From Herpetosiphon geysericola (GTDB taxonomy: Bacteria > Chloroflexota > Chloroflexia > Chloroflexales > Herpetosiphonaceae): 64,000 nucleotides of DNA. The first letter of the stretch is position 1. Every line of letters starts with the position of its first letter. The notes under the pieces were generated by a model. The model ran no database searches and had not been told where the DNA came from. It worked only from the letters and a program-made list of their open reading frames with translations. The DNA is taken from contig NZ_LGKP01000040.1 in the NCBI RefSeq assembly GCF_001306135.1, positions 152,726 through 216,725 of the forward strand. The letters run 5' to 3'. Shown in pieces: positions 1 to 64,000 of this stretch. The position numbers were made by a program, and so were the translations under genes.

Positions 1-1
1 T

Positions 2-373
2 GATTTTTCATTCAATCTAGATAATTGGATTTTCTTTATTAAAAATAAATTCCAATTAGAAGATAAAGTTATTAATGAAATGAGTGAAAAATTTTTATAT
101 ATTTATAGAAAGGTTTCAATTTTAGACGTTGATAAAATTCAATGGATTTGTCATGGTCATATAGGTTTACAATTCTTATGGGATACATTTAGTAAATGTG
201 TTTATAGTATTACAAATGGATTATCTGAAGATAAAAGGCAGAAAGCATTTCAGAATTCACGCAAATTTGATACTAATACTATATTTAGTATTGGTACAAT
301 TATCTGGTCTTATCGGTATCTTAATAATCAAGAAGTATTCTGTGACGATGTTGTCAATTTCTGCTTACAATAA
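2..373 (+). CDS. hypothetical protein, 5'-truncated at window edge (AT-rich moron)
   Basis: Reading frame is open from nt 2 (no stop before the ATG at 80) to the stop at 371-373. GC is very low relative to the neighbouring phage DNA. The translation contains scattered C/H residues (WICHGH...C...C..C). No recognisable domain. Confidence 0.4.
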   Translation, partial: DFSFNLDNWIFFIKNKFQLEDKVINEMSEKFLYIYRKVSILDVDKIQWICHGHIGLQFLWDTFSKCVYSITNGLSEDKRQKAFQNSRKFDTNTIFSIGTIIWSYRYLNNQEVFCDDVVNFCLQ

Positions 374-409
374 CTATCTAAACTAATATATACTTATCAA
401 TAGAGCTAC

Positions 410-439
410 TTGACAATCGCTCATGACTACTGGTATAGT
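410..439 (+). promoter_or_regulatory. sigma70-type promoter (TTGACA, 18-bp spacer, extended -10 TGgTATAGT), candidate phage late promoter
   Basis: TTGACA at 410-415. TG at 431-432 followed by TATAGT at 434-439. Lies directly upstream of the lysis/packaging operon. Confidence 0.4.
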
Positions 440-463
440 ATTCGTACCGTAAGGACGGATGAC

Positions 464-503
464 CGCCTACGATGTGTGCAACACATCGGGGCGTTTTTTA
501 TTT
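464..503 (+). terminator. intrinsic terminator hairpin plus T-run immediately downstream of the promoter
   Basis: Stem GATGTGT / ACACATC with loop GCA (471-487). Outer pairs CGCC/GGCG. Followed by TTTTTTATTT (497-506). Confidence 0.5.
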
Positions 504-521
504 CCCCACTGAGGAGGGGAT

Positions 522-896
522 ATGCTTCCAGAGACGCTACGCACCATCTATGGCGATCCGGATGCGGATGCAACGGAATTTGGCACCAAGTACTTTGTCT
601 GGGGAACACCGCTCGACACCAATCCAGCAACACCCAGCACACCCACGCAGCGGCGGCTCTGCGGCGCACGCTTCACCTATCGGATTCGCCCAGGCGAAAG
701 CAATCATGAATTTGAAGCCCGAATCGATGCCGTAGCGTTGAAATTCCTGAGCGGCAGCGGGACGCTGTACATCGAAGGCGAGATGACCTTTAGTCGCCAT
801 CGCTATACCGAAGCAGCCCTGATGCTCTATCATCCGCCCATTGTTGCGCCGATCGAGGTGCCAAAAATGCTCCGTCGTCCATCCGCTGCGGCCTGA
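522..896 (+). CDS. hypothetical phage protein
   Basis: RBS GAGGAGGGGA precedes the ATG at 522. GC-rich codon usage like the structural genes. Followed by a terminator. Confidence 0.5.
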   Translation: MLPETLRTIYGDPDADATEFGTKYFVWGTPLDTNPATPSTPTQRRLCGARFTYRIRPGESNHEFEARIDAVALKFLSGSGTLYIEGEMTFSRHRYTEAALMLYHPPIVAPIEVPKMLRRPSAAA

Positions 897-948
897 AGCG
901 CCTCAGTCGGAACAATAGAATCATATGGATAGTCAGTAGTTACGAGAC

Positions 949-991
949 GCGGCTATCAACCCTCACCTGAGGGTTGGTGGCCGCTTTTTTT
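949..991 (+). terminator. intrinsic terminator
   Basis: Perfect hairpin CAACCCTCA cc TGAGGGTTG with outer GCGGC/GCCGC pairs, followed by TTTTTTT (985-991). Confidence 0.6.
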
Positions 992-1013
992 ATGCCCGTT
1001 GGAGGAATCACCC

Positions 1014-1376
1014 ATGACCGAAGGAGACTTGCTCAAACTCTATGGCCCCAGCCTCTTTTTGGTGGGGTGGTTCCTCTACCGCGAAGTCTGGCCATTACTC
1101 AAAGAACGGCTGCGCCCCGACCTCGTGGCCCAACGCCGCAAGGCCGAAGCCCAAGCCGAAGCCAAGGTCTTGACCGCCTTTATCGACAACACCGTCGCCA
1201 TGACCGGGCTGAAGCACACCTTGGAAGTCGTGTCGGATGAAATGAGTCGCCTGCGCGCAGGCCAAGAAGTCCATACCCAGTTGTTAGCCGAGCTGTTTGG
1301 CTTTTTACGTCATCCACGCCCAAGTCCGAAACCCAGTACCCAACGCCAACCTAGCAAAAAAGGAGAGACCGTATGA
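1014..1376 (+). CDS. small membrane protein, holin-like candidate (lysis cassette)
   Basis: RBS GGAGGA 8 nt upstream of the ATG at 1014. One N-terminal hydrophobic helix (LFLVGWFLY). Immediately precedes the endolysin. Confidence 0.45.
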   Translation: MTEGDLLKLYGPSLFLVGWFLYREVWPLLKERLRPDLVAQRRKAEAQAEAKVLTAFIDNTVAMTGLKHTLEVVSDEMSRLRAGQEVHTQLLAELFGFLRHPRPSPKPSTQRQPSKKGETV

Positions 1377-1741
1377 CCACCGCTGTTTCACCATCCCTCG
1401 TGACCACTCTCGTGCAGCTGCTCCTCGCCGTGCTCGTCCCGCTGGCGCTCGCCGTCGCCGCGCGGATCGGTCGCCGCATTGCCCGCGCGCTCGAAGATAA
1501 AGCCACGGCCCTGCTCAGTCACGAAGAGCGTGACACGCTCTATGGGGCAATTAAGGTTGGCTTGCGGGTAGCCCAAAGCTATGGCATTACGCCCGAGGGC
1601 GTGCGCCACCAGATCGAAGAAAAGGGTGTGGATGCGGCACGCCGCTACTTAGGCGAGCTGGGCCTGCGCTTTGATCCAAAGTTTCTCGTTGACTTGTTGC
1701 ATGCCGAATATCAGAAGCAATTTGGAGCACCCACCTCATGA
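1373..1741 (+). CDS. small membrane protein, holin/antiholin-like candidate
   Basis: RBS AAAGGAGAG. N-terminal TM segment LVTTLVQLLLAVLVPLALAVAA. Start overlaps the previous stop and the gene ends overlapping the endolysin start. Confidence 0.45.
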   Translation: MTTAVSPSLVTTLVQLLLAVLVPLALAVAARIGRRIARALEDKATALLSHEERDTLYGAIKVGLRVAQSYGITPEGVRHQIEEKGVDAARRYLGELGLRFDPKFLVDLLHAEYQKQFGAPTS

Positions 1742-2490
1742 CCTTCGTGATCGATTTGCGCTGGCGGAAGCATTATCGCCCAATTGGAACGGGCTGGGAC
1801 TATCGTCCGAAAGGCATCAAGCCCAGTTCCGTCGTGATTCACACGACCAATGGCAATCGCGGCAGCAGCTTTGACGGCGAAGCCGACTACTTGGAAACCA
1901 GTAGCGGCGTGGGTGCGCACTATCTGGTTGGCCAACGCGGCCAGATTGCTGAGATTCTGCCGCCGATCTATCGGGCCTGGCATGCGGGAGCGGCGAAGGA
2001 TGACTGGATCAACAGTCGCTCGATTGGAATCGAATGCCATCATGCGGTCGGCGAAGCATGGACACCGGAACAACGCGCCGCGCTCGCGTGGCTTTGCCAA
2101 CGCCTGATGGCTGACTGGTCGATCGTGCTTGGCGCGATTGAAACCCATCGCTTTGTCGCCCTCCCTGCCGGACGCAAGCCCGATCCGTCCGACTGGACTG
2201 ATCGCAGCTTCTATGCCTGGCGTGATAGCCTCATCGATCCGGTGCAACCAGCCGGAACCTATCCGGTGGCCCTAGAACTCAAGGTGGCATGGCAAACCAG
2301 TGGTGGGCTGTGGCATCCCTCGCAGTTCGCACCCGGCTATGCGTTGACTCCCTTCTTTCGCCATCCCGATGGCCAGCAGTATCAACTCTTCGAGCGCAGC
2401 GGCGCACGCTTTACGGCGCAGGGCACGATCGAATGGTTGTTTACCGAGGAAGTGGAACGCTTTAAACAGTGGTGGCGAACCCACCCATAA
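1738..2490 (+). CDS. endolysin, N-acetylmuramoyl-L-alanine amidase (Amidase_2/PGRP fold)
   Basis: The region VVIHTTNG...HYLVGQRGQIAEILPPIYRAWHAG...SIGIECHHA...ETHRFV has the Zn-ligand and catalytic pattern of T7-lysozyme-like amidases. Confidence 0.85.
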   Translation: MTFVIDLRWRKHYRPIGTGWDYRPKGIKPSSVVIHTTNGNRGSSFDGEADYLETSSGVGAHYLVGQRGQIAEILPPIYRAWHAGAAKDDWINSRSIGIECHHAVGEAWTPEQRAALAWLCQRLMADWSIVLGAIETHRFVALPAGRKPDPSDWTDRSFYAWRDSLIDPVQPAGTYPVALELKVAWQTSGGLWHPSQFAPGYALTPFFRHPDGQQYQLFERSGARFTAQGTIEWLFTEEVERFKQWWRTHP

Positions 2491-2599
2491 TGTCGCTTTG
2501 GCGACGATCAGCGGCGGTGCGGCTGCGCCGTGGGCGGGGCTAGAGCAGCAACTTGGCTGTGTTCCCCCGCCCCACCGCATCATTTTTCAAGGAGTGTTC

Positions 2600-2902
2600 A
2601 TGCCACGTCGCCTTCCAGCTGACCAACTCACGCTGTTTTGGCAGGCCTACGATGCCAGTGGCAATGCAAGTGCAGCGGGGCGCATTGCGGGCCTGAGCAA
2701 AGATCAAGCCCATCGCCTGCTCAAAAAACGGGGTGAGCGCCCCATGGCCACGGTCACGCGCGCGCAGCTCGAAGCGGTGCTTCAACAGGTCGACACACTC
2801 GCGACCGATGTGCAGACCGTCCGCCAACGGCTGCTGCGGTTGGTGGCCCTCGTGCCCGCAGCACCACTATCAGGTCACACATCCAATACATCGAATCACT
2901 AA
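2600..2902 (+). CDS. hypothetical DNA-binding protein (possible small terminase or regulator)
   Basis: RBS AAGGAG before the ATG at 2600. Predicted helix-turn-helix-like segment (AGRIAGLSKDQAHRLLKK). Confidence 0.45.
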   Translation: MPRRLPADQLTLFWQAYDASGNASAAGRIAGLSKDQAHRLLKKRGERPMATVTRAQLEAVLQQVDTLATDVQTVRQRLLRLVALVPAAPLSGHTSNTSNH

Positions 2903-2943
2903 CGCATCATTTCGAATCAATTTCGGATCACCCTGAGGCTGCC

Positions 2944-3471
2944 ATGGGACGCAAAAGCACGATTACCGATGACCTTGCCAACCAGCTGCTCGCCGCTGCC
3001 AAAGCGGGATCAAGCCAACGCCAAATCGCGCGGGACTTCGGCTTATCGGTCAGTACCGTGCAGCGTTTTTTCGAATCACTGCCGACGGCAACCGCGCCGA
3101 CGCTCGTGCAGCATGCGGCGGTCGTCGAGCGGGCTGGCTCATCGCTCTGGGATAGTCGCTCAGCATTAAGTGAGAACTACCAACGGGTGCTCGATCTGGT
3201 GAGCAAGCTTGACGCGGGGATTGTCGAAGTCGATGGCGAGTACACCAGTCGCACGCCCATTGCCGTGCATGTCGCGGCGCTGCGGGAAGTGCGCGAGCAC
3301 ATCAAAACCAGCCTGGCCATTCTCAAGTTATTGATCGATGTCGACGAAGTACGGCGGTTTCAGCAAGCAGTGATCGATGCCATTGGAGAGGCGGATGAAT
3401 CGACCAAACAACGCATCCTTGCCATCCTCCAGGCGCGACACGCTCTGGAATTCACTCTTTTCCGATCTTAG
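2944..3471 (+). CDS. terminase small subunit-like HTH protein
   Basis: N-terminal HTH (SQRQIARDFGLSVSTVQRF). Position immediately upstream of the large terminase. Confidence 0.5.
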   Translation: MGRKSTITDDLANQLLAAAKAGSSQRQIARDFGLSVSTVQRFFESLPTATAPTLVQHAAVVERAGSSLWDSRSALSENYQRVLDLVSKLDAGIVEVDGEYTSRTPIAVHVAALREVREHIKTSLAILKLLIDVDEVRRFQQAVIDAIGEADESTKQRILAILQARHALEFTLFRS

Positions 3472-4915
3472 TCTGGCCTTTGGCGGCAAACGCACCGTCT
3501 TGCCCTATGCCCATGATCCCGTGGCCTATGCCCGCGAGGTGTTAGGGGAAGTCTGGTGGACAAAGCAGGAACTGATCGCGCGGTCGTTGCTCACGCCGCC
3601 GTATCGCACGTTGGTCAAAGCCTGCCATAAGGTTGGCAAAACCCACCTCGGTGGTGGCTTAGTCAACTGGTGGTACGACAGTTTTGATCCCGGGCTGGTG
3701 CTCACCACCGCGCCCACCGATCGCCAAGTGCGTGACCTGCTCTGGAAAGAAGTGCGGATGCAGCGGCGCGGACGATCGGGCTTTACCGGACCCAAGTCGC
3801 CGCGTTTGGAAAGTAGCCCTGATCACTTTGCCTATGGCTTCACGGCCAAAGATGGCGATTCGTTTCAAGGCCATCACTCGCCGCATACGCTGTTCATCTT
3901 TGACGAAGCCGTTGGCGTGGCCAGTGTATTTTGGGAAACCGCCGAATCGATGTTCAACGAAGGCGGCGCATGGCTGGCGATTTTCAATCCGACCGACACC
4001 AGCTCGCAAGCCTATGCTGAGGAATTGAGTGGCGGCTGGCATGTCATTTCGATGAGCGTGCTGGAACATCCCAACATTCTGGCCGAATTGCAGGGCTTCC
4101 CGCCGCCGTTTCCCTCGGCGATTCGCCTGAGCCGCGTCGATACCTTGCTCAAGAAGTGGTGTCGGGCACTCAGTCCCGAAGAGCCAAAACGGGCCACGGA
4201 TATTTTATGGCGCGATGCCTGGTATCGCCCTGGACCGATCGCCGAAGCGCGGCTCTTGGGGCGCTGGCCATCGCAGGCCACAAACAATGTCTGGAGTGAT
4301 GGCGCGTTTCAGGTAGCGGAAAGCCTGATCTTGCCCACCAATGACGAGCCATGCGAACTGGGCTGTGATGTGGCCCGCTATGGCGATGACTATACCGAGA
4401 TTCATGTGCGCCGTGGTGGCCACAGTCTCTATCACGAAGCAGCCAATGGCTGGAGTACGGTCGAAACCGCTGGCCGCTTGAAACAGTTGGCCAACGAATA
4501 TGGACGGCTATGTGGGGTCGATGGACGCGCCATCGCGGTCAAAATCGACGATGACGGCATCGGCGGCGGCGTGGTCGATCTCGCCGACGGCTACACCTTC
4601 CTTGGGGTAAGTGGGGCACGCACGGCCTACGATCCCGAGAAGTATCCGAATCGCCGGAGCGAGTTGTGGTTCAGCGTGGCCGATCGGGCCATGGAGCAGC
4701 GCCTCAGTTTCGTCGCACTTGATGCGGAGACGCGCCGCGAGTTACGGCGCCAAGCGATGGCTCCCACGTGGAAGCAGGATAGTCAGGGACGGCGGGTCGT
4801 CGAGCCAAAAGCCGATACAAAGAAACGGATTAAGCGCAGTCCCGATGGCATGGATGCCGTCAATCTGGCCTATGCACCAGCACCGATTGTCAGTTTTGGC
4901 CCAACGTTATGGTAA
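3395..4915 (+). CDS. terminase large subunit
   Basis: Walker A-like KACHKVGKTH. Walker B LFIFDEA. C-terminal nuclease-like acidic residues. Start is ambiguous (ORF open from 3377, overlaps the previous gene). Confidence 0.8.
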   Translation: MNRPNNASLPSSRRDTLWNSLFSDLSLAFGGKRTVLPYAHDPVAYAREVLGEVWWTKQELIARSLLTPPYRTLVKACHKVGKTHLGGGLVNWWYDSFDPGLVLTTAPTDRQVRDLLWKEVRMQRRGRSGFTGPKSPRLESSPDHFAYGFTAKDGDSFQGHHSPHTLFIFDEAVGVASVFWETAESMFNEGGAWLAIFNPTDTSSQAYAEELSGGWHVISMSVLEHPNILAELQGFPPPFPSAIRLSRVDTLLKKWCRALSPEEPKRATDILWRDAWYRPGPIAEARLLGRWPSQATNNVWSDGAFQVAESLILPTNDEPCELGCDVARYGDDYTEIHVRRGGHSLYHEAANGWSTVETAGRLKQLANEYGRLCGVDGRAIAVKIDDDGIGGGVVDLADGYTFLGVSGARTAYDPEKYPNRRSELWFSVADRAMEQRLSFVALDAETRRELRRQAMAPTWKQDSQGRRVVEPKADTKKRIKRSPDGMDAVNLAYAPAPIVSFGPTLW

Positions 4916-4934
4916 GAAAGCAGCAGGAACGGGT

Positions 4935-6302
4935 ATGTTTCCACCAACCGCCACCAGTAGCATCATTAGCCAGCATCTGCATGGGCAGCGTTTGGCGGAT
5001 GATTTTCAGCGCCTCCAGCAGTTTCGCGCGGCGTGGGAAGCCTATCGCAAACAGGATACCCCACCGCTGCCGATTGAAGCGGGGCGGCCCAACGACAACG
5101 TGCGGGTCAACCTGATTAAGCTGATTGTCCAAACCTCGGTCTCGTTCTTGTTTGGCGATCAGGTTGCCTTTACCGTGCCGGATGCCCAGCCGGATGATGC
5201 CCGTATCCAGTATCTTGAGCGTGTTTGGACTGCCGCGAAAAAGATGACCTGGCTCTATAAGCAAGGCATCAATGGCTGCTTATGCGGCCACATCTTTGCC
5301 CGCATCTACCCCGATCAGCCCACTCCACGCATTGTGATTCTCGATCCGGCGACCGTGACCGTGCGCTGGGCGGCGGACGATCTGGATCGGGTGGAATGCT
5401 ACCTGATTGACTACACCGCCTACGAATGGCAGGGCAACCGCGAAGTGCTGGTCAGCATTCGCCAACGCATCGAGCGCACCGACACCGACTGGCGCATTCT
5501 TGACCAACGGAGTCAGCCGGATAAGCAGGCCTTTGATACCCTGCATGAAGCGCCATGGCCCTATCCCTTCCCGCCGATCGTCGATAGCCAGAACCTCGCC
5601 GCCCCGAATGAATACTGGGGTGAGGCGGATATCACGCCTGACCTGATTGCCCTGGTCAATGCCGGTGATTTCACCTTATCCAACCAACAACGGATTGTGC
5701 GCTTCTATGCCCAGCCGCTCACCGTGGCCAAGGGCATGGACCCCGCCCAACTCAAGCATGGGCGTGACCGCACGGTCTTCATTCCAGCGAATGCCGATTT
5801 AGGCATTGTCGAGATGCAAAGCGAGTTAGCGGGCAGCCTTGAGCATCATAGCCGAATCAAAAGCAGTATTCACGAGGTGGCCCAAACGCCCGAGATTGCC
5901 ACCGGCAAGGTCGATGATTTGGGCAATCTGAGTGGCTTAGCCTTGAACATCCTCTATGGCCCCTTGCTGCAAAAGACCGTGCAAAAGCGCATGCTCTATG
6001 GCGATTTCCTGAGCGAACTCAATCGTCGCCTACTGATCATTGGTGGGTTTGCTGAGACCACCACCACCGTGGTATGGGATTCCATGCTGCCAACCGACCC
6101 ACAGGCCGAACGCGCCGTTGCGCAGGCCGATCGTGCGCTCGGCGTGAGTGAGGCCACAATCTTGACCCAGCTCGGCTATGACCCCGCCCATGAACGTGAA
6201 CAACGCCAGGCCGAAACGCCAGCGGACAACGACCCAATAACAAACCAAGGAGATGATGATGCGACGAATCCTGATTCCGAATCGCCTGCTGAACGCGGAT
6301 GA
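4935..6302 (+). CDS. portal protein
   Basis: Size and position after terminase. In-frame ATG at 4935 with GGAACGGG upstream. Acidic C-terminus. Confidence 0.65.
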   Translation: MFPPTATSSIISQHLHGQRLADDFQRLQQFRAAWEAYRKQDTPPLPIEAGRPNDNVRVNLIKLIVQTSVSFLFGDQVAFTVPDAQPDDARIQYLERVWTAAKKMTWLYKQGINGCLCGHIFARIYPDQPTPRIVILDPATVTVRWAADDLDRVECYLIDYTAYEWQGNREVLVSIRQRIERTDTDWRILDQRSQPDKQAFDTLHEAPWPYPFPPIVDSQNLAAPNEYWGEADITPDLIALVNAGDFTLSNQQRIVRFYAQPLTVAKGMDPAQLKHGRDRTVFIPANADLGIVEMQSELAGSLEHHSRIKSSIHEVAQTPEIATGKVDDLGNLSGLALNILYGPLLQKTVQKRMLYGDFLSELNRRLLIIGGFAETTTTVVWDSMLPTDPQAERAVAQADRALGVSEATILTQLGYDPAHEREQRQAETPADNDPITNQGDDDATNPDSESPAERG

Positions 6303-6840
6303 TGGCGGCGGCGATGGTGGTGATCCCACACCACCCGCTGCACCGCCAAGTCCCGCGCCAGCACCAGCACCGGTGCCTGCTCCAGCGCCCCAACCTGCCG
6401 CTGCACCCGCGCCGGTTGCACCGCCGGCTGCGGATACCGGGGTCGCAACCCTGCAAGCGCGCTTGGCCACGTTGGAAACACAACTCGAAGCCGACCGCGC
6501 GGCGTTGCGCACCGAGCGCGGCGCACGCCTGATTGAGCAAACCGCTGCGGCCCATGGGCTGGATTCTGAGTTATTAGCTCGCCTCGTTAAGGTGGAATTT
6601 GATGAGCATGGCCAACCGAAACCGCTTGATACGGCGATCGCCAGATTGCTCACAACCTATCCCTACTTGGCCAAGCAATCAGGCCCGGGTGGCGCGGCGG
6701 CACCAGCATCGATAGGAACCAGTCCCGCCAATCCGGCGCGGCCACCGGCGTTGACCAAGGCCGCGATTGAACGCATGACTCCTGAACAAATCAATACCAA
6801 CTGGGAGGCGATTCAAGCCTTCTTAGCCCGCCAAAGCTAG
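6253..6840 (+). CDS. capsid scaffolding protein
   Basis: RBS AAGGAG. Pro/Ala-rich linker followed by a coiled-coil (LQARLATLETQLEADRAALRTERGARLIEQ). Located between portal and major capsid. Confidence 0.6.
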   Translation: MMMRRILIPNRLLNADDGGGDGGDPTPPAAPPSPAPAPAPVPAPAPQPAAAPAPVAPPAADTGVATLQARLATLETQLEADRAALRTERGARLIEQTAAAHGLDSELLARLVKVEFDEHGQPKPLDTAIARLLTTYPYLAKQSGPGGAAAPASIGTSPANPARPPALTKAAIERMTPEQINTNWEAIQAFLARQS

Positions 6841-6879
6841 GCACGAACTGCACGCACTGCGTGCCAGAAAGGAATCAGT

Positions 6880-7731
6880 ATGGCCCTGAGTAATTTCATT
6901 CCTGTCGTCTGGAGTGCGCGGATTCTCTCAAATCTGCATCGCGCCCATGTGTATGGGCAAGCAGGCGTGGTCAATCGCGATTATGAAGGCGAGATTCGCG
7001 ATGTCGGTGATACCGTCAAGATCAATAGCATTGGCCCGGTCACGATCGGGAATTACACCAAGAATACCAATATTGGTGATCCCGAAACCTTGACCGATGC
7101 CCAAATGACTTTGCTGATCAACCAAGCCAAATACTTCAACTTCCAAGTCGACGATATCGATCGTGCGCAACAAAAGCCCAGTGTGATGGATGAAGCCATG
7201 AAGGAAGCCAGCTATGGCTTGCGCGATGTCAGCGATACCTTCATCGCCTCGCTGTATACCGGCGTGGCCGCTGGCAATGTGATTGGCAATGACACCACCC
7301 CGGTCACACCCACCAGTGCTAATGCCTATGATTATCTGGTCGATTTGGGCACGCTGCTCGATGAAGCCAATGTCCCAACCGAAGGCCGCTGGTCGATTGT
7401 CCCGCCATGGTTTCACGGCTTATTGCTTAAAGATGATCGCTTCGTCGGTGTTGGCTCGGCGAGCAGCGATCAGGTGTTGCGCAATGGCGAAATTGGCACC
7501 GCAGCGGGCTTTCGCGTGTTGAAGTCGAATAGTGTGCCCAACGTGGCCGGAGCCAAATACAAGATTATGGCCGGTCACCCGATGGCCATCTCGTTTGCCG
7601 AACAAATCGTCAAGGTCGAAGGCTATCGCCCAGAAAAGCGGTTTGCCGATGCCGTGAAGGGTTTGCATGTCTATGGGGCCAAGGTCGTGCGGCCCACTGC
7701 CTTCGCCGTCATGACCGCAAATCGCAGCTAG
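6880..7731 (+). CDS. major capsid protein
   Basis: RBS AAAGGAA. 283-aa protein immediately after the scaffold. Sequence character typical of HK97-fold coat proteins. Confidence 0.7.
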   Translation: MALSNFIPVVWSARILSNLHRAHVYGQAGVVNRDYEGEIRDVGDTVKINSIGPVTIGNYTKNTNIGDPETLTDAQMTLLINQAKYFNFQVDDIDRAQQKPSVMDEAMKEASYGLRDVSDTFIASLYTGVAAGNVIGNDTTPVTPTSANAYDYLVDLGTLLDEANVPTEGRWSIVPPWFHGLLLKDDRFVGVGSASSDQVLRNGEIGTAAGFRVLKSNSVPNVAGAKYKIMAGHPMAISFAEQIVKVEGYRPEKRFADAVKGLHVYGAKVVRPTAFAVMTANRS

Positions 7732-7764
7732 CTACGCGCACGTGCGCAGCCCAAGGGGGTTTGA

Positions 7765-7923
7765 ATGTGGGTCTTAAATACCGAAACTGGTGTGACTTGG
7801 GAAGTCGAAGGTGAACTGGCCGAGCGGCTCGCCGCCGATCCGGTCTATCGCGTCGTCGATGCGCCGATCGATCAGGCCGCTGCGGACGATGGGAAGCAGA
7901 CCAAGAAAGCTTCCACCAAATAA
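7765..7923 (+). CDS. small hypothetical protein (52 aa)
   Basis: Short ORF, not in the supplied track (<60 aa). RBS-like AAGGGGG upstream. Function unknown. Confidence 0.3.
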   Translation: MWVLNTETGVTWEVEGELAERLAADPVYRVVDAPIDQAAADDGKQTKKASTK

Positions 7924-7935
7924 GGATAGGCTGCC

Positions 7936-8523
7936 ATGCTGTATGTGAGCGTTGCTGAAGTTCAAGCCCAATTAGACGATGCACCCGCCGATCCCGACCT
8001 TATTGAACCCTACGTGGTGCGGGCCTCGGATATTGTGCGCTCGGCATTGCGGGCGTTGCTGCGTGATCCATCGTTTGAGTTTGTCCCGAATCCGGTCACC
8101 ACGATGCGCGTCGTGACCGGCCTCCCATTGCCCACCTTGACGCTCGAGGCGCATGTCATTGGCAGTATTAGCCTGATCGAGCAACGACTCCATGGGGCAT
8201 GGCAGCCACTGCCCGTTGCTGCATGGCTCGAAGATGCACGCGGCATGCTGCACGCGGAATCCGTGTGGGATGGCTACTGGGCCATCAGTTGGACCGATCA
8301 TGCACTCTATCGCATTACCGCAATCTGGGGCTATGGCGATGTTCCGCCAGCGGTGGCCGATGTGGCGCTGCAGCTAACAATTAATCTCTATCGCTCGCGC
8401 TCGACCGGCGGCATGATCGACAGCGTTGGGGTGCAGGGGCTGGGCATGACCCGCGTGGTTGCCGGCCTGACCAAGCAACAACTGGCGATTCTGGAGAGTG
8501 TGGTTGCCCCATGGCGAGCCTAA
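7936..8523 (+). CDS. head-tail connector/adaptor protein
   Basis: Size and position in the gene order after the capsid gene. Confidence 0.55.
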   Translation: MLYVSVAEVQAQLDDAPADPDLIEPYVVRASDIVRSALRALLRDPSFEFVPNPVTTMRVVTGLPLPTLTLEAHVIGSISLIEQRLHGAWQPLPVAAWLEDARGMLHAESVWDGYWAISWTDHALYRITAIWGYGDVPPAVADVALQLTINLYRSRSTGGMIDSVGVQGLGMTRVVAGLTKQQLAILESVVAPWRA

Positions 8524-8984
8524 GAACCGTCGCCATGGCCCTCCAGCGCGGCGTGCCATCGGTTTGGCGCGCCGAAGTGTTGCAACGGGTGGTGCTCACG
8601 GTCAAAAGCGCGATCGAGCAGGCGACTCCCATCAAGGATGGACATCTCAAGGCTAATACGCGCCACGAGATTCTGACCACCGGGGTCAAGGGCCGGATTT
8701 ACAACCGCACGCCCTATGCCGTGTTTGTCCACGAGGGCACCAAGCCGCACGTGATTTTGCCCAAATTCACCTCGCGCGATGCCGCACGCACGATCGGGGG
8801 CGGCGCGGCGCTGCTGGCTTTTCAGATTGGCGGGCGCTGGGTGCGCACCCCCATGGTTCGCCACCCCGGCACACGGGCCAACCCGTTCATGCGGCGCGGT
8901 TTGACGGAGGCACGGCCCAGTTTGTCCTTGCTGTTGAAGCTCGCCGCTGCCGACTTAATAAGCGAGTTACGAGGTCACGCATGA
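8511..8984 (+). CDS. HK97 gp10-like head-tail joining protein
   Basis: VFVHEGTKPH motif and an about 157-aa size are typical of the HK97 gp10 family. Confidence 0.55.
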   Translation: MASLRTVAMALQRGVPSVWRAEVLQRVVLTVKSAIEQATPIKDGHLKANTRHEILTTGVKGRIYNRTPYAVFVHEGTKPHVILPKFTSRDAARTIGGGAALLAFQIGGRWVRTPMVRHPGTRANPFMRRGLTEARPSLSLLLKLAAADLISELRGHA

Positions 8985-9430
8985 CGATCACCTATCAAGC
9001 CATTATTGACCAGCTGCACCAGCGCTTTGCTACCCTGCCAAGTTTAGTGCGCCTGAATGCCAGTGGCCAGAATGTCGCGTTGTTGACTGAGGAACCCAAG
9101 ACGATCAGCCAGTGCCCAACGCTCTACAGTTTGCTCGAGCACGTGACCTATGCGCCAAGCACCCCCGTGACGATCAGCGATGTCGTGATTCTCTCGCGAC
9201 TGGTGGTTGCTGATGCAGGCAGCGATCGCTGTGAAGCAGCCTTGATGCCCTATGTCTTTGACCTGCCTGCCACCATCAACGGTTCATCCGAAGGGCGGCG
9301 CTTGGGCAACTGGAGTGCCATGCGGCGGGGGATAGCGACCGTCGAACGGGCGGAAGCGGTATGGGTGGCGATTGGGGGTAAGCAGCTCTATCGTGCCCTC
9401 GATGTGTATACAAGGATTACTCTGCAATGA
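8981..9430 (+). CDS. tail completion/neck protein (hypothetical)
   Basis: Position only. Starts and ends overlap its neighbours (translational coupling). Confidence 0.4.
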   Translation: MTITYQAIIDQLHQRFATLPSLVRLNASGQNVALLTEEPKTISQCPTLYSLLEHVTYAPSTPVTISDVVILSRLVVADAGSDRCEAALMPYVFDLPATINGSSEGRRLGNWSAMRRGIATVERAEAVWVAIGGKQLYRALDVYTRITLQ

Positions 9431-9795
9431 CTGTGATCTATTTTACCTATGTGGCCACGCCGGATGCCGGCTTTTTGCCTGGCATTCCCTTGGCCGATTT
9501 GACTGCAACTCACTGTGTGCAGATGGCGGATTGGCAGCTGCGCAGTGTGGCCGCCGCGCCGATGTATCAGCCAACGCCTGCGGGTGTCGCCTATGTGGCA
9601 GAACGCTTGCCCGAACCGGAGCCAGAACCAGAGCCACCCGTGGAGCCAGAACCACCGGCTGAGCCACCCGTTGACCCGGAGCCACCGGCTGAGCCACCCA
9701 GCGAGCCAGAGCCACCCGTGGAGCCAAAACCACCGAGTGAACCCGAGCCAACGCCGACGGCGACGACCGTGCGTCGCAAAGGAGGTGCTGCATGA
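9427..9795 (+). CDS. hypothetical protein with (E/P)-rich EPEPP repeats
   Basis: C-terminal PEPEPEPEPPVEPEPPAEPP repeats. Position before the major tail gene. Confidence 0.4.
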   Translation: MTVIYFTYVATPDAGFLPGIPLADLTATHCVQMADWQLRSVAAAPMYQPTPAGVAYVAERLPEPEPEPEPPVEPEPPAEPPVDPEPPAEPPSEPEPPVEPKPPSEPEPTPTATTVRRKGGAA

Positions 9796-10808
9796 CCATT
9801 GCCCAACAAATTGCCTTTGAATCATTCGCCATGGCGCGGGAAGCCACCGCTGGCACACCCGCCAGTGCGCCAACTCATTATGTCACCGCCAAAGGACAAG
9901 TCGATCCTGAAATCACGCACGACGAGCCAGAAGAATCGCGCGGCACGTTGGCCAAAATCTACCGCTCGGCGGTGGTGAATCGCCAATCCAAGTGGAAAGC
10001 CAGTGGCGGTCTCGATCTCGATCTGATGCCGTTTCTGATGCAAATGCTGCACAACGGATCGCTCACTGCGCCAACAACTCCTGCTGGGGCAACGCTCGCA
10101 CGGTTGTGGGAGTCCACCCGCGTGATGACCAGTGCCAATACCAAATTTGCCACGCTCTGGTTTGGTGATCCCAATGTCCAAACGTTTCGTGCTGCCTTTG
10201 GAGGGCTGAACAATTGCAAGCTCACGAGCAATGTGGTAGGGAATGCGGCCACCAAGTTCGACCTCGATGGCTTTGCCCAATTTATGGAGGCGGTCAGCAC
10301 GCCCGCCTTGCCACCGCAAACCGCTGGCGATTTGGTAATTCCGAGTGACTTGGAATGCTGGATTGACCAAGGCAGCGATGCCATTGGGACCACTCCGGCA
10401 ACCTTCCGCGTGATTCAGGTCGAGCACACCTTTCAACCAGGACTCGAACCCGATAAGTCGGCCAGCGGTCCGAGTGGCAACCGCACCTGGAATCGGGTCA
10501 ATGTCGGCGTGAGTTCGCCGCAAACCATCCTGACCCTCTATTTTGATGACCTGATCGATTACGACCGCTGGCGCAACGGCGTGCGTTGTAAGGTGCGCGT
10601 GCGCCATAACGGCACCTTCATCGAGACCGTGGCGGGCAATCCCAGCTATCGCTATCTCGAAGTCGATGGCTATGGCGTGCTCAAAGCCATGACCTGGGGG
10701 GCGCAGAAGAACGCCCGCACCATCAAGCTCACCCTTGACCATGCCTATGAACCAACGATTGGCAGCGATTTGCGCATGGCCTGCCAGAATACCAAAACGA
10801 CCGTCTAA
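9792..10808 (+). CDS. major tail (tube) protein
   Basis: 338-aa protein immediately upstream of the chaperone and tape-measure pair. Confidence 0.55.
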   Translation: MTIAQQIAFESFAMAREATAGTPASAPTHYVTAKGQVDPEITHDEPEESRGTLAKIYRSAVVNRQSKWKASGGLDLDLMPFLMQMLHNGSLTAPTTPAGATLARLWESTRVMTSANTKFATLWFGDPNVQTFRAAFGGLNNCKLTSNVVGNAATKFDLDGFAQFMEAVSTPALPPQTAGDLVIPSDLECWIDQGSDAIGTTPATFRVIQVEHTFQPGLEPDKSASGPSGNRTWNRVNVGVSSPQTILTLYFDDLIDYDRWRNGVRCKVRVRHNGTFIETVAGNPSYRYLEVDGYGVLKAMTWGAQKNARTIKLTLDHAYEPTIGSDLRMACQNTKTTV

Positions 10809-10861
10809 GCCACGGTTTCGTAGCCAAGCTGAATCTTTTTATTCCGCGAAAGGATAGCCCC

Positions 10862-11245
10862 ATGAGCCGTTTTACCCCAACCACCACCATCGCCCTGACC
10901 GATGCTGACGACACCATCACCATGCGCACCGGTTTGACCTATGGCCAACGGGCCGACTATGCCGATGCCTTGATGCAGATCGAAGGCGAGTATGTCACCA
11001 CTTATCGCCGCCAGTTGCTGATGCTCGAAGCCACGATCGAGGACTGGTCAGGCCCATCGTTTGATGCCATGCCGATCACGCGCACCAGCATTGCGGCGCT
11101 CGATCCCCGTGATCCGTTGGTGCAACGTGCGGTTGCCCATGCGGAGGCGGTGATTTACCCAAAGGCCGCACCATTAACGGGCGACACCAGCAGCACACCA
11201 TCAGCCACGCCGACCAGCTCTATTGGGGATGGTACAGCCAGCTAA
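10862..11245 (+). CDS. tail assembly chaperone (gpG-like)
   Basis: 127-aa acidic protein directly upstream of the tape measure. An overlapping -1 frame ORF runs 11245-11430 (see findings). Confidence 0.5.
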   Translation: MSRFTPTTTIALTDADDTITMRTGLTYGQRADYADALMQIEGEYVTTYRRQLLMLEATIEDWSGPSFDAMPITRTSIAALDPRDPLVQRAVAHAEAVIYPKAAPLTGDTSSTPSATPTSSIGDGTAS

Positions 11246-11368
11246 GTGGTGGAGGGGCCGCACGAATCGGCGATTACGATGCTGAGGTCGCCTTGACCAT
11301 GCGCTTTGGCTGGACCTATGAGCAAATTCGCCAGCAACCGGCTGGCTTTATCGATGAATTAATCGCGC

Positions 11369-14300
11369 GTGCCAATGCGGAAAGCGACTGGCATGCCGAG
11401 GAGCAGGGCCGTGGCGGAAGAAACCCTTGATCTGATTCTCTCCCTGCGCGATGAGGCCACCAGCAAACTCGCCGCTGCTGGTGGCCAGCTTGCGTCCCTG
11501 AACGAGCAATCGACCCGCGCCGCCGCGACCGTGCAGACCTTGGCGGATAAATATCGGTTAGCGGGACAATCCCAAGACCTCGTGGCCAAGTCCGTAACCG
11601 ATCTCACGGGCAAGCAGGCCAAACTCGAAAGCACCATCGAGGCAACCACCCGCGCGCTGGAGCAGGAACGATCCAAAGCGGATAGCAATGCCACCACCAT
11701 TGCCACCTTAGAACGATCGTTGGAAAAGCTCCAACAGCAAGCCCGCTCCACCAGTGATGCAATCGAGCGCAAGGTCATCAGTATTGAGAAGGCCAGCGTG
11801 AGCATGCGCCAGCTGGAGCAGCGCACCCTGACCGCCGCCGATGCCATGCGCCACGAAGACTCCGCCATGAGCGAAGCGAAAGGCTCGATGGGCGGTCTCG
11901 CTGATGGACTCATGGGCGTGGCCAAGGCCTATGTGGGGGTGGAAGCCGTCCGCAAAGCGGTGCAGTGGGGCAAAGAAGGGGCGGCAATCGAAGGGGTTGA
12001 AGAAGCCTTCGAGAACCTTGCCCGCAAATCGGGCATGTCCAGTACTACCTATCTCGCCGCCCTCAAAGACGCGAGTGCGGGCACGATTAGCGAAACCAAT
12101 CTGATGATTGGGGCCAATAAGGCGGTGCTGCTCGCCGGTGATCGCCTGGCGAAAGATGTGCCGCAGCTTTTGGAAATTGCCCGGGCTGCGTCGAAAGCCA
12201 CCGGCGAAGATATCAACTTCATGTTCGATTCGCTGGTGACGGGCCTCGCCCGCAACAGCAAGATGATCATCGATAACCTAGGGATCACGGTCGATGTGGC
12301 CAAGGCCAATGAGACCTACGCCGCATCGATTGGGAAAACTGCCGATGCCCTGAACGATCAAGAAAAGGCGCTGGCTTTCCAACAAGCGGTCATGCAGAGC
12401 GGCCAGCAGATGATCAACGATGTTGGGGTCGATGTTGACTCCAACGCCGCCAAGATTGCCCGCGCGGAAGCCCATTTGGAGAACTTTGGCAACAAATTGA
12501 AAGTCTTGGCTGGCGATATTGTGGGCTTCTTTGCTGAGGGCATTGATGTGCTGGATCGCCTCACCAGCCAAAACTTCACGGTCGCGCAGCGGCTGCATGA
12601 GGTCGACTATCTCGCTATCCAATCGGGCAAGAGCTTTGCCACCTATGAGCAGTCGCTTAAGGATCTGGATGCCACCGAGGGCATGGTCACCGAGCGTCAG
12701 TACCATTTGGCCGAAGCCTTCCTCAAAACGGGCATGGATGCCCAAACCGCCATGGATCGGGTGCGCAGCTTAGGCGATGCGTTTGTGCGCAAAGCCGAGG
12801 CGGTGGGACTCTCCAGTACCGCGATTGCCGATCTCGCGGTGCGCGCGGATACGCTGTCAGAAAAAAGTGAGCGGGCACGCGGGGCCGTCGAAGCCACCAC
12901 CTTTGCCTTCAGTGCTGGATCAATCGATGCGACGATGTACCGCGATGCGCTCGATGCCATTGAGCAGCAAGTGGTACAGGATGAACTTGAGCTGACGCGC
13001 CTCGAATCGGCGACGTTGCTGGTCGCGGACAGCACGCGCGAGGCAACCGCCAGCACCGATGAGTTTACGGCGGCGGTTGAAGCCCATACCGATAGCCTCT
13101 ATGCCAAAATCGATGCCACGATCGAAGCCAGCATGGAGCAAGAAACCCTTGCCCTCTTGACCCAAAACGCGCGCTTGGCCGCTGATGATCATATTGGCGC
13201 GCTGGCTGCCGAAACTGGCAGTCTTTATGACTTGGCCGCAGCGGCCCAAACCGCCGGCGATGCGCTCGCTTATAAAGCCTTGATGGAAGGGGCGGCCCAG
13301 CTGCCGCGCAATACCACCGCCGCCCGCAACGAACTGCGCGCCGAGGGGATCGACCCCCGTGATCAGCGCCAATACAAAGATGCGGTCGTTGATCGCTCAC
13401 AGGATTTGGTCAATCCGGCAGGGGCCGCAGCGCGCCAACGGGAAGCCGAACGCCAAGCGGATGACTTCAATCGCCAAAACGCTGATCGTATCCGCACGAC
13501 ACGCGGCACGACGCGGCGGAGCAGTGGCGGCGGTGGGAGCCGTGGGAGTGGCGGCAGCCGTAGCAGTGGCAAAACTGCCAGCGAGCGCGAAGCCGAACAG
13601 CGCATCAAACAGGCCGAGCAAACCGAAGCCAAGATTGCCAAGGCGAAGGAGGATTTTCAGGAGAAGGCCGAACGCCTCACCCGTGATCACCATGCCGCCG
13701 TGCGCAAGATTGAGGATGACTACCACCGTAAGGCACTGGCTGCCGAACAATCTTTCAATCGTCAGAAGTTTGCCGGTCAAGCCGATTTCTTGGAATCCGT
13801 TGCTGGGATGAACAAAGCCGATCGGGCAGAGGCGCTGCGCAAGCAAACCGAGGCATGGGACAAAGCCCAGGTGATGGCCCAAGCCGGGCGTGCCAAAGAA
13901 GCCGATGCCTACCTCAAAGCAGCGGAAGAAGAAATTGAAGCGGATCAGCAACGCACCGATCGCATGCGCCAGCTGCGCCAACAGTTGTCCGATGACACGG
14001 CGGAATTGACCGCTGCCGATCGTGCCGATCTGGAAGAACAACTGCGGCTCTTGGATAAAGCCGACCAAATCAAAGATGACCTTGCCGCCAAACGCCTGAG
14101 CGACTTGGAAACGGCCAATGATAGCCTGAAAGCCGAGCGCGATGAAGCCTTGGCCAGTGAGAACGCCGACTATACCGAAGCCCAGGCCAAGCTGCGTGAT
14201 GACTTTGCCGACACCATGCGCGGGATTGTCGACAAACAAACCGAGCAGTTGCACGCCCATCAAACGTGGGCCGATGCCACGATCGCCTTGTATGGCTTGG

Positions 14301-14800
14301 TGGCTTCAGCGGCAAGCAACGCCGCGAACGCCGCTAGTCGTGTCCCAAGTGGCACGTCTGCACCTGGTGATGACGCAATCTACACCACGCAGGATAAAGT
14401 CGAAGCCAGTTACGCCCTTGGCACCGGTGATCGGGGCTTGGCGCGCGATATGATCGTCCAAGCCCACGCCCGCGAAATTATTGTTGACCCAACCCGCTCC
14501 GATGTGATTCGCAAAGCCGGCGGGATTGATTATCTGATCAAATTGGGTGAAACCGAACGAGTCAATCGGTCGCGCCCCGATCGGCTGCCCACCGTCACGC
14601 CCGCGCCGCTGGTGCAACCAGCTCCACGTGACTATCCCCCAACAGCGGCTGCAGCTGGGCCAACCAGCGTGGCCATTCAGGCAGGCGGGTTGACCCTTGC
14701 CCAAGTCGAAGCACTTATGCGCCGGATTCTGGCCCAAAACAATCAAGGCATGGGGCAACAGAGCCAGGTCCGGCAACGTCTCGCCAGCCCCCGAAAGTGA
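11369..14800 (+). CDS. tail tape measure protein
   Basis: 1143 aa, highly alpha-helical and coiled-coil (Ala/Glu/Gln/Arg-rich) with a glycine-rich segment. Alternative starts GTG 11369, ATG 11375 or ATG 11392. Confidence 0.85.
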   Translation: MPMRKATGMPRSRAVAEETLDLILSLRDEATSKLAAAGGQLASLNEQSTRAAATVQTLADKYRLAGQSQDLVAKSVTDLTGKQAKLESTIEATTRALEQERSKADSNATTIATLERSLEKLQQQARSTSDAIERKVISIEKASVSMRQLEQRTLTAADAMRHEDSAMSEAKGSMGGLADGLMGVAKAYVGVEAVRKAVQWGKEGAAIEGVEEAFENLARKSGMSSTTYLAALKDASAGTISETNLMIGANKAVLLAGDRLAKDVPQLLEIARAASKATGEDINFMFDSLVTGLARNSKMIIDNLGITVDVAKANETYAASIGKTADALNDQEKALAFQQAVMQSGQQMINDVGVDVDSNAAKIARAEAHLENFGNKLKVLAGDIVGFFAEGIDVLDRLTSQNFTVAQRLHEVDYLAIQSGKSFATYEQSLKDLDATEGMVTERQYHLAEAFLKTGMDAQTAMDRVRSLGDAFVRKAEAVGLSSTAIADLAVRADTLSEKSERARGAVEATTFAFSAGSIDATMYRDALDAIEQQVVQDELELTRLESATLLVADSTREATASTDEFTAAVEAHTDSLYAKIDATIEASMEQETLALLTQNARLAADDHIGALAAETGSLYDLAAAAQTAGDALAYKALMEGAAQLPRNTTAARNELRAEGIDPRDQRQYKDAVVDRSQDLVNPAGAAARQREAERQADDFNRQNADRIRTTRGTTRRSSGGGGSRGSGGSRSSGKTASEREAEQRIKQAEQTEAKIAKAKEDFQEKAERLTRDHHAAVRKIEDDYHRKALAAEQSFNRQKFAGQADFLESVAGMNKADRAEALRKQTEAWDKAQVMAQAGRAKEADAYLKAAEEEIEADQQRTDRMRQLRQQLSDDTAELTAADRADLEEQLRLLDKADQIKDDLAAKRLSDLETANDSLKAERDEALASENADYTEAQAKLRDDFADTMRGIVDKQTEQLHAHQTWADATIALYGLVASAASNAANAASRVPSGTSAPGDDAIYTTQDKVEASYALGTGDRGLARDMIVQAHAREIIVDPTRSDVIRKAGGIDYLIKLGETERVNRSRPDRLPTVTPAPLVQPAPRDYPPTAAAAGPTSVAIQAGGLTLAQVEALMRRILAQNNQGMGQQSQVRQRLASPRK

Positions 14801-14807
14801 GGATCGC

Positions 14808-16175
14808 ATGCCAACTACCCAACGTACCTGTTCGTTGATTGCCGGAACTGATACCTTTACGATTGGCGACCCCAGCACGGGAGCCGATGCCACCTTTGTC
14901 TTGGGCGGCGGGGCCATTCCCAGCACCCACGATGATCGCCCGGTCGAAACCCAATGGCTGATTAATATTGTGGGGAGCACGGCAGCGGATGCCATGAGTC
15001 GGCTGCAAAAACTGGGGCGGATTCTGACCGCTGCCACCTACTACCGCACCGCCCCTGAGCTGTATGAAACGCTGCGGCCACGGGTGCTGTTTCAGCCCTT
15101 CGGCAGTAATCGCAGCACGCCGCTTGTGCGTAGCCTGCTTGATGCCGCAGTGCCTGATGTGCCCGCTGGCATGATTGATACCGATTTACAAGCCATTCCC
15201 CCAGGCATTAATGGCGTGGCCATCAGCTTCCAGTCGGGCGGCTGGTGGTTGCCCAGTGAATTGAATGACTACGATCGGGTGACTTCGAGCAGTGTGGCCA
15301 ATGGCAATGTGATGACGCTGAACTTTGGCGCAACCATCCATGCCATTCCCTCGCCAGCCCGGGTTGTCGTTGCGGGCAATTTTCCACCCACTAGCAGTGG
15401 CTTTCTGAACATGCCGCTCTCGGCGTTGCTAATCAGCAAACAAGGTGGGGTTCAGATTGTCGCTGGCAATAGCTGGAGCAACGATGCGACGTGGATCAAC
15501 AACAACCAGTCTGCCCAAAAAGCGCGTGATACAAACGTCTTGCGCGGGACGCTGAGTACCGGCATAACCAGCATCACCCCACAGCACAGCGGCAGCTTCA
15601 CCGTCAGTGGGCGACAAACCGTGGTCACCAAGATTGCCGTGCGCACGGCGGGGGTGAGCGTGCGGATTGCGGCAGTCTTGGAGAATCTCGAGAATGGCCA
15701 AAGTCTCGTCTCGCCAGAAGAAGTGGTGAGTGGCGGCACGACCACCAATCCTCAGATCGTCATCTTTCGCGAGATTGCGATTAATAGTGTCAGCACGCGC
15801 TTGCGCTATCGGGTCACCGCCAGCGCTGCGGCGATCATGGATATTGAAACCAGCTACCTCGTCGATACCACGCGCACCGAGTATGGGGTGCGCATCCTTG
15901 AACCGTTTACCATTAATAGCAGCCCCACCGGCTTTGTGCTCGACTTCCAACCCACCTACCGCCCACGGGTTGCCATCACGGGCAAGTTTGTCGGCGCGCG
16001 GGGTCGCTTACCGGTGCAGGTGCCGGCCCAAACCGTTGCCGGAGCGGATGCCAATCTCGATGCCGTCTATGTCGGCACCTATAGCACCAACTGGCGGGTC
16101 GTCGACGCGGCCAGCGCAGTGACCAATTATGTCCTGACCCTTGACCGCTATCGGGCCTACCGGATTCCAGAGTAA
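14808..16175 (+). CDS. distal tail protein (Dit-like)
   Basis: First gene after the tape measure. ATG at 14808 with GAGGAT upstream. Confidence 0.5.
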   Translation: MPTTQRTCSLIAGTDTFTIGDPSTGADATFVLGGGAIPSTHDDRPVETQWLINIVGSTAADAMSRLQKLGRILTAATYYRTAPELYETLRPRVLFQPFGSNRSTPLVRSLLDAAVPDVPAGMIDTDLQAIPPGINGVAISFQSGGWWLPSELNDYDRVTSSSVANGNVMTLNFGATIHAIPSPARVVVAGNFPPTSSGFLNMPLSALLISKQGGVQIVAGNSWSNDATWINNNQSAQKARDTNVLRGTLSTGITSITPQHSGSFTVSGRQTVVTKIAVRTAGVSVRIAAVLENLENGQSLVSPEEVVSGGTTTNPQIVIFREIAINSVSTRLRYRVTASAAAIMDIETSYLVDTTRTEYGVRILEPFTINSSPTGFVLDFQPTYRPRVAITGKFVGARGRLPVQVPAQTVAGADANLDAVYVGTYSTNWRVVDAASAVTNYVLTLDRYRAYRIPE

Positions 16176-16186
16176 GCGAGGCACCC

Positions 16187-17950
16187 ATGCTTGATCCCCA
16201 ATTCCAGATTCTGATTCAGGATCTGACGAGTAATCAAATCCTTGATATTTCCGATCGAGTGATCGCCGCCACGTGGCGCTATACCGAGCAAGGGTGTGGT
16301 GATTTGAATGTCACCATGCCCTGCACCATTGCCGAAGCCTATTGGTTCAAAACCGTGCCGTTTATCTATGTGAAAGTGTTCAACCGCTGCTCAAAGCGCA
16401 TCTGGTGGGGCCGCGCGGCGGGCGATGATGTGGCGATTACCCGCACGGCGGATCGGGCCGTGTCAATCCAAATCGTGGCCTTGGGCTTAGTCAAAGCGCT
16501 CGAAGATATGCCGCATACCGGCTGGTGGAGCAGCACCCGCTATGGCGATTGGCAGGAAGTGACGACGGATCTGATTCCAAGCCGAACGCCCGAGCGCTAT
16601 AGCATGGAAACCGAACGCCGCTTGCGGATTGCGCCATCGGGCGGCAATGGTTTTACCAGCAGTAGCATTGGCATGCTCTCGATTGCCCAGCCCGCTGCGG
16701 CGACTGTCCAATGGCAAACCATTGAGGCAGCCTACACCCTCAAAGCCCCGGCAGGTTGGCGTGCCAGCTTGAGCCGCTATGATGGCATCACCTTTTTGTC
16801 GTCGCTCTGGACGCTCGATGGGATTGGCACTGGCTCGACCGGTATGACCACCCAAAGCGGCACGCTGAGCTTCCTGAGCGGGGTCGGCTGCTCGCGATTA
16901 GGCTTCAATCTGTTCTGTACCCGTGCGGCCACCACGCTGCATACCGCCGCAATCACCGCTGGCACGCGGGTGGTCACGCCAGGAACGATGGCAGGAATTA
17001 CCGTCAATGCCAAGCTGGCCATTGGCGGCGCGGAGCCAGAAGAAGTCGTCGTGACGGCCACGACCGCGACGACCTTTACCGCCGTGTTTCGCAATCCCCA
17101 CCTGGGGAGCGATCTCGTTGAACCCATCTGGGATGGCAATGATGGCGATATTGAATTGATCATCACCAACTTGCGCGTGAAAGCGGTAACTCTGTCAACG
17201 GTCACGCTCGACCAAGTGGCGAAGTATGCGTTGGGCGACGTGCTGGCGGTGAATCCTTGGGCCATCGTCAATAGCGATGGCAAGGTGCAAAGTCCGCTCG
17301 TCGATCTTGCCAATCTGCTCGCCGAAGATCAGCCGTGGGCCACCATCTTGAGTGAGCAGGTGCAGCTGGGCGATACCGCCAACCGACCATGGGTGTGGGG
17401 GGTCGATGAGGACGGGGTGCTGTTCGTGCGGCCCCGTCAGTCCGGGCGGGTGTGGTATCTCAGCACTGAACAATGTAGCTATACCCAAGGCGGGAACAGC
17501 GATGGGCGCTGGACGAGTGGCTATGGGGTCTATGAAGATGAGCAAGGCCTACGCCAGCGCACACCCATCCAAACCGATGCCCAAGCCTTGGCGAATAGCG
17601 GCCTGGTGCGGCGCACGGCACTCGTAGTTGATAGTGGCACGCTTGCGGTGGCGACGCAGCGGACGAGCGTGTTTCTGGGTGATGCGGCCAAGGGTGAAGC
17701 CGCTGCGGGCGTGACCTGTGCCGTGCTCGAAACCGTGGATGGCATGGTCTATCCAGCTACTGAGGCCCGACCTGGCGACATGCTACTCTTTCGTGATGTG
17801 CTGCCGACCAGCAGCGCCGTGGCCAATCGCCTGAATGGCTTTGTATTGGCCGAAGTCCAGGTCGATGGATTCAATCTGGCGGCAGTGCAGCTCGTGCCGG
17901 AGGAGCCGCTGCCGCTACTGGAGATGGTGGTGGCGAAAGCTAAGCTATAA
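16187..17950 (+). CDS. tail-associated protein (Tal/baseplate hub-like)
   Basis: 587 aa. Second gene after the tape measure. Confidence 0.5.
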   Translation: MLDPQFQILIQDLTSNQILDISDRVIAATWRYTEQGCGDLNVTMPCTIAEAYWFKTVPFIYVKVFNRCSKRIWWGRAAGDDVAITRTADRAVSIQIVALGLVKALEDMPHTGWWSSTRYGDWQEVTTDLIPSRTPERYSMETERRLRIAPSGGNGFTSSSIGMLSIAQPAAATVQWQTIEAAYTLKAPAGWRASLSRYDGITFLSSLWTLDGIGTGSTGMTTQSGTLSFLSGVGCSRLGFNLFCTRAATTLHTAAITAGTRVVTPGTMAGITVNAKLAIGGAEPEEVVVTATTATTFTAVFRNPHLGSDLVEPIWDGNDGDIELIITNLRVKAVTLSTVTLDQVAKYALGDVLAVNPWAIVNSDGKVQSPLVDLANLLAEDQPWATILSEQVQLGDTANRPWVWGVDEDGVLFVRPRQSGRVWYLSTEQCSYTQGGNSDGRWTSGYGVYEDEQGLRQRTPIQTDAQALANSGLVRRTALVVDSGTLAVATQRTSVFLGDAAKGEAAAGVTCAVLETVDGMVYPATEARPGDMLLFRDVLPTSSAVANRLNGFVLAEVQVDGFNLAAVQLVPEEPLPLLEMVVAKAKL

Positions 17951-17956
17951 GTCCGG

Positions 17957-17992
17957 CAAGAGAACCGCTTCATTAATGAGGCGGTTCTCTTG
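17957..17992 (+). terminator. hairpin terminator at the end of the tail operon
   Basis: Perfect 12-bp inverted repeat CAAGAGAACCGC ... GCGGTTCTCTTG with a 12-nt loop. Confidence 0.5.
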
Positions 17993-18493
17993 TGTTCAAG
18001 ATAAATGTCTATAGTCATGTGAGGGGATTCTTGCTATACTCATATGGTGCAGGTGATAAATAAGAGAATAAGACTACCTCGAGCTAAGTTTTGTCTTAAT
18101 AATTCAGCCCAGTAACTATACCAATGTAAATCTAAATTACCTGTTGAATAATCACGACATGAACGAATCCGAGATAGCTCGGAATGAATTTTCAAGCTGA
18201 GTAGTGAGCAAACAGTAGCATTTCATATAAGCAAATAGATATCACTGATATACGAGTAAATCACGCTTGTAGTCATAGCTGTTTAGGCGATCAACTTGGA
18301 ATTTATCCCTCTCTTGAAGTATTAGGAATCACTGGATGATCACGTCGGCTTCTGGTTAGTAAGAGGAGGGCCATCGACAAAACTGCACATCCATCAATTC
18401 ATGGTGTCTATGCCCACCTTCTCCCTAACTACCGACCATAAAATTACTAGACAGAGCCTATTATTAGAAGCTATTTGGTTGTGAGGATCTTAT

Positions 18494-21400
18494 ATGTCAA
18501 TTTCAACATTTTTAAAGAAGGTCGAAGAATTACTCCAGACTGGCGTTGCCACAGAACATAGCTATCGATCAGCACTAGAGGCACTTTTTCTTTCGATGAA
18601 TCATGACATCACAGTTATTAATGAAGCAAAACGCGTATCTCAGGGATCACCTGATCTTATAATCATGAGACAGAATATCTTGATTGGTCATATAGAGGCG
18701 AAGGATGTTGGAAGAAATTTACATAGATTCATAAAAGATAGCGAGCGCTTATCGCCTAAAACATCAGAAGGATTACAACTTAATAGATATCGTAATGGAT
18801 TTTCAAATTTACTTTATACAGATGGACTTTCATGGTATTGGTTTATTGATGGAAACTTACAAAATGATGAACCTATTACTATAGGAAAATGGGACGATAA
18901 GCAAAAGAAAATTACTATATTCTCAGATAAATTCACGCAACTTGAAGCTATTATAAAACATTTTCTGGAAAATACTATAGTTATTTCAAGTCCTAAGCAT
19001 TTAGCACATCGACTTGCATCAATTACTCATTGGCTAAAAGATATTATTGAAAAAGAGGTTAAATTACAAAATTCTCAAGGAGATTTACGTCAACAATTAG
19101 AAGCATTTAAAAAAACACTTTTACCAAAACTAGAGCCAGAAGAATTTGCTGATATGTATGCTCAAACCATAGCATATGGCCTTTTTGCAGCACGTGCTGC
19201 CCAGCCTGAAAATAATTCATTTACACGATTCTATGCAGCACAATCAATACCAAAAACAAATCCTTTTTTACGTTCTTTATTTCAACAAATAGCTGGATAC
19301 GATCTAGATGAATCAATTGCATGGTTAGTAGATGAGTGTGCTTCATTACTTGCACAAACCAATATGATCGAAGTAATGCATGATTTTGGAAAATCAACAC
19401 GTCAAGAAGACCCAGTAATCCATTTCTATGAAACATTTCTACAATCATATGATCCTGCCTTAAAAGAAAAACGAGGAGTTTACTATACACCTGAACCAGT
19501 TGTTAATTTCATTGTTCGGTCAGTTAATTCAATACTCCAAACAGATTTTAATCGTACTATGGGTTTAGCAGATGATAATACAATAATTCTTGATCCTGCC
19601 ACAGGTACTGCTACTTTTCTGTATAGTGCTATTCAACACATCTATCAAGAATTAGTATCTCATGGGTTGCAAGGATCATGGAATAGATATATTAGTGAAA
19701 ATCTGTTTCCTAGAATCTTTGGATTTGAACTATTGATGGCTCCTTACACCATTGCACATTTAAAGTTAGGTATTTTACTTAAAGATTTAGGATACGATTT
19801 TGAAACATCTAATAGATTAGGAGTTTATCTTACAAATACCCTTGCCGATGCACCAGATTTACAATCATCATTTGCATTTGCTAATAAGATTGCAGAAGAG
19901 GGAGAGTCTGCCAATGAAGTAAAACATATGAAAAATGTTATGGTCATTTTAGGAAATCCACCTTATTCTGGACATTCGAGTAATAAGGGGGTATGGATCA
20001 ATAATCTTCTTCACGGAAAACTTGCTGATGGAACATTAACGGAAAATTATTATCAATTTGAAGGAAAACGTCTCGCTGAACGAAATTCTAAGTGGCTTCA
20101 AGATGATTATGTTAAGTTTATTCGTTTTGGTGAATGGCGAATAAGCAAAACTGGAGAGGGTATACTTGCATACATCTGTAACAATTCCTTTCTGGATAAT
20201 CGAACATTTCGTGGTATGAGAGAAAGTTTACTCAATGATTTTGATAAAATATATATTCTTAATCTACATGGTAACAGTAAAAAACGTGAAAAAACACCAG
20301 AAAGAAAAGTTGATGAAAATGTCTTTGACATACAACAAGGCGTTGCAATAAGTATTTTTATAAAGAAAAGAAGTTCTAGTAAGAATCGTGCAACCGTATA
20401 CTATGCTGATGTTTGGGGTAAAAGTGAAGAAAAATACAATTTTCTTGATGAAACAAATTTTGATGATATCAATTGGATAGAAATAGATATGGATAAAAAT
20501 AAAAAATCATATTGGTTTATACCAAGAAACTTTAATAATCAAAAAGAATATAATTTAATGACTTCCATATTAGAAATAATGAAAAACAGTGTTGTTGGTT
20601 TTCAGACTCATAGGGATAAATTAGCAATATCATTTAGTCAATCAGAAATGAAAGAGCGAATGAAAAGATTAATGGATGTTTCCATTAATGATAGTATCTT
20701 ATTTGATGAGTTTAAATTAAGTAAAAAAAGTCCATGGAGTTTATCAGATGCAAGAATGAGAATAATAGAAAATTATGATGAAGGTGATATCATTCCTTGT
20801 TTATATAGACCATTTGATATAAGGTTTATATATTTCAATGATTATATTGTTGATCGCCCAAGAACAGAATTAAAAAAACATGTTAAAGATAAAGAAAATT
20901 TATGCTTGTTAGTAGCAAATCAAATGCAAGACGATATGGCTTATACTCATTTTTTTGTTTCAGAATTGGTTACCATAGATCGAACCTTCAGATGTTCGCG
21001 TGGTGCGGCAATAGTACTACCCCTTTATAACTATGAAAATCCCAGTAAGCCAAATGAAGTCTCAATGTTTGACAAAACTCGAAAATCTTCTTTCAAGCTT
21101 GATTACATAAATATCGTATGTCAGAAACTGAGATTAACATGGATTGATGATGGAAAAGGTGATCAAGATGCAACCCTTGGACCAGAAGATCTATTCCACT
21201 ATATTTATGCCATATTCCATAGTGCAATATACCGTGATCGTTATATCGAATTTCTGGAGACTGATTACCCTCATATTCCACTAACAACTAATAAAACTTT
21301 ATTTTTTTCTCTAATTCAGTTAGGTTCTGAATTGGTAGATTATCATCTTTTGAGACTTCCTGGTTCAGGAGGTGTTGGTGGAAATGGTGGATCAAAAAAA

Positions 21401-21727
21401 CTAGCTCGTCCAAAAAGCGAAGGATTAAGCTTTCCTATTGATGGGAATAATGAGGTTGATGTTATTAGATATAATGCATCGAATGATGAAGAATTAGGCG
21501 AGGTATGGATTAATTCAAATCAAAAATTTATTGGAATCGATCAGGAAACATGGGATATGGAAATAGCAGGATATCATCCATTAGAGAACTGGCTTAAAGA
21601 ACGAGAAAATCGTACTTTATCAATGAATGATATAGTCCATTTTATGCGAATGGTGATTTCCTTAAAAGAAACACGTCGTATTATAGATGAAATAGACGCA
21701 GCAATACCCAATTGGCCAATCGAATAA
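18494..21727 (+). CDS. Type IIG restriction-modification enzyme (MmeI-like fused endonuclease, N6-adenine methyltransferase and target-recognition domain)
   Basis: N-terminal PD-x12-EAK nuclease motif (PDLIIMRQNILIGHIEAKD). MTase motif I LDPATGTATF. YYTPEPVV. Motif IV NPPY (ILGNPPYSG). Long C-terminal TRD. Gene is about 30% GC inside about 58% GC DNA. Confidence 0.7.
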   Translation: MSISTFLKKVEELLQTGVATEHSYRSALEALFLSMNHDITVINEAKRVSQGSPDLIIMRQNILIGHIEAKDVGRNLHRFIKDSERLSPKTSEGLQLNRYRNGFSNLLYTDGLSWYWFIDGNLQNDEPITIGKWDDKQKKITIFSDKFTQLEAIIKHFLENTIVISSPKHLAHRLASITHWLKDIIEKEVKLQNSQGDLRQQLEAFKKTLLPKLEPEEFADMYAQTIAYGLFAARAAQPENNSFTRFYAAQSIPKTNPFLRSLFQQIAGYDLDESIAWLVDECASLLAQTNMIEVMHDFGKSTRQEDPVIHFYETFLQSYDPALKEKRGVYYTPEPVVNFIVRSVNSILQTDFNRTMGLADDNTIILDPATGTATFLYSAIQHIYQELVSHGLQGSWNRYISENLFPRIFGFELLMAPYTIAHLKLGILLKDLGYDFETSNRLGVYLTNTLADAPDLQSSFAFANKIAEEGESANEVKHMKNVMVILGNPPYSGHSSNKGVWINNLLHGKLADGTLTENYYQFEGKRLAERNSKWLQDDYVKFIRFGEWRISKTGEGILAYICNNSFLDNRTFRGMRESLLNDFDKIYILNLHGNSKKREKTPERKVDENVFDIQQGVAISIFIKKRSSSKNRATVYYADVWGKSEEKYNFLDETNFDDINWIEIDMDKNKKSYWFIPRNFNNQKEYNLMTSILEIMKNSVVGFQTHRDKLAISFSQSEMKERMKRLMDVSINDSILFDEFKLSKKSPWSLSDARMRIIENYDEGDIIPCLYRPFDIRFIYFNDYIVDRPRTELKKHVKDKENLCLLVANQMQDDMAYTHFFVSELVTIDRTFRCSRGAAIVLPLYNYENPSKPNEVSMFDKTRKSSFKLDYINIVCQKLRLTWIDDGKGDQDATLGPEDLFHYIYAIFHSAIYRDRYIEFLETDYPHIPLTTNKTLFFSLIQLGSELVDYHLLRLPGSGGVGGNGGSKKLARPKSEGLSFPIDGNNEVDVIRYNASNDEELGEVWINSNQKFIGIDQETWDMEIAGYHPLENWLKERENRTLSMNDIVHFMRMVISLKETRRIIDEIDAAIPNWPIE

Positions 21728-21787
21728 CATCTCTATTGAAAGGTAATATACTGCGCAAGCAAGGAAATAATATACATTAGTTATCTT

Positions 21788-21831
21788 CTACACCACAAGC
21801 GCATCCCACAATCTAACCTATTGTGGTGTAG
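21788..21831. terminator. bidirectional hairpin between convergent genes
   Basis: 11-bp inverted repeat CTACACCACAA ... TTGTGGTGTAG (21788-21798 and 21821-21831). Confidence 0.45.
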
Positions 21832-21899
21832 AGGATAATATTTGGCTTAATCAAATTAGCGAATTCAAAGTTGACTATTTTATACATTTAATATCTTGC

Positions 21900-22838
21900 T
21901 TATGCCAAAACCTTTTCAAACCATCCTCCCCGGAAAAAACGATGCGGCTGCTGAATTCGTTGGCCTTGCTTCGTATACTGCGTTGTCCAGATCGGCGCAA
22001 GCACGCCCGATTCGCGCACGTCGTCGATGGTCGCAATGAGGAGTTGACTGCCGGGCCAGCCGATTTCCCATGCATCGAGCACAGCGCGTTTCCGCCGTTC
22101 GTTCGGCACCGTAAAAGCAATCAATGGCCAGCTATAGCGCCCTTCCCAATAGCGTGATCGATATAATTCACGATACGAGTTGGCTTTGCCAGTAATGATA
22201 CTCAGTTCCTCGGTGCCCCGATCGATTTCAATGGCATAGAGTTGATCGATCTGTCCTGGCTGTTGGCCAAGACCGAGCCATGGATACAACGATGACCGCT
22301 CACAATCGGGCAGTGTCGCATCAGCCCAGCGCCGCACCACGATAATGCCGTCGGCGCGTGGCCGCGCGGTTGGACCCAAATCCATCTCAATATAACTACT
22401 CATCCCCACAATTCCAGGAACATACGGTAGCGATTGAATCAAGCTGGTGATGACCTCGGCATATTCAATCTGGTGCTCAGCTTGATGTTGGGGATTGAAC
22501 ATCGTTGGAGCCAATCGTTCGCTCCCTTCTTCCAACAACGGAAAGGCCTGCTTGACGATTTCCCAGCCAAGCGGGGTGAGGCTATACAACCGGCCATGGC
22601 GCGTCCAGCCAATTGCACCACGCGGATCATAGCCATGCGATTGAAAGTGCTCACAGTAGGTCAGCAGCTTGGCATCAACCAGTTTGGCCAACGTGCGATT
22701 GACCGTTTGAATCGTCACGGTAAACGGATGGCCCCAGGCCGTGCGGAGGTGGCGCGAGAGCAATCGCCCGAGCCGAGCAATGAGTACAAGCACGTGCATC
22801 TCGATGGGATTCAAGCCAACGGGTGTATGGATAGTCAT
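21900..22838 (-). CDS. winged-HTH protein with replication-relaxation (Replic_Relax, PD-(D/E)xK-clan)-like C-terminal region
   Basis: N-terminal wHTH-like segment (MHVLVLIARLGRLLSRHLRTAW...VNRTLAKLVDAKLL). C-terminal YAIEIDRGTE and ADGIIVV acidic motifs. Assignment from memory of family motifs, not verified. Confidence 0.4.
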   Translation of the reverse strand: MTIHTPVGLNPIEMHVLVLIARLGRLLSRHLRTAWGHPFTVTIQTVNRTLAKLVDAKLLTYCEHFQSHGYDPRGAIGWTRHGRLYSLTPLGWEIVKQAFPLLEEGSERLAPTMFNPQHQAEHQIEYAEVITSLIQSLPYVPGIVGMSSYIEMDLGPTARPRADGIIVVRRWADATLPDCERSSLYPWLGLGQQPGQIDQLYAIEIDRGTEELSIITGKANSYRELYRSRYWEGRYSWPLIAFTVPNERRKRAVLDAWEIGWPGSQLLIATIDDVRESGVLAPIWTTQYTKQGQRIQQPHRFFRGGWFEKVLA

Positions 22839-22859
22839 TCAATCACTCCTCACGACAAA

Positions 22860-23855
22860 TTACGAAAGAACAAGCTTTTCTAAAAGTTTTTTCTTCTCAA
22901 TTATTTCTAATTGTCGCTGTTGGAGGTGTACACGAATAGCATTTTGGGTCGATGAAGCAACGAAGGCTCGATAATATACGGATACACCAAACATTATTCC
23001 ACTACCAAATAAGAAAGCAATAATACTGATGGTAAGAACGCTAGTTACTCCAACTGGTGATTGCTCTACAATACTGAAAAAAGAGAATATTTTATCGCCT
23101 GCGGCAAGAACACCAGCACCCATGGAAACAAGAATGCCCACAAGCGCAGCAACCGTCATTATTAGGCTAATGATGCTCACACTATGCATACGAGTTTCTC
23201 TTCGCTGAATGAGGAGATCTAAGGTTTGTTCCAACTGTATTGTCTCTATCGGATTCAATATTTCATTTAATTCGTCCTGCAAAAAAGTATAAATTTTTTC
23301 AACTGAATAATTATTTTTATTACTATTCATTTCAGCAATAGTAACAAAAATAAAATCCATACTTGTTATAAAGTATATACATATACTAATAAGTAATGAG
23401 ACTATAAAACTTGATATTTCTATAAATATCAAACTAAATATTATAGGATTCATATTTTGAATGTTTATCAAAGAAAAACTGATAGACATTATGTAGAATA
23501 AATATAACTCTATAAGAAGAAATGATTTTATTGCTAATGATCTTTTTATAAAAGAGAAAATATGGTCTCTATAGTGTATAGGCTTGAATACCTTAAAGAA
23601 AGCTATTCCTATAGACACAAAGAAAAAGGTACCCACAAGTATATCTATATTAAAATTCTTGAAAATAGCTACAAATGAGGTTTGACGTGCTATTGAAAAT
23701 GCCGAGAGTATCATTGCAATTACAAAAATCAAGGTATATATAATAATGAAATTACGCCCCTGACGAATTCCTCCTTTCCAGTCCTCATACATTTTTGAAA
23801 TACCTTTTTCTACTTCGTTTTGAAACTGAATACAGAGTTCAAGATTTGTCGCCAT
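22860..23855 (-). CDS. polytopic membrane protein (about 7 TM), AT-rich moron of unknown function
   Basis: Seven strongly hydrophobic 20-25-aa segments with a about 50-aa soluble loop in the middle. About 30% GC. No catalytic motif. Confidence 0.6.
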   Translation of the reverse strand: MATNLELCIQFQNEVEKGISKMYEDWKGGIRQGRNFIIIYTLIFVIAMILSAFSIARQTSFVAIFKNFNIDILVGTFFFVSIGIAFFKVFKPIHYRDHIFSFIKRSLAIKSFLLIELYLFYIMSISFSLINIQNMNPIIFSLIFIEISSFIVSLLISICIYFITSMDFIFVTIAEMNSNKNNYSVEKIYTFLQDELNEILNPIETIQLEQTLDLLIQRRETRMHSVSIISLIMTVAALVGILVSMGAGVLAAGDKIFSFFSIVEQSPVGVTSVLTISIIAFLFGSGIMFGVSVYYRAFVASSTQNAIRVHLQQRQLEIIEKKKLLEKLVLS

Positions 23856-24166
23856 AACGTCCTGCCCTTCATAAAACTATAGCGATCATACGCATGCGCT
23901 AATACATCGTTACACGCTTAATAGGTCTATCCTCTATTCAAAGCATCAAAGGTAGCTGCGCAGCCTGTTAAAGAATGTCGGCACGACCAAATAGCCAGTT
24001 TAGGCCATTCTAGTGGGCTATTTTCTACGTGGCGGTTTGTAGACCATCTGAACGCGATATGAATACGGTTTGAACACGATATGAATGGGCAAGAATGCCG
24101 CAAACATGCCGATCACTAAATGGCCGTGGCAGCGATATTAAGCAAGCCACGGCCTCGAATACTCGA

Positions 24167-24706
24167 TTAAAGTCCACTGAGCCAGTATTCATCGGTTCGC
24201 ACTGGTTCAGGTGGAACAGGACGCTGCCAGTCAGCTAACCGCCTAGCAAGAACACCATCACCCTCACCCATATATTCCCACCACGACGGCGCTCTAGGGG
24301 TGGAAAAGGCATGAATAAACACGGGGATGTGCGGTAAAACGAGCGCTGGCGGAACGGCCATGAGCGCAACCGTCCACAACTGGTGGGATTGTCCGTTAGC
24401 ATCGACGACCGTTTCCGCAAGCAAGGTTTCGAGCGGCGTACTTTGGGGCACACGCAGATACAAACCAAGAAACGGGCAGACCAGCACACTACACAGTGCG
24501 CCGCACAGATAACGCGGTGGTTGCTGGACACGAATCAGAGCAGCATCCAGTTGCTGAAAAAGCGTCATCGTGGCGTGTTGGAGCAAGGGTGCAAGGTCGT
24601 GGGGCTGCATGCTGGGTGGCGACAGCGTAATTTGCACAGTATGCTGGCCGTTATTGGGCAAAGCCAACGTTTCGGTCAAGGTAATGGTCATGGGTATCGT
24701 GGTCAT
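24167..24706 (-). CDS. hypothetical protein
   Basis: GC-rich ORF downstream of and overlapping the FtsK-like gene. Start is uncertain (24706 or 24742). Confidence 0.4.
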   Translation of the reverse strand: MTTIPMTITLTETLALPNNGQHTVQITLSPPSMQPHDLAPLLQHATMTLFQQLDAALIRVQQPPRYLCGALCSVLVCPFLGLYLRVPQSTPLETLLAETVVDANGQSHQLWTVALMAVPPALVLPHIPVFIHAFSTPRAPSWWEYMGEGDGVLARRLADWQRPVPPEPVRTDEYWLSGL

Positions 24707-24725
24707 GAGCGAGATTCCTTTCTGC

Positions 24726-25835
24726 TTAAGCACCGAGATCAAGCACCTGCTTGACCTGGCGAATTTGAGTTAAACGGCGCGTGCGTTTGCCACCCAAGCT
24801 GTCAATAATTTCGTTGCCACTTTTGCCTGCAAGAACGAGCTTGGTAATCAGGATGACATCGGTCAGCATGGCCTCGTCAACCAGGTTCTCATCGCTAGTT
24901 CCCATGGTTCCAAGCGGGGAATCACCGGCTATATCGCCCATGGAATCGGGAACTTGCCAGAGGCGGCGCGGGTCAATCGGGCGAGTGGACAACATCCACG
25001 CGGGTTCACGATCGCACCAAAACCATTGACAATTCCATTCAATCGCTGCGGGCCACGGAGCGAGCAACGGCGACTTCATTTTCTCCAACGCTCGATCGCC
25101 AATGGCAATCCACAGCAGGTTATCGAGCGCTTCGCTATCGCCTTCAATGCCCAGCGGTTTGACCAAGGTGGTTTGGGTTACCAGAATCAGATGCATCCGA
25201 TACTTAGCTGCTTGGCGCAGCATTTCGCCCACAAAGCGTTGGGCCACCGGCACTTTGGGTTTCGCTGCCGAGCCATCTTCACCATGCACCTTGCTCATCA
25301 CATCGGGCGCTTCTTCCAACACCACCGTGATGGGGTCAAACGTTTCGACACCCGTGGCCGCAGCGGCCTTGCGTCGCCCCAGTTCGGCGAGCAGTGCTTT
25401 CATCACGCGATTGATCGCAGGATAGTCATAGACTTGCGGCAAACCACCATAGTCATTGGGTCGCGCATGGGAATTGAGAATCACCAGCTGGTGGCCCTCC
25501 AGGGCGCGTAAATAGGTCAACGCCATGCTCAGCACCGACTTACCTTGCCGCGAAGGGCCAGCAATCCCGATATGCGGACGCTTGGCCAAGGTGTCGAGCA
25601 ACATGGGCCACGAATAGGTTGGCAAGTGTGCAACATCGGGTTCAACTGGTTCATCAACCACCGGTCGCGCCACGACCACTGTCCGCGCCGCAGCCGCAGA
25701 ACGCGGGGCAGCGGGGGCAGCGGCAGGGCGGCGTTCGCTGGCCGGTGTGCGCGCGTGCCACCAGAGAAACGTCCCAACAAAACTACACGCAAAGAGAAAA
25801 ATCAGCGGATATAGCCAAGGCGAATTAATATCCAT
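24726..25835 (-). CDS. FtsK/SpoIIIE-family DNA translocase (TraB/Tra-like of conjugative elements)
   Basis: N-terminal TM helix. Walker A GIAGPSRQGKS. Walker B VVLEEAPD. FtsK signature RMHLILVTQ. RBS AGGAG before the ATG. Confidence 0.7.
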   Translation of the reverse strand: MDINSPWLYPLIFLFACSFVGTFLWWHARTPASERRPAAAPAAPRSAAAARTVVVARPVVDEPVEPDVAHLPTYSWPMLLDTLAKRPHIGIAGPSRQGKSVLSMALTYLRALEGHQLVILNSHARPNDYGGLPQVYDYPAINRVMKALLAELGRRKAAAATGVETFDPITVVLEEAPDVMSKVHGEDGSAAKPKVPVAQRFVGEMLRQAAKYRMHLILVTQTTLVKPLGIEGDSEALDNLLWIAIGDRALEKMKSPLLAPWPAAIEWNCQWFWCDREPAWMLSTRPIDPRRLWQVPDSMGDIAGDSPLGTMGTSDENLVDEAMLTDVILITKLVLAGKSGNEIIDSLGGKRTRRLTQIRQVKQVLDLGA

Positions 25836-26274
25836 GGGGATGCTCCTGTGGAGTGCGGCCAAAGGCCAAATATTCTGGCCACCGCGCCGAGACAATACCA
25901 AGGATGAGACCGGCTCCCCATGCCAGGGCAATGGCTGGCATGCCAGATGTCAGTTTGTAGGCGATGGGATAAAACAACCATTCGCACCACTTGTAGGCCG
26001 TAATCATGGCATCGGGAGCGAGGAAACACCCATAGCCCCACGCGGTTCGGCGCAAGGTATAGAGTTGGCCAAGGAAAAGAAAGAGCGCCAGCCCAAGACC
26101 CGCGAGGATGCCACGATAATCGCGAATACCCCAGAGCCAGTGTTGAAAGTCACTCAGCGTCGAGACCGTGGTGACAATGCTATTGCCCCAGCCCAACGTG
26201 CAGGCGATTCCTTTGACCAATTTGCGACTCGGTTCAAGGCGGCGAAGATCAAATAACACATTCGATGTGGTCAT
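25825..26274 (-). CDS. small membrane protein (Spd-like spread protein candidate)
   Basis: 149 aa with 3-4 TM segments. Overlaps the start of the FtsK-like gene by 11 nt, so operon partner. Confidence 0.45.
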   Translation of the reverse strand: MTTSNVLFDLRRLEPSRKLVKGIACTLGWGNSIVTTVSTLSDFQHWLWGIRDYRGILAGLGLALFLFLGQLYTLRRTAWGYGCFLAPDAMITAYKWCEWLFYPIAYKLTSGMPAIALAWGAGLILGIVSARWPEYLAFGRTPQEHPHGY

Positions 26275-26386
26275 CGTGTTCTCCTTTGGTATACTAGCGC
26301 TGCATCACTTTCGTGTTCTCCGGTGATGCACGCCGCCGATGCTGATTTCATCGGCGGTTTGTGTGTCAAAAGAAGCGTGGTGGTTC

Positions 26387-26780
26387 CTAGACATCTTGAT
26401 ACTCGGGATCAGGCGGCAAATCGAGCGAATCGGGCAGCGGAACCGGAGTTTGTTCAACTGGTGGTGTACCACGGTTCAACCCATGGTCAACAACGGGTGC
26501 ACTGCGGTTCAACCCATGGTCAACACTAGGGGAACGACTGTGCAACGCGTGTTCAACAGGTTTCATCAGGACTGCGAGTAAGGTGTCCCGCACGACGTGA
26601 TCATCAAGCCGCGCAACGCTGGCCAACGCATCGGCAGTGAACAACTGGATGTCTTTGCCACAGGTATGCAGACCGATAATCACGAGGGCGCGGAGCACGG
26701 CAGACTCGTTGCCTAGGCTGGCAATCATCGCACTGAGCACGCTCGAGCTGCGGGTCGTCAGTCGTTCATCAAAACTCATT
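26387..26780 (-). CDS. hypothetical protein downstream of parM (possible partition adaptor)
   Basis: 131-aa ORF whose start overlaps the parM stop (ATGA-type coupling). Contains a protein-level repeat VDHGLNR x2 encoded by DNA direct repeats. Confidence 0.35.
26472..26525. repeat. two 21-bp direct repeats CGGTTCAACCCATGGTCAACA, plus a third GTTCAAC-containing copy at 26551-26557
   Basis: Exact copies at 26472-26492 and 26505-26525. Confidence 0.6.
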
Positions 26781-27765
26781 GGCCAAACTCCTCGTAGCGC
26801 CGCGCACGGCGGGCATAACCACGCGCGATCGCGGTTTGCGGATTGGGGGCAACGATCGTTTGGCGAAAACGCTGTTGAATCGCCTGAACCAGCATGGGCA
26901 TTTCCGCACCACCCCCAGCCACGATAATCGCCGCCAGCTTCGCACCGCTGCCCCACGCCCGAACTAGCGCATCGGCGACTTGGTGGCCATTGGCCAACCA
27001 TGGCCGATCCCAGCCGGTTGGCAGATCGCATTCCTCACCCGCGACCTCCACATAGCCAGCACGCACCGCGCGATCGACTTCGTGTAAGGTCAGATCAAGG
27101 TTGTAACGCCCACTAATTTTGGTTTGCAGCTGCTGGAGTGGATTGGCGCTTCCGAGTTCAAAGCTAATCGCACTTTCCGGCACAACATTCATCGCTTGCA
27201 CAATGCAGGCATCGACGGTGTTATGGCCCAAGTCAATCACGCCAACGCGACTCAGCTCATAGCCGCTGCGGGCAATGGCTCCGCTCGGGTCGAGCAAGAC
27301 CCCATACAACGCGCCGAGCGGTTCACTAATCACCCGAATACCGGTTTTGAGCGTCGTCCCGTGGTAATACTGGGTCACAACCGCATCCCGCAGCCGCGAC
27401 CCCAAGGCCACCGCTAAGTCGCGTTCGCCGGACCAGGCGGCGGGCAGTCCGGTAACACATGCACCACCGCAGGGCTGCTTGAGGCGCTGTAAGGCTCCTT
27501 TGACGAGCGCAGGGATAATGTGGCGATCGTAGAGTCGTTGTTGCGAGCGGAGCGAGATCGGTGCGGGATGCAGCAAGGCATCCTCGCCCGTCCACCACAG
27601 CGTGCCGTGGACTTCAACCGTGGGCACATCGTGCAGATTGCCATCGGTGCTACTGGCCGGAGCCACCAGCGCAGGAAAGATAATGGTTTCTTCGTGATCG
27701 CCGGTATTGATCGTATATTTCACATAGCCATGGCCAATATTGGCCCCATGGGCAATAGCAGTCAT
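26776..27765 (-). CDS. parM: ParM/StbA-family actin-like segregation ATPase
   Basis: 329 aa. Actin-fold phosphate-binding motifs IDLGHNTVD and IIVAGGGAE. RBS GAGGAG before the ATG at 27765. Confidence 0.7.
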   Translation of the reverse strand: MTAIAHGANIGHGYVKYTINTGDHEETIIFPALVAPASSTDGNLHDVPTVEVHGTLWWTGEDALLHPAPISLRSQQRLYDRHIIPALVKGALQRLKQPCGGACVTGLPAAWSGERDLAVALGSRLRDAVVTQYYHGTTLKTGIRVISEPLGALYGVLLDPSGAIARSGYELSRVGVIDLGHNTVDACIVQAMNVVPESAISFELGSANPLQQLQTKISGRYNLDLTLHEVDRAVRAGYVEVAGEECDLPTGWDRPWLANGHQVADALVRAWGSGAKLAAIIVAGGGAEMPMLVQAIQQRFRQTIVAPNPQTAIARGYARRARRYEEFGQ

Positions 27766-27841
27766 AGAACACTCCTCTACGATGGATGGGCGTTGAATCC
27801 CATCCATCAAGAACACATCAGTGAATCGACCCGACGCAGCC

Positions 27842-28981
27842 TTAAGCAACCGATTGGATGGCACTGGTGGTGAGATCATGCGTCCACCAGTGATCAAGGT
27901 GCGTCGCAATCCACGACCGCAAATCCACGCCACACTGCACGGCCATCGTGCCAAAGTCGTGGGGATCGGGCCGCATGCGGGCAACCTCTTTGCCTTTGAA
28001 AATATCGAGCCAATACGCAGCGGCTTTATCACCGGCTGCATCGGCATCGGTTGCAATGAAGAGTGGCTGGCAGAGGCTGTACTGAACGAGCCAGCGAAAG
28101 CCACGACCTTGGGTGGTTCCAATCGCTGCCACCCCGCTGAGCGGCTGGCCATGGCGTTCAAATTGGCCAAGGGCTTGTTGGGCCACCAACGCATCGATGG
28201 GGCCTTCCACCAGAATGCCAGGGCGACCAGCGTGGAAGGTATCGATGCCATACGGCACATTGCTGCTTCCAGCAATCGTCACGTATTTCATACCCTCATC
28301 GCGGGGCGTGGTTTGGCGAATCGAGAGCTTCCAGAGCTGGCCATCACAAAACCATGGGATGACATAGCCAGCGGGCAACCACACGCCATCTTTATCGGGA
28401 TCAGTCAATCCCCACTTGTGCAGTGGACGGTAGAGCGGCTTGGGGTTATAGCCAATTGCAGCGGTGCGAAGCGTGTGATCGGTCAGGCCACGCTGGTGTA
28501 AGTAGCTGCGTGGCGAGGACTGACTATCCCCATCCTTCCACAACATATCAACCGAGTAGCCAAGGAAACTCAGAGCGGCCTGCTGCCACGTCGCTGAGGG
28601 CGGCTCACAGGCATTCGGTGGCTCAGGATCAGGGACTGCTGCTGTAAGCGAAGTCGATTGGGTCAGCGTCAGCCCCAGTGTTGTAAAGACCCCTTTGATC
28701 AAGTTCTTCCAATCAGGATGATCCTTGGTAGGAATGCTGCCGTGGTCGCGCAGGAAAACAAAATCAACATCAGAGGCCCATGGCTGGCCATCGCGACAAC
28801 TGCGACACCACCAGCGGCCACCATTGCTATCCCCATGTGGTTGCACCCGAAAGCGATCCTTGCCACCACAGAGCGGACAGGCTCCAGCCCATTCACCGCC
28901 ATTGGTCGCGGCCACTTTGCGCAGGGCGGTGCGCTGGCCAACCAACGAAAGAAACGCATCGCCCGAAAGATGTTCAATCAT
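27842..28981 (-). CDS. DNA primase (CHC2 zinc finger plus Toprim, DnaG-like)
   Basis: CPLCGG...RFRV...WWCRSC zinc ribbon. Toprim ILVEGPIDAL and IATDADAAGD. RBS GGAGG. Confidence 0.8.
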   Translation of the reverse strand: MIEHLSGDAFLSLVGQRTALRKVAATNGGEWAGACPLCGGKDRFRVQPHGDSNGGRWWCRSCRDGQPWASDVDFVFLRDHGSIPTKDHPDWKNLIKGVFTTLGLTLTQSTSLTAAVPDPEPPNACEPPSATWQQAALSFLGYSVDMLWKDGDSQSSPRSYLHQRGLTDHTLRTAAIGYNPKPLYRPLHKWGLTDPDKDGVWLPAGYVIPWFCDGQLWKLSIRQTTPRDEGMKYVTIAGSSNVPYGIDTFHAGRPGILVEGPIDALVAQQALGQFERHGQPLSGVAAIGTTQGRGFRWLVQYSLCQPLFIATDADAAGDKAAAYWLDIFKGKEVARMRPDPHDFGTMAVQCGVDLRSWIATHLDHWWTHDLTTSAIQSVA

Positions 28982-28996
28982 TGAAACCTCCCAAGA

Positions 28997-29267
28997 GAAG
29001 TGTCATGAAGTGTCATAGAAGTGTCATGCTGCCTAAACTGTCGGTTTAGGGCTTTCCAATGGGATAAAACGGAGAAGTGTCATAGTGTCATAAGTGTCAT
29101 GTATTTTTTCAGTCGTGTGGGTTCTCTCCAGCCTCGCGTACATGTTCCATATTAAATTGGACATGTCCCCTTATGACACTATGACACTTCTCAAGAAAGG
29201 CGCTCTGGGAGTGGATTTTTAGCGTCATAAACCGTTTATGACACTTCATGACACTTCTGACACTTCT
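28997..29267. repeat. iteron array, putative replication origin
   Basis: Six direct copies of (GA)AGTGTCAT at 28997-29100 and five inverted copies ATGACAC(TTC) at 29173-29267. They flank a 70-bp central region. Confidence 0.6.
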
Positions 29268-30862
29268 CATGCGCTATATCTCCACAATTGCATCGTTCGA
29301 CCATTGGCGGCTTTGGTCTCAAGCACGTCAATTTGGCCAGCGAGGCGTAAGACTTCTAAGATTTCGGTGATTTCTTTTTTGGATTGATTGGTCTGGCGAC
29401 ACAGATCGCGCACCGTCAATCCCGAAAGCGACTCTTTCAGAACGGCCAGCAGCTTATCGCCCAGCTTGGTTTCTTCACTCTGAATCCCATCGCTCCAAAT
29501 GCGGTGCAAGTCGCTGCGCCAGCGCTCGACAATCGTGATCGCACGTTTGAGATGATCGAGCTGCATCACCACCGGTAATTCGGGGCAGTCCATCGCGGCC
29601 AGAATCATGGCCACCCGCAGGACGTGCCCAGGGAAACGGGCATAACTGGCATAGAGCGTGTCAGGTAGCCCATTGTTCGGCAGATCAAAGCGCAACACCT
29701 TGTCATAGCGCTTCCACAACGTCATCACGCCAGGCGCGAGCCGAATCGAACTGGGCGGATGCTCGTTATAAATCCGCACAAAGCGCTTGATATTCTCTTC
29801 CGGCACATCATCGACCAATTCGGCCTCTGGCTTCGGAAAGAGCGCATCGAGCGCCTGCAAGTCCTGAATCAAGCGTTCAGGCATCACCAGCTCGTCAGGA
29901 AACTCGGCATAGCATGGTGGGGCATCGGGAATCAGAATCGCGAAGCGACTCCACAACCCTTCGTCCCACAGCTTTTCGCTGCGCAAGTGATCTTCGATAT
30001 TCTTGGGCGTGGTTGCGCCCAGAAACGAGAGACTGGCATCGCGAATCGTGGTGCGGCCATGGGTGATCGTTTCATGGGCCAAATACTCAGGGTTATCAAA
30101 CAACTTGAGTAACAGCGAGAGCAGCTCGGCCATATACTCTTTTTTCATATCGCTGAACAAGAACCCTGCTTCGTCGAGTAGCCATGCCCGTTGAGCCGCT
30201 TGGGCACGGGCAAGCAGCCATTGCTCACGGTCATAATCACTGTAGCTGTCCAGCTTATCGGGAATGACGGTCGAAAACTGCTGAAGCAGCGACTGGGGCG
30301 TGCTTTTGTCGGGTAAGAGCAAGTGGCCAAGGCCAGCGCGCCGTAGCACCCGCTCGACAACCTTCATCGCGGTCGATTTGGCATAGCGCCCTGGTGGGGC
30401 AACAAATAGCGCATAAATATTCGGGTAATAGTAAGTTTCACCAATTTGGAGATACAACCGCCGCGCGATCACGGTGGCGGCAAGGAAGAGACCCGCCGCC
30501 TCATGGAAAATCGGTGGCGTGACCGGACTCGCTTGGCTGGCATAGTCGATAAATGTATCAAGCCACTGCCCACATACGCCCTGCTGCCGGATGGTTTTCG
30601 TAAGTTCACTCGGCAGCGGCGGCATAGTTCGTAAGACGGTTGGGGCAGGCTGGTCAACGAGCAAGGCCGCCACCCGACTATCCACCCGAATCGCGGTTTC
30701 CAGTGCGGTTTGCACGGCAGGCGCACCGCCATGCTCAAAGGCATACACTAAACTTTGCATCATGGCTAACCATTCGCCCCAATCACGGGTCAGGTCAATC
30801 GTCTGGCCTGCGAGCAACTGCTGCAGCGCAGTGCGCACCTGCACATAGAGTGGAGTTGTCAT
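29267..30862 (-). CDS. DUF3987-like replicative helicase/loader protein with C-terminal wHTH
   Basis: Degenerate Walker A APPGRYAKST. Walker B LLDEAGF. About 530 aa. Downstream of the integrase, as in many tRNA-integrated islands. Confidence 0.55.
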   Translation of the reverse strand: MTTPLYVQVRTALQQLLAGQTIDLTRDWGEWLAMMQSLVYAFEHGGAPAVQTALETAIRVDSRVAALLVDQPAPTVLRTMPPLPSELTKTIRQQGVCGQWLDTFIDYASQASPVTPPIFHEAAGLFLAATVIARRLYLQIGETYYYPNIYALFVAPPGRYAKSTAMKVVERVLRRAGLGHLLLPDKSTPQSLLQQFSTVIPDKLDSYSDYDREQWLLARAQAAQRAWLLDEAGFLFSDMKKEYMAELLSLLLKLFDNPEYLAHETITHGRTTIRDASLSFLGATTPKNIEDHLRSEKLWDEGLWSRFAILIPDAPPCYAEFPDELVMPERLIQDLQALDALFPKPEAELVDDVPEENIKRFVRIYNEHPPSSIRLAPGVMTLWKRYDKVLRFDLPNNGLPDTLYASYARFPGHVLRVAMILAAMDCPELPVVMQLDHLKRAITIVERWRSDLHRIWSDGIQSEETKLGDKLLAVLKESLSGLTVRDLCRQTNQSKKEITEILEVLRLAGQIDVLETKAANGRTMQLWRYSA

Positions 30863-30972
30863 GTATCTATCCTCGGTGCTGCGGGAGGATACTCACCACA
30901 GCACACTACACTTACAAAACTGGGAAGGACTAGGATGCTGCCCCAATCACCGGCGGCGATTGGGGCACCTGA

Positions 30973-31278
30973 TTACGTCGACTCTGGCGCTTTGTCTTCG
31001 CCTTGCGCTGCATCAATCAAGAGGCGTTGAATTCGTTCCTGGTTGGCCTCGATCTCTGCGAGCAGCAGGGCGATCTTGGTCAGGATAAGTTCGACGGCTT
31101 CGGGATTGTTCAAGTGGTAGCGTTGATGCACCACTTGGTTGAGCAACTCTTTGGCTCGGATAGCTTGCTTCGACGATTGCGCGGCGTTCGCCAGCGCTTC
31201 GAGTCGATGTTCGTTCACCACGTTCGGCCAACGCAGTCGTCGCCGTGGCATCCACATCCCTTTCTTGGTGGTCGCCAT
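30973..31278 (-). CDS. small helical protein (possible excisionase/regulator)
   Basis: 101-aa ORF with sensible helical sequence. Overlaps the tail of the next ORF in another frame. Confidence 0.35.
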   Translation of the reverse strand: MATTKKGMWMPRRRLRWPNVVNEHRLEALANAAQSSKQAIRAKELLNQVVHQRYHLNNPEAVELILTKIALLLAEIEANQERIQRLLIDAAQGEDKAPEST

Positions 31279-31582
31279 TCACGAGGTCAAAGACAACCGC
31301 ACGGGTTTGCTGGCGACGTTTGATCATGCGCCAGACTTGCCACGTAATAATGACCCCACCACCAATGCCAAAGCTGGCGATGATCTGCTGCTCATACTGG
31401 GGCCAGCTGGCGTTCGGCGTAAGGCGGATGGCGATCCCTGCGGCAGTCACGCACAACAGGGTTCCGACAACCACTTCAATCCACGTCCAATCTGGTTCCA
31501 AGTAGTGCTTGTAATGCTCAAGCATCACGGCATACAGCATCGTGGCCATGGCCAAACCGATACCAATATTGATGGGCATAGA
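31013..31582 (-). CDS. small membrane protein (3' extent uncertain)
   Basis: ATG at 31582. Three hydrophobic helices in the first about 100 aa. The C-terminal about 80 aa of this frame look like low-complexity out-of-frame translation of the 30973-31278 ORF. Confidence 0.35.
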   Translation of the reverse strand, partial: SMPINIGIGLAMATMLYAVMLEHYKHYLEPDWTWIEVVVGTLLCVTAAGIAIRLTPNASWPQYEQQIIASFGIGGGVIITWQVWRMIKRRQQTRAVVFDLVNGDHQERDVDATATTALAERGERTSTRSAGERRAIVEASYPSQRVAQPSGASTLPLEQSRSRRTYPDQDRPAARRDRGQPGTNSTPLD

Positions 31583-31675
31583 TCCCCCTATCAGCAGGTT
31601 TTTTGTCAAAAACCTGCTGACTTTCTGTACACTTTTTCCCTTGTTTCTACCGGGATAGGTGGGCATACTGGAGGC

Positions 31676-32539
31676 TTATAAGCATGACTCCACCTTCTCG
31701 AGGAGGTTCACGCCTTGCCGATTTTGGGTCGCCTCATGGGATGAGAGTTGTGCATAGTGCAGAGACATTTGAATCGTTTCATGGCCCATCAATACCCGTA
31801 GACTTTCTGCATCAAGGCCTTTCTTGATCAGTTCGCGGGCGAAGGTGGCACGAAAGGAGTGAATCAAACGCCGCACATCATTGCGGATTTCCGCGTCGGA
31901 GGCTAAGCGATCGAAGCTCTGGTGTACGCCGCTAATCGTCAGCGTTTTTTGCTGGCGATGGCTGACAAACAACGCAGGGTTCGTATCCGTCCGACTGGCG
32001 ATGTAGGTTCGAAGGACTTCTTGGGTCACGGATGAAATCCAGATATATCGATCCTTGCTGCCTTTGCCAAGAATCATGGCGCAGCCTTCCGAGTCAAAGC
32101 TGGTCCGACGGAGTTGAATCAGTTCACTGACCCGAACGCCGGTATCCAGTAAGACACAGAGCATGGCTTTTTCACGAAGCTCGGCAACCAGCAGGAGGCG
32201 CTTAATTTGATCCATCGTGTAATGGGCAGGTAAGCGCTTGGGTAATCGGGGTTTGAGTTTATCGGTATTTACTGGCTGAATATAGCCTTCTTCAGCAAGC
32301 CAGCGCACGAGGATGAGTGCATCGTTGAGATAGCTATAGTGGCTGGCAATGCTTAAGTTTTGTTGGGCTAAGTACGCACTGTAGGCCCGCAATAACGCCC
32401 GACTGAGCACCTGATTCGGTTGCTCAAGCACCCAAGCGCCAAAGCGTCCTAACCGAATTCGGTAGGTGGTGATGGTTGCAGGGCTGCGGCGTTCGGCGAC
32501 TTTTGCGGACAAATATTCTTCAATCCATTGGCTAATCAT
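31676..32539 (-). CDS. int: tyrosine recombinase/integrase (XerC/D-like)
   Basis: Catalytic residues R (LLDTGVRVSEL), K, HxxR (HSFRATF), H..Y (LMGHETIQMSLHY). Lies 0.9 kb from the att duplicate. Confidence 0.85.
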   Translation of the reverse strand: MISQWIEEYLSAKVAERRSPATITTYRIRLGRFGAWVLEQPNQVLSRALLRAYSAYLAQQNLSIASHYSYLNDALILVRWLAEEGYIQPVNTDKLKPRLPKRLPAHYTMDQIKRLLLVAELREKAMLCVLLDTGVRVSELIQLRRTSFDSEGCAMILGKGSKDRYIWISSVTQEVLRTYIASRTDTNPALFVSHRQQKTLTISGVHQSFDRLASDAEIRNDVRRLIHSFRATFARELIKKGLDAESLRVLMGHETIQMSLHYAQLSSHEATQNRQGVNLLEKVESCL

Positions 32540-33460
32540 ACGAAATGACCTCGATCTATCGCGTTATCCCCGAAGGGATAGCGTGTGCGTTCGCAAATAC
32601 TCGACTCGAGGCCGCGCGGAGCGGAAAGAGTATGTGATGGGATACCTCTGCAGGTGGTGCTAAAGGGGTATCTCATTACAGGTCTTCAGACACACTGCGT
32701 TAAGGGGTGCTTGCACAACCAGCAATGGCGGTCGCCATTTTTTGGGTATAGCAAAGCAACCTACACGTTTGGTATTGGCAAATGGCTTTGGCTAGGTTGA
32801 TCTTCCAGAATTGGAAGCAACACAAAGCCAACCGTCATTCACCAATCGGTGTGAGGAAGACAGGAAACACACTGAGTCAAGGTCATTGGTATAACACTCA
32901 TCCATCGTAACCTTGCTTTGTGTCGATGGAGAGTGATGATCGTCAATCTCCGAACGATCATCTTTATGTATTAGGAAATGCCGGAGCGCGTTAATGGTTG
33001 AAGGCCGCAAGCGGCGTTCAGGAATAGGGAAGTCGGTGGGCAGGATTCCCAAGACGACATATGGTAAGCTTCGTGGATTCAATGATCCTGAATGCCCATG
33101 AAGCGTGGTAGATAAGCAGCGTGTCTTTGCATCAGTCCTGCTTATCTAACAAGTGGCGTGTCTAGCATCAACCACTTGTATTGGGTTTCTAGCAACGAGT
33201 GCATGCCAGATCCAAGGGAAGGCTATTGCTTTAATAAAGCACCCGATAACAATAGCCATGTTGGAAAGCTCGATGTGTCGAGTCAAGTTCGGGGTTAGCG
33301 TACCATATGCCAACCATGCAGAACGTTAACGCTGTATAAGAAAATGCTTTTGTAGTGACAGTGCATTGCAGCAATGTGGTGTTGCTGGCGAGCAGAAGCC
33401 AATAATCCTCCTTCAAAGCAGCCTGGTGAAACAGGGTGCTTGCTTTGCATTTTAGGCAAA

Positions 33461-33506
33461 CCTGTTAATCAATGGGTCCTAGGTTCGAGTCCTAGTCAGG
33501 GAGCCA
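33461..33506 (+). other. 46-nt duplicate of tRNA-Asn 3' half (anticodon loop to CCA), candidate attR core
   Basis: CTGTTAATCA...GTCCTAGGTTCGAGTCCTAGTCAGGGAGCCA is identical over 31 nt (and nearly over 46) to the 3' half of the tRNA gene 21 bp downstream. No 5' half is present. Confidence 0.6.
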
Positions 33507-33527
33507 CTTCTTTTTACAACTTGATAT

Positions 33528-33603
33528 TCCCTGATAGCTCAGTTGGTAGAGCGGTTGACTGTTAATCAGCATGTCCTAGGTTCGAGTCCTAGTCAGGGAG
33601 CCA
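33528..33603 (+). tRNA. tRNA-Asn (GTT)
   Basis: Cloverleaf with anticodon loop CTGTTAA. Close to the E. coli tRNA-Asn sequence. CCA encoded. Confidence 0.85.
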
Positions 33604-33608
33604 AAAAG

Positions 33609-33644
33609 ATCAACGCCCGCCTGAAATTTCAGCTGGGCGTTGAT
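33609..33644 (+). terminator. hairpin downstream of tRNA-Asn
   Basis: ATCAACGCCC ... GGGCGTTGAT 10-bp inverted repeat. Confidence 0.45.
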
Positions 33645-33836
33645 GATTTAAACCCATATGGTATCACTTAATAACTTCGCCACATCGCTGAACACCAATT
33701 AGCCAGCTGCCGATTGCGGTACACTATAACCCAGCATTATGCCCAATGATCAAAGATGCTAGGTTTTGCTGACGAGCGCTTAAAACCCTTGCTTCGCTGC
33801 ATGGGCAATCGTCGGCTCGTACCAAGAAAGGATGTT

Positions 33837-34754
33837 ATGAAGCAGGCTGTTGGTGATTCAGCTATTTCTACGCCGCCGCATCAAGCCGACCCATCGGCTC
33901 GCCGTCAACGTTGGTTTGGGATTGCGGCCATGCTGCTTTCGGCAACCGCCTTTGGCTGGCTCGGCGTATTTGCGCGGCTGGCCTACCAGGCTGGAGCCGA
34001 GCCGATTACGGTGTTATGTATGCGGTTTAGTATCGCCGCACTTGTTATGTTTGGGATTCTGCACGTGCGGGGCCAACGGCTGCCCCGTGGGAAAGTCCTC
34101 ATTGGATTAATCCTCTTGGGAGGGATTGGCTATGTAGCTCAATCCATGGCCTATTTTGTGGCGCTTACCATGGCCTCGGCTGGCTTAGTCGCAGTCTTGC
34201 TGTATTTGTATCCAGGGCTTGTTACCTTATTGGCAGTCGTCTTTTTCAAGGAACGCCTGACTCCACGCATGGTTCTGGCCTTAGTGCTGGCCCTCATAGG
34301 CTCGGCTTTGGCAATTGGCCCAATTGGCGGCGGCAAGCCACTCGGCATCATTCTCGCCATCAGTGGAGCGGTGATCTATGCCATTTATATCACCGCTGGG
34401 AGCCAAATTACCGCTCGCGCTGGAGCAATCCCTTCATCGACCGTGATTATGAGTGCAGCAGCGGTCGTATATACAGGCATTATGCTGGCTCGCGGCCCGG
34501 TTTGGCCAGCGACCACAGGCGGTTGGCTGGCAATTGTGGGCATTGCTCTTGTTTCAACGGTGTTGGCAATTGTGATGTTCTTTGTGGGGATGGAACGGAT
34601 TGGCCCAACCGCCGCCTCGACCATCTCGGCGTTGGAGCCGTTAGTCTCGGTTGGGGCGGCAGTTGTTGTGCTCCACGAGCCAATTAGCATTTGGCAACTT
34701 GCTGGTGGCCTGCTGATACTCACGGCAGTTGTGTTGTTAGCCCGAAGTTCATAG
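33837..34754 (+). CDS. EamA/DMT-family transporter
   Basis: Ten predicted TM helices with two EamA-like halves. GIGYVAQSMAYFVAL-type motifs. Confidence 0.75.
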   Translation: MKQAVGDSAISTPPHQADPSARRQRWFGIAAMLLSATAFGWLGVFARLAYQAGAEPITVLCMRFSIAALVMFGILHVRGQRLPRGKVLIGLILLGGIGYVAQSMAYFVALTMASAGLVAVLLYLYPGLVTLLAVVFFKERLTPRMVLALVLALIGSALAIGPIGGGKPLGIILAISGAVIYAIYITAGSQITARAGAIPSSTVIMSAAAVVYTGIMLARGPVWPATTGGWLAIVGIALVSTVLAIVMFFVGMERIGPTAASTISALEPLVSVGAAVVVLHEPISIWQLAGGLLILTAVVLLARSS

Positions 34755-34879
34755 CGAGCACTGCTCCATACCTAAACCTTCAAGTATCAATGTTCTCAAT
34801 AGGTTAAATGGCGAGCGATCGATAGCGAACCATCGATCGCTCTAGCAGTCATTTTAGAGCAGCATTATGCGCTAAGCTG

Positions 34880-36106
34880 CTACTGCACGTCACGCCCGAC
34901 AAGCGGCAAATAGAGTTTCCAACTTGGCGGCGTTGTGGTTGGCGATGTGATGGTTACGGTTGTTGTTGGAGTGCTGGTTGGAGTGGTGGTAGTGGGCGTG
35001 GTTGATGGTGGAGTGCTGGTTGGAGTGGTGGTGGTTGGAGTCACGCTTGGTGGAGTGGTTGCTGTTGGCGTGATGGTTGCTGTCGGCGTAATTGTTACAA
35101 TTGGCGTAATCGTTGCCGTTGGCGTGACGGTTGCTGTAATCGTTGCTGTTGGCGTAATTGTCACAATTGGCGTGACCGTTGCCGTTGGTGTAACAGTCGC
35201 CGTTGGTGTAACCGTTGCGGTTGGCGTGACGGTTGCGGTTGGTGTAATCGTTGCCGTTGGCGTGACGGTTGCCGTCGGTATGATCGTTGCGCTTGGCGTG
35301 ACGGTTGCCGTTGGCACAGGAATGTCAGCAAACAAGATCATGTATAAGGCGCTATTGTCTCCAACTTGGCGTAAATCGTTTGCCAGGAAATTGAAGTCGG
35401 TTTGCCCATTAACATTGCGATAATAGCCATAAGTTGGAGCGCCTAACGGTACAGAACCAGCAGCAAAGGCAGGAGCACCTGTACCGCCACGAATTGCTGT
35501 AGTCAGGTTCGTCGTATCAACAAGGCCAGCACCGCTATCGCCACGAATATTAATCGTCACACCATGATTGCTGAGGCCACTCAGGGTCAGCGGGTTGGTC
35601 AACGGAATTGAGATATCGTAAAGTCCTCCCGCTACGAGGCTGCGACTCCCAAAATCAAAGCTTAGTAAGCCGCCAACAGGGCTTGTAAACACTGTTGTAT
35701 TAGTAGCATTGAAACTATCCCAGAATTGAATCCGAACTTGGATATTGGTATAGGTAGTTGTGGAGAGCGAAACCAACCCAAACTGCAATGCAGTAATATC
35801 GCTTGCTGTTGCCAAATTGAATGGTTGCCCCATATAGGTATGGGGTGCGTTTGCAAAAGTAATAAAATCATCTGCCCCAGTGATTGTATCGAATATTGGA
35901 GTGATTACCTGCGGCAAACGAGCATTCGTCAGTAACGTGCCACTAGGCTTGAGTTGGCCCAGTGATGTGTCGAGCGCAGCTTCAGGCAAGCCTTGAGCTT
36001 GACGTGTAGCACTGGTTGTCGTTGGCGAAACTGCCAAGCTGGCAAGCAACGCTAACAGACACCCAACAGCACTCAGAATTCCCAACTGGCGATTGATTCG
36101 ATCCAT
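34880..36106 (-). CDS. secreted protein with C-terminal Thr/Pro-rich tandem repeats
   Basis: N-terminal signal/TM (LGILSAVGCLLALLASLAV). C-terminal (TATVTP)n and (TTTPTS)n repeats. RBS AGGAGGT before the ATG at 36106. Confidence 0.55.
   Translation of the reverse strand: MDRINRQLGILSAVGCLLALLASLAVSPTTTSATRQAQGLPEAALDTSLGQLKPSGTLLTNARLPQVITPIFDTITGADDFITFANAPHTYMGQPFNLATASDITALQFGLVSLSTTTYTNIQVRIQFWDSFNATNTTVFTSPVGGLLSFDFGSRSLVAGGLYDISIPLTNPLTLSGLSNHGVTINIRGDSGAGLVDTTNLTTAIRGGTGAPAFAAGSVPLGAPTYGYYRNVNGQTDFNFLANDLRQVGDNSALYMILFADIPVPTATVTPSATIIPTATVTPTATITPTATVTPTATVTPTATVTPTATVTPIVTITPTATITATVTPTATITPIVTITPTATITPTATTPPSVTPTTTTPTSTPPSTTPTTTTPTSTPTTTVTITSPTTTPPSWKLYLPLVGRDVQ
34930..35330. repeat. 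18-bp-periodic tandem repeats (GGCGTGACGGTTGCGGTT-like) encoding the TP-rich linker
   Basis: Directly visible periodic DNA. Confidence 0.6.
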
Positions 36107-36322
36107 GGATACCTCCTGCATGTTACCTAGCTTCAACTGAAGCCACGTAACTAATTAGCAATGATGAGGCCATAGAGTCAATAGCATATGCGCAGCATAG
36201 ACCATAAGTCCTTCTAGGAGGGCATCAATCCAACCAATTGGGCTGCTCGCGCTGAAGGTAAATCGATTCAAAATGATGATATGGTGCAATTGCAGTAGCC
36301 TTTACGATTACAATTTACCTAG

Positions 36323-36351
36323 TTGACATCCTATGTATGCCCCAATATAGT
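36323..36351 (+). promoter_or_regulatory. sigma70 consensus promoter for the OLD-family gene
   Basis: TTGACA (36323-36328), 17-bp spacer, TATAGT (36346-36351). 36 bp upstream of the ATG. Confidence 0.4.
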
Positions 36352-36387
36352 TAATAGTCAACATCCTTCAAGCTTTGGGGTAAATTT

Positions 36388-38169
36388 ATGTATCAAATTG
36401 AAACCTTATATTTGCCAGATTCAATCAAAAGCAGTTATCAAAATGTCGAAAGTCAGCCACTTACTCAACTCGATAGCCTTTCAAGGGTTAATATTTTAGT
36501 TGGCGAAAATAATGCAGGTAAAAGTCGGTTTATGCGGTTATTGGCCGAAGAGTCTAATTTTAAACTAAAACATACTAAAATTAATGAATTCAACTACAAA
36601 ATTGAACAAGAAATTAATAGATTAATTGATATATTTGATATTCATGAAGTTGATAGAATTGAGGCAATAACAAGGATTAATATAGAGAATTGTATTCATT
36701 ATCTGAAGGAAATAAATAGTATTTATACAAATCCGAAATATACAACATACAATAATATTTTTAATATTATTGAGACCATAAAAAACGATAATAGAATATC
36801 TTCTATTGCAAATATAATTATAAATCTACTTAATCAAGTACAGATTAAGTTTAATAAAAATATATATATACCTACTCTTCGTAGTTTACGCCCTTTAGAT
36901 AGTGAATATACGGATTTTTATCAAAATCAAACTATTGAGAGTTATTTTAAATCCGCAATTCATAAACCAGAAATTTATACAGGTTTAGGGATATATGCCA
37001 AACTAAGAATTTATCTACTTGGGGATAATGTAAAACGTAAAAAAATCAGAGAATATCAAGAATTTATTTCACATACTTTATTCGAAGACAAAGAAGTAAC
37101 TTTGATTCCGAGAGATGAAGAAAAACATATTTTTGTAAAAATTGGTAATGAAAAAGAACGACCAATTTATGATCTTGGTGATGGAATTCAATCAGCAATC
37201 ATTTTAACCTTTTTGCCATTTGTGAGCCTTGAAAATTGTATTTTCTTTATCGAAGAGCCAGAGCTTTTTCTACACCCAAGTATGCAGCGCAAAATTCTGG
37301 AGTTCTATCACTCGTTGGATCGTCATTTATTTTTTATGACAACTCACTCGAATCACTTGCTTGATATTACGATTGATATTCCTGAGATTTCAATCTATAA
37401 CTTTCGAAAATCACTTACTAGTAGTGATGATGATGAAACACCTCATTTCATTGTTGAAAATGTTGATAACAATCAAACTAGTTCATTAGAATTATTGGGA
37501 GTACGAAATTCATCAGTCTTATTAGTCAATGCCACAATCTGGGTTGAAGGAATAACCGACCGTTGGTATTTACGTGAGATGCTCCAAATGTATATGGAGA
37601 GTCAAAAAGATTTGAAACAGTTTGTTGAAGATATGCATTATATGTTTGTTGAGTATGGCGGTGGAAATATTACTCATTTCTCATTTGTAGATATGGAAGA
37701 TAAACTTATTACAATAGAACGACTATGTGCGAAAGCCTTTGTTATCATTGACCAAGATGGCGATGCTAAATTAAAACGTAAAGAAGAGCTTAAAGCTAAA
37801 CTTGGCGATACTTTACTTATTTTACCTTGTCGGGAAATTGAAAATAGCCTACCATCCGAGGTCATTCGCTCAGTTGTAATTGAATATGAGACATCTATAC
37901 AAAACCCAAACCCCGAAACAAATTCTTTTGTGTATGAGGATTACCAAAATGAATCGTTAGGGGAATTTATCGAAGATCATGTTATAAAAGGTGAGAAACA
38001 TCGTCGAGGTTCTTATAAAGCTGATTCAGGAACTATTACCGATAAACTTGGTTTTTGTACAAAAGCCTTAGCATATTTGAAAAATCTTACATTCGATCAA
38101 CTACCTTCTACAATTCAAAAAGAAATAGAGGGCATATATAAGTTTATTGCAAAGCTGAATCCTAGCTAA
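36388..38169 (+). CDS. OLD-family nuclease (N-terminal ABC-type ATPase plus C-terminal Toprim), standalone
   Basis: Walker A GENNAGKS. ABC signature/Walker B region IEEPELFLHP. H-loop TTHSNH. Toprim WVEGITDRW ... FVIIDQDGD. About 30% GC. Confidence 0.7.
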   Translation: MYQIETLYLPDSIKSSYQNVESQPLTQLDSLSRVNILVGENNAGKSRFMRLLAEESNFKLKHTKINEFNYKIEQEINRLIDIFDIHEVDRIEAITRINIENCIHYLKEINSIYTNPKYTTYNNIFNIIETIKNDNRISSIANIIINLLNQVQIKFNKNIYIPTLRSLRPLDSEYTDFYQNQTIESYFKSAIHKPEIYTGLGIYAKLRIYLLGDNVKRKKIREYQEFISHTLFEDKEVTLIPRDEEKHIFVKIGNEKERPIYDLGDGIQSAIILTFLPFVSLENCIFFIEEPELFLHPSMQRKILEFYHSLDRHLFFMTTHSNHLLDITIDIPEISIYNFRKSLTSSDDDETPHFIVENVDNNQTSSLELLGVRNSSVLLVNATIWVEGITDRWYLREMLQMYMESQKDLKQFVEDMHYMFVEYGGGNITHFSFVDMEDKLITIERLCAKAFVIIDQDGDAKLKRKEELKAKLGDTLLILPCREIENSLPSEVIRSVVIEYETSIQNPNPETNSFVYEDYQNESLGEFIEDHVIKGEKHRRGSYKADSGTITDKLGFCTKALAYLKNLTFDQLPSTIQKEIEGIYKFIAKLNPS

Positions 38170-38181
38170 AGGTCTCACACT

Positions 38182-38718
38182 ATGCAGCAACCTACGTGGC
38201 AGATTAATACTTATCAACAAAGATGGCATGTGCGTTGGCACCCAGCCGATAGCGAGCCAGCAGGCAAAGCTCATGGCTCAGCTGGTATTTGCCTCACGCC
38301 TGAACGCCACATTGTAGTGGTGAGCCAAAATGGGCGTGATTGGGATGTACCAGCTGGCCGCAGCGAGGCGGGCGAATCGTGGGCAGCAACCTTGCAGCGT
38401 GAGGTGGCCGAAGAAGCATGTGCGATAGTTCAAAGTGCCAGCTTATTGGGCTTTTGCCAAAGCCAATGTTTGGACGGGGCAGAACAAGGGCTAATCTTAG
38501 TGCGCGCATTTTGGTTGGCCCACGTTACAATCCAAGCATGGCAGCCTCAATTCGAAATGATCGAACGCCGGATTATTGCTCCAAGCCAAATTTGGAGCTA
38601 CCTACCGCAGGCCTATCTACCAATCTATCGCCATGTATTGCAACTCGCCGCAGAATTCAGCTCGGCAACACAACAATCGCGAAGCTTATTTTCTAGCCCC
38701 GAAGCCCACAAAGGATAG
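38182..38718 (+). CDS. NUDIX hydrolase
   Basis: Nudix box GRSEAGESWAATLQREVAEEAC. Host-like GC. Confidence 0.7.
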   Translation: MQQPTWQINTYQQRWHVRWHPADSEPAGKAHGSAGICLTPERHIVVVSQNGRDWDVPAGRSEAGESWAATLQREVAEEACAIVQSASLLGFCQSQCLDGAEQGLILVRAFWLAHVTIQAWQPQFEMIERRIIAPSQIWSYLPQAYLPIYRHVLQLAAEFSSATQQSRSLFSSPEAHKG

Positions 38719-39060
38719 GAACCGCGAAGAGCGCTAAGGACACGAAGATTATTTTCGCCACGAATTCCACGAATTGCACGAATCTATGATCACTAACCCA
38801 AAGCCACATTCCTCTACACCTCTGCTTAACATTGATCTATGAAGGCTCAGTTTTTAGCCACAGATTGTCACAGATTGTTTTGATTGCTGTTTCCCTAGCC
38901 CATAGCCCAGCCCCCAACAACCGATCCCCATCCCTTCTGACTTCTGACTTCTGACTTTTGATTTGGCATTTCATCCTTCATCCCTCATCCTTCATCCTTT
39001 CAAAATTGCCGCTTGACTCTATAGCATAGTATAGGGTTTATCCTAGGCAACAGAAAGGAA
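38719..39060. repeat. intergenic short-repeat cluster (CCACGAATT, TTTTTAGCCACAGATTG, CTTCTGACTT x3, CATCCTTCATCC)
   Basis: Visible tandem and dispersed words shared with other intergenic regions of the window. Confidence 0.5.
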
Positions 39061-39067
39061 TTGAGCG

Positions 39068-39478
39068 ATGCAAATTGGCCAAGTAGCCCGCCGCTGTGGA
39101 GTAAGTGTCCAAACAGTCCGTTTGTATGAACGCATGAGCTTGATCGAAACCGCCCAACGCCGTGAATCAGGCTATCGCGATTATTCGAGCACAGTCATTG
39201 CGCGAATTTTGGCGATCAAGCAGGGCCAAGCGCTTGGCTTTAGCCTACGCGAGATGGGCATGTTTCTGCAACTCAGCCCACAAACCACAGATCAGCAGTT
39301 GATTGAGCAATTTGTTGGGCAAAAAATTAAGCAAATTGACCAGACGGTTCAACAATTTCAACGCTTGCGCTTGGCGCTCGAAGAATTTGCCACTCGTTCT
39401 GCCGATGACCCGGGTGAATGCCCAGTTATTTATGCCTTGGCCGAGATGGCCTGTGTACAAGGAGTTTCTGATGCGTAG
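39068..39478 (+). CDS. MerR-family transcriptional regulator
   Basis: N-terminal MQIGQVARRCGVSVQTVRLYE MerR HTH. Confidence 0.75.
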   Translation: MQIGQVARRCGVSVQTVRLYERMSLIETAQRRESGYRDYSSTVIARILAIKQGQALGFSLREMGMFLQLSPQTTDQQLIEQFVGQKIKQIDQTVQQFQRLRLALEEFATRSADDPGECPVIYALAEMACVQGVSDA

Positions 39479-39866
39479 AACAACGCAAAGTTTACGTTGG
39501 TTTGGGTGGTATGCGGTTAGTACAGGCTTGTTGGCGGCGCTCGCGCCAAATCTCATTTTGGGGCTTTTTGGCTTGCCAGCAACCAGCGAAGTTTGGCCAC
39601 GGGTGGCGGGCATGCTGATTGGCTTTATCGGCATATTGCACATGAATGTTAGCCCAATCAATCTGCAACGCTATGCCTTAGCGACGGTGGTGTTAAGACT
39701 TAGCGTGCCATTGATCTTTGGTTGGTGGGTGCTGAGCGGGCTTGGCCCATGGCAGCTACTCTTTTTTGCTGGTGCTGATGTAGTTGGAGCGCTGGCGACG
39801 TTGTGGGGCTTGCGGGTTGATCAACAAACGGGCAATCCACGCCAAACTAGCGCAATTGCCCGCTAA
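39472..39866 (+). CDS. small membrane protein
   Basis: About four hydrophobic helices. Start overlaps the MerR stop. Confidence 0.45.
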
Positions 39867-39871
39867 AAAAG

Positions 39872-41134
39872 CTAATCGCGCACGTGACCAGCGCCACGCA
39901 CAATCCATTTATACGAGGTCAATTCGCGCAAGGCCATCGGGCCACGAGCATGCAATTTTTGGGTGCTGATCGCAATTTCAGCGCCCAAACCCAATTGCGA
40001 GCCATCGGTGAAACGAGTTGAAGAATTGGCATAGACCACCGCCGAATCAACTTCATTCAAAAAGCGCTCGATTGCCATTGGATCTTGCGACAAAATCGTT
40101 TCTGAATGGTCGGTTCCATACTGATCAATATGCTCAAGCGCTTGATCAAGCCCATCAACTACCCGCACGGCCAAGATTAATGCAGAAAACTCTTGGCCAA
40201 AATCATCAGGCTGGGCCGCGACTAAATGCCACTCGCTGTTGCCAGCCTCGCGCAAAATCGCCAACGACTCGGGATCGCAGCGCAATTCGACCTTATGCTC
40301 TTGCAAGGCAGCACCCAAGCGCGGCAAGAGTTTGGCGGCAGCACTGCGTTCAATCAACAAGGTTTCAAGCGAATTGCAGACGCTTGGGCGTTGCACCTTC
40401 GCATTAACAATGATTGGCACAACTTGATCGAGCGGCGCAGTATGGTCAACATAGGCATGGCACACGCCAATCCCGCCAGTAATTACCGGAATCGTAGCAG
40501 TTTGGCGGCAAAACGCGTGCAAGCCCGAGCCACCACGCGGAATAATCATATCGACATAACGATCCAAGGTCAGCAAACCACGCACCAATTCACGATCAGG
40601 GTTATCGATCAATTGCAAGGCATCGGCGGGCAAATCGACGCGTTCTAAGGCGCGACGCAAGGCCTGCACCAACGCTGCTGCAGAACGGGTAATTTCCTTG
40701 CCACCACGCAAAATCACCGCGCTGCCAGCTTTGATGCACAAGGCGGCCACATCAGCGGTAACATTGGGCCGCGCCTCGTAGATGACGCCGACCACGCCCA
40801 GCGGCACACGGCGCTTTTCAATGCGCAAGCCATTGGGCAGCACGCCTTGCTCAAAAACCTCGCCAACAGGATCGGGTAACACCGCCACCGTGCGCACATC
40901 GTTGGCAATTGCTTCGAGCCGTTGTTCATTGAGTAATAAACGGTCAAGCAAAGCCGGAGTTAAGCCAGCCTCGCGCCCCAGCCGCATATCAGCAGCGTTA
41001 GCCGAAAGAATCGATTCGCGATCAAGGCTTAGTTCTTCGGCCATCGCCTCGACGGCTGCATTGCGTTGGGCCGTAGTTGTGCGGGCCAATAATCGGGCTG
41101 CCAGCTTTGCGCGCTGACCCATTGCCTCAAGCAT
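39872..41134 (-). CDS. proA: gamma-glutamyl phosphate reductase
   Basis: Aldehyde dehydrogenase fold with ProA-specific segments ([15 protein letters not shown]). Confidence 0.9.
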
Positions 41135-41158
41135 TGTACACTCCTCATTGACTAGCCA

Positions 41159-41854
41159 TCATAACTCGCCGAGTGGTGCTGCTGGATGATCTTCGCCTTC
41201 GAGATCGCCTTCGAGTTGCCAGCGAACTGCTGCATGCAAATGTACAGCATCGTTGTAGCCACCCAAAAACCAGCGCACCTGCCCACCCCGCTGATGCTGA
41301 TACCAATGAGTCAAGGATGTATTGGTCACTTCTAGGTCAACATTCGGTTGCTCGCTGCGGGTATGTGGCCAAAAATAGCTTAATGATGATTCTATCACCC
41401 AACCATGGCAAACAATTACAATCGTTGCATCAGGATTTGCCTTCAGCACTCGTTCGAAATTGGTGTGAGTTCGTAGGCAAAAGCTTTGCCATGTCTCGCC
41501 ACCTGGTGATAAGGGCTTACGCAAATCAAAATCAAATTTGCCATAGCGTTGATTATATTCTTTCCAGCTTAGGCCATCGGCCTCGCCAACATTGAACTCG
41601 CAAAATGTCTCATCATAAATCAAGGGTTGGGCAAACGCAGGCGCAATAATCTCGGCGGTTTGCATTGCCCGTGGCATCGTACTACAAATAAACAGATCGG
41701 GCACGATTTCGCGGGTCGCAATCAGCCGATCGCGCAAATGTTCAGCTTGTTGCACGCCCAAATCGGTCAAGCCCCGATCGCCTTTGATGCCACCAATAAT
41801 TGGCTCGACATTCACCACAGCCTGCCCATGGCGTATCAAATACAGTTTAGCCAT
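41159..41854 (-). CDS. histidine phosphatase family protein (PGM-like)
   Basis: N-terminal LYLIRHGQ (RHG catalytic motif). Confidence 0.7.
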   Translation of the reverse strand: MAKLYLIRHGQAVVNVEPIIGGIKGDRGLTDLGVQQAEHLRDRLIATREIVPDLFICSTMPRAMQTAEIIAPAFAQPLIYDETFCEFNVGEADGLSWKEYNQRYGKFDFDLRKPLSPGGETWQSFCLRTHTNFERVLKANPDATIVIVCHGWVIESSLSYFWPHTRSEQPNVDLEVTNTSLTHWYQHQRGGQVRWFLGGYNDAVHLHAAVRWQLEGDLEGEDHPAAPLGEL

Positions 41855-41859
41855 AAAAC

Positions 41860-42072
41860 CCCACATAGAAAGGCAGAAGTCAAAAATCAAAAGTCAAAAT
41901 GGCCTTTGCTATTAAACATAAAGCCAATCAGCATCCCAAATGAACTCAGAAGTCAAAAATCAAAAGTCAAAATAACGTATCGGTTGCTATTCAGTTAGCG
42001 GTAATCCTATCAACATTTTGAGAAATATCAAAGGACTAAGCATTTTTGCCTTTTGATTTCTGCCCTTTGACT
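41860..42072. repeat. intergenic short-repeat cluster (AGTCAAAA(A)TCAAA, TTTTGCCTTTTGATTTCTGCCCTTTGACTT)
   Basis: Visible repeated words, same family as elsewhere. Confidence 0.4.
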
Positions 42073-43167
42073 TTAAAAGGCTACCATATCATCGCGGTGA
42101 ATCACTTCATCGCCGTAGGAATAGCCGAGAATATGTTCGATGTCGCTGGTACGTGAGCCTTTGATTTGAGCAACTTCATGGGCGGCATATTGGCATAAAC
42201 CACAGGCAATCGCCTGCCCATCGGGCGCGACAATCGCCACGGTCTGGCCACGGCGCCACTCGCCCTCGACCGCCACAATTCCTGCTGGCAACAGGCTGCG
42301 GCCTTGCTGAGTGAGGGCTTGCACCGCCCCAGCATCAACCGCAATATGCGCTTGGCGCACGCGCTCGGCCATAATCCAACGCTTGCGGCTCTCTAGGCGC
42401 GTACTCACAGGCCGAAAGCGCGTGCCAACATTCTCGCCAGCAGCTAAGCGCAACAGCACATCAGGCTCGTTGCCAGCAGCAATGATCATGCTTGTGCCAG
42501 CCCTGGTGGCCAATTCGGCAGCCTGAATTTTGGTAGCCATGCCACCAGTGCCTCGATGCGAGCCAGCCGCCCCAGCCAAGGCATAGATTTGTTCAGTAAC
42601 CGCCGCCACATCGTCAATTAACTGGGCTTCGGGGTTATGGCGCGGATCAGCGCTATACAAGCCAGCAATATCGCTCAAAATAACCAAAAGCTGAGCGTCG
42701 ACCAAATTTGCCACCAACGCTGAAAGTGTATCATTATCGCCAACCCGAATCTCATCAACCGCCACCGCATCGTTTTCGTTGATAATCGGCAGCACGCCAA
42801 TTTCCAAGCAGGTTAATAAGGTTGCTCGGGCATTGAGGTAGCGCACCCGATCGCGCAAATCAGCGCGGGTCAGCAGGGTTTGGGCAACTGGCACATCGTA
42901 AATTTCAAATAATTGGCCATAAATGTGCATTAATCGGCCTTGCCCAACCGCCGCCAAGGCCTGTTTGTGGGTCAATTCGCGTCGCCGTTTGGGAAAACCC
43001 AAGCGCTCCCAGCCAGCCAAAACCGCCCCCGAGGAAACCAACACAACGTCGTGGCCAGCAGCGCGCAATTGGGCCATCTGGCGCGCCAAATCGACCATGC
43101 GCGGGCGATGCAAACGGTCGGTGCCATCGGTCAAAACGCTGGTGCCAAGTTTAATTACAATTCGCAT
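42073..43167 (-). CDS. proB: glutamate 5-kinase
   Basis: Amino-acid kinase fold plus C-terminal PUA. Start MRIVIKLGTSVLT. Confidence 0.9.
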   Translation of the reverse strand: MRIVIKLGTSVLTDGTDRLHRPRMVDLARQMAQLRAAGHDVVLVSSGAVLAGWERLGFPKRRRELTHKQALAAVGQGRLMHIYGQLFEIYDVPVAQTLLTRADLRDRVRYLNARATLLTCLEIGVLPIINENDAVAVDEIRVGDNDTLSALVANLVDAQLLVILSDIAGLYSADPRHNPEAQLIDDVAAVTEQIYALAGAAGSHRGTGGMATKIQAAELATRAGTSMIIAAGNEPDVLLRLAAGENVGTRFRPVSTRLESRKRWIMAERVRQAHIAVDAGAVQALTQQGRSLLPAGIVAVEGEWRRGQTVAIVAPDGQAIACGLCQYAAHEVAQIKGSRTSDIEHILGYSYGDEVIHRDDMVAF

Positions 43168-43199
43168 AGCAAGCTCTATTCATCAAGATACCTATAAAA

Positions 43200-43540
43200 G
43201 CTATTTTAACGCCTAGCGTCAAATTGATTTTCACCAAACCCTAAAAAAAGCTGCATTTTGAAACCACGAAGCGCACGAAGGATAAGTTTTTAGCCACGAA
43301 TTCCACGAATTCCACAAATGATCATTCTTTGAGCCACAGATTGCACAGATTATATTAATTCACTTCTTGCTCGCCCTAAGCCAAGAGCCCAAAGCTATAT
43401 TTTTAGCCACAGATTGCACAGATTTGCTTGATTATATTTCGATATTCAATCATTTCATCGCTCATAATGCATCCTTCATCTTTGGTTTCTGCCTTTTGAT
43501 TTTTGACTTCTGAATTTGCTCTATGCTCTATGTTCTATGT
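43200..43540. repeat. intergenic short-repeat cluster (CACGAAG, CCACGAATTCCACGAATTCCACAAAT, TTTTTAGCCACAGATTGCACAGATT x2, CTATGCTCTATGTTCTATGTTC)
   Basis: Visible repeated words. Confidence 0.5.
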
Positions 43541-43544
43541 TCTT

Positions 43545-43595
43545 AAACGTTTGTAGGCCGTGGAGCATCAACACTCCACAGCCTACAAACGTTTA
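43545..43595. terminator. 21-bp near-perfect palindrome hairpin downstream of secA
   Basis: AAACGTTTGTAGGCCGTGGAG ... CTCCACAGCCTACAAACGTTT with 1 mismatch. Confidence 0.55.
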
Positions 43596-43611
43596 CAGTT
43601 ATGTCAAATGA

Positions 43612-46600
43612 TTATTTTTTACCAACAGCTTGGGCATGGGTATGTTTGACCGCCAAAATTGCTTCAAGCTCGGCTTCTTTGCCTGGCAAGCCATGGCATG
43701 CTTTGAACTTCTTGCCGCTATCGCACGGGCAAGGGTCATTGCGTCCGATTTTGATAATAATTCGGCGGGCGGGAGCAGCTTGACCAGCAGCATTGCTGAC
43801 GCGGCGTGCAGCGCCACCAACACCCCGTTTGGCTGGCTTGGGTGCTTCTTCAGTGGCGTTTTCTGAGCCACCAGCAGTTTGGGCCATTGCCAAACGAGCT
43901 TCCATTTCTAGCTCAACTTGGCGCAAGCGCACTTGCCAGTTGGCAGCATCGGTGAAGAAGTTGTAGACAATCCGGTTTTGAATATTGCCTTTGAGTTCAT
44001 CGAACATCTTATAGGCTTCGCGTTTGAAGGCCACCAACGGATCTTGTTGGGCAATCGCGACGTTGCCAATCCCTTGGCGCAATTCATCAACCGCCGTCAG
44101 ATAATCGATCCATTCGCGATCGATTGCGCCGAGCATTTCTTGGCGCTCGAAGTGGGCAAAGAAGGCTTCTGGGCCGCTAACCCCAGGAATTGGCTGCACG
44201 CCACGTTGCAACAAACCAGTGTATTGAGTTGCTAACTCTTGACCTAAGCGATTGTAGGCTTCTTCAACAACTTCGGTGGCAATTTCGCCAATTTCATCAG
44301 CTTGGCGGCCTTTGAAACGAGCAGCCAATTCAGCTTCTTGAGCCTTGAGTTGGGGCACAATCGCATACAACTGGCGCAAGAAGCCTTCCATATCTGGCTG
44401 ATCAAGCTCTTTGTTATCAAGGAAGTCTTCGACATGGGCTTCGATTTCATCAACCACCATTTCAAGGATGCGGTCGCCCATATCTTCGCCACCAAGGATT
44501 GCATGGCGATCGGCGTAGATAACTTCGCGTTGTTTGTTCACCACGTCGTCGTATTCGACCACATGTTTACGGACATCGAAGTTATAGCCTTCAACCCGCG
44601 TTTGCGCGCTTTCGATTGCTTTATCGAGCAAGCCCGATTCGAGTGGCAATTCTTCCTCGCCATCAGACATGCGTTCCATTAAGCGCTTGATTGTGTCGAT
44701 GCGTCCGAAGCGGGTCATCAACTCGTCTTCAAGCGAGATGAAGAAGCGCGATGAGCCAGGGTCGCCTTGACGGCCAGCTCGACCACGCAACTGATTGTCA
44801 ATCCGGCGGGCTTCGTGGCGCTCAGTACCGATGATATGCAAGCCGCCAGCATCCATCACCGCTTTGCGTTCTGCTTCCACATCAGCTTTGGCTTTGGCAG
44901 TTGCTTCGGCTAATTGCTCAGGCGTAGCTTCGGTGATGGTTGTGCCAAGCGCTTTAAGATGCTCCTCGACCAAACCATCGGGATTGCCACCAAGCAAAAT
45001 GTCGGTACCGCGACCAGCCATATTCGTTGCAATCGTAATTGCGCCAGTGCGGCCAGCTTGGGCCACAATATACGCTTCACGTTCGTGTTGCTTAGCGTTC
45101 AAGAGATAATGTTCAAGCCCTGATTGATTCAGCAAATTGCTGACAATTTCTGAGCTTTCAACCGAGGTTGTACCTACCAAGACTGGACGGCCAAGCTCGT
45201 GCATCTCTTTGATTTCGCGCAACACGGCGTTATATTTGGCTTTTTGGCTAGCATAAATATGGTCGCGATAATCTTCACGAATGACTTGGCGGTTGGTTGG
45301 GATAATCACCACTTCCAAATTGTAGATTTTGCTAAATTCTTCTGCTTCGGTGATTGCCGTCCCCGTCATACCGCCAAGTTTGTTGTACATGCGGAAGTAG
45401 TTTTGAAAGGTAATCGTTGCCAAGGTGACGTTTTCGCGCCGTACCTCGACCGATTCTTTGGCCTCAACCGCTTGGTGCAAGCCATCCGACCAGCGCCGAC
45501 CAGGCATCGTCCGGCCAGTAAACTCATCGACAATCACGACTTCGCCATTTTGCACCACATAATCAACATCACGGTGGAAAACGTATTCGGCTTTGAGCGC
45601 GTTTTCCAAGTAGTGGGTTAATTCGAAGTTTTTGGCATCGTACATGTTCTCGCCTTCGGGCAAGTTGAGGCGTTTTTCCATCACCTCTAAGCCCGATTCG
45701 GTTAAGGTAATTGAGCGCGATTTTTCGTCGATCCAGTAATCGCCGTCGAAATCGTCTTTCAAGCCTTTGCGCACTTCATCAGGCGAGATGCTTGAGCGCT
45801 TGAGGCCACGCACCAATGAAGAAAAACGGCGATAGTTATCGCTGGATTCTTGGGCTGGGCCGGAGATAATCAACGGAGTTCGGGCTTCGTCGATCAAAAT
45901 ATTATCAACTTCGTCGACAATCGCATAGTGCAATTCACGCTGCACACATTGATCTTTGTGCTGCACCATGTTATCGCGCAGATAATCGAAGCCATATTCG
46001 TTGTTCGTGCCGTAGGTCATATCGGCCATATAGGCTTCGCGACGTGAGCAAGGCCGCCAGTGGACCAAACGGCTATCATCTTGCTTGGCGTTGGGATCGA
46101 TATAATTGGGGTCGTAAATTGCTGAATAATCGTGGGCGATATAGCCAGTGCTCATGCCAAGGCTATGGAAAATTGGCCCCATCCAACCACCACCAACTTT
46201 GGCGAGGTAGTCGTTGACCGTGACTAAGTGTGCGCCACGGCCTGGAATTGCATTGAGAAACAAGGGCAAGGAAGCCACAAGGGTTTTACCTTCACCAGTT
46301 TTCATTTCCGCAATTCGGCCTTCGTGCAGCACAATCCCGCCGATCATCTGGACATCGTAGTGACGTTGGCCAATGACCCTGCTTGAGGCTTCGCGCACGA
46401 GGGCAAACGCTTCGGGCAACAATTCATCAAGTGCTGAATCTTCGATAATCCGTAATTCTTTTTGATACTCTTTTTCGACGGTTGAATCGTGGCGATTTTC
46501 GTCAGCGTAGCGATCGTCGAGCGCTTCACGATCCGCTTTGGTAAGCTCTGCGAACCGTGTGCGTAATTCAGCCGTTTTTTCACGGAGTTGTTCATCGCTA

Positions 46601-46710
46601 AGAGCCTTGAATGTTGGCTCAAGGGCATTAATTTCATCTAAGGTTGGCTGCATTTTCTTCACAACCTTAGCGTTGGGGTCGCCCAGTAGTTTCCCAAGCC
46701 ATTTAAACAT
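43612..46710 (-). CDS. secA: preprotein translocase ATPase SecA
   Basis: DEAD-like motor and SecA-specific segments. C-terminal zinc-binding [14 protein letters not shown]. Start [10 protein letters not shown]. Confidence 0.95.
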
Positions 46711-46814
46711 GTGGTACCTCGTGGTGTCTGAATATCGGCAGCACGGCTGCATCGCTAGATTATACCACGCAGCTTTGGCGCTTTGAATGGCTTAAAAGCT
46801 GCTTAAACGAAATG

Positions 46815-47402
46815 TTAACGCACTGCCAATAATCGTCGATCTTCGCGATTAAGCAGCTGTTGAAACTTACCAAGAAAGCGTCCGAGCTGGGGATCGCTGC
46901 GTTCCAACGGTACGTCAGCAAGCGCAAACCAACGAATTTGGGCGAATTCAGCCTGATCGTAATGCAATGCTTGTTGCGAATCGGCCTGCACCACATACCA
47001 CAACGAAACATCAATATGGCCTGCGGTCAGGCCAACGGTTTCAGTTACGGTAATAAAGCATGGCTCCGGCCAATAAAACTGCGCTTCAATCCCCAATTCT
47101 TCGTAGATTTCGCGGCTGACGGTGCTGGCTGGATGTTCATCTGGCTCAACATGACCACCGCAAGGCAACCACAACTGAGCATTACGATGATCAACCAATA
47201 ATATCTGGGCGGTCGCAGGATCATAGACCACAATATAAGAAACTAAGTGCATCGAGGGCGTAGCAGGCTTGGCGGTTCGAAACAACGGCGCATCACTATC
47301 GATCCAGGCCAAGGTTTCGTTACAATCTGCTTGCTCGCGTAAATCCAAGGGGGCAATTTGGGTCACTAAACTACGAATCGTCGAACGCATAACTTCCTCC
47401 AA
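46815..47402 (-). CDS. NUDIX hydrolase
   Basis: Nudix box GGHVEPDEHPASTVSREIYEELG. Confidence 0.65.
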   Translation of the reverse strand: MEEVMRSTIRSLVTQIAPLDLREQADCNETLAWIDSDAPLFRTAKPATPSMHLVSYIVVYDPATAQILLVDHRNAQLWLPCGGHVEPDEHPASTVSREIYEELGIEAQFYWPEPCFITVTETVGLTAGHIDVSLWYVVQADSQQALHYDQAEFAQIRWFALADVPLERSDPQLGRFLGKFQQLLNREDRRLLAVR

Positions 47403-47700
47403 CTATCAATTCTCGGTTTGAACCACGAACGACACGAAGAACGGAAACCACGAAGGACACGAAGAGCATGAAGACTGTTTTTAGCCGCAGATGCTTATGT
47501 TCTCAGCTCTCTGTTCTTGAATTCATCCCTCATAATTCATAATCCATCCTTCGGTTGCTCTGCGCCTCTGCGTTAAAATCCGATCCCCAATTTTTAGCCA
47601 CAGATTGCACAGATTGGCTCACATTATTATGTTCCCATAGCCAATAGCCAACAGCCCATAGCCATCCTTTTCTATGTTCTCTGCTCTCTGTTCTATGTTC
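47403..47700. repeat. intergenic short-repeat cluster (ACACGAAGA x5, TTTTTAGCC(A/G)CAGAT x2, CATCCCTCATAATTCATAATCCATCC, CTATGTTCTCTGCTCTCTGTTCTATGTTCTC)
   Basis: Visible repeated words. Confidence 0.5.
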
Positions 47701-47705
47701 TCGTT

Positions 47706-48293
47706 TCATCCTTTCAAGGCTTCGATGCTACCAACCAGCAAGGGTACGCTATCGTTGATAAAACTTTCGAGGTTTTGGCAGCGGTCGCTATAGAGCCAGC
47801 GGGCGGCCAAGGCATACACCGACCAACTGAGCATGGTCGCCAAAAGTTGGCGTTGCATGGCAGGCACGCTGCGCAAGGGCGAATAATGATCAAGCCATGT
47901 TTGAATGTGTTGCTCTAACATGCGTTTAATCTGGTTTTCAGCCAACGAATCAAAAAAGCGATGATACTGATTGCACTGGCCATGGACCATAGCCCAATGG
48001 TCAGCGATTGCCCACAGCAAGGCCTGCATATAGCGGGTTGGCGTGTCGGGATAATGCTGCATGCGCCGATCAAGGAACATCATAAAGCCATCGCGAATTA
48101 ATTCATCAACCAAGGCATATTTATCGCTGAAATGGGCATAGAAGGTTGCCCGATTAATCGTCGCCGCTTCGGCAATCTCATTAACTGTTACTTCCTCGAA
48201 GGTACGGGTGCGCAAGAGCTGAATCAAGGCATCAAGAATTAATTTGCGGGTGCGTTTGGCGCGCGGGTCAATTTTTACAGCGTTTCCCAACAT
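47706..48293 (-). CDS. TetR/AcrR-family transcriptional regulator
   Basis: N-terminal TetR HTH (FEEVTVNEIAEAATINRATFYAHF). Confidence 0.8.
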   Translation of the reverse strand: MLGNAVKIDPRAKRTRKLILDALIQLLRTRTFEEVTVNEIAEAATINRATFYAHFSDKYALVDELIRDGFMMFLDRRMQHYPDTPTRYMQALLWAIADHWAMVHGQCNQYHRFFDSLAENQIKRMLEQHIQTWLDHYSPLRSVPAMQRQLLATMLSWSVYALAARWLYSDRCQNLESFINDSVPLLVGSIEALKG

Positions 48294-48436
48294 TTTAGCT
48301 CCTTATGTTGCCTAAGCAACACATTTTCGTTTTTGCTGGTTGACACTATAGCACGAGTTCTCTATGCTATTCAACAGATGTCAATTAAACAACGAGTGTT
48401 GTTTAGCTTTCAATCAAATTAGTGAGGTTTTTAATC

Positions 48437-49321
48437 ATGGCTCATACTCAAGGTTTGGTCGCGATCACCGGTGCAGCAGGTCAATTAGGGCGCTTAGTGT
48501 TGCAACATGTGCTCGAACACGTTGGGGCACATCAAGTTGTGGCAATCACCCGTGATCCAGCCAAATTAGCCGATGTTGCCGCCCAAGGCGTCAAAGTTGC
48601 CGCTGGCGATTTCAACGATCCAGCAAGTTTGACTGCTGCCTTGGCCGGAGTCGAACGAGTGTTGCTTATCAGCATCGATGTTGTTGGCAGCGAACGGGTA
48701 CGTTTGCAAAACGATGCGGTCAAGGCAATCGCCGAGGCTGGCGTAAAACACATCGTCTATACTTCGGCAATTAATCCAGCAGAAGCCCCAATGGAGTTCA
48801 TTCGCGAACACGCTGCGACCGAGGAAGCAATTAAGGCCAGTGGTTTGAGCTACAGCTTCTTGCGCAATAACTTCTATTTTGAGACGATCACCGATAAGGT
48901 GAAAGGTGCCTTGGCAAGTGGCGCCATTGCTGCCGCCGCAGGCGATGCTGCTGCTGGCTTAGTTGCCCGCGCCGATTGTGCCGCTGCCGCCGCTGCCGCC
49001 TTGGTCAGCGCTAGCACCGCTTCAGAAGTGTACAACATTACTGGCCCAGTGAGCTTAACCCACAAAGCAATCGCCGAAACCGTCGCCGAATTCGCAGGCC
49101 GCGAGGTGGTTTATCAGCCAATCGATGCAGCCAGTGCCCAACAACAACTTGAGCACTATGGCCTGCCAGCGCCAGTTGCCGGTTTTGTCGTCGCCATCGA
49201 TCACGATTTGATCGGCTCAAGCGCGTTGGATGTTGTGAGCAACGACGTTGAGCGCTTGACTGGCAAGCCAGCTCAATCGTTGGCCGAATATCTTAACGCG
49301 AATCGCGCGTTGTTTAGCTAA
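48437..49321 (+). CDS. NmrA-like/NAD(P)-binding SDR-family oxidoreductase
   Basis: N-terminal Rossmann motif VAITGAAGQLG. RBS AGTGAGG. Confidence 0.7.
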   Translation: MAHTQGLVAITGAAGQLGRLVLQHVLEHVGAHQVVAITRDPAKLADVAAQGVKVAAGDFNDPASLTAALAGVERVLLISIDVVGSERVRLQNDAVKAIAEAGVKHIVYTSAINPAEAPMEFIREHAATEEAIKASGLSYSFLRNNFYFETITDKVKGALASGAIAAAAGDAAAGLVARADCAAAAAAALVSASTASEVYNITGPVSLTHKAIAETVAEFAGREVVYQPIDAASAQQQLEHYGLPAPVAGFVVAIDHDLIGSSALDVVSNDVERLTGKPAQSLAEYLNANRALFS

Positions 49322-49373
49322 GATTAGATTATTCCCTAGCCATAGTTGGGTCACAGTATCCGGAAGGATGGTT

Positions 49374-49449
49374 AATCACCACCCTTCCGTCCCGCCTCAA
49401 GGCGGGAGACGCAGGGGGTTTTCATCCCCCTGCACCCCCTAAAATCGGA
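49374..49449. terminator. paired hairpins between convergent genes
   Basis: CCCGCCTCAAGGCGGG and GCAGGGGGTTTTCATCCCCCTGC stem-loops. Confidence 0.4.
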
Positions 49450-49531
49450 TATATAGATTGCCTAAATTCTTTCTATATCCCGCTACATATTTACCAACAG
49501 GTTCACCCACCATACTGAGCAAACAAATTAG

Positions 49532-50422
49532 CTATTTACTAGTGGTTGGGTTATGAATTGGCAAGCCAACGACGTTGCCCCACTCAGTCCATGAGCCGTC
49601 GTAATTGCGCACGTTTTTGTAGCCTAGCAATTCGTGCAGCACAAACCACGTTAGCGATGAGCGCTCGCCAATTCTGCAATAAACCACGGTATCGCTTTCG
49701 GGCGTAACCCCAACCTCGCCATACAATTGGCGAATTTCGTCGGCGCTCTTGAAGGTGCCATCGTCGTTAACTGCTTTGGCCCAAGGCACATTGACCGCGC
49801 CTGGAATATGGCCGCCGCGCACAGCACCCTCTTGGGGATATTCGGGCATGTGCAATTTTTTGCCAGTAAATTCATCGGGCGAACGCACATCGACCAAACT
49901 ATGGCCAGCTGGCAAGTCAATTGCGGTTTGGCGAGCATTTGGGCGGCCAATATGGGCCAATACATCATCGCGGAAAGCACGAATTTCGGGCTTTGGTTCG
50001 CCCACAACATACTGAGTTGGCTCGAAGCTTGGCACAACCCGCGTCAATTCGCGGCCTTCGTCAATCCATTTTTTGCGGCCACCGTTCATAATTTTGAGCT
50101 TTTCGTGGCCAAGCAATTGGAAAACCCAATAGGCATAGCAGGCCCACCAATTATTTTTATCGCCATAAAAAACGATCGTCGTGTCATTACTAATGCCAAA
50201 ACGGCTCATCAGCGCAGCAAAGGCATCGCCATCAATATAATCGCGAATCTGCACATCATTTAAATCATCTTGCCAATTGATTTTGACCGCGTTGGCGATA
50301 TGGCCCATTTCGTAGAGCAAAATATCTTCATCAGACTCAACCAAGCGCACATCTGCATCGTTCAAATGTTCGGCAACCCAATCTGTGCTCACCAAGACCT
50401 CAGGATTCACATAATCGCTCAT
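49532..50422 (-). CDS. thiosulfate/3-mercaptopyruvate sulfurtransferase (tandem rhodanese)
   Basis: Two rhodanese domains. Active-site loop CRIGERS. Confidence 0.85.
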
Positions 50423-50449
50423 CGATTGCTCCTTTATTGAGATTAATAT

Positions 50450-50764
50450 TTAAGCTTCAAGCAAAATTTGATCGCCTTCAATTTTAAGGCTATAGACCTT
50501 CAATGGTTCGGTCGCTGGCAACGATCGCGGGCGACCACTAGCCAAATCAAAACGTGCGCCATGCAACGGACATTCGATTGTGCAATCATCAACATCCAAC
50601 TCGCCCTCGTGCAATTCGGCATAGGCATGGGTGCAAATGTTGCTGGTGGCAAAATATTGGCTGCCACAGCGAAAAATCCCAACTTGCTCGCCAGCAAAAT
50701 CAATTTGAATCGCTGGCGTGTCGGCCAAATCGTGCAGCGTTGCAACAACGTGAAAGCTCATCAT
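50450..50764 (-). CDS. Rieske (2Fe-2S) ferredoxin
   Basis: CTH ... CPLH Rieske ligand boxes. Confidence 0.8.
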   Translation of the reverse strand: MMSFHVVATLHDLADTPAIQIDFAGEQVGIFRCGSQYFATSNICTHAYAELHEGELDVDDCTIECPLHGARFDLASGRPRSLPATEPLKVYSLKIEGDQILLEA

Positions 50765-50859
50765 TATTCCTTAATTTATTAACTAAATTGATTAACAATA
50801 ATCTGACATAGAAAACGCCGAGGACGCAGTGGTTGCGCCTCGGCGTTGGTAGGCCAAGC

Positions 50860-52278
50860 CTAGCCGACCGAACCTTCCATTTCCATTTGGATCAAGCGGT
50901 TCAATTCGACCGCGTATTCCATGGGCAATTCGCGGGTAAATGGCTCCATAAAGCCCAGCACAATCATCGAAAGTGCTTCGGCTTCGTCGAGGCCACGGCT
51001 CATCAGATAGAACAATTGCTCTTCACCGATTTTGCCGACGGTTGCTTCGTGGGCCACGGTCGCTGAATCTTCCTCGATCTCGATGTACGGAATCGTATCC
51101 GAGGCTGAGCGATCGTCGAGAATCAAGGCATCACAGACCACATTGATTTTGGCGTTGTGGGCGCCGCGTTGAACTTTGGCCAAGCCACGATAGGTCGTGC
51201 GACCGCCGTTCTTCGAGACTGATTTGTTGGTGATGCGGCTGGTGGTGTCGGGAGCGCCGTGCACCATTTTGGCCCCAGCATCTTGATGTTGGCCTTCGCC
51301 AGCATAAGCGACTGAAAGCACCTCGCCCTTTGCGCCGCGACCCATCATATAAACTGCGGGATACTTCATGGTCAACTTCGAGCCAATGTTACCATCGACC
51401 CATTCCATTGAGGCATCTTCGTAGGCAACAGCGCGTTTGGTCACCAAATTGAAAATATTATTGGCCCAGTTTTGAATCGTGGTATAGCGGCATTTGCCAC
51501 CTTTTTTGATGATAATTTCAACGACTGCTGAGTGCAGCGAGTTGGTGCTGTAAACTGGCGCAGTACAACCTTCGATATAGTGAACTTCTGCGCCTTCGTC
51601 GACGATAATCAAGGTGCGTTCGAACTGGCCCATGTTTTCAGCGTTGATGCGGAAATAGGCTTGCAATGGAATATCGACCTTGACACCCTTGGGCACGTAC
51701 ACGAACGAGCCACCAGACCAAACTGCTGTGTTCAAGGCAGCAAATTTGTTATCTGCTGAAGGAATGATCGTGCCGAAATATTCCTTGAACAACTCTGGAT
51801 ACTCTTTCAAACCAGTGTCGGTATCAAGGAAGATCACGCCCAGTTTTTCCCACTCTTCGCGCAATGAGTGGTAGACAACTTCTGATTCGTATTGAGCGCC
51901 AACGCCAGCCAAGAACTTGCGTTCAGCTTCAGGAATACCCAATTTTTCAAAGGTATTCTTGATATTTTCTGGCACATCGTCCCAGCTATTTTCGGCGCGT
52001 TCGCCAGGCCGCACATAGTAGTGAATATCTTGGAAATCCAACTCAGCCAAGCGTGGGTTGGCCCACACGCCACTGACTGGCAGTGGTTTTTTATGGAAAA
52101 TTTCCAGCGCCTTCAAGCGGCGTTGCAACATCCATTCAGGTTCGCCCTTCATTTCCGAGATCGTGCGCACAATATCGGCATTCAGACCTTTTGAAGATTT
52201 GAATGTATAGTTCTCTTCGTCGCGAAAGCCGTACTTCGAGTAATCAAACTCGATCTCGTTTTGTGCAGGGTTGGACAT
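50860..52278 (-). CDS. sufB: Fe-S cluster assembly protein SufB
   Basis: About 470 aa. Characteristic SufB C-terminal region. Confidence 0.95.
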
Positions 52279-52301
52279 GCCCTGAGCCTCCTATAGTGTG
52301 A

Positions 52302-52532
52302 TCACGAATAAGTGATGAGATTACTTGATTCAGAATCTTGCAATTCTGTTTCTAAATGCTGCCATTCGTTAGCAGAAAATTCAGCTAGTGCCGTAGCAAT
52401 TGATTGTTCATAGCGCTGCTTACGCAATCGTTCGAACAAGGCATAGATTGCCCAGAAAGCGAATCCGACTCCATCCAACTTAATCAATCGGATAATACTA
52501 ATTAGTGCTGGATGTCGAACAGACTTGATCAA
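52302..52532 (-). CDS. small hypothetical protein
   Basis: 76-aa ORF between sufU and sufB. Overlaps the sufU stop. Confidence 0.3.
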   Translation of the reverse strand: MIKSVRHPALISIIRLIKLDGVGFAFWAIYALFERLRKQRYEQSIATALAEFSANEWQHLETELQDSESSNLITYS

Positions 52533-52924
52533 AGGCTATCCTCATCGTCGTCAACCAGATTGACCCCGTAGAGCCCAGCTTTGAGTGTTTTGAGCGAGAG
52601 CAAGGCACACTTGAGCCGCACAGGCCCAATCGGTATCCCCAATAAATCGAGGATGGTTTGTTTATCAAAAGCTTTGGCTTCATCAACGCTTTTGCCAGCA
52701 AGTTCTTCGCTGAGCATCGAGGCTGAAGCTTGGCTGATTGCGCAGCCTTTGCCTTTAAATTTTACATCAACAATCCGCTCATTTTCGACCAACAAATAAA
52801 TGCTGAGTTGATCGCCACACAACGGATTGTGTTCGTGTTGCACAATCGTTGCTTGCTCGATCTCGCCGTAATTTCGCGGATGACGATAATGATCTAATAT
52901 ATTTTCACGATATAAATCGTCCAC
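52529..52924 (-). CDS. sufU: SufU/IscU-like Fe-S scaffold/sulfur acceptor
   Basis: NifU-like N-domain with conserved Cys (PLCGD, GKGCAISQAS, KCALL). Confidence 0.8.
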   Translation of the reverse strand: MDDLYRENILDHYRHPRNYGEIEQATIVQHEHNPLCGDQLSIYLLVENERIVDVKFKGKGCAISQASASMLSEELAGKSVDEAKAFDKQTILDLLGIPIGPVRLKCALLSLKTLKAGLYGVNLVDDDEDSL

Positions 52925-52930
52925 AAGGCC

Positions 52931-54169
52931 TCACAGTTGGAAGGTATCGCGAGCCAAAACCAAGGCTTCGGCCAAACGATCAATTTCTTCCTCAAGCGTG
53001 TATAGGTAGAATGATGCGCGTACCGTTGCTGGCACGCCAAAAATATCGTGCAACGGATGGGTACAATGATGCCCAGCCCGCACTGCAATCCCTTGGGTAT
53101 CGAGAATCGCCGCCACATCATGGGCATGCACGCCTGCAAGGGTAAAGCTCAACAAGCCACCGCGCTCAGCAGCAGGCGGACCAAAAATAGTCAGCCCATC
53201 GATGGCACTGAGTTTATCCCAAGCGTAATGGGTCAACTGGCGTTCGCGCTCGTGAATCGCCTGCATCCCAAGTTCATTCAAGAAGTCAATCGCCGCGCCA
53301 AGGCCAATCGCCTCGGCAATCGCTGGCGTGCCTGCCTCGAATTTCCATGGAAGATCGTTCCATGAGCTTTCGCGTAGCCCGACCCGTTTGATCATATCGC
53401 CGCCACCCATAAACGGCGGCATGGCTTCAAGCAATTCGCGCCGCGCCCAGAGCACGCCAATGCCAGTAGGGCCGCACATTTTATGCCCCGAGAAGGCCAG
53501 GAAATCGCAGCCAAGCGCTTGCACATTGATGGGAAGATGTGGCACACTTTGCGCCCCATCCAGCAGTACCAAGGCTCCAACCTGCTTGGCCGCCGCAATC
53601 ACCTGTTCAACCGGATTGATCGTGCCCAGTACATTCGACATGTGGGTCATGGCAACCAATTTGGTGCGTTTAGTCAATAGTTGATCAAGGTTGCCGAGAT
53701 CAAGTCGGCCTTGCGCATCAAGCTCGATAAAATCAAGCTCCACACCAATTTGGGCTGCTAGCAATTGCCATGGCACTAAATTCGAATGATGTTCGCTGAC
53801 TGTGAGCAAAATTCGATCGCCCGCTTGCAAATTAGCACGGCCCCAGCTTTGGGCAACCAAGTTAATCGCTTCGGTCGCGTTGCGAGTAAAAATAATTTCT
53901 TTAGTCGATTTAGCGCCGATAAAGCGGCCAATCGTGCGGCGCGTGCCTTCATAGGCTTCGGTGGCGGCTTCGCTAATCTGATACACACCTCGATGAACAT
54001 TCGCATTAATCGTGCGATAATAGCGATCCATCGCGTCAAGCACTGCTAGCGGCTTTTGGGCAGTTGCGGTGCTATCCAAGTAGGCTAGGCGATGGCCGTT
54101 AATCGATTGATCCAAGAGCGGAAATTGCTCGCGAATGGCGTTAACATCAAGGGTTGTTTGTACAGACAT
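52931..54169 (-). CDS. sufS: cysteine desulfurase SufS
   Basis: Class V aminotransferase. PLP-lysine region SGHKMCGPTGIG. Catalytic Cys region RAGHHCTHP. Confidence 0.9.
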   Translation of the reverse strand: MSVQTTLDVNAIREQFPLLDQSINGHRLAYLDSTATAQKPLAVLDAMDRYYRTINANVHRGVYQISEAATEAYEGTRRTIGRFIGAKSTKEIIFTRNATEAINLVAQSWGRANLQAGDRILLTVSEHHSNLVPWQLLAAQIGVELDFIELDAQGRLDLGNLDQLLTKRTKLVAMTHMSNVLGTINPVEQVIAAAKQVGALVLLDGAQSVPHLPINVQALGCDFLAFSGHKMCGPTGIGVLWARRELLEAMPPFMGGGDMIKRVGLRESSWNDLPWKFEAGTPAIAEAIGLGAAIDFLNELGMQAIHERERQLTHYAWDKLSAIDGLTIFGPPAAERGGLLSFTLAGVHAHDVAAILDTQGIAVRAGHHCTHPLHDIFGVPATVRASFYLYTLEEEIDRLAEALVLARDTFQL

Positions 54170-54262
54170 AACTCACCAATATCCGATCGACAAAGAATTG
54201 CTTTTTGATCCACGAAGGACACGAAGAGCACGAAGAATAGAAACCGCGAAGGACGCGAAGAT
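54170..54262. repeat. CACGAAG-type short repeats (CCACGAAGGACACGAAGAGCACGAAGAATAGAAACCGCGAAGGACGCGAAGATCG)
   Basis: Visible. Inverted counterpart at 54740-54800. Confidence 0.45.
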
Positions 54263-54264
54263 CG

Positions 54265-54651
54265 CTAAGTATCGTTACTCAAAATTAAGCGTTTCCATTC
54301 CAGTGTTGGCCGACTATGAAAATTCATTAAGATCCCTAGCGGTTTATGCGTCGCCTTGAGATAATTTAATAATTGAGCATGTTCAACCGATGTTAATTGT
54401 TGAATTGCCTTTATTTCAACAATAATCTGGTCGAAGCAAACCAAATCGGCAATATAGAGTTTATTTAAGATCGTTTGTTTATAGCGAATTGGCAATGGCT
54501 GTTGACGTATAAAAGGAATTTGACGTTGAGTGAATTCGAATTCAAGTGCCTCTTGATAGACAGCTTCTAGAAATCCGCTACCCAACTCACGATGTACTTC
54601 AATCGCCGCTCCAACTACTGCGAATGCTTCATCAGCTAACAATAAAGGCAT
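54265..54651 (-). CDS. GxxExxY-family protein (PD-(D/E)xK-like fold) inserted in the suf operon
   Basis: N-terminal VGAAIEVHRELGSGFLEAVYQEAL, the GxxExxY signature. Confidence 0.6.
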   Translation of the reverse strand: MPLLLADEAFAVVGAAIEVHRELGSGFLEAVYQEALEFEFTQRQIPFIRQQPLPIRYKQTILNKLYIADLVCFDQIIVEIKAIQQLTSVEHAQLLNYLKATHKPLGILMNFHSRPTLEWKRLILSNDT

Positions 54652-54812
54652 AATTGTTTCTCCAAAATGAGTCAATGGATATCATTAGATACCTTTGTTA
54701 TTCATTTTTGGCGAATCAATTCTGATCTTATAACTTATCAACCTTAGCGTTCTTCGTGCTCTTCGTGGTTTCAATCTTATACATTGACTGAAACCACGAA
54801 GATTTTTGATAC

Positions 54813-56003
54813 TTAGACTTTTTCGGCGACGATGGTTTCGACCCGTTCGCGCACAGCTTCATCAGGAATCATATCGATGATTTCGCCGACAAAGCCCAAG
54901 ACGATTGTTCGTTTGGCTTCAGCAAACGGCAAACCGCGCGATTGCAGATAGAACAACTGCTCTTCGTCGATTTGACCGCTAGTTGAGCCGTGGCCTGCCT
55001 TAACTTCATTGGCATCAATCTCCAAGCCTGGAATTGAATCCGAGCGTGAAGTTTTGCTCAAGTGCAAGGCATTTTCGCGCAAGTCGGAGTTGGTGCCTTG
55101 GCCAGTAGCCGGAATTTTGACCATGCCATCGAAAACGGCATAGGCTTCATCATCGACCACGGTTTTGAAGTTGATTTGGCCTTCGGTATTCAAGCCAATG
55201 TGATTGAGTTTGGGCGCAACCAGCAAGTTTTGCTTACCATTGCCATACAACAAACCATTCCAATTGACGCTTGAGCCGTTGCCACTCAAATTGGCTTCCA
55301 AGGTAACGTGCTGCACGGCGCTGCCAACCACCACGTTCAACCATTCTGCTTGGGCATCGCGGTTGATGCGAATTTGTTGGCTGCCGAGCACATAAACATT
55401 GTTGTTCAAGGTTTGTACGCTGCTGAAATTAACTTGGCCACCATCGCCAACCTCGATTTCAACCCCGGTCAAGACCACTGCACTCGCATCAAAATCAGCT
55501 GAGCTAATTTCTTCGATCACGTTGATCGAGCTATGGCGCTCGGTCACGATCAGCGTGCGAGGAGCGACAATTGTGCCAGCCTTGGCGACGTGATAGCGAA
55601 TCCGCACCAATTCTTCGACTGCAACATCTTTGGCAACGTGGATAAAAAGCCCACCGTTGACCAAAGCATTATTGAGCGCTGAATAGGGATCGCGGCTGGT
55701 TTGCACGGCGCTACCAAGCACCCGTTGCACCAACTCGGCGTGGCTTTGAATCGCTTCGGCTAAAGGCAAAATCGTTACGCCTTCAGCGCCAGCAAATTCA
55801 ACCGAAACTTCGGCCTCAGCCAGCGTGTAATCAGCGATATTGAAGCCCTTCAAATTGGTTCGGCGCCAATCTGGTTGCTCGGCGGTTTCGAATGCTTGCC
55901 ATGCTTCGCGACGGCGGCTAGTCAGCCATTCTGGCTCGTTGCGGCTGGCCAGCAAGGCCTCAAATTGCGCCACATCAAAAGTAGATTGCAAATTAGCTGG
56001 CAT
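54813..56003 (-). CDS. sufD: Fe-S cluster assembly protein SufD
   Basis: Beta-helix SufB/D family. RBS GAGGAAG before the ATG at 56003. Overlaps the sufC stop. Confidence 0.85.
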   Translation of the reverse strand: MPANLQSTFDVAQFEALLASRNEPEWLTSRRREAWQAFETAEQPDWRRTNLKGFNIADYTLAEAEVSVEFAGAEGVTILPLAEAIQSHAELVQRVLGSAVQTSRDPYSALNNALVNGGLFIHVAKDVAVEELVRIRYHVAKAGTIVAPRTLIVTERHSSINVIEEISSADFDASAVVLTGVEIEVGDGGQVNFSSVQTLNNNVYVLGSQQIRINRDAQAEWLNVVVGSAVQHVTLEANLSGNGSSVNWNGLLYGNGKQNLLVAPKLNHIGLNTEGQINFKTVVDDEAYAVFDGMVKIPATGQGTNSDLRENALHLSKTSRSDSIPGLEIDANEVKAGHGSTSGQIDEEQLFYLQSRGLPFAEAKRTIVLGFVGEIIDMIPDEAVRERVETIVAEKV

Positions 56004-56784
56004 TGCCAAACACTTCCTCTCGAATGAAATCGTAGCCTTTTTCTTCGAGTTCCAAAGCCATTTCTGGGCCACCTTCGCGCACGATTTGGCCGTTCATCAA
56101 AACGTGCACATAATCAGGCTTGATGTAGTTGAGCAAGCGTTGGTAGTGGGTGATGACCAACACGCCAAGTTCAGGCTTTTCGGCTTTAACTTTGTTGACA
56201 CCTTCGGCCACAATTTTCAATGCGTCGATGTCAAGCCCTGAATCGGTTTCATCCATGATCGAGATTGAAGGCTGCAACATGGCCATTTGCAAAATTTCGA
56301 GCCGTTTCTTTTCGCCACCAGAGAAACCTTCGTTCAAATAGCGACGGGCAAAATCAGGCGCCATTTCCAACATATCCATGCGCGATTTGATCACTTTGCG
56401 ATATTCGGCCATTGGAATGGCGGTCGACTTTGGATCAACGCCTTCTTGAGCGCGATGGGCGTTCAAGGCAGCGCGCAAGAAGTTGGCAACGGTTACACCA
56501 GCTACCGCAACGGGATATTGGAATGCAAGGAACAAGCCCAATTTTGAACGATCGTTTGGTTCGAGATCAAGCACATCTTGGCCTTTGTACCAAACTTCGC
56601 CTTCAGTCACTTCATAGCGTGGGTGACCAGCGAGGGTATACGCCAAGGTTGACTTGCCTGAGCCATTTGGCCCCATGATGGCGTGAATTTTGCCTTCTTC
56701 GATGGTCAGATTAATACCTTTGAGAATTTCTTTGCCATCGACCGCAACGTGCAAGTTGCGAATGACCAAATTGTTGGCGCTCAT
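55993..56784 (-). CDS. sufC: Fe-S cluster assembly ATPase SufC
   Basis: Walker A GPNGSGKST. ABC signature LSGGEKKR. Walker B ILDETDSGLD. Confidence 0.95.
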   Translation of the reverse strand: MSANNLVIRNLHVAVDGKEILKGINLTIEEGKIHAIMGPNGSGKSTLAYTLAGHPRYEVTEGEVWYKGQDVLDLEPNDRSKLGLFLAFQYPVAVAGVTVANFLRAALNAHRAQEGVDPKSTAIPMAEYRKVIKSRMDMLEMAPDFARRYLNEGFSGGEKKRLEILQMAMLQPSISIMDETDSGLDIDALKIVAEGVNKVKAEKPELGVLVITHYQRLLNYIKPDYVHVLMNGQIVREGGPEMALELEEKGYDFIREEVFGNAS

Positions 56785-56856
56785 GACACTCCTATTCAAG
56801 ATTGCTATTCAAGACAACAGCATGGCATGCCCTTGCATTACCAGCCGCCAAAGAAC

Positions 56857-57519
56857 TTAGTTATGCTTCTCAATCCCAATCTCATCGGCCTTAATCACAA
56901 AGTGACAGCCGTTATGACCTTCGACCATGCGGCGTTGAATTTCAACTTCATGGCCGAGTGCAGTTTCCATCATTTGGCGTTCCATGCTACACAAACTATC
57001 GTGAGTTTGCGCGACCTCAAAATAGGGGCAGGCATACTCACTCACCACCCAACCACCACCAGGCGATTCGGCGACATTAATCGACATCCCTTTGCGGTTC
57101 ATCGTGTAGACAAATTGCATCAAGCGCTCACGCAAGGCCACATTGGCTGGATGATCGCCCGTGTAGAGCGTTGCCAAACGGGTGCCAACCCGACTGAGCA
57201 ATTGAGCCATGCCCTCTGGGCCTTCAGTCGCTAAAATTTCTTCGAGCAACACATTGAGCAACACATCGTAGCCCTTGGGAAAGAGCGATTGGGCCTTGGC
57301 AGTTAGGGTGTAGCGATAGGAAGGCCGGCCTGGGCCTTGGCGAATCTTGCTTGGCGTAATGAGGCCTTGGTTGGTGAGATGAGTTAGTTGCTCGCGCACC
57401 GCAGTTGTGCTCACAGCCAGCGCATCTTCCAATTCCTTGACAGTCGCTGAACCTTTACGCTGAATGTAGCTCACAATATCGCCGGCGGGCGTTCCTTCTC
57501 GGATACCAAACACGGTCAT
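56857..57519 (-). CDS. sufR: SufR-like transcriptional regulator (wHTH plus C-terminal Cys cluster)
   Basis: N-terminal wHTH. C-terminal C-x12-C-x~30-C (CPYFEVAQTHDSLC ... GCHFV). First gene of the suf operon. Confidence 0.65.
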   Translation of the reverse strand: MTVFGIREGTPAGDIVSYIQRKGSATVKELEDALAVSTTAVREQLTHLTNQGLITPSKIRQGPGRPSYRYTLTAKAQSLFPKGYDVLLNVLLEEILATEGPEGMAQLLSRVGTRLATLYTGDHPANVALRERLMQFVYTMNRKGMSINVAESPGGGWVVSEYACPYFEVAQTHDSLCSMERQMMETALGHEVEIQRRMVEGHNGCHFVIKADEIGIEKHN

Positions 57520-57750
57520 AGATACCTCGCATGTTGCCTTGACCATACCGTTGCATGGTTCGTTATTGAGAATGATTATAAATCGATAATCATTTTCTGT
57601 CAATAAAATCGGAAAAAACTGTGTTTATTCATACTTTAGGCCTGTTTTAAACCAAAACAAGCCCGTTTTAGGGCAGATTTGGGGCAATAACCATACCAAT
57701 GAGTGCTCAATGCAGCATAGGCGGCTGCAAAAACGTTGATGAGAAGTTGA

Positions 57751-58143
57751 TTAAGCAGCCAATAGTTCTTGGTGCAAGCGTTGGAGTTGGGCTAAAGTCC
57801 GTTGAGTACGGGGGTGTTGTTCGCCAAAACGGGCTAAATCGCCTTGCAAACGCACCTCGACAGTTTGCAAATTGCGGCGCCGATTGAGCCAGCGTTGATA
57901 GTGAGCGGTGGCTTGGCGATAGACAGCTTGGGCTTGAGCAAGCACAGGATTACCATACATCGCGCCAATCAAGCACCACAAATGTTTATCGCTGGCCAAA
58001 GGGCGCAGATTGGCTGGGTTATGCCTCCATGCTTTGAGCAAACGGGTATTGGCGTTGACCGCACTACGAATTTGGTCGGCCTCGCTTGAAGAATATTGTT
58101 CAGCAAACCATTGCAATACTGCTTCGATTCCCGTTACTGGATG
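57751..58143 (-). CDS. hypothetical protein
   Basis: Alpha-helical about 130-aa ORF. Start assumed at MHPVTGIEA. Confidence 0.4.
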   Translation of the reverse strand, partial: HPVTGIEAVLQWFAEQYSSSEADQIRSAVNANTRLLKAWRHNPANLRPLASDKHLWCLIGAMYGNPVLAQAQAVYRQATAHYQRWLNRRRNLQTVEVRLQGDLARFGEQHPRTQRTLAQLQRLHQELLAA

Positions 58144-58282
58144 CATTGCAGACCTCCTAACCAATGTTGGCTTGAGCATAGCAGCACCTTGTGACAACAA
58201 CTGTCACAAGGTTTTGTCACAATTTCGATTCAGGGGTATAGTTGCGCTCTATTGAAGGCTTGCTGTTGAAAGGAAGATCGAC

Positions 58283-59695
58283 ATGGTTTGGTTGAGGGTC
58301 GCCCTTGTTGGGCTGATGCTAGCGCTGTTGCTGGGAAGTATCCCACAAACCCAAGCTGCGAACCCAGACTCTACAGAACGAATTTTTGGCGAAGGTGAGG
58401 GAGATCCAGCAGGCGCATTTCAGGTGCTGCGGATGCATTCCATTCCCACAACAATGAATTTTGGCGATGCTGTGCGTGGGGTCGCCAGTGGCGATAGTTG
58501 GTTGGTTGGGGTTGGTCAAAACACCTTTTTGACGCTTGATGCAGGCAATCATTGGCAACAGCTTGATCCACAAGCGCTGTTTCCGGTGGCGGCAGGCGGC
58601 TTGTGCTGCCAACAAGCGTTTGCTTACGATTATGGCCGTGATCTTTTTATTTGGTTGTTGCAGTATGCGCCTGATACTCAACGCGGCTTAGTGCGGATTG
58701 CATACACCGATAGCGCAGGTTTGGCCGGACACGAATGGGAATGGTATGACGTGCCAGCGGTCCAAGGCTACACTTGGGTAGAGCCACAGCTTGAGCTAAG
58801 CGCCAACCAAATTTGGCTAGCAATGGATCGCCAAGCGATCGGCGGGGCAATCGACAGCACTTGGGTCAGTCAGATTCAAACTGATACGCTTGAAGATGAA
58901 CCAGTCTTTATGCGCAGTTATCCTTCTACAACGGAGCGGGCCTGGCACTTGGTGCGAGGCGCAAAAGATATGATGTATTTTGCAACCCACATCAATCAAA
59001 CAACCCTGCGCATGTACGCTTGGGATGAAAACCAGCCAGTTCCAACCAGTAGCGACGTAACGGTAGCAGAGTGGACAGCAGGCGCGCGGATTTGCCCAAC
59101 GCCTGATCAAGGTAACTGGTGCGCAGACGATGATGGCCGAATTCGCGCTGGCTGGGTAGCCAAAGGCACAGTCGGGTTTATGTGGAATGCTGTTTCCAGC
59201 AACACCATTACCTTTCCCTACATCGATGCAGTGCGAGTCTATGAACGTGACTTAAGCTTACTGCCATTTAGTTTAGCGCGGCCATTTATTTTCAATGCCC
59301 AAAATGGTTTTTCGCTGCCGAGTGCTGCGGTAAATGGCCGCGATGATGTGGCGGTGAGTTTTTACCATAGCAGCACCGAGCAATTTCCCACCCTTTCGAG
59401 CAGCATTTTTGATGATTTTAATGCGCCGCCCCCAGGCTGGGCCTATTACAACGTCCAAAGCAGCAGTACGACACCTCATCAACAGCAATGGGTTGGCCAA
59501 CTTGATACCCAAGTATTCGGCCCAACCAACCTTGGCTGGAGCGTGACTGGCGCGAGCTTAAATGGTTGTGCTGAGGCCCGTTGTTTGCAGCCATTTATTG
59601 CCATCTTCAGCCGTGAGCGCGATCGCCCAGCGATTGAACGCTGGCTAAGCCCGATCAGCTATGAAGTATTCAGCCCAGTTGTTCAAATAAACTAA
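58283..59695 (+). CDS. secreted hypothetical protein
   Basis: N-terminal signal peptide (LVGLMLALLLGSIPQTQAA). Confidence 0.55.
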   Translation: MVWLRVALVGLMLALLLGSIPQTQAANPDSTERIFGEGEGDPAGAFQVLRMHSIPTTMNFGDAVRGVASGDSWLVGVGQNTFLTLDAGNHWQQLDPQALFPVAAGGLCCQQAFAYDYGRDLFIWLLQYAPDTQRGLVRIAYTDSAGLAGHEWEWYDVPAVQGYTWVEPQLELSANQIWLAMDRQAIGGAIDSTWVSQIQTDTLEDEPVFMRSYPSTTERAWHLVRGAKDMMYFATHINQTTLRMYAWDENQPVPTSSDVTVAEWTAGARICPTPDQGNWCADDDGRIRAGWVAKGTVGFMWNAVSSNTITFPYIDAVRVYERDLSLLPFSLARPFIFNAQNGFSLPSAAVNGRDDVAVSFYHSSTEQFPTLSSSIFDDFNAPPPGWAYYNVQSSSTTPHQQQWVGQLDTQVFGPTNLGWSVTGASLNGCAEARCLQPFIAIFSRERDRPAIERWLSPISYEVFSPVVQIN

Positions 59696-59736
59696 AACAA
59701 CAAAAAACCACTGGTCATTCGACCAGTGGTTTGATT

Positions 59737-59812
59737 TGGTGCCACCTTCCGGGCTCGAACCGGAGACCCTACAATTTTCAGTCGTATGCTCTACCAACTG
59801 AGCTAAAGTGGC
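59737..59812 (-). tRNA. tRNA-Phe (GAA)
   Basis: Cloverleaf on the minus strand. Anticodon loop CTGAAAA. CCA encoded. Confidence 0.8.
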
Positions 59813-59814
59813 AT

Positions 59815-59890
59815 TGGTGGGTGATGAGGGACTCGAACCCCCGACCTACTCGGTGTAAACGAGACGCTCTACCAACTGAGCTAATCACCC
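59815..59890 (-). tRNA. tRNA-Val (TAC)
   Basis: Minus-strand sequence GGGTGATTAGCTCAG ... TTACAC ... CATCACCCACCA closely resembles E. coli tRNA-Val(UAC). Confidence 0.8.
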
Positions 59891-59909
59891 ATATGTATGA
59901 AGAACGAAT

Positions 59910-59996
59910 TGGTGCCCAGAGTGGGACTTGAACCCACACGAGATTGCTCCCACTACCCCCTCAAAGTAGCGCGTCTGCCAATTCCGCCACCTGGGC
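59910..59996 (-). tRNA. tRNA-Leu (GAG)
   Basis: 87 nt with long variable arm. Anticodon loop TTGAGGG. CCA encoded. Confidence 0.75.
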
Positions 59997-60135
59997 AGGT
60001 GGTTTGCAACATTTGGTTTGTGTTGCATTTCGTTATTCAATTGTTTAGTGCCGTGGTATTATAATCAGCTTTGGCATTCTTGTCAAATTTTAGCTTGCTG
60101 CGCCAAAATGCCAGAATTTAGCCCGCAAAACTAGC

Positions 60136-60567
60136 TCAATTCTCGGTTTGTTGCTTGAAGATTTCCATCCATGGTTCGGCTGATGCGAGTGGGCCAAAAC
60201 CAACTTGGGCATACAGGCCTTGGGCGTTTCTGGTGGCCAACAGCCAGCGTCGCAAGCCTTGCAACTCAGGGTAAGCCAACATGGTTTGCACCAGCCACTT
60301 GCCAAGCCCCTGGCCCCGATGTTCAGCCAAAATATAGACATCATCAATATAGGCAAAAACCGCGTAATCGGTAATGACCCGTGCCAAGCCAATTTGCTGC
60401 TGGCCGTGATAGACCCCAAAACACAACGAATGCTCAACCGAGCGAATAATGATTGCTGGATCGCGTTCGGCGGCCCAATAGGTTTGATGCAGCCCAGCAA
60501 CAATCGCCGCATAATCGAGCAATGCAGGATCGGTGCTAATTGTATAATCGCCACGTTGCCATTGCAT
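60136..60567 (-). CDS. GNAT-family N-acetyltransferase
   Basis: Acetyl-CoA motif region ILAEHRGQGLGKWLV. Start ambiguous (60567 or 60606). Confidence 0.65.
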   Translation of the reverse strand: MQWQRGDYTISTDPALLDYAAIVAGLHQTYWAAERDPAIIIRSVEHSLCFGVYHGQQQIGLARVITDYAVFAYIDDVYILAEHRGQGLGKWLVQTMLAYPELQGLRRWLLATRNAQGLYAQVGFGPLASAEPWMEIFKQQTEN

Positions 60568-60634
60568 AAACAGTGCTCCACAAAAAAACACCAGCCCCAG
60601 TTTCATTAACTGAGGCTGGTGCAAGAACGAAGAT

Positions 60635-62311
60635 CTACGGGGCGCAGCTTGGTTTGGCATTCAGCCATGGACTGAAGGTCAAGTTTACACCGACCGCATC
60701 GCCAGTGCCAGCGCCATTTTGCTCAGGGTGATAGGGACCTGAGGCATCGCCCCACCAGTTGTTGCGGGCATCAAAGCCCACATCGCCAGTTAGGCCATAG
60801 TTTTTGTGGCTTTGGAAGCTATTGCCGCTAATCAAAATCCGTGAGCCATCTAAGGTGGGGTCGGTTGATTTGATTTGCAAGCCATAAGCGCCGCCGCTAA
60901 AGTTATTGCACTGGAAGACTGCATTCAACGATTGGTTGAATTGAGCGCGAACATTCGTACCGCTATTGCCACGGAAGCTATTCTTCTCCAGCACGATTTC
61001 AACATCATCGGCGGTTGCGCTGAGGCTTACGCCAGTTGCGCCATCGCTGGCTGTGTTGTTAATCACATTGCTGAATAGGCGCAAGCTCTTACCCCCGCGC
61101 ACCTCAGCGCTAATTGGCGCATAGCCAACCACACGGCTGCGTTGCATATCGAAGTTGCCGCCGCTGATATACATGCGGCCTTGGTTTTCTTCAAAGACGC
61201 TATCTTGGATGACCGTATTGCCGCCGAGCGCTGAGATTAGCACGCCTTCGGCCCCGCCACCACGGACATCAACCCCGTTCAAATTGGCTTGACCGCCATT
61301 ATTGACCACAATCGATTTCCACAAGCTTTGGCCACTTTTGCGGAAGCGCGCGCCATTGGCATTCAAGCTGCCATCGACCACCAACGACGTATTGGCATCC
61401 ATTAACACTTCAACCCCATCGTCAATCGTCAGGGTTGCGCCTTTGGCGATGATCGTATCGCGGCGAACTTTGACTGGGCTTTGAGCGATTGACCAACGAG
61501 TATTGCCACGAATCATATCGTAGGGCAATGGGGTTGGAGTTGGCGTATTGGTTGGTGTTGCGGTTGGGCCTTCGGTTGCAGTAGCCGTTGGGGTTTCAAA
61601 TGGCTCCTCAGTGCTGCTCGGAGTTTCCAAGGAATCTTCGGTTGGCTTAGGATCGTCATCTTCCTCAGTTGGGAACGGCAATTGATCGGTTGGCAACGGG
61701 ATTGAATCAGTTGGCACAGGAATATTGGTTGGGGCTGGAGTGCTTTTTGTATCGGGAGTAGGATAATTGCTGCCAGAGCCTTGGGTTGGGGCAGTTGTAC
61801 CCCGATTGGCCGTGCTACTGGTTGGGAAAAGCGGCATTGATGTGCCACCAACTGGCAACGTTGGAAAAGGATCAATTGTTGGGGTTGGCCCATCGCCCAT
61901 TGGCGGCGGATAGGCCCCTTCAATTGTTGGGGTTGCCCGATTTGGGGCTGGAGGCCCGACTGGCCCGCCGCCTGCCACATCAGTTGCAGTTGGGCGATTG
62001 CTGGTTACTTCCGTGCTGCTAATCAGCGTTGGCGTAATTGAGCCATCAGCAGGCGCCAGCGTTGCTTGAGATAGCGTCGTTGGGCTAGAGCCAGTTGCAG
62101 GCGCTTCAATGGGCGCTTGCGAATTAAGCCCAAAAATTGCAGCCAACACAAAAAAGGTACCAGCCATAAGAATTGTCTGATACTGGCGGATTTTTTGCAT
62201 CGCACGACTTGAACGCAGGGCGCTGAGCAACTTCGCTCGTTGAGTTGGTGGGCCACTTGGTGGCAGGTTTTGCATCTCCATAGTGCGCCATGGTAGCACA
62301 GCCTGAGCCAT
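60635..62311 (-). CDS. membrane-anchored/secreted right-handed parallel beta-helix repeat protein
   Basis: N-terminal TM helix. Thr/Pro-rich linker. C-terminal NxxGxxN-type beta-helix repeats. Confidence 0.55.
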   Translation of the reverse strand: MAQAVLPWRTMEMQNLPPSGPPTQRAKLLSALRSSRAMQKIRQYQTILMAGTFFVLAAIFGLNSQAPIEAPATGSSPTTLSQATLAPADGSITPTLISSTEVTSNRPTATDVAGGGPVGPPAPNRATPTIEGAYPPPMGDGPTPTIDPFPTLPVGGTSMPLFPTSSTANRGTTAPTQGSGSNYPTPDTKSTPAPTNIPVPTDSIPLPTDQLPFPTEEDDDPKPTEDSLETPSSTEEPFETPTATATEGPTATPTNTPTPTPLPYDMIRGNTRWSIAQSPVKVRRDTIIAKGATLTIDDGVEVLMDANTSLVVDGSLNANGARFRKSGQSLWKSIVVNNGGQANLNGVDVRGGGAEGVLISALGGNTVIQDSVFEENQGRMYISGGNFDMQRSRVVGYAPISAEVRGGKSLRLFSNVINNTASDGATGVSLSATADDVEIVLEKNSFRGNSGTNVRAQFNQSLNAVFQCNNFSGGAYGLQIKSTDPTLDGSRILISGNSFQSHKNYGLTGDVGFDARNNWWGDASGPYHPEQNGAGTGDAVGVNLTFSPWLNAKPSCAP

Positions 62312-62530
62312 CGTGCAATGAAGATTGGTTAAGAAATTATACTTAGTTGCCCATTGATTATGTCTATGGTATAGTCAGTCTCTACGAGATTTAACCATCA
62401 GTTAAAGCAGCATTGACATGCGGTTTATCTTCTTTATGCAGCATGACATTCCAGAACTGAAGGTTCCGCTTTGGTTTAGCCGTCACAGTTGGTGTGAACG
62501 GCCTTTCTACATGAATCGTGGAGGATTCTG

Positions 62531-64000
62531 TGCAATTTAAGGGTTTACGACTCCTAACAGCGTTAACGATGCTGTTCACGTTGATTGGTACTTCGTTGTC
62601 CGCGACCTACACCAAGCCGACCAGTGCTGTTTCAACCTCTCTGGTTATTAGTCAATTCCAAATTGCTGGCGCTAATGCTAGCGATGAATTCATCGAACTG
62701 CATAACGTTAGTGCTAGCCCAATTGATCTGACCAACTATCGCATACTGTATCGTTCAGTTTCGGGAACTTCCGATATTTCAATTACTAGCTGGTCAACCT
62801 CAGTTGTGATTCCTGCTGGTGGTTTTTATCTCTTAACAAACAGCGGCTATGATGGCACTATTACTAGTGATCGATCATTTACAAGTGGGACTGGTTTGGC
62901 TGCTGCTGGTGGCGGGATCGCCATTTTTAACGGCACTACCAAAATTGATTCAGTTGGCTTTGGCACCAATGCTACCAACACCTTTGTTGAAGGCACACCT
63001 ACTGATGTGCCTTCAGCCAACAATAGCTACCAACGCAATAATTCAAGCTGTGCTGATACCGACAACAACGCTGCTGATTTCAGCTTGTTGACTCCCTCAG
63101 CACCACGCAATAGCAGCAGCCCAGCCGCAACCTGTGGTGGCTCACCTGTTGATAACGCACCAACCGTTGCCAGCACTGTGCCAGCCAACGCTGCCAACAA
63201 TGTTGCATTGAACGCCAACGTGACGATCACGTTCAGCGAACCAGTCACCACTACTGGCACATGGTACACCATCAGCTGCACCAGTGGCACCCGCACCGCG
63301 ACCGTTACTGGCGGCCCAACCAGCTATGTGCTTGATCCAAGCAGCGATTTTGATGCTAGCGATGCTTGTACGGTGACGGTTGTTGCTAGCCAAGTAACCG
63401 ATCGCGATGGCACGCCTGATCAACTGGCCCAAGACTACAGCTTCAGCTTCAACACTGCGAGCGGGGTTGCTTGTGTCGGCGGCACGGTTACGCCAATCGG
63501 CCAAGTGCAAGGCACTAGCGAAACCACCCCAGCGAATGGTACGGTTGTAACCGTTCAAGGCACCGTTGTTGCCGATTATGAAGGTGCTCAACCAGCCTTG
63601 CGCGGTTTCTACCTGCAAGATGCTGGCGATAACAACCCAGCCACCTCGGATGGTATTTTCGTGTTCAACGGTGGCACTGACCAAGTTGCCTTAGGTCAAG
63701 TCGTCCGCGTTACTGGTACTGCTGGTGAAAACCAAGGCCAAACCCAATTGAGCGGCAGCTTGACGGTTGAGCTTTGTGGCACAACCAACATAGTTACCCC
63801 AACTCAGGTGAACTTGCCATTCGCCTCAGCGACCGAAGCCGAGCGCTACGAAGGCATGGCCGTTCAGTTCAACCAAAAACTGGTTGTTTCAGAGCACTAC
63901 TTGTTGGCCCGCTTCGGCCAAGTTACCTTGTCGCTCAACGAACGCTTGATGCAACCAACCAATGTGGTTTCACCAGGTGCGCCAGCTTTGGCCTTGCAAG
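62531..64000 (+). CDS. secreted lamin-tail-domain protein, ExeM/NucH-type extracellular nuclease family (3' truncated by window)
   Basis: RBS GGAGGA before the GTG at 62531. Signal peptide. LTD motif FIELHN. Ig-like T/S-rich modules. Frame stays open to the window end. Confidence 0.5.

Follow-up and report, generated by a model that had tools for sequence, protein, structure and literature searches.

The gene at positions 36388 to 38169 of the window (the whole stretch of 64,000 nucleotides from Herpetosiphon geysericola analysed here) encodes a single-polypeptide enzyme of the OLD-family type. Our results suggest that this enzyme is most likely a standalone anti-phage nuclease, of the abortive-infection type, and that its linkage to the NUDIX gene downstream is positional, a reading to which we would assign a probability of about 0.7. 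The gene is a real but fairly ordinary find, of an already known kind of system. The features discussed are as follows.

36264-36322, no strand: left boundary zone of the replaced segment, placed by blastn and MAFFT against loci L001 to L003 and by alignment with loci L004 and L010
36323-36351, + strand: putative sigma-70-like promoter site, TTGACA-17-TATAGT (11/12 match)
36388-38169, + strand: OLD-family-type gene (593 aa; ABC ATPase and divergent Toprim protein)
36478-37365, + strand: ABC-type ATPase head (residues 31-326)
36550-36852, + strand: hypervariable four-helix insertion within the ATPase (residues ~55-155)
37510-37857, + strand: Toprim-like core (residues ~375-490)
37858-38166, + strand: C-terminal helical region (residues 491-593)
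38170-38181, + strand: 12-nt spacer AGGTCTCACACT between the OLD stop and the NUDIX ATG, the right boundary of the replaced segment
38182-38718, + strand: NUDIX hydrolase gene (178 aa; host-like composition; intact Nudix box)
38643-38930, no strand: second rearrangement, replacing the relatives' NUDIX 3' end and a 225-aa low-GC membrane-protein gene

An AT-rich gene for a two-domain protein

The OLD gene has a GC content of 30.7% (GC3, 22.1%) between flanks of about 50%, and the nearby NUDIX, EamA and proA genes range from 52 to 55% (GC3, 48 to 56%); a foreign base composition is supported. The site TTGACA (36323)-17 nt-TATAGT (to 36351) is the sole 11/12 promoter match within positions 36100 to 39100, and its -35 and -10 hexamers are kept in the orthologous loci L004 and L010, as is the 5' UTR, which closes with GGGGTAAATTT directly before the OLD ATG. 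The AT-rich stretch as a whole shows no excess of promoter-like sites (13 found versus 11.0 +/- 3.4 expected from shuffles). In a homolog search the protein was 100% identical to one from H. geysericola that carries the annotation 'ATP-dependent nuclease'; no record was matched in an exact-protein lookup. The surrounding genes in the window encode a secreted protein, NUDIX, MerR and ProA. No UvrD-like helicase gene, DUF4435 gene or reverse-transcriptase-sized ORF adjoins the OLD gene in the window, and the only noncoding RNA family found by Rfam at positions 30000 to 42000 was a tRNA. A preliminary description of this DNA had proposed an AT-rich gene with its own promoter, lying outside the prophage and lacking a UvrD-like helicase, retron or DUF4435 partner. 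These points are borne out by the composition and the promoter match, by the position of the gene outside the prophage-like block and by the ORFs, domain searches and Rfam search of the window.

The N-terminal part of the protein is an ABC-superfamily ATPase, as in other OLD proteins, and matches Pfam AAA_21 (2e-16) and AAA_15 (7e-16) over residues 31 to 326. It carries a Walker A motif (G39-x-N-N-x-G-K45-S), a signature-like motif (LGDGIQ, residues 263-268), a Walker B motif with D-loop (FFIEEPE; E289, E290) and an H-loop (THSNH; H320, H323). In an AF2 model (pLDDT, 86; pTM, 0.82), four helices (residues 65-85, 96-108, 116-129 and 135-151) form an insertion of residues 65 to 151 between Walker A and the core strand that follows, again as in the OLD family. 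This insertion has no consensus across the family and, among the window, L004 and L010, shows only 26 to 50% nucleotide identity, i.e., it is effectively unalignable. It is a probable dimerisation and/or trigger-sensing module.

The evidence for the C-terminal Toprim domain is of several kinds. Motifs of the Toprim type (WVE387-G-I-T-D391-R, VE422-YGG, D455-x-D457-G and RE-I-E485-N486) are present, the catalytic-type residues E387, D391, E422, D455, D457 and E485 are invariant in 53 homologs, and the window copy is intact with every family-invariant residue in place. The helical region that follows contains further invariant residues (E501, R539, Y543, K553 and F556), and the 3' third of its coding sequence is mosaic through recombination between alleles. 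The Pfam model PF20469 (OLD-like_TOPRIM) gave E values of 0.03 to 0.09 (13.8 to 15.3 bits), short of a cutoff of 23.2 that is the threshold of one model and not what defines the OLD family; 27 of the 53 members had a subthreshold match (best E, 0.0028) and none reached the gathering score. No PDB Toprim sequence matched the family profile at an E value of ≤1. Profile alignment with P2 Old by hhalign gave a probability of 95.7% (E, 1e-8); the two run collinearly between the signature motif and the first strand of the Toprim domain, and IWVEGITDR is paired with LLVEGKTE. The PADLOC models for Old, GajA and AriAB extend to residues 425 to 532, i.e., into the Toprim region. When the isolated C-terminal domain was searched with Foldseek, the five best matches were all OLD C-terminal regions (6njv/6njw/6njx and 6nk8; probability, 0.90 to 0.99), with domain-level TM-scores of just 0.40 to 0.50. 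These data give moderate support for a predicted Toprim fold that includes the conserved Glu and the acidic DxD cluster, and they support a domain that would be a very divergent OLD-like Toprim. Of the original assignment to an OLD-family ATPase-Toprim protein, the ATPase part is secure (Pfam, ~1e-16), and the Toprim part holds with weaker sequence-level support than had been implied.

Relationship to the known OLD classes

The protein belongs to a large family that counts no fewer than 2,124 clusters (50% identity) with E values of ≤1e-30, the best-scoring of which match end to end; its members are full-length proteins, mostly of 600 to 650 aa. We found no dedicated Pfam, NCBIfam or PADLOC model for this family, and PADLOC scores place it at about the same distance from each of the models for Old, GajA and fused AriAB. 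Outside close relatives, no neighbouring gene recurred in 13 loci, and the gene is thus, as in Class 1, a standalone gene in variable neighbourhoods, with the caveat of a lineage-specific NUDIX neighbour in Herpetosiphon. In 7 of the 13 loci the OLD-type gene lies 10 to 20 GC points below its flanks. Elsewhere, the neighbours of family members include genes for a Y1 transposase, TIR_2, DUF4365, a DNA methylase and TniQ, as well as HEPN, resolvase, PIN and Schlafen/AlbA proteins. One member lies in a P2/186-like Vibrio prophage, close to the end that carries the integrase; the depositors of this prophage named the homolog 'Retron_I_B ATPase_TOPRIM'. Further members are found on Bacillus cereus plasmids. 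The family usually occurs in AT-rich, mobile or defence-type surroundings. A metagenome scan with the family alignment added little to these neighbourhood statistics: only some 6 of its 80 loci belonged to the family, and the rest were mostly distant ATPase relatives.

Class 1 is represented by P2 Old, the Thermus scotoductus OLD (PDB 6P74), Vibrio cholerae Vc OLD and Escherichia coli YbjD. The window protein resembles this class in being a single polypeptide, of 593 aa, in which an N-terminal ABC ATPase interrupted by a helical insertion is followed by a Toprim domain at the C terminus; its gene is likewise a standalone one in variable neighbourhoods. The best PDB sequence match of the family profile is 6P74 (E, 2.7e-9), the profile match to P2 Old has the probability of 95.7% given above, and one family member occupies an accessory position of a P2/186-like prophage. 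There are also differences from Class 1: sequence similarity extends no further than the region of the signature, Walker B and H-loop and the first Toprim strand, the Toprim domain falls under the Pfam OLD-like_TOPRIM threshold and the PADLOC Old model is matched over only ~30% of its length. Most family members, moreover, exceed the range of 500 to 600 aa given for Class 1 (PMC12392090).

The other classes share the domain plan in part. [quoted passage not shown] Full-length Foldseek searches placed the retron Eco8 OLD effector (5e-12), AriB (1.4e-8; TMt, 0.56), PtuA and GajA at the top, so that likenesses to Classes 3 and 4 exist. A reverse transcriptase and a retron ncRNA are nevertheless absent: there is no adjacent RT ORF, Rfam finds only the tRNA and the NCBIfam model retron_eff_Eco8 scores 24.5 bits against a cutoff of 250. 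A retron context was accordingly rejected. In PADLOC, proposed earlier as a check, the Old, GajA and AriAB models match the protein, at 1e-15 to 5e-17, with partial coverage. The suggestion of a class-1-like single-gene system stands in an operational sense, as there is no helicase, retron or DUF4435 partner and no neighbour conserved family-wide.

A rival reading is improbable: the protein would be of fused PARIS type (AriA-AriB), with an ATPase that senses phage anti-restriction proteins and releases or activates a Toprim tRNA nuclease. AriAB is nominally the best full-length PADLOC model (5e-17, query residues 247 to 532; 1e-20 at best across the family), AriB (8v47_H) is among the top full-length Foldseek matches with the highest target-normalised TM-score (0.56), and fused forms are known (PMC12392090). 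However, the AriAB match covers ~39% of the profile (positions 294 to 563 of 694) and is no better than those of Old and GajA. DUF4435, the AriB domain, was detected in 0 of 53 members at an E value of ≤0.1, compared with 27 of 53 for OLD-like_TOPRIM; the C-terminal domain had no DUF4435 match at an E value of ≤10 and no DUF4435 gene is adjacent. AriB is also missing from the 50 best matches of the isolated C-terminal domain, which are headed by Class-2 OLD C-terminal regions, and the family profile has no sequence match to AriB. A PARIS context was rejected on the lack of DUF4435 and the partial AriAB match.

A variable slot that ends at a core NUDIX gene

Comparison with related genomes indicates that the OLD gene occupies a variable slot in Herpetosiphon, bounded on the right by a core NUDIX gene at its start codon. 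Four Herpetosiphon genomes (L001 to L003 and L094) have a WD40 gene and a NUDIX promoter in place of the OLD gene. Homology with L001 to L003 stops at about 36264 to 36270, in intergenic DNA downstream of the WD40 gene and beside the 5' end of the secreted-protein gene, and homology with all four picks up again at the NUDIX ATG; homology with the other OLD-bearing loci starts ~15 to 25 nt before the -35 hexamer. The segment with the OLD promoter and gene (~36265 to 38181) takes the place of a WD40 gene of 349 to 360 aa with host-like GC, the native NUDIX promoter and its Shine-Dalgarno sequence. What had been described as an insertion is, relative to these four genomes, a replacement and not a simple insertion. 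The recommended comparison of the secreted-protein/NUDIX junction confirmed the absence of the OLD gene from these four relatives; it also showed that the arrangement is not peculiar to the window genome, because three other Herpetosiphon-like lineages (L004, L010/L011 and L012) carry the same OLD-NUDIX junction, of 8 to 12 nt, with different left flanks.

The OLD alleles in Herpetosiphon are recombination mosaics. L010 and L012 share 99.65% identity across 6 kb from the NUDIX ATG onward; for their OLD genes the identity is 91%, and the 3' ends cannot be aligned. An OLD copy interrupted by an in-frame stop occurs in at least one lineage. The alleles are only 68 to 78% identical, yet have a GC3 of 22 to 33% throughout, which would hardly be expected after long residence in a genome of 50% GC. 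No terminal direct or inverted repeats or target-site duplications were found around the OLD gene, and nothing points to insertion by a transposon or an integrase-type mechanism. Either gain or loss of the OLD gene may have occurred at the locus. The relatives' WD40 and 225-aa genes do not occur elsewhere in the window, and PADLOC matched no defence model in either protein. The slot is similar to the core-gene-flanked defence hotspots of Pseudomonas aeruginosa (PMC10250203) in that the cargo varies between conserved flanks (EamA on the left and NUDIX on the right), here either OLD or else WD40, alone or together with the secreted-protein gene, and in that alleles are exchanged by recombination. 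It differs from them in having two alternative cargos only, in a sample of eight loci, and in that the WD40 cargo has host-like GC and is not an evident defence gene.

The NUDIX gene itself matches PF00293 (E, 1e-8) and has a Nudix box, GRSEAGESWAATLQREVAEE; the pattern G-x5-E-x7-R-E-U-x-E-E-x-G-U is present as GRSEAGESWAATLQREVAEEACA, with C instead of the final G. Residues 1 to 154 are orthologous to the relatives' protein, and the last 24 were rewritten by the downstream rearrangement. As originally noted, the gene starts 12 nt after the OLD stop (TAA at 38167 to 38169; ATG at 38182). The spacer contains no terminator-like site and only a weak AGG, versus a GAGGA Shine-Dalgarno sequence in the OLD-less relatives. 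Cotranscription with OLD in the window is likely, judging from the sequence, because NUDIX lacks its own promoter and Shine-Dalgarno sequence in the OLD arrangement. The core gene would have lost these signals on filling of the slot and would now probably be read through from the OLD promoter.

Whether the NUDIX enzyme is cotranscribed and functionally coupled was a question raised in the preliminary description. It is unlikely that the two Herpetosiphon genes make up a true OLD and NUDIX system, in which the NUDIX enzyme might, for example, hydrolyse a nucleotide gating the ATPase or process the nuclease product; if true, this would be an OLD enzyme captured in a stable operon with a modulating NUDIX, a new OLD context or 'OLD-NUDIX' class, an outcome that we consider just as doubtful. 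Four lineages that differ in their left flanks share the junction of 8 to 12 nt, which has neither promoter nor terminator, and the NUDIX ATG is invariably where the variable segment stops. The spacing is also kept among lineages whose NUDIX proteins differ by ~26 to 28%, as would be expected of a real operon too. NUDIX also has an intact box and relies on upstream transcription in the window. However, NUDIX, and not OLD, has the GC and GC3 of the host, and its phylogeny follows host clade instead of OLD presence: the window protein is 89 to 90% identical to the NUDIX of OLD-less L001/L003 and only 72 to 74% identical to OLD-linked NUDIX. The idea that the pair moves as a single cassette was rejected on the same figures. 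In four relatives NUDIX occurs without OLD and is preceded by a promoter and Shine-Dalgarno sequence of its own, and it is 100% identical in L010 and L012, whose OLD alleles differ. Orthologs at 45 to 48% identity have no OLD neighbour, no Nudix-box ORF was found within 4 kb of eight independent non-Herpetosiphon family loci, so that beside family members in other phyla the gene is missing and a Nudix box is confined to the Herpetosiphon loci, and our literature search found no report of OLD-Nudix coupling, the OLD papers retrieved making no mention of Nudix. NUDIX is best read as a core-gene anchor, linked to OLD by position rather than partnership, and the question of coupling is mostly answered as a positional effect.

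Proposed function and wider meaning

A standalone anti-phage nuclease could act as follows, by analogy with P2 Old, Ts OLD, Vc OLD, GajA and AriA/AriB. An ATPase dimer, via the variable insertion, may sense an infection cue or that a cellular factor has been lost; two-metal cleavage at the Toprim site would then be licensed when ATP is bound or hydrolysed. The target may be DNA (by nicking or exonuclease activity) or tRNA anticodon stems, and its cleavage would halt phage replication or kill the cell. We put the substrate at ~50% for DNA and ~40% for RNA, which is our own estimate and not a computed value. The defence role of the clade probably holds, on the basis of guilt by association. A cellular role outside defence (DNA repair, or a chromosome or cell-cycle function) or a decaying selfish remnant is very improbable. 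SMC and Rad50 heads are close structural neighbours, the archaeal OLD class Cran1 has a nondefence role and shows that housekeeping OLD proteins are possible (PMC12796447), and one Herpetosiphon lineage has the in-frame stop. Against this, the gene is patchy in the genus and an unrelated gene takes its place in close relatives, its composition is foreign and its alleles are mosaics, the family associates with mobile and defence genes, prophages and plasmids, and the window copy is intact with all invariant residues.

In summary, we describe what is most likely a standalone anti-phage nuclease of the OLD type. To our knowledge, standalone (Class 1) proteins are the least understood OLD class, and we know of phage phenotypes only for P2 Old, Vc OLD and YbjD. 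This family may be a distinct, previously unclassified OLD-type clade, in which the hypervariable insertion would be the phage-sensing surface. The gene stands for a large uncurated clade that Pfam, NCBIfam and PADLOC reach through generic ATPase matches only and that defence-annotation tools probably overlook. The Herpetosiphon loci are a natural comparison set, in which the allele in a single slot is intact, interrupted by a nonsense codon, mosaic or absent, and they point to the hypervariable insertion as a candidate specificity determinant.

An OLD-type protein with a divergent nuclease half

The OLD gene, its promoter-like site and the NUDIX gene directly 3' of it lie in the window as follows.

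36323-36351: promoter-like site TTGACA-17 nt-TATAGT, 65 nt upstream of the OLD ORF
36388-38169, plus strand: OLD ORF, 593 aa
From ATG 38182: NUDIX gene, 178 aa, PF00293 at E=1e-8, intact Nudix box

The OLD ORF has a GC content of 30.7% and a GC3 of 22.1%, against 52-55% and 48-56%, respectively, for the flanking EamA transporter, NUDIX and proA genes. The promoter-like site is the sole 11/12 match to the sigma-70 consensus within 36100-39100, the total count of such sites in the AT-rich OLD region not being above shuffles, and its hexamers and the 5' UTR are conserved in two Herpetosiphon-like lineages with an OLD gene (L004 and L010). A 12-nt link separates the OLD stop codon (38167-38169) from the NUDIX start, with no terminator-like site found between the two genes. 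These checks bear out the coordinates and sequence-level statements of the preliminary description (ORF, low GC, consensus-like promoter and 12-nt gap).

The protein, identical (100%) to one annotated in H. geysericola as 'ATP-dependent nuclease', had been read as an ABC ATPase joined to a Toprim domain. The ATPase part of this reading stands: the ABC-type models AAA_21 and AAA_15 cover residues 31-326 at ~1e-16, and Walker A (G39..K45-S), the signature-like LGDGIQ, the Walker B/D-loop IEEPE and the H-loop THSNH are invariant in an alignment of 53 full-length homologs. Over a helical insertion in this domain (residues ~55-155; window 36550-36852), the window, L004 and L010 alleles are in effect impossible to align. 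The C-terminal half is much more divergent than the ATPase head; Pfam OLD-like_TOPRIM matches it only below the cut-off (E=0.03-0.09), with sub-threshold matches in 27 of the 53 family members, and DUF4435 (AriB-type Toprim) matches none of the 53. However, four other lines of evidence point to a Toprim domain of the OLD type. Three full-length PADLOC models (Old, GajA, fused AriAB) score 1e-15 to 5e-17 and reach residues 425-532. The family profile aligns with phage P2 Old (sequence from NC_001895) at a probability of 95.7% (E=1e-8), the match being collinear over the signature motif, Walker B, the H-loop and the first Toprim strand, where IWVEGITDR of the family is aligned with LLVEGKTE of P2 Old. 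All residues that one would expect in a two-metal Toprim site (E387, D391, E422, D455xD457 and E485-N486) are invariant in the 53 homologs. Lastly, an AlphaFold2 model (pLDDT 86, pTM 0.82) has the retron Eco8 OLD effector, AriB, PtuA and GajA as its best Foldseek matches, while for residues 342-593 modelled separately (pLDDT 84) the five best matches are OLD C-terminal regions (6njv/6njw/6njx, 6nk8; probability 0.90-0.99, TM only 0.40-0.50). We conclude that the window protein is of the OLD-family type, an ATPase-Toprim protein whose nuclease domain is unusually divergent.

History of the locus

Four OLD-less Herpetosiphon genomes were compared: H. giganteus (L001), H. llansteffanensis (L002), strain NSE202 (L003) and the more distant L094 (proA, 94% vs 98% for the other three). 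All four share the order EamA, a secreted-protein or 178-aa gene, a WD40-repeat gene (349-360 aa, minus strand, host-like GC), NUDIX, a 225-aa low-GC membrane-protein gene, MerR, one further gene and proA. In the window, the OLD promoter and gene stand in place of the WD40 gene and the WD40-NUDIX intergenic region, including the promoter-like boxes and GAGGA Shine-Dalgarno sequence of the relatives' NUDIX gene; homology to the relatives stops on the left at ~36264 and restarts on the right at the NUDIX ATG. The window is also without the 225-aa gene, and the last 24 NUDIX residues are rewritten. Since the WD40 arrangement is also that of the outgroup, L094, the window carries the derived state for this group. 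The earlier proposal of an insertion beside NUDIX is only partly right; on sequence comparison, the event is a replacement of the WD40 segment and not a simple insertion. No terminal repeats or target-site duplications were found at this replacement.

In the closest OLD homologs, the NUDIX ortholog likewise starts 8-10 nt downstream.

L004: OLD 68% identical to the window; left flank, DegT aminotransferase
L010/L011: OLD 78% identical; left flank, EamA directly; right flank, NFACT
L012: OLD 72% identical; same species-level background as L010

The NUDIX proteins form three groups (window and L001-L003, 83-90% identity; L004 and L010/L012, 85%; L094), with 71-78% identity across groups. By this grouping, the OLD-NUDIX junction and the WD40 arrangement each occur on both sides of a deep division within the genus. 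L010 and L012 are 99.65% identical across 6 kb beginning exactly at the NUDIX ATG, yet their OLD genes agree at only 91% and cannot be aligned at the 3' end; identity between the two runs at 98-99%, then at 65-87%, then at 100% in NUDIX. A sliding comparison revealed mosaic tracts in every OLD allele pair and, in the 3' third (window 37570-38180), sharp identity switches between pairs. Together with the unalignable helical insertion, these switches indicate intragenic recombination and possibly diversifying selection. In L010 and L011, an in-frame stop within the helical-insertion region splits the OLD ortholog into 129 and 489 aa (L010 1355-3216; L011 270-1739). As contigs from at least two samples show this split, the ortholog is a probable pseudogene.

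Several other features were observed at and around the locus. The 225-aa ORF (multi-pass membrane-like, 34.5% GC, no Pfam or PADLOC match; L001 10526-11203, minus strand, and also in L002, L003 and L094) adjoins NUDIX downstream in 4/4 WD40-type genomes and is missing from every OLD-type locus (window 38643-38930), so that its presence co-varies with WD40 and against OLD. The 418-aa 'secreted protein' (34880-36136, minus strand) matches no Pfam family. It carries a hydrophobic segment at the N-terminus and a lengthy, almost perfect array of TPTATV/TPTATI hexapeptides; relatives conserve its first 280 residues at 79-90% and vary in the repeat array. An intergenic repeat, short and dispersed (CTTCTGACTTCTGAC ... 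CATCCTTCATCCCTCATCC), lies ahead of the MerR gene (window 38934-39000) and is found again at several intergenic positions in H. giganteus (L001 4432-4497, 14610-14640, 16056-16173 and 20237-20306). A tRNA-Asn (33528-33603) is confirmed by ARAGORN and Rfam, and an 87-nt 'tRNA-Lys(ttt)' (33420-33506) is an ARAGORN call only; the stretch 33462-33603 occurs several times in H. giganteus (L001 5952-6261), which suggests att-type partial duplications from integrative elements. A low-GC island at 18494-23855 (29-36% GC within a 55-60% context) contains a 1077-aa ORF with N6_Mtase, Eco57I and Type_ISP_C domains, which resembles methyltransferases of the Type IIG/ISP or BREX-PglX kind. On the minus strand it has a Replic_Relax/MarR-like gene (21900-22838), and a further ORF of 331 aa is without a Pfam match. 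Lying ~12.5 kb from the OLD gene, the island appears to be a second defence or mobile block gained by horizontal transfer. The block 1000-17950 is high in GC (~59%) and encodes an SPP1-type portal protein (4611-6302); several of its large ORFs lack Pfam matches. It is presumably the prophage mentioned in the preliminary description.

NUDIX, probably a positional neighbour

Whether NUDIX is co-transcribed with OLD and functionally coupled to it had been left as a question, and the two parts receive different answers. The OLD arrangement leaves NUDIX no space for a promoter of its own, and the Shine-Dalgarno sequence found in OLD-less relatives is lost, so that co-transcription is likely; only a weak 9/12 promoter-like site lies within the OLD 3' end. 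A functional partnership is unlikely because NUDIX is host-like in composition, tracks host phylogeny rather than OLD presence and occurs without OLD in four relatives; moreover, its orthologs outside the genus (45-48% identity) have no OLD neighbour, and 8 independent non-Herpetosiphon loci are without a Nudix-box ORF in the 4 kb around the family gene. The tight OLD-NUDIX spacing has been kept across lineages, and for this reason we retain a small probability for a genuine lineage-specific coupling. Conserved right and variable left junctions are what one expects if NUDIX is a homology anchor for OLD allele exchange.

The family and its proposed action

A family profile search of 1.84 billion cluster representatives found at least 2,124 clusters at E<=1e-30, of which the best 150 are nearly all end-to-end matches of 600-690 aa. 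Members occur in Acidobacteriota (Pyrinomonadaceae), Bacillota (Paenibacillus, Bacillus and Solibacillus), Planctomycetota and Verrucomicrobiota; others lie on plasmids of the B. cereus group and in a Vibrio prophage of the P2/186-like type. No family-specific model was found in Pfam, NCBIfam or PADLOC, and by best family-wide score (AriAB, 1e-20; GajA, 2e-20; Old, 1.5e-18) the family is essentially equidistant from the three models. Class 1 OLD genes are standalone, with variable neighbourhoods (PMC10568477, PMC12796447), and the same is true of this family: no neighbour recurs across 13 loci, and the gene is 10-20 GC points under its flanks in 7 of them. Nearby genes encode IS200/IS605 transposase, TIR_2, DUF4365, DNA methylase, TniQ, HEPN, resolvase, PIN toxin and Schlafen/AlbA proteins. 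Gabija, retron and PARIS contexts were each tested for the OLD gene and rejected. Operationally, the gene is in a Class 1 situation, in agreement with the single-gene reading proposed earlier.

Directly after the Vibrio prophage member (phage 10N.286.45.F8_PE002, PQ189333; 34% identity across 90% of the query), and overlapping it by 4 nt, comes a gene for a DUF3427 protein of 458 aa. This pair (L098 4926-8134) could be a local two-gene variant; it is located three genes away from the integrase, in accessory DNA with the CI repressor/endolysin genes on one side and the integrase end on the other.

The window protein has an intact ATPase, an intact Toprim-type acidic cluster and a hypervariable insertion, and its gene behaves as standalone, mobile, AT-rich DNA. 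Among OLD relatives (reviewed in PMC10568477), P2 Old hydrolyses ATP and then cuts the anticodon stems of tRNA (PMC12445682), and Vc OLD nicks DNA, requiring Walker A/B and DxD (PMC12392090). By analogy, an ATPase dimer would sense an infection cue, possibly via the variable insertion, and sensing would license two-metal cleavage of either DNA or tRNA, which would abort infection.

In summary, the finding is real and was for the most part read correctly at the outset. The gene is a divergent member of the already known OLD-type proteins, and it behaves like the cargo of a variable slot that has a conserved core gene as its anchor, with alleles exchanged by recombination and sometimes decayed or replaced. 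The 12-nt link to NUDIX, which made the locus look special, is best explained by this history.
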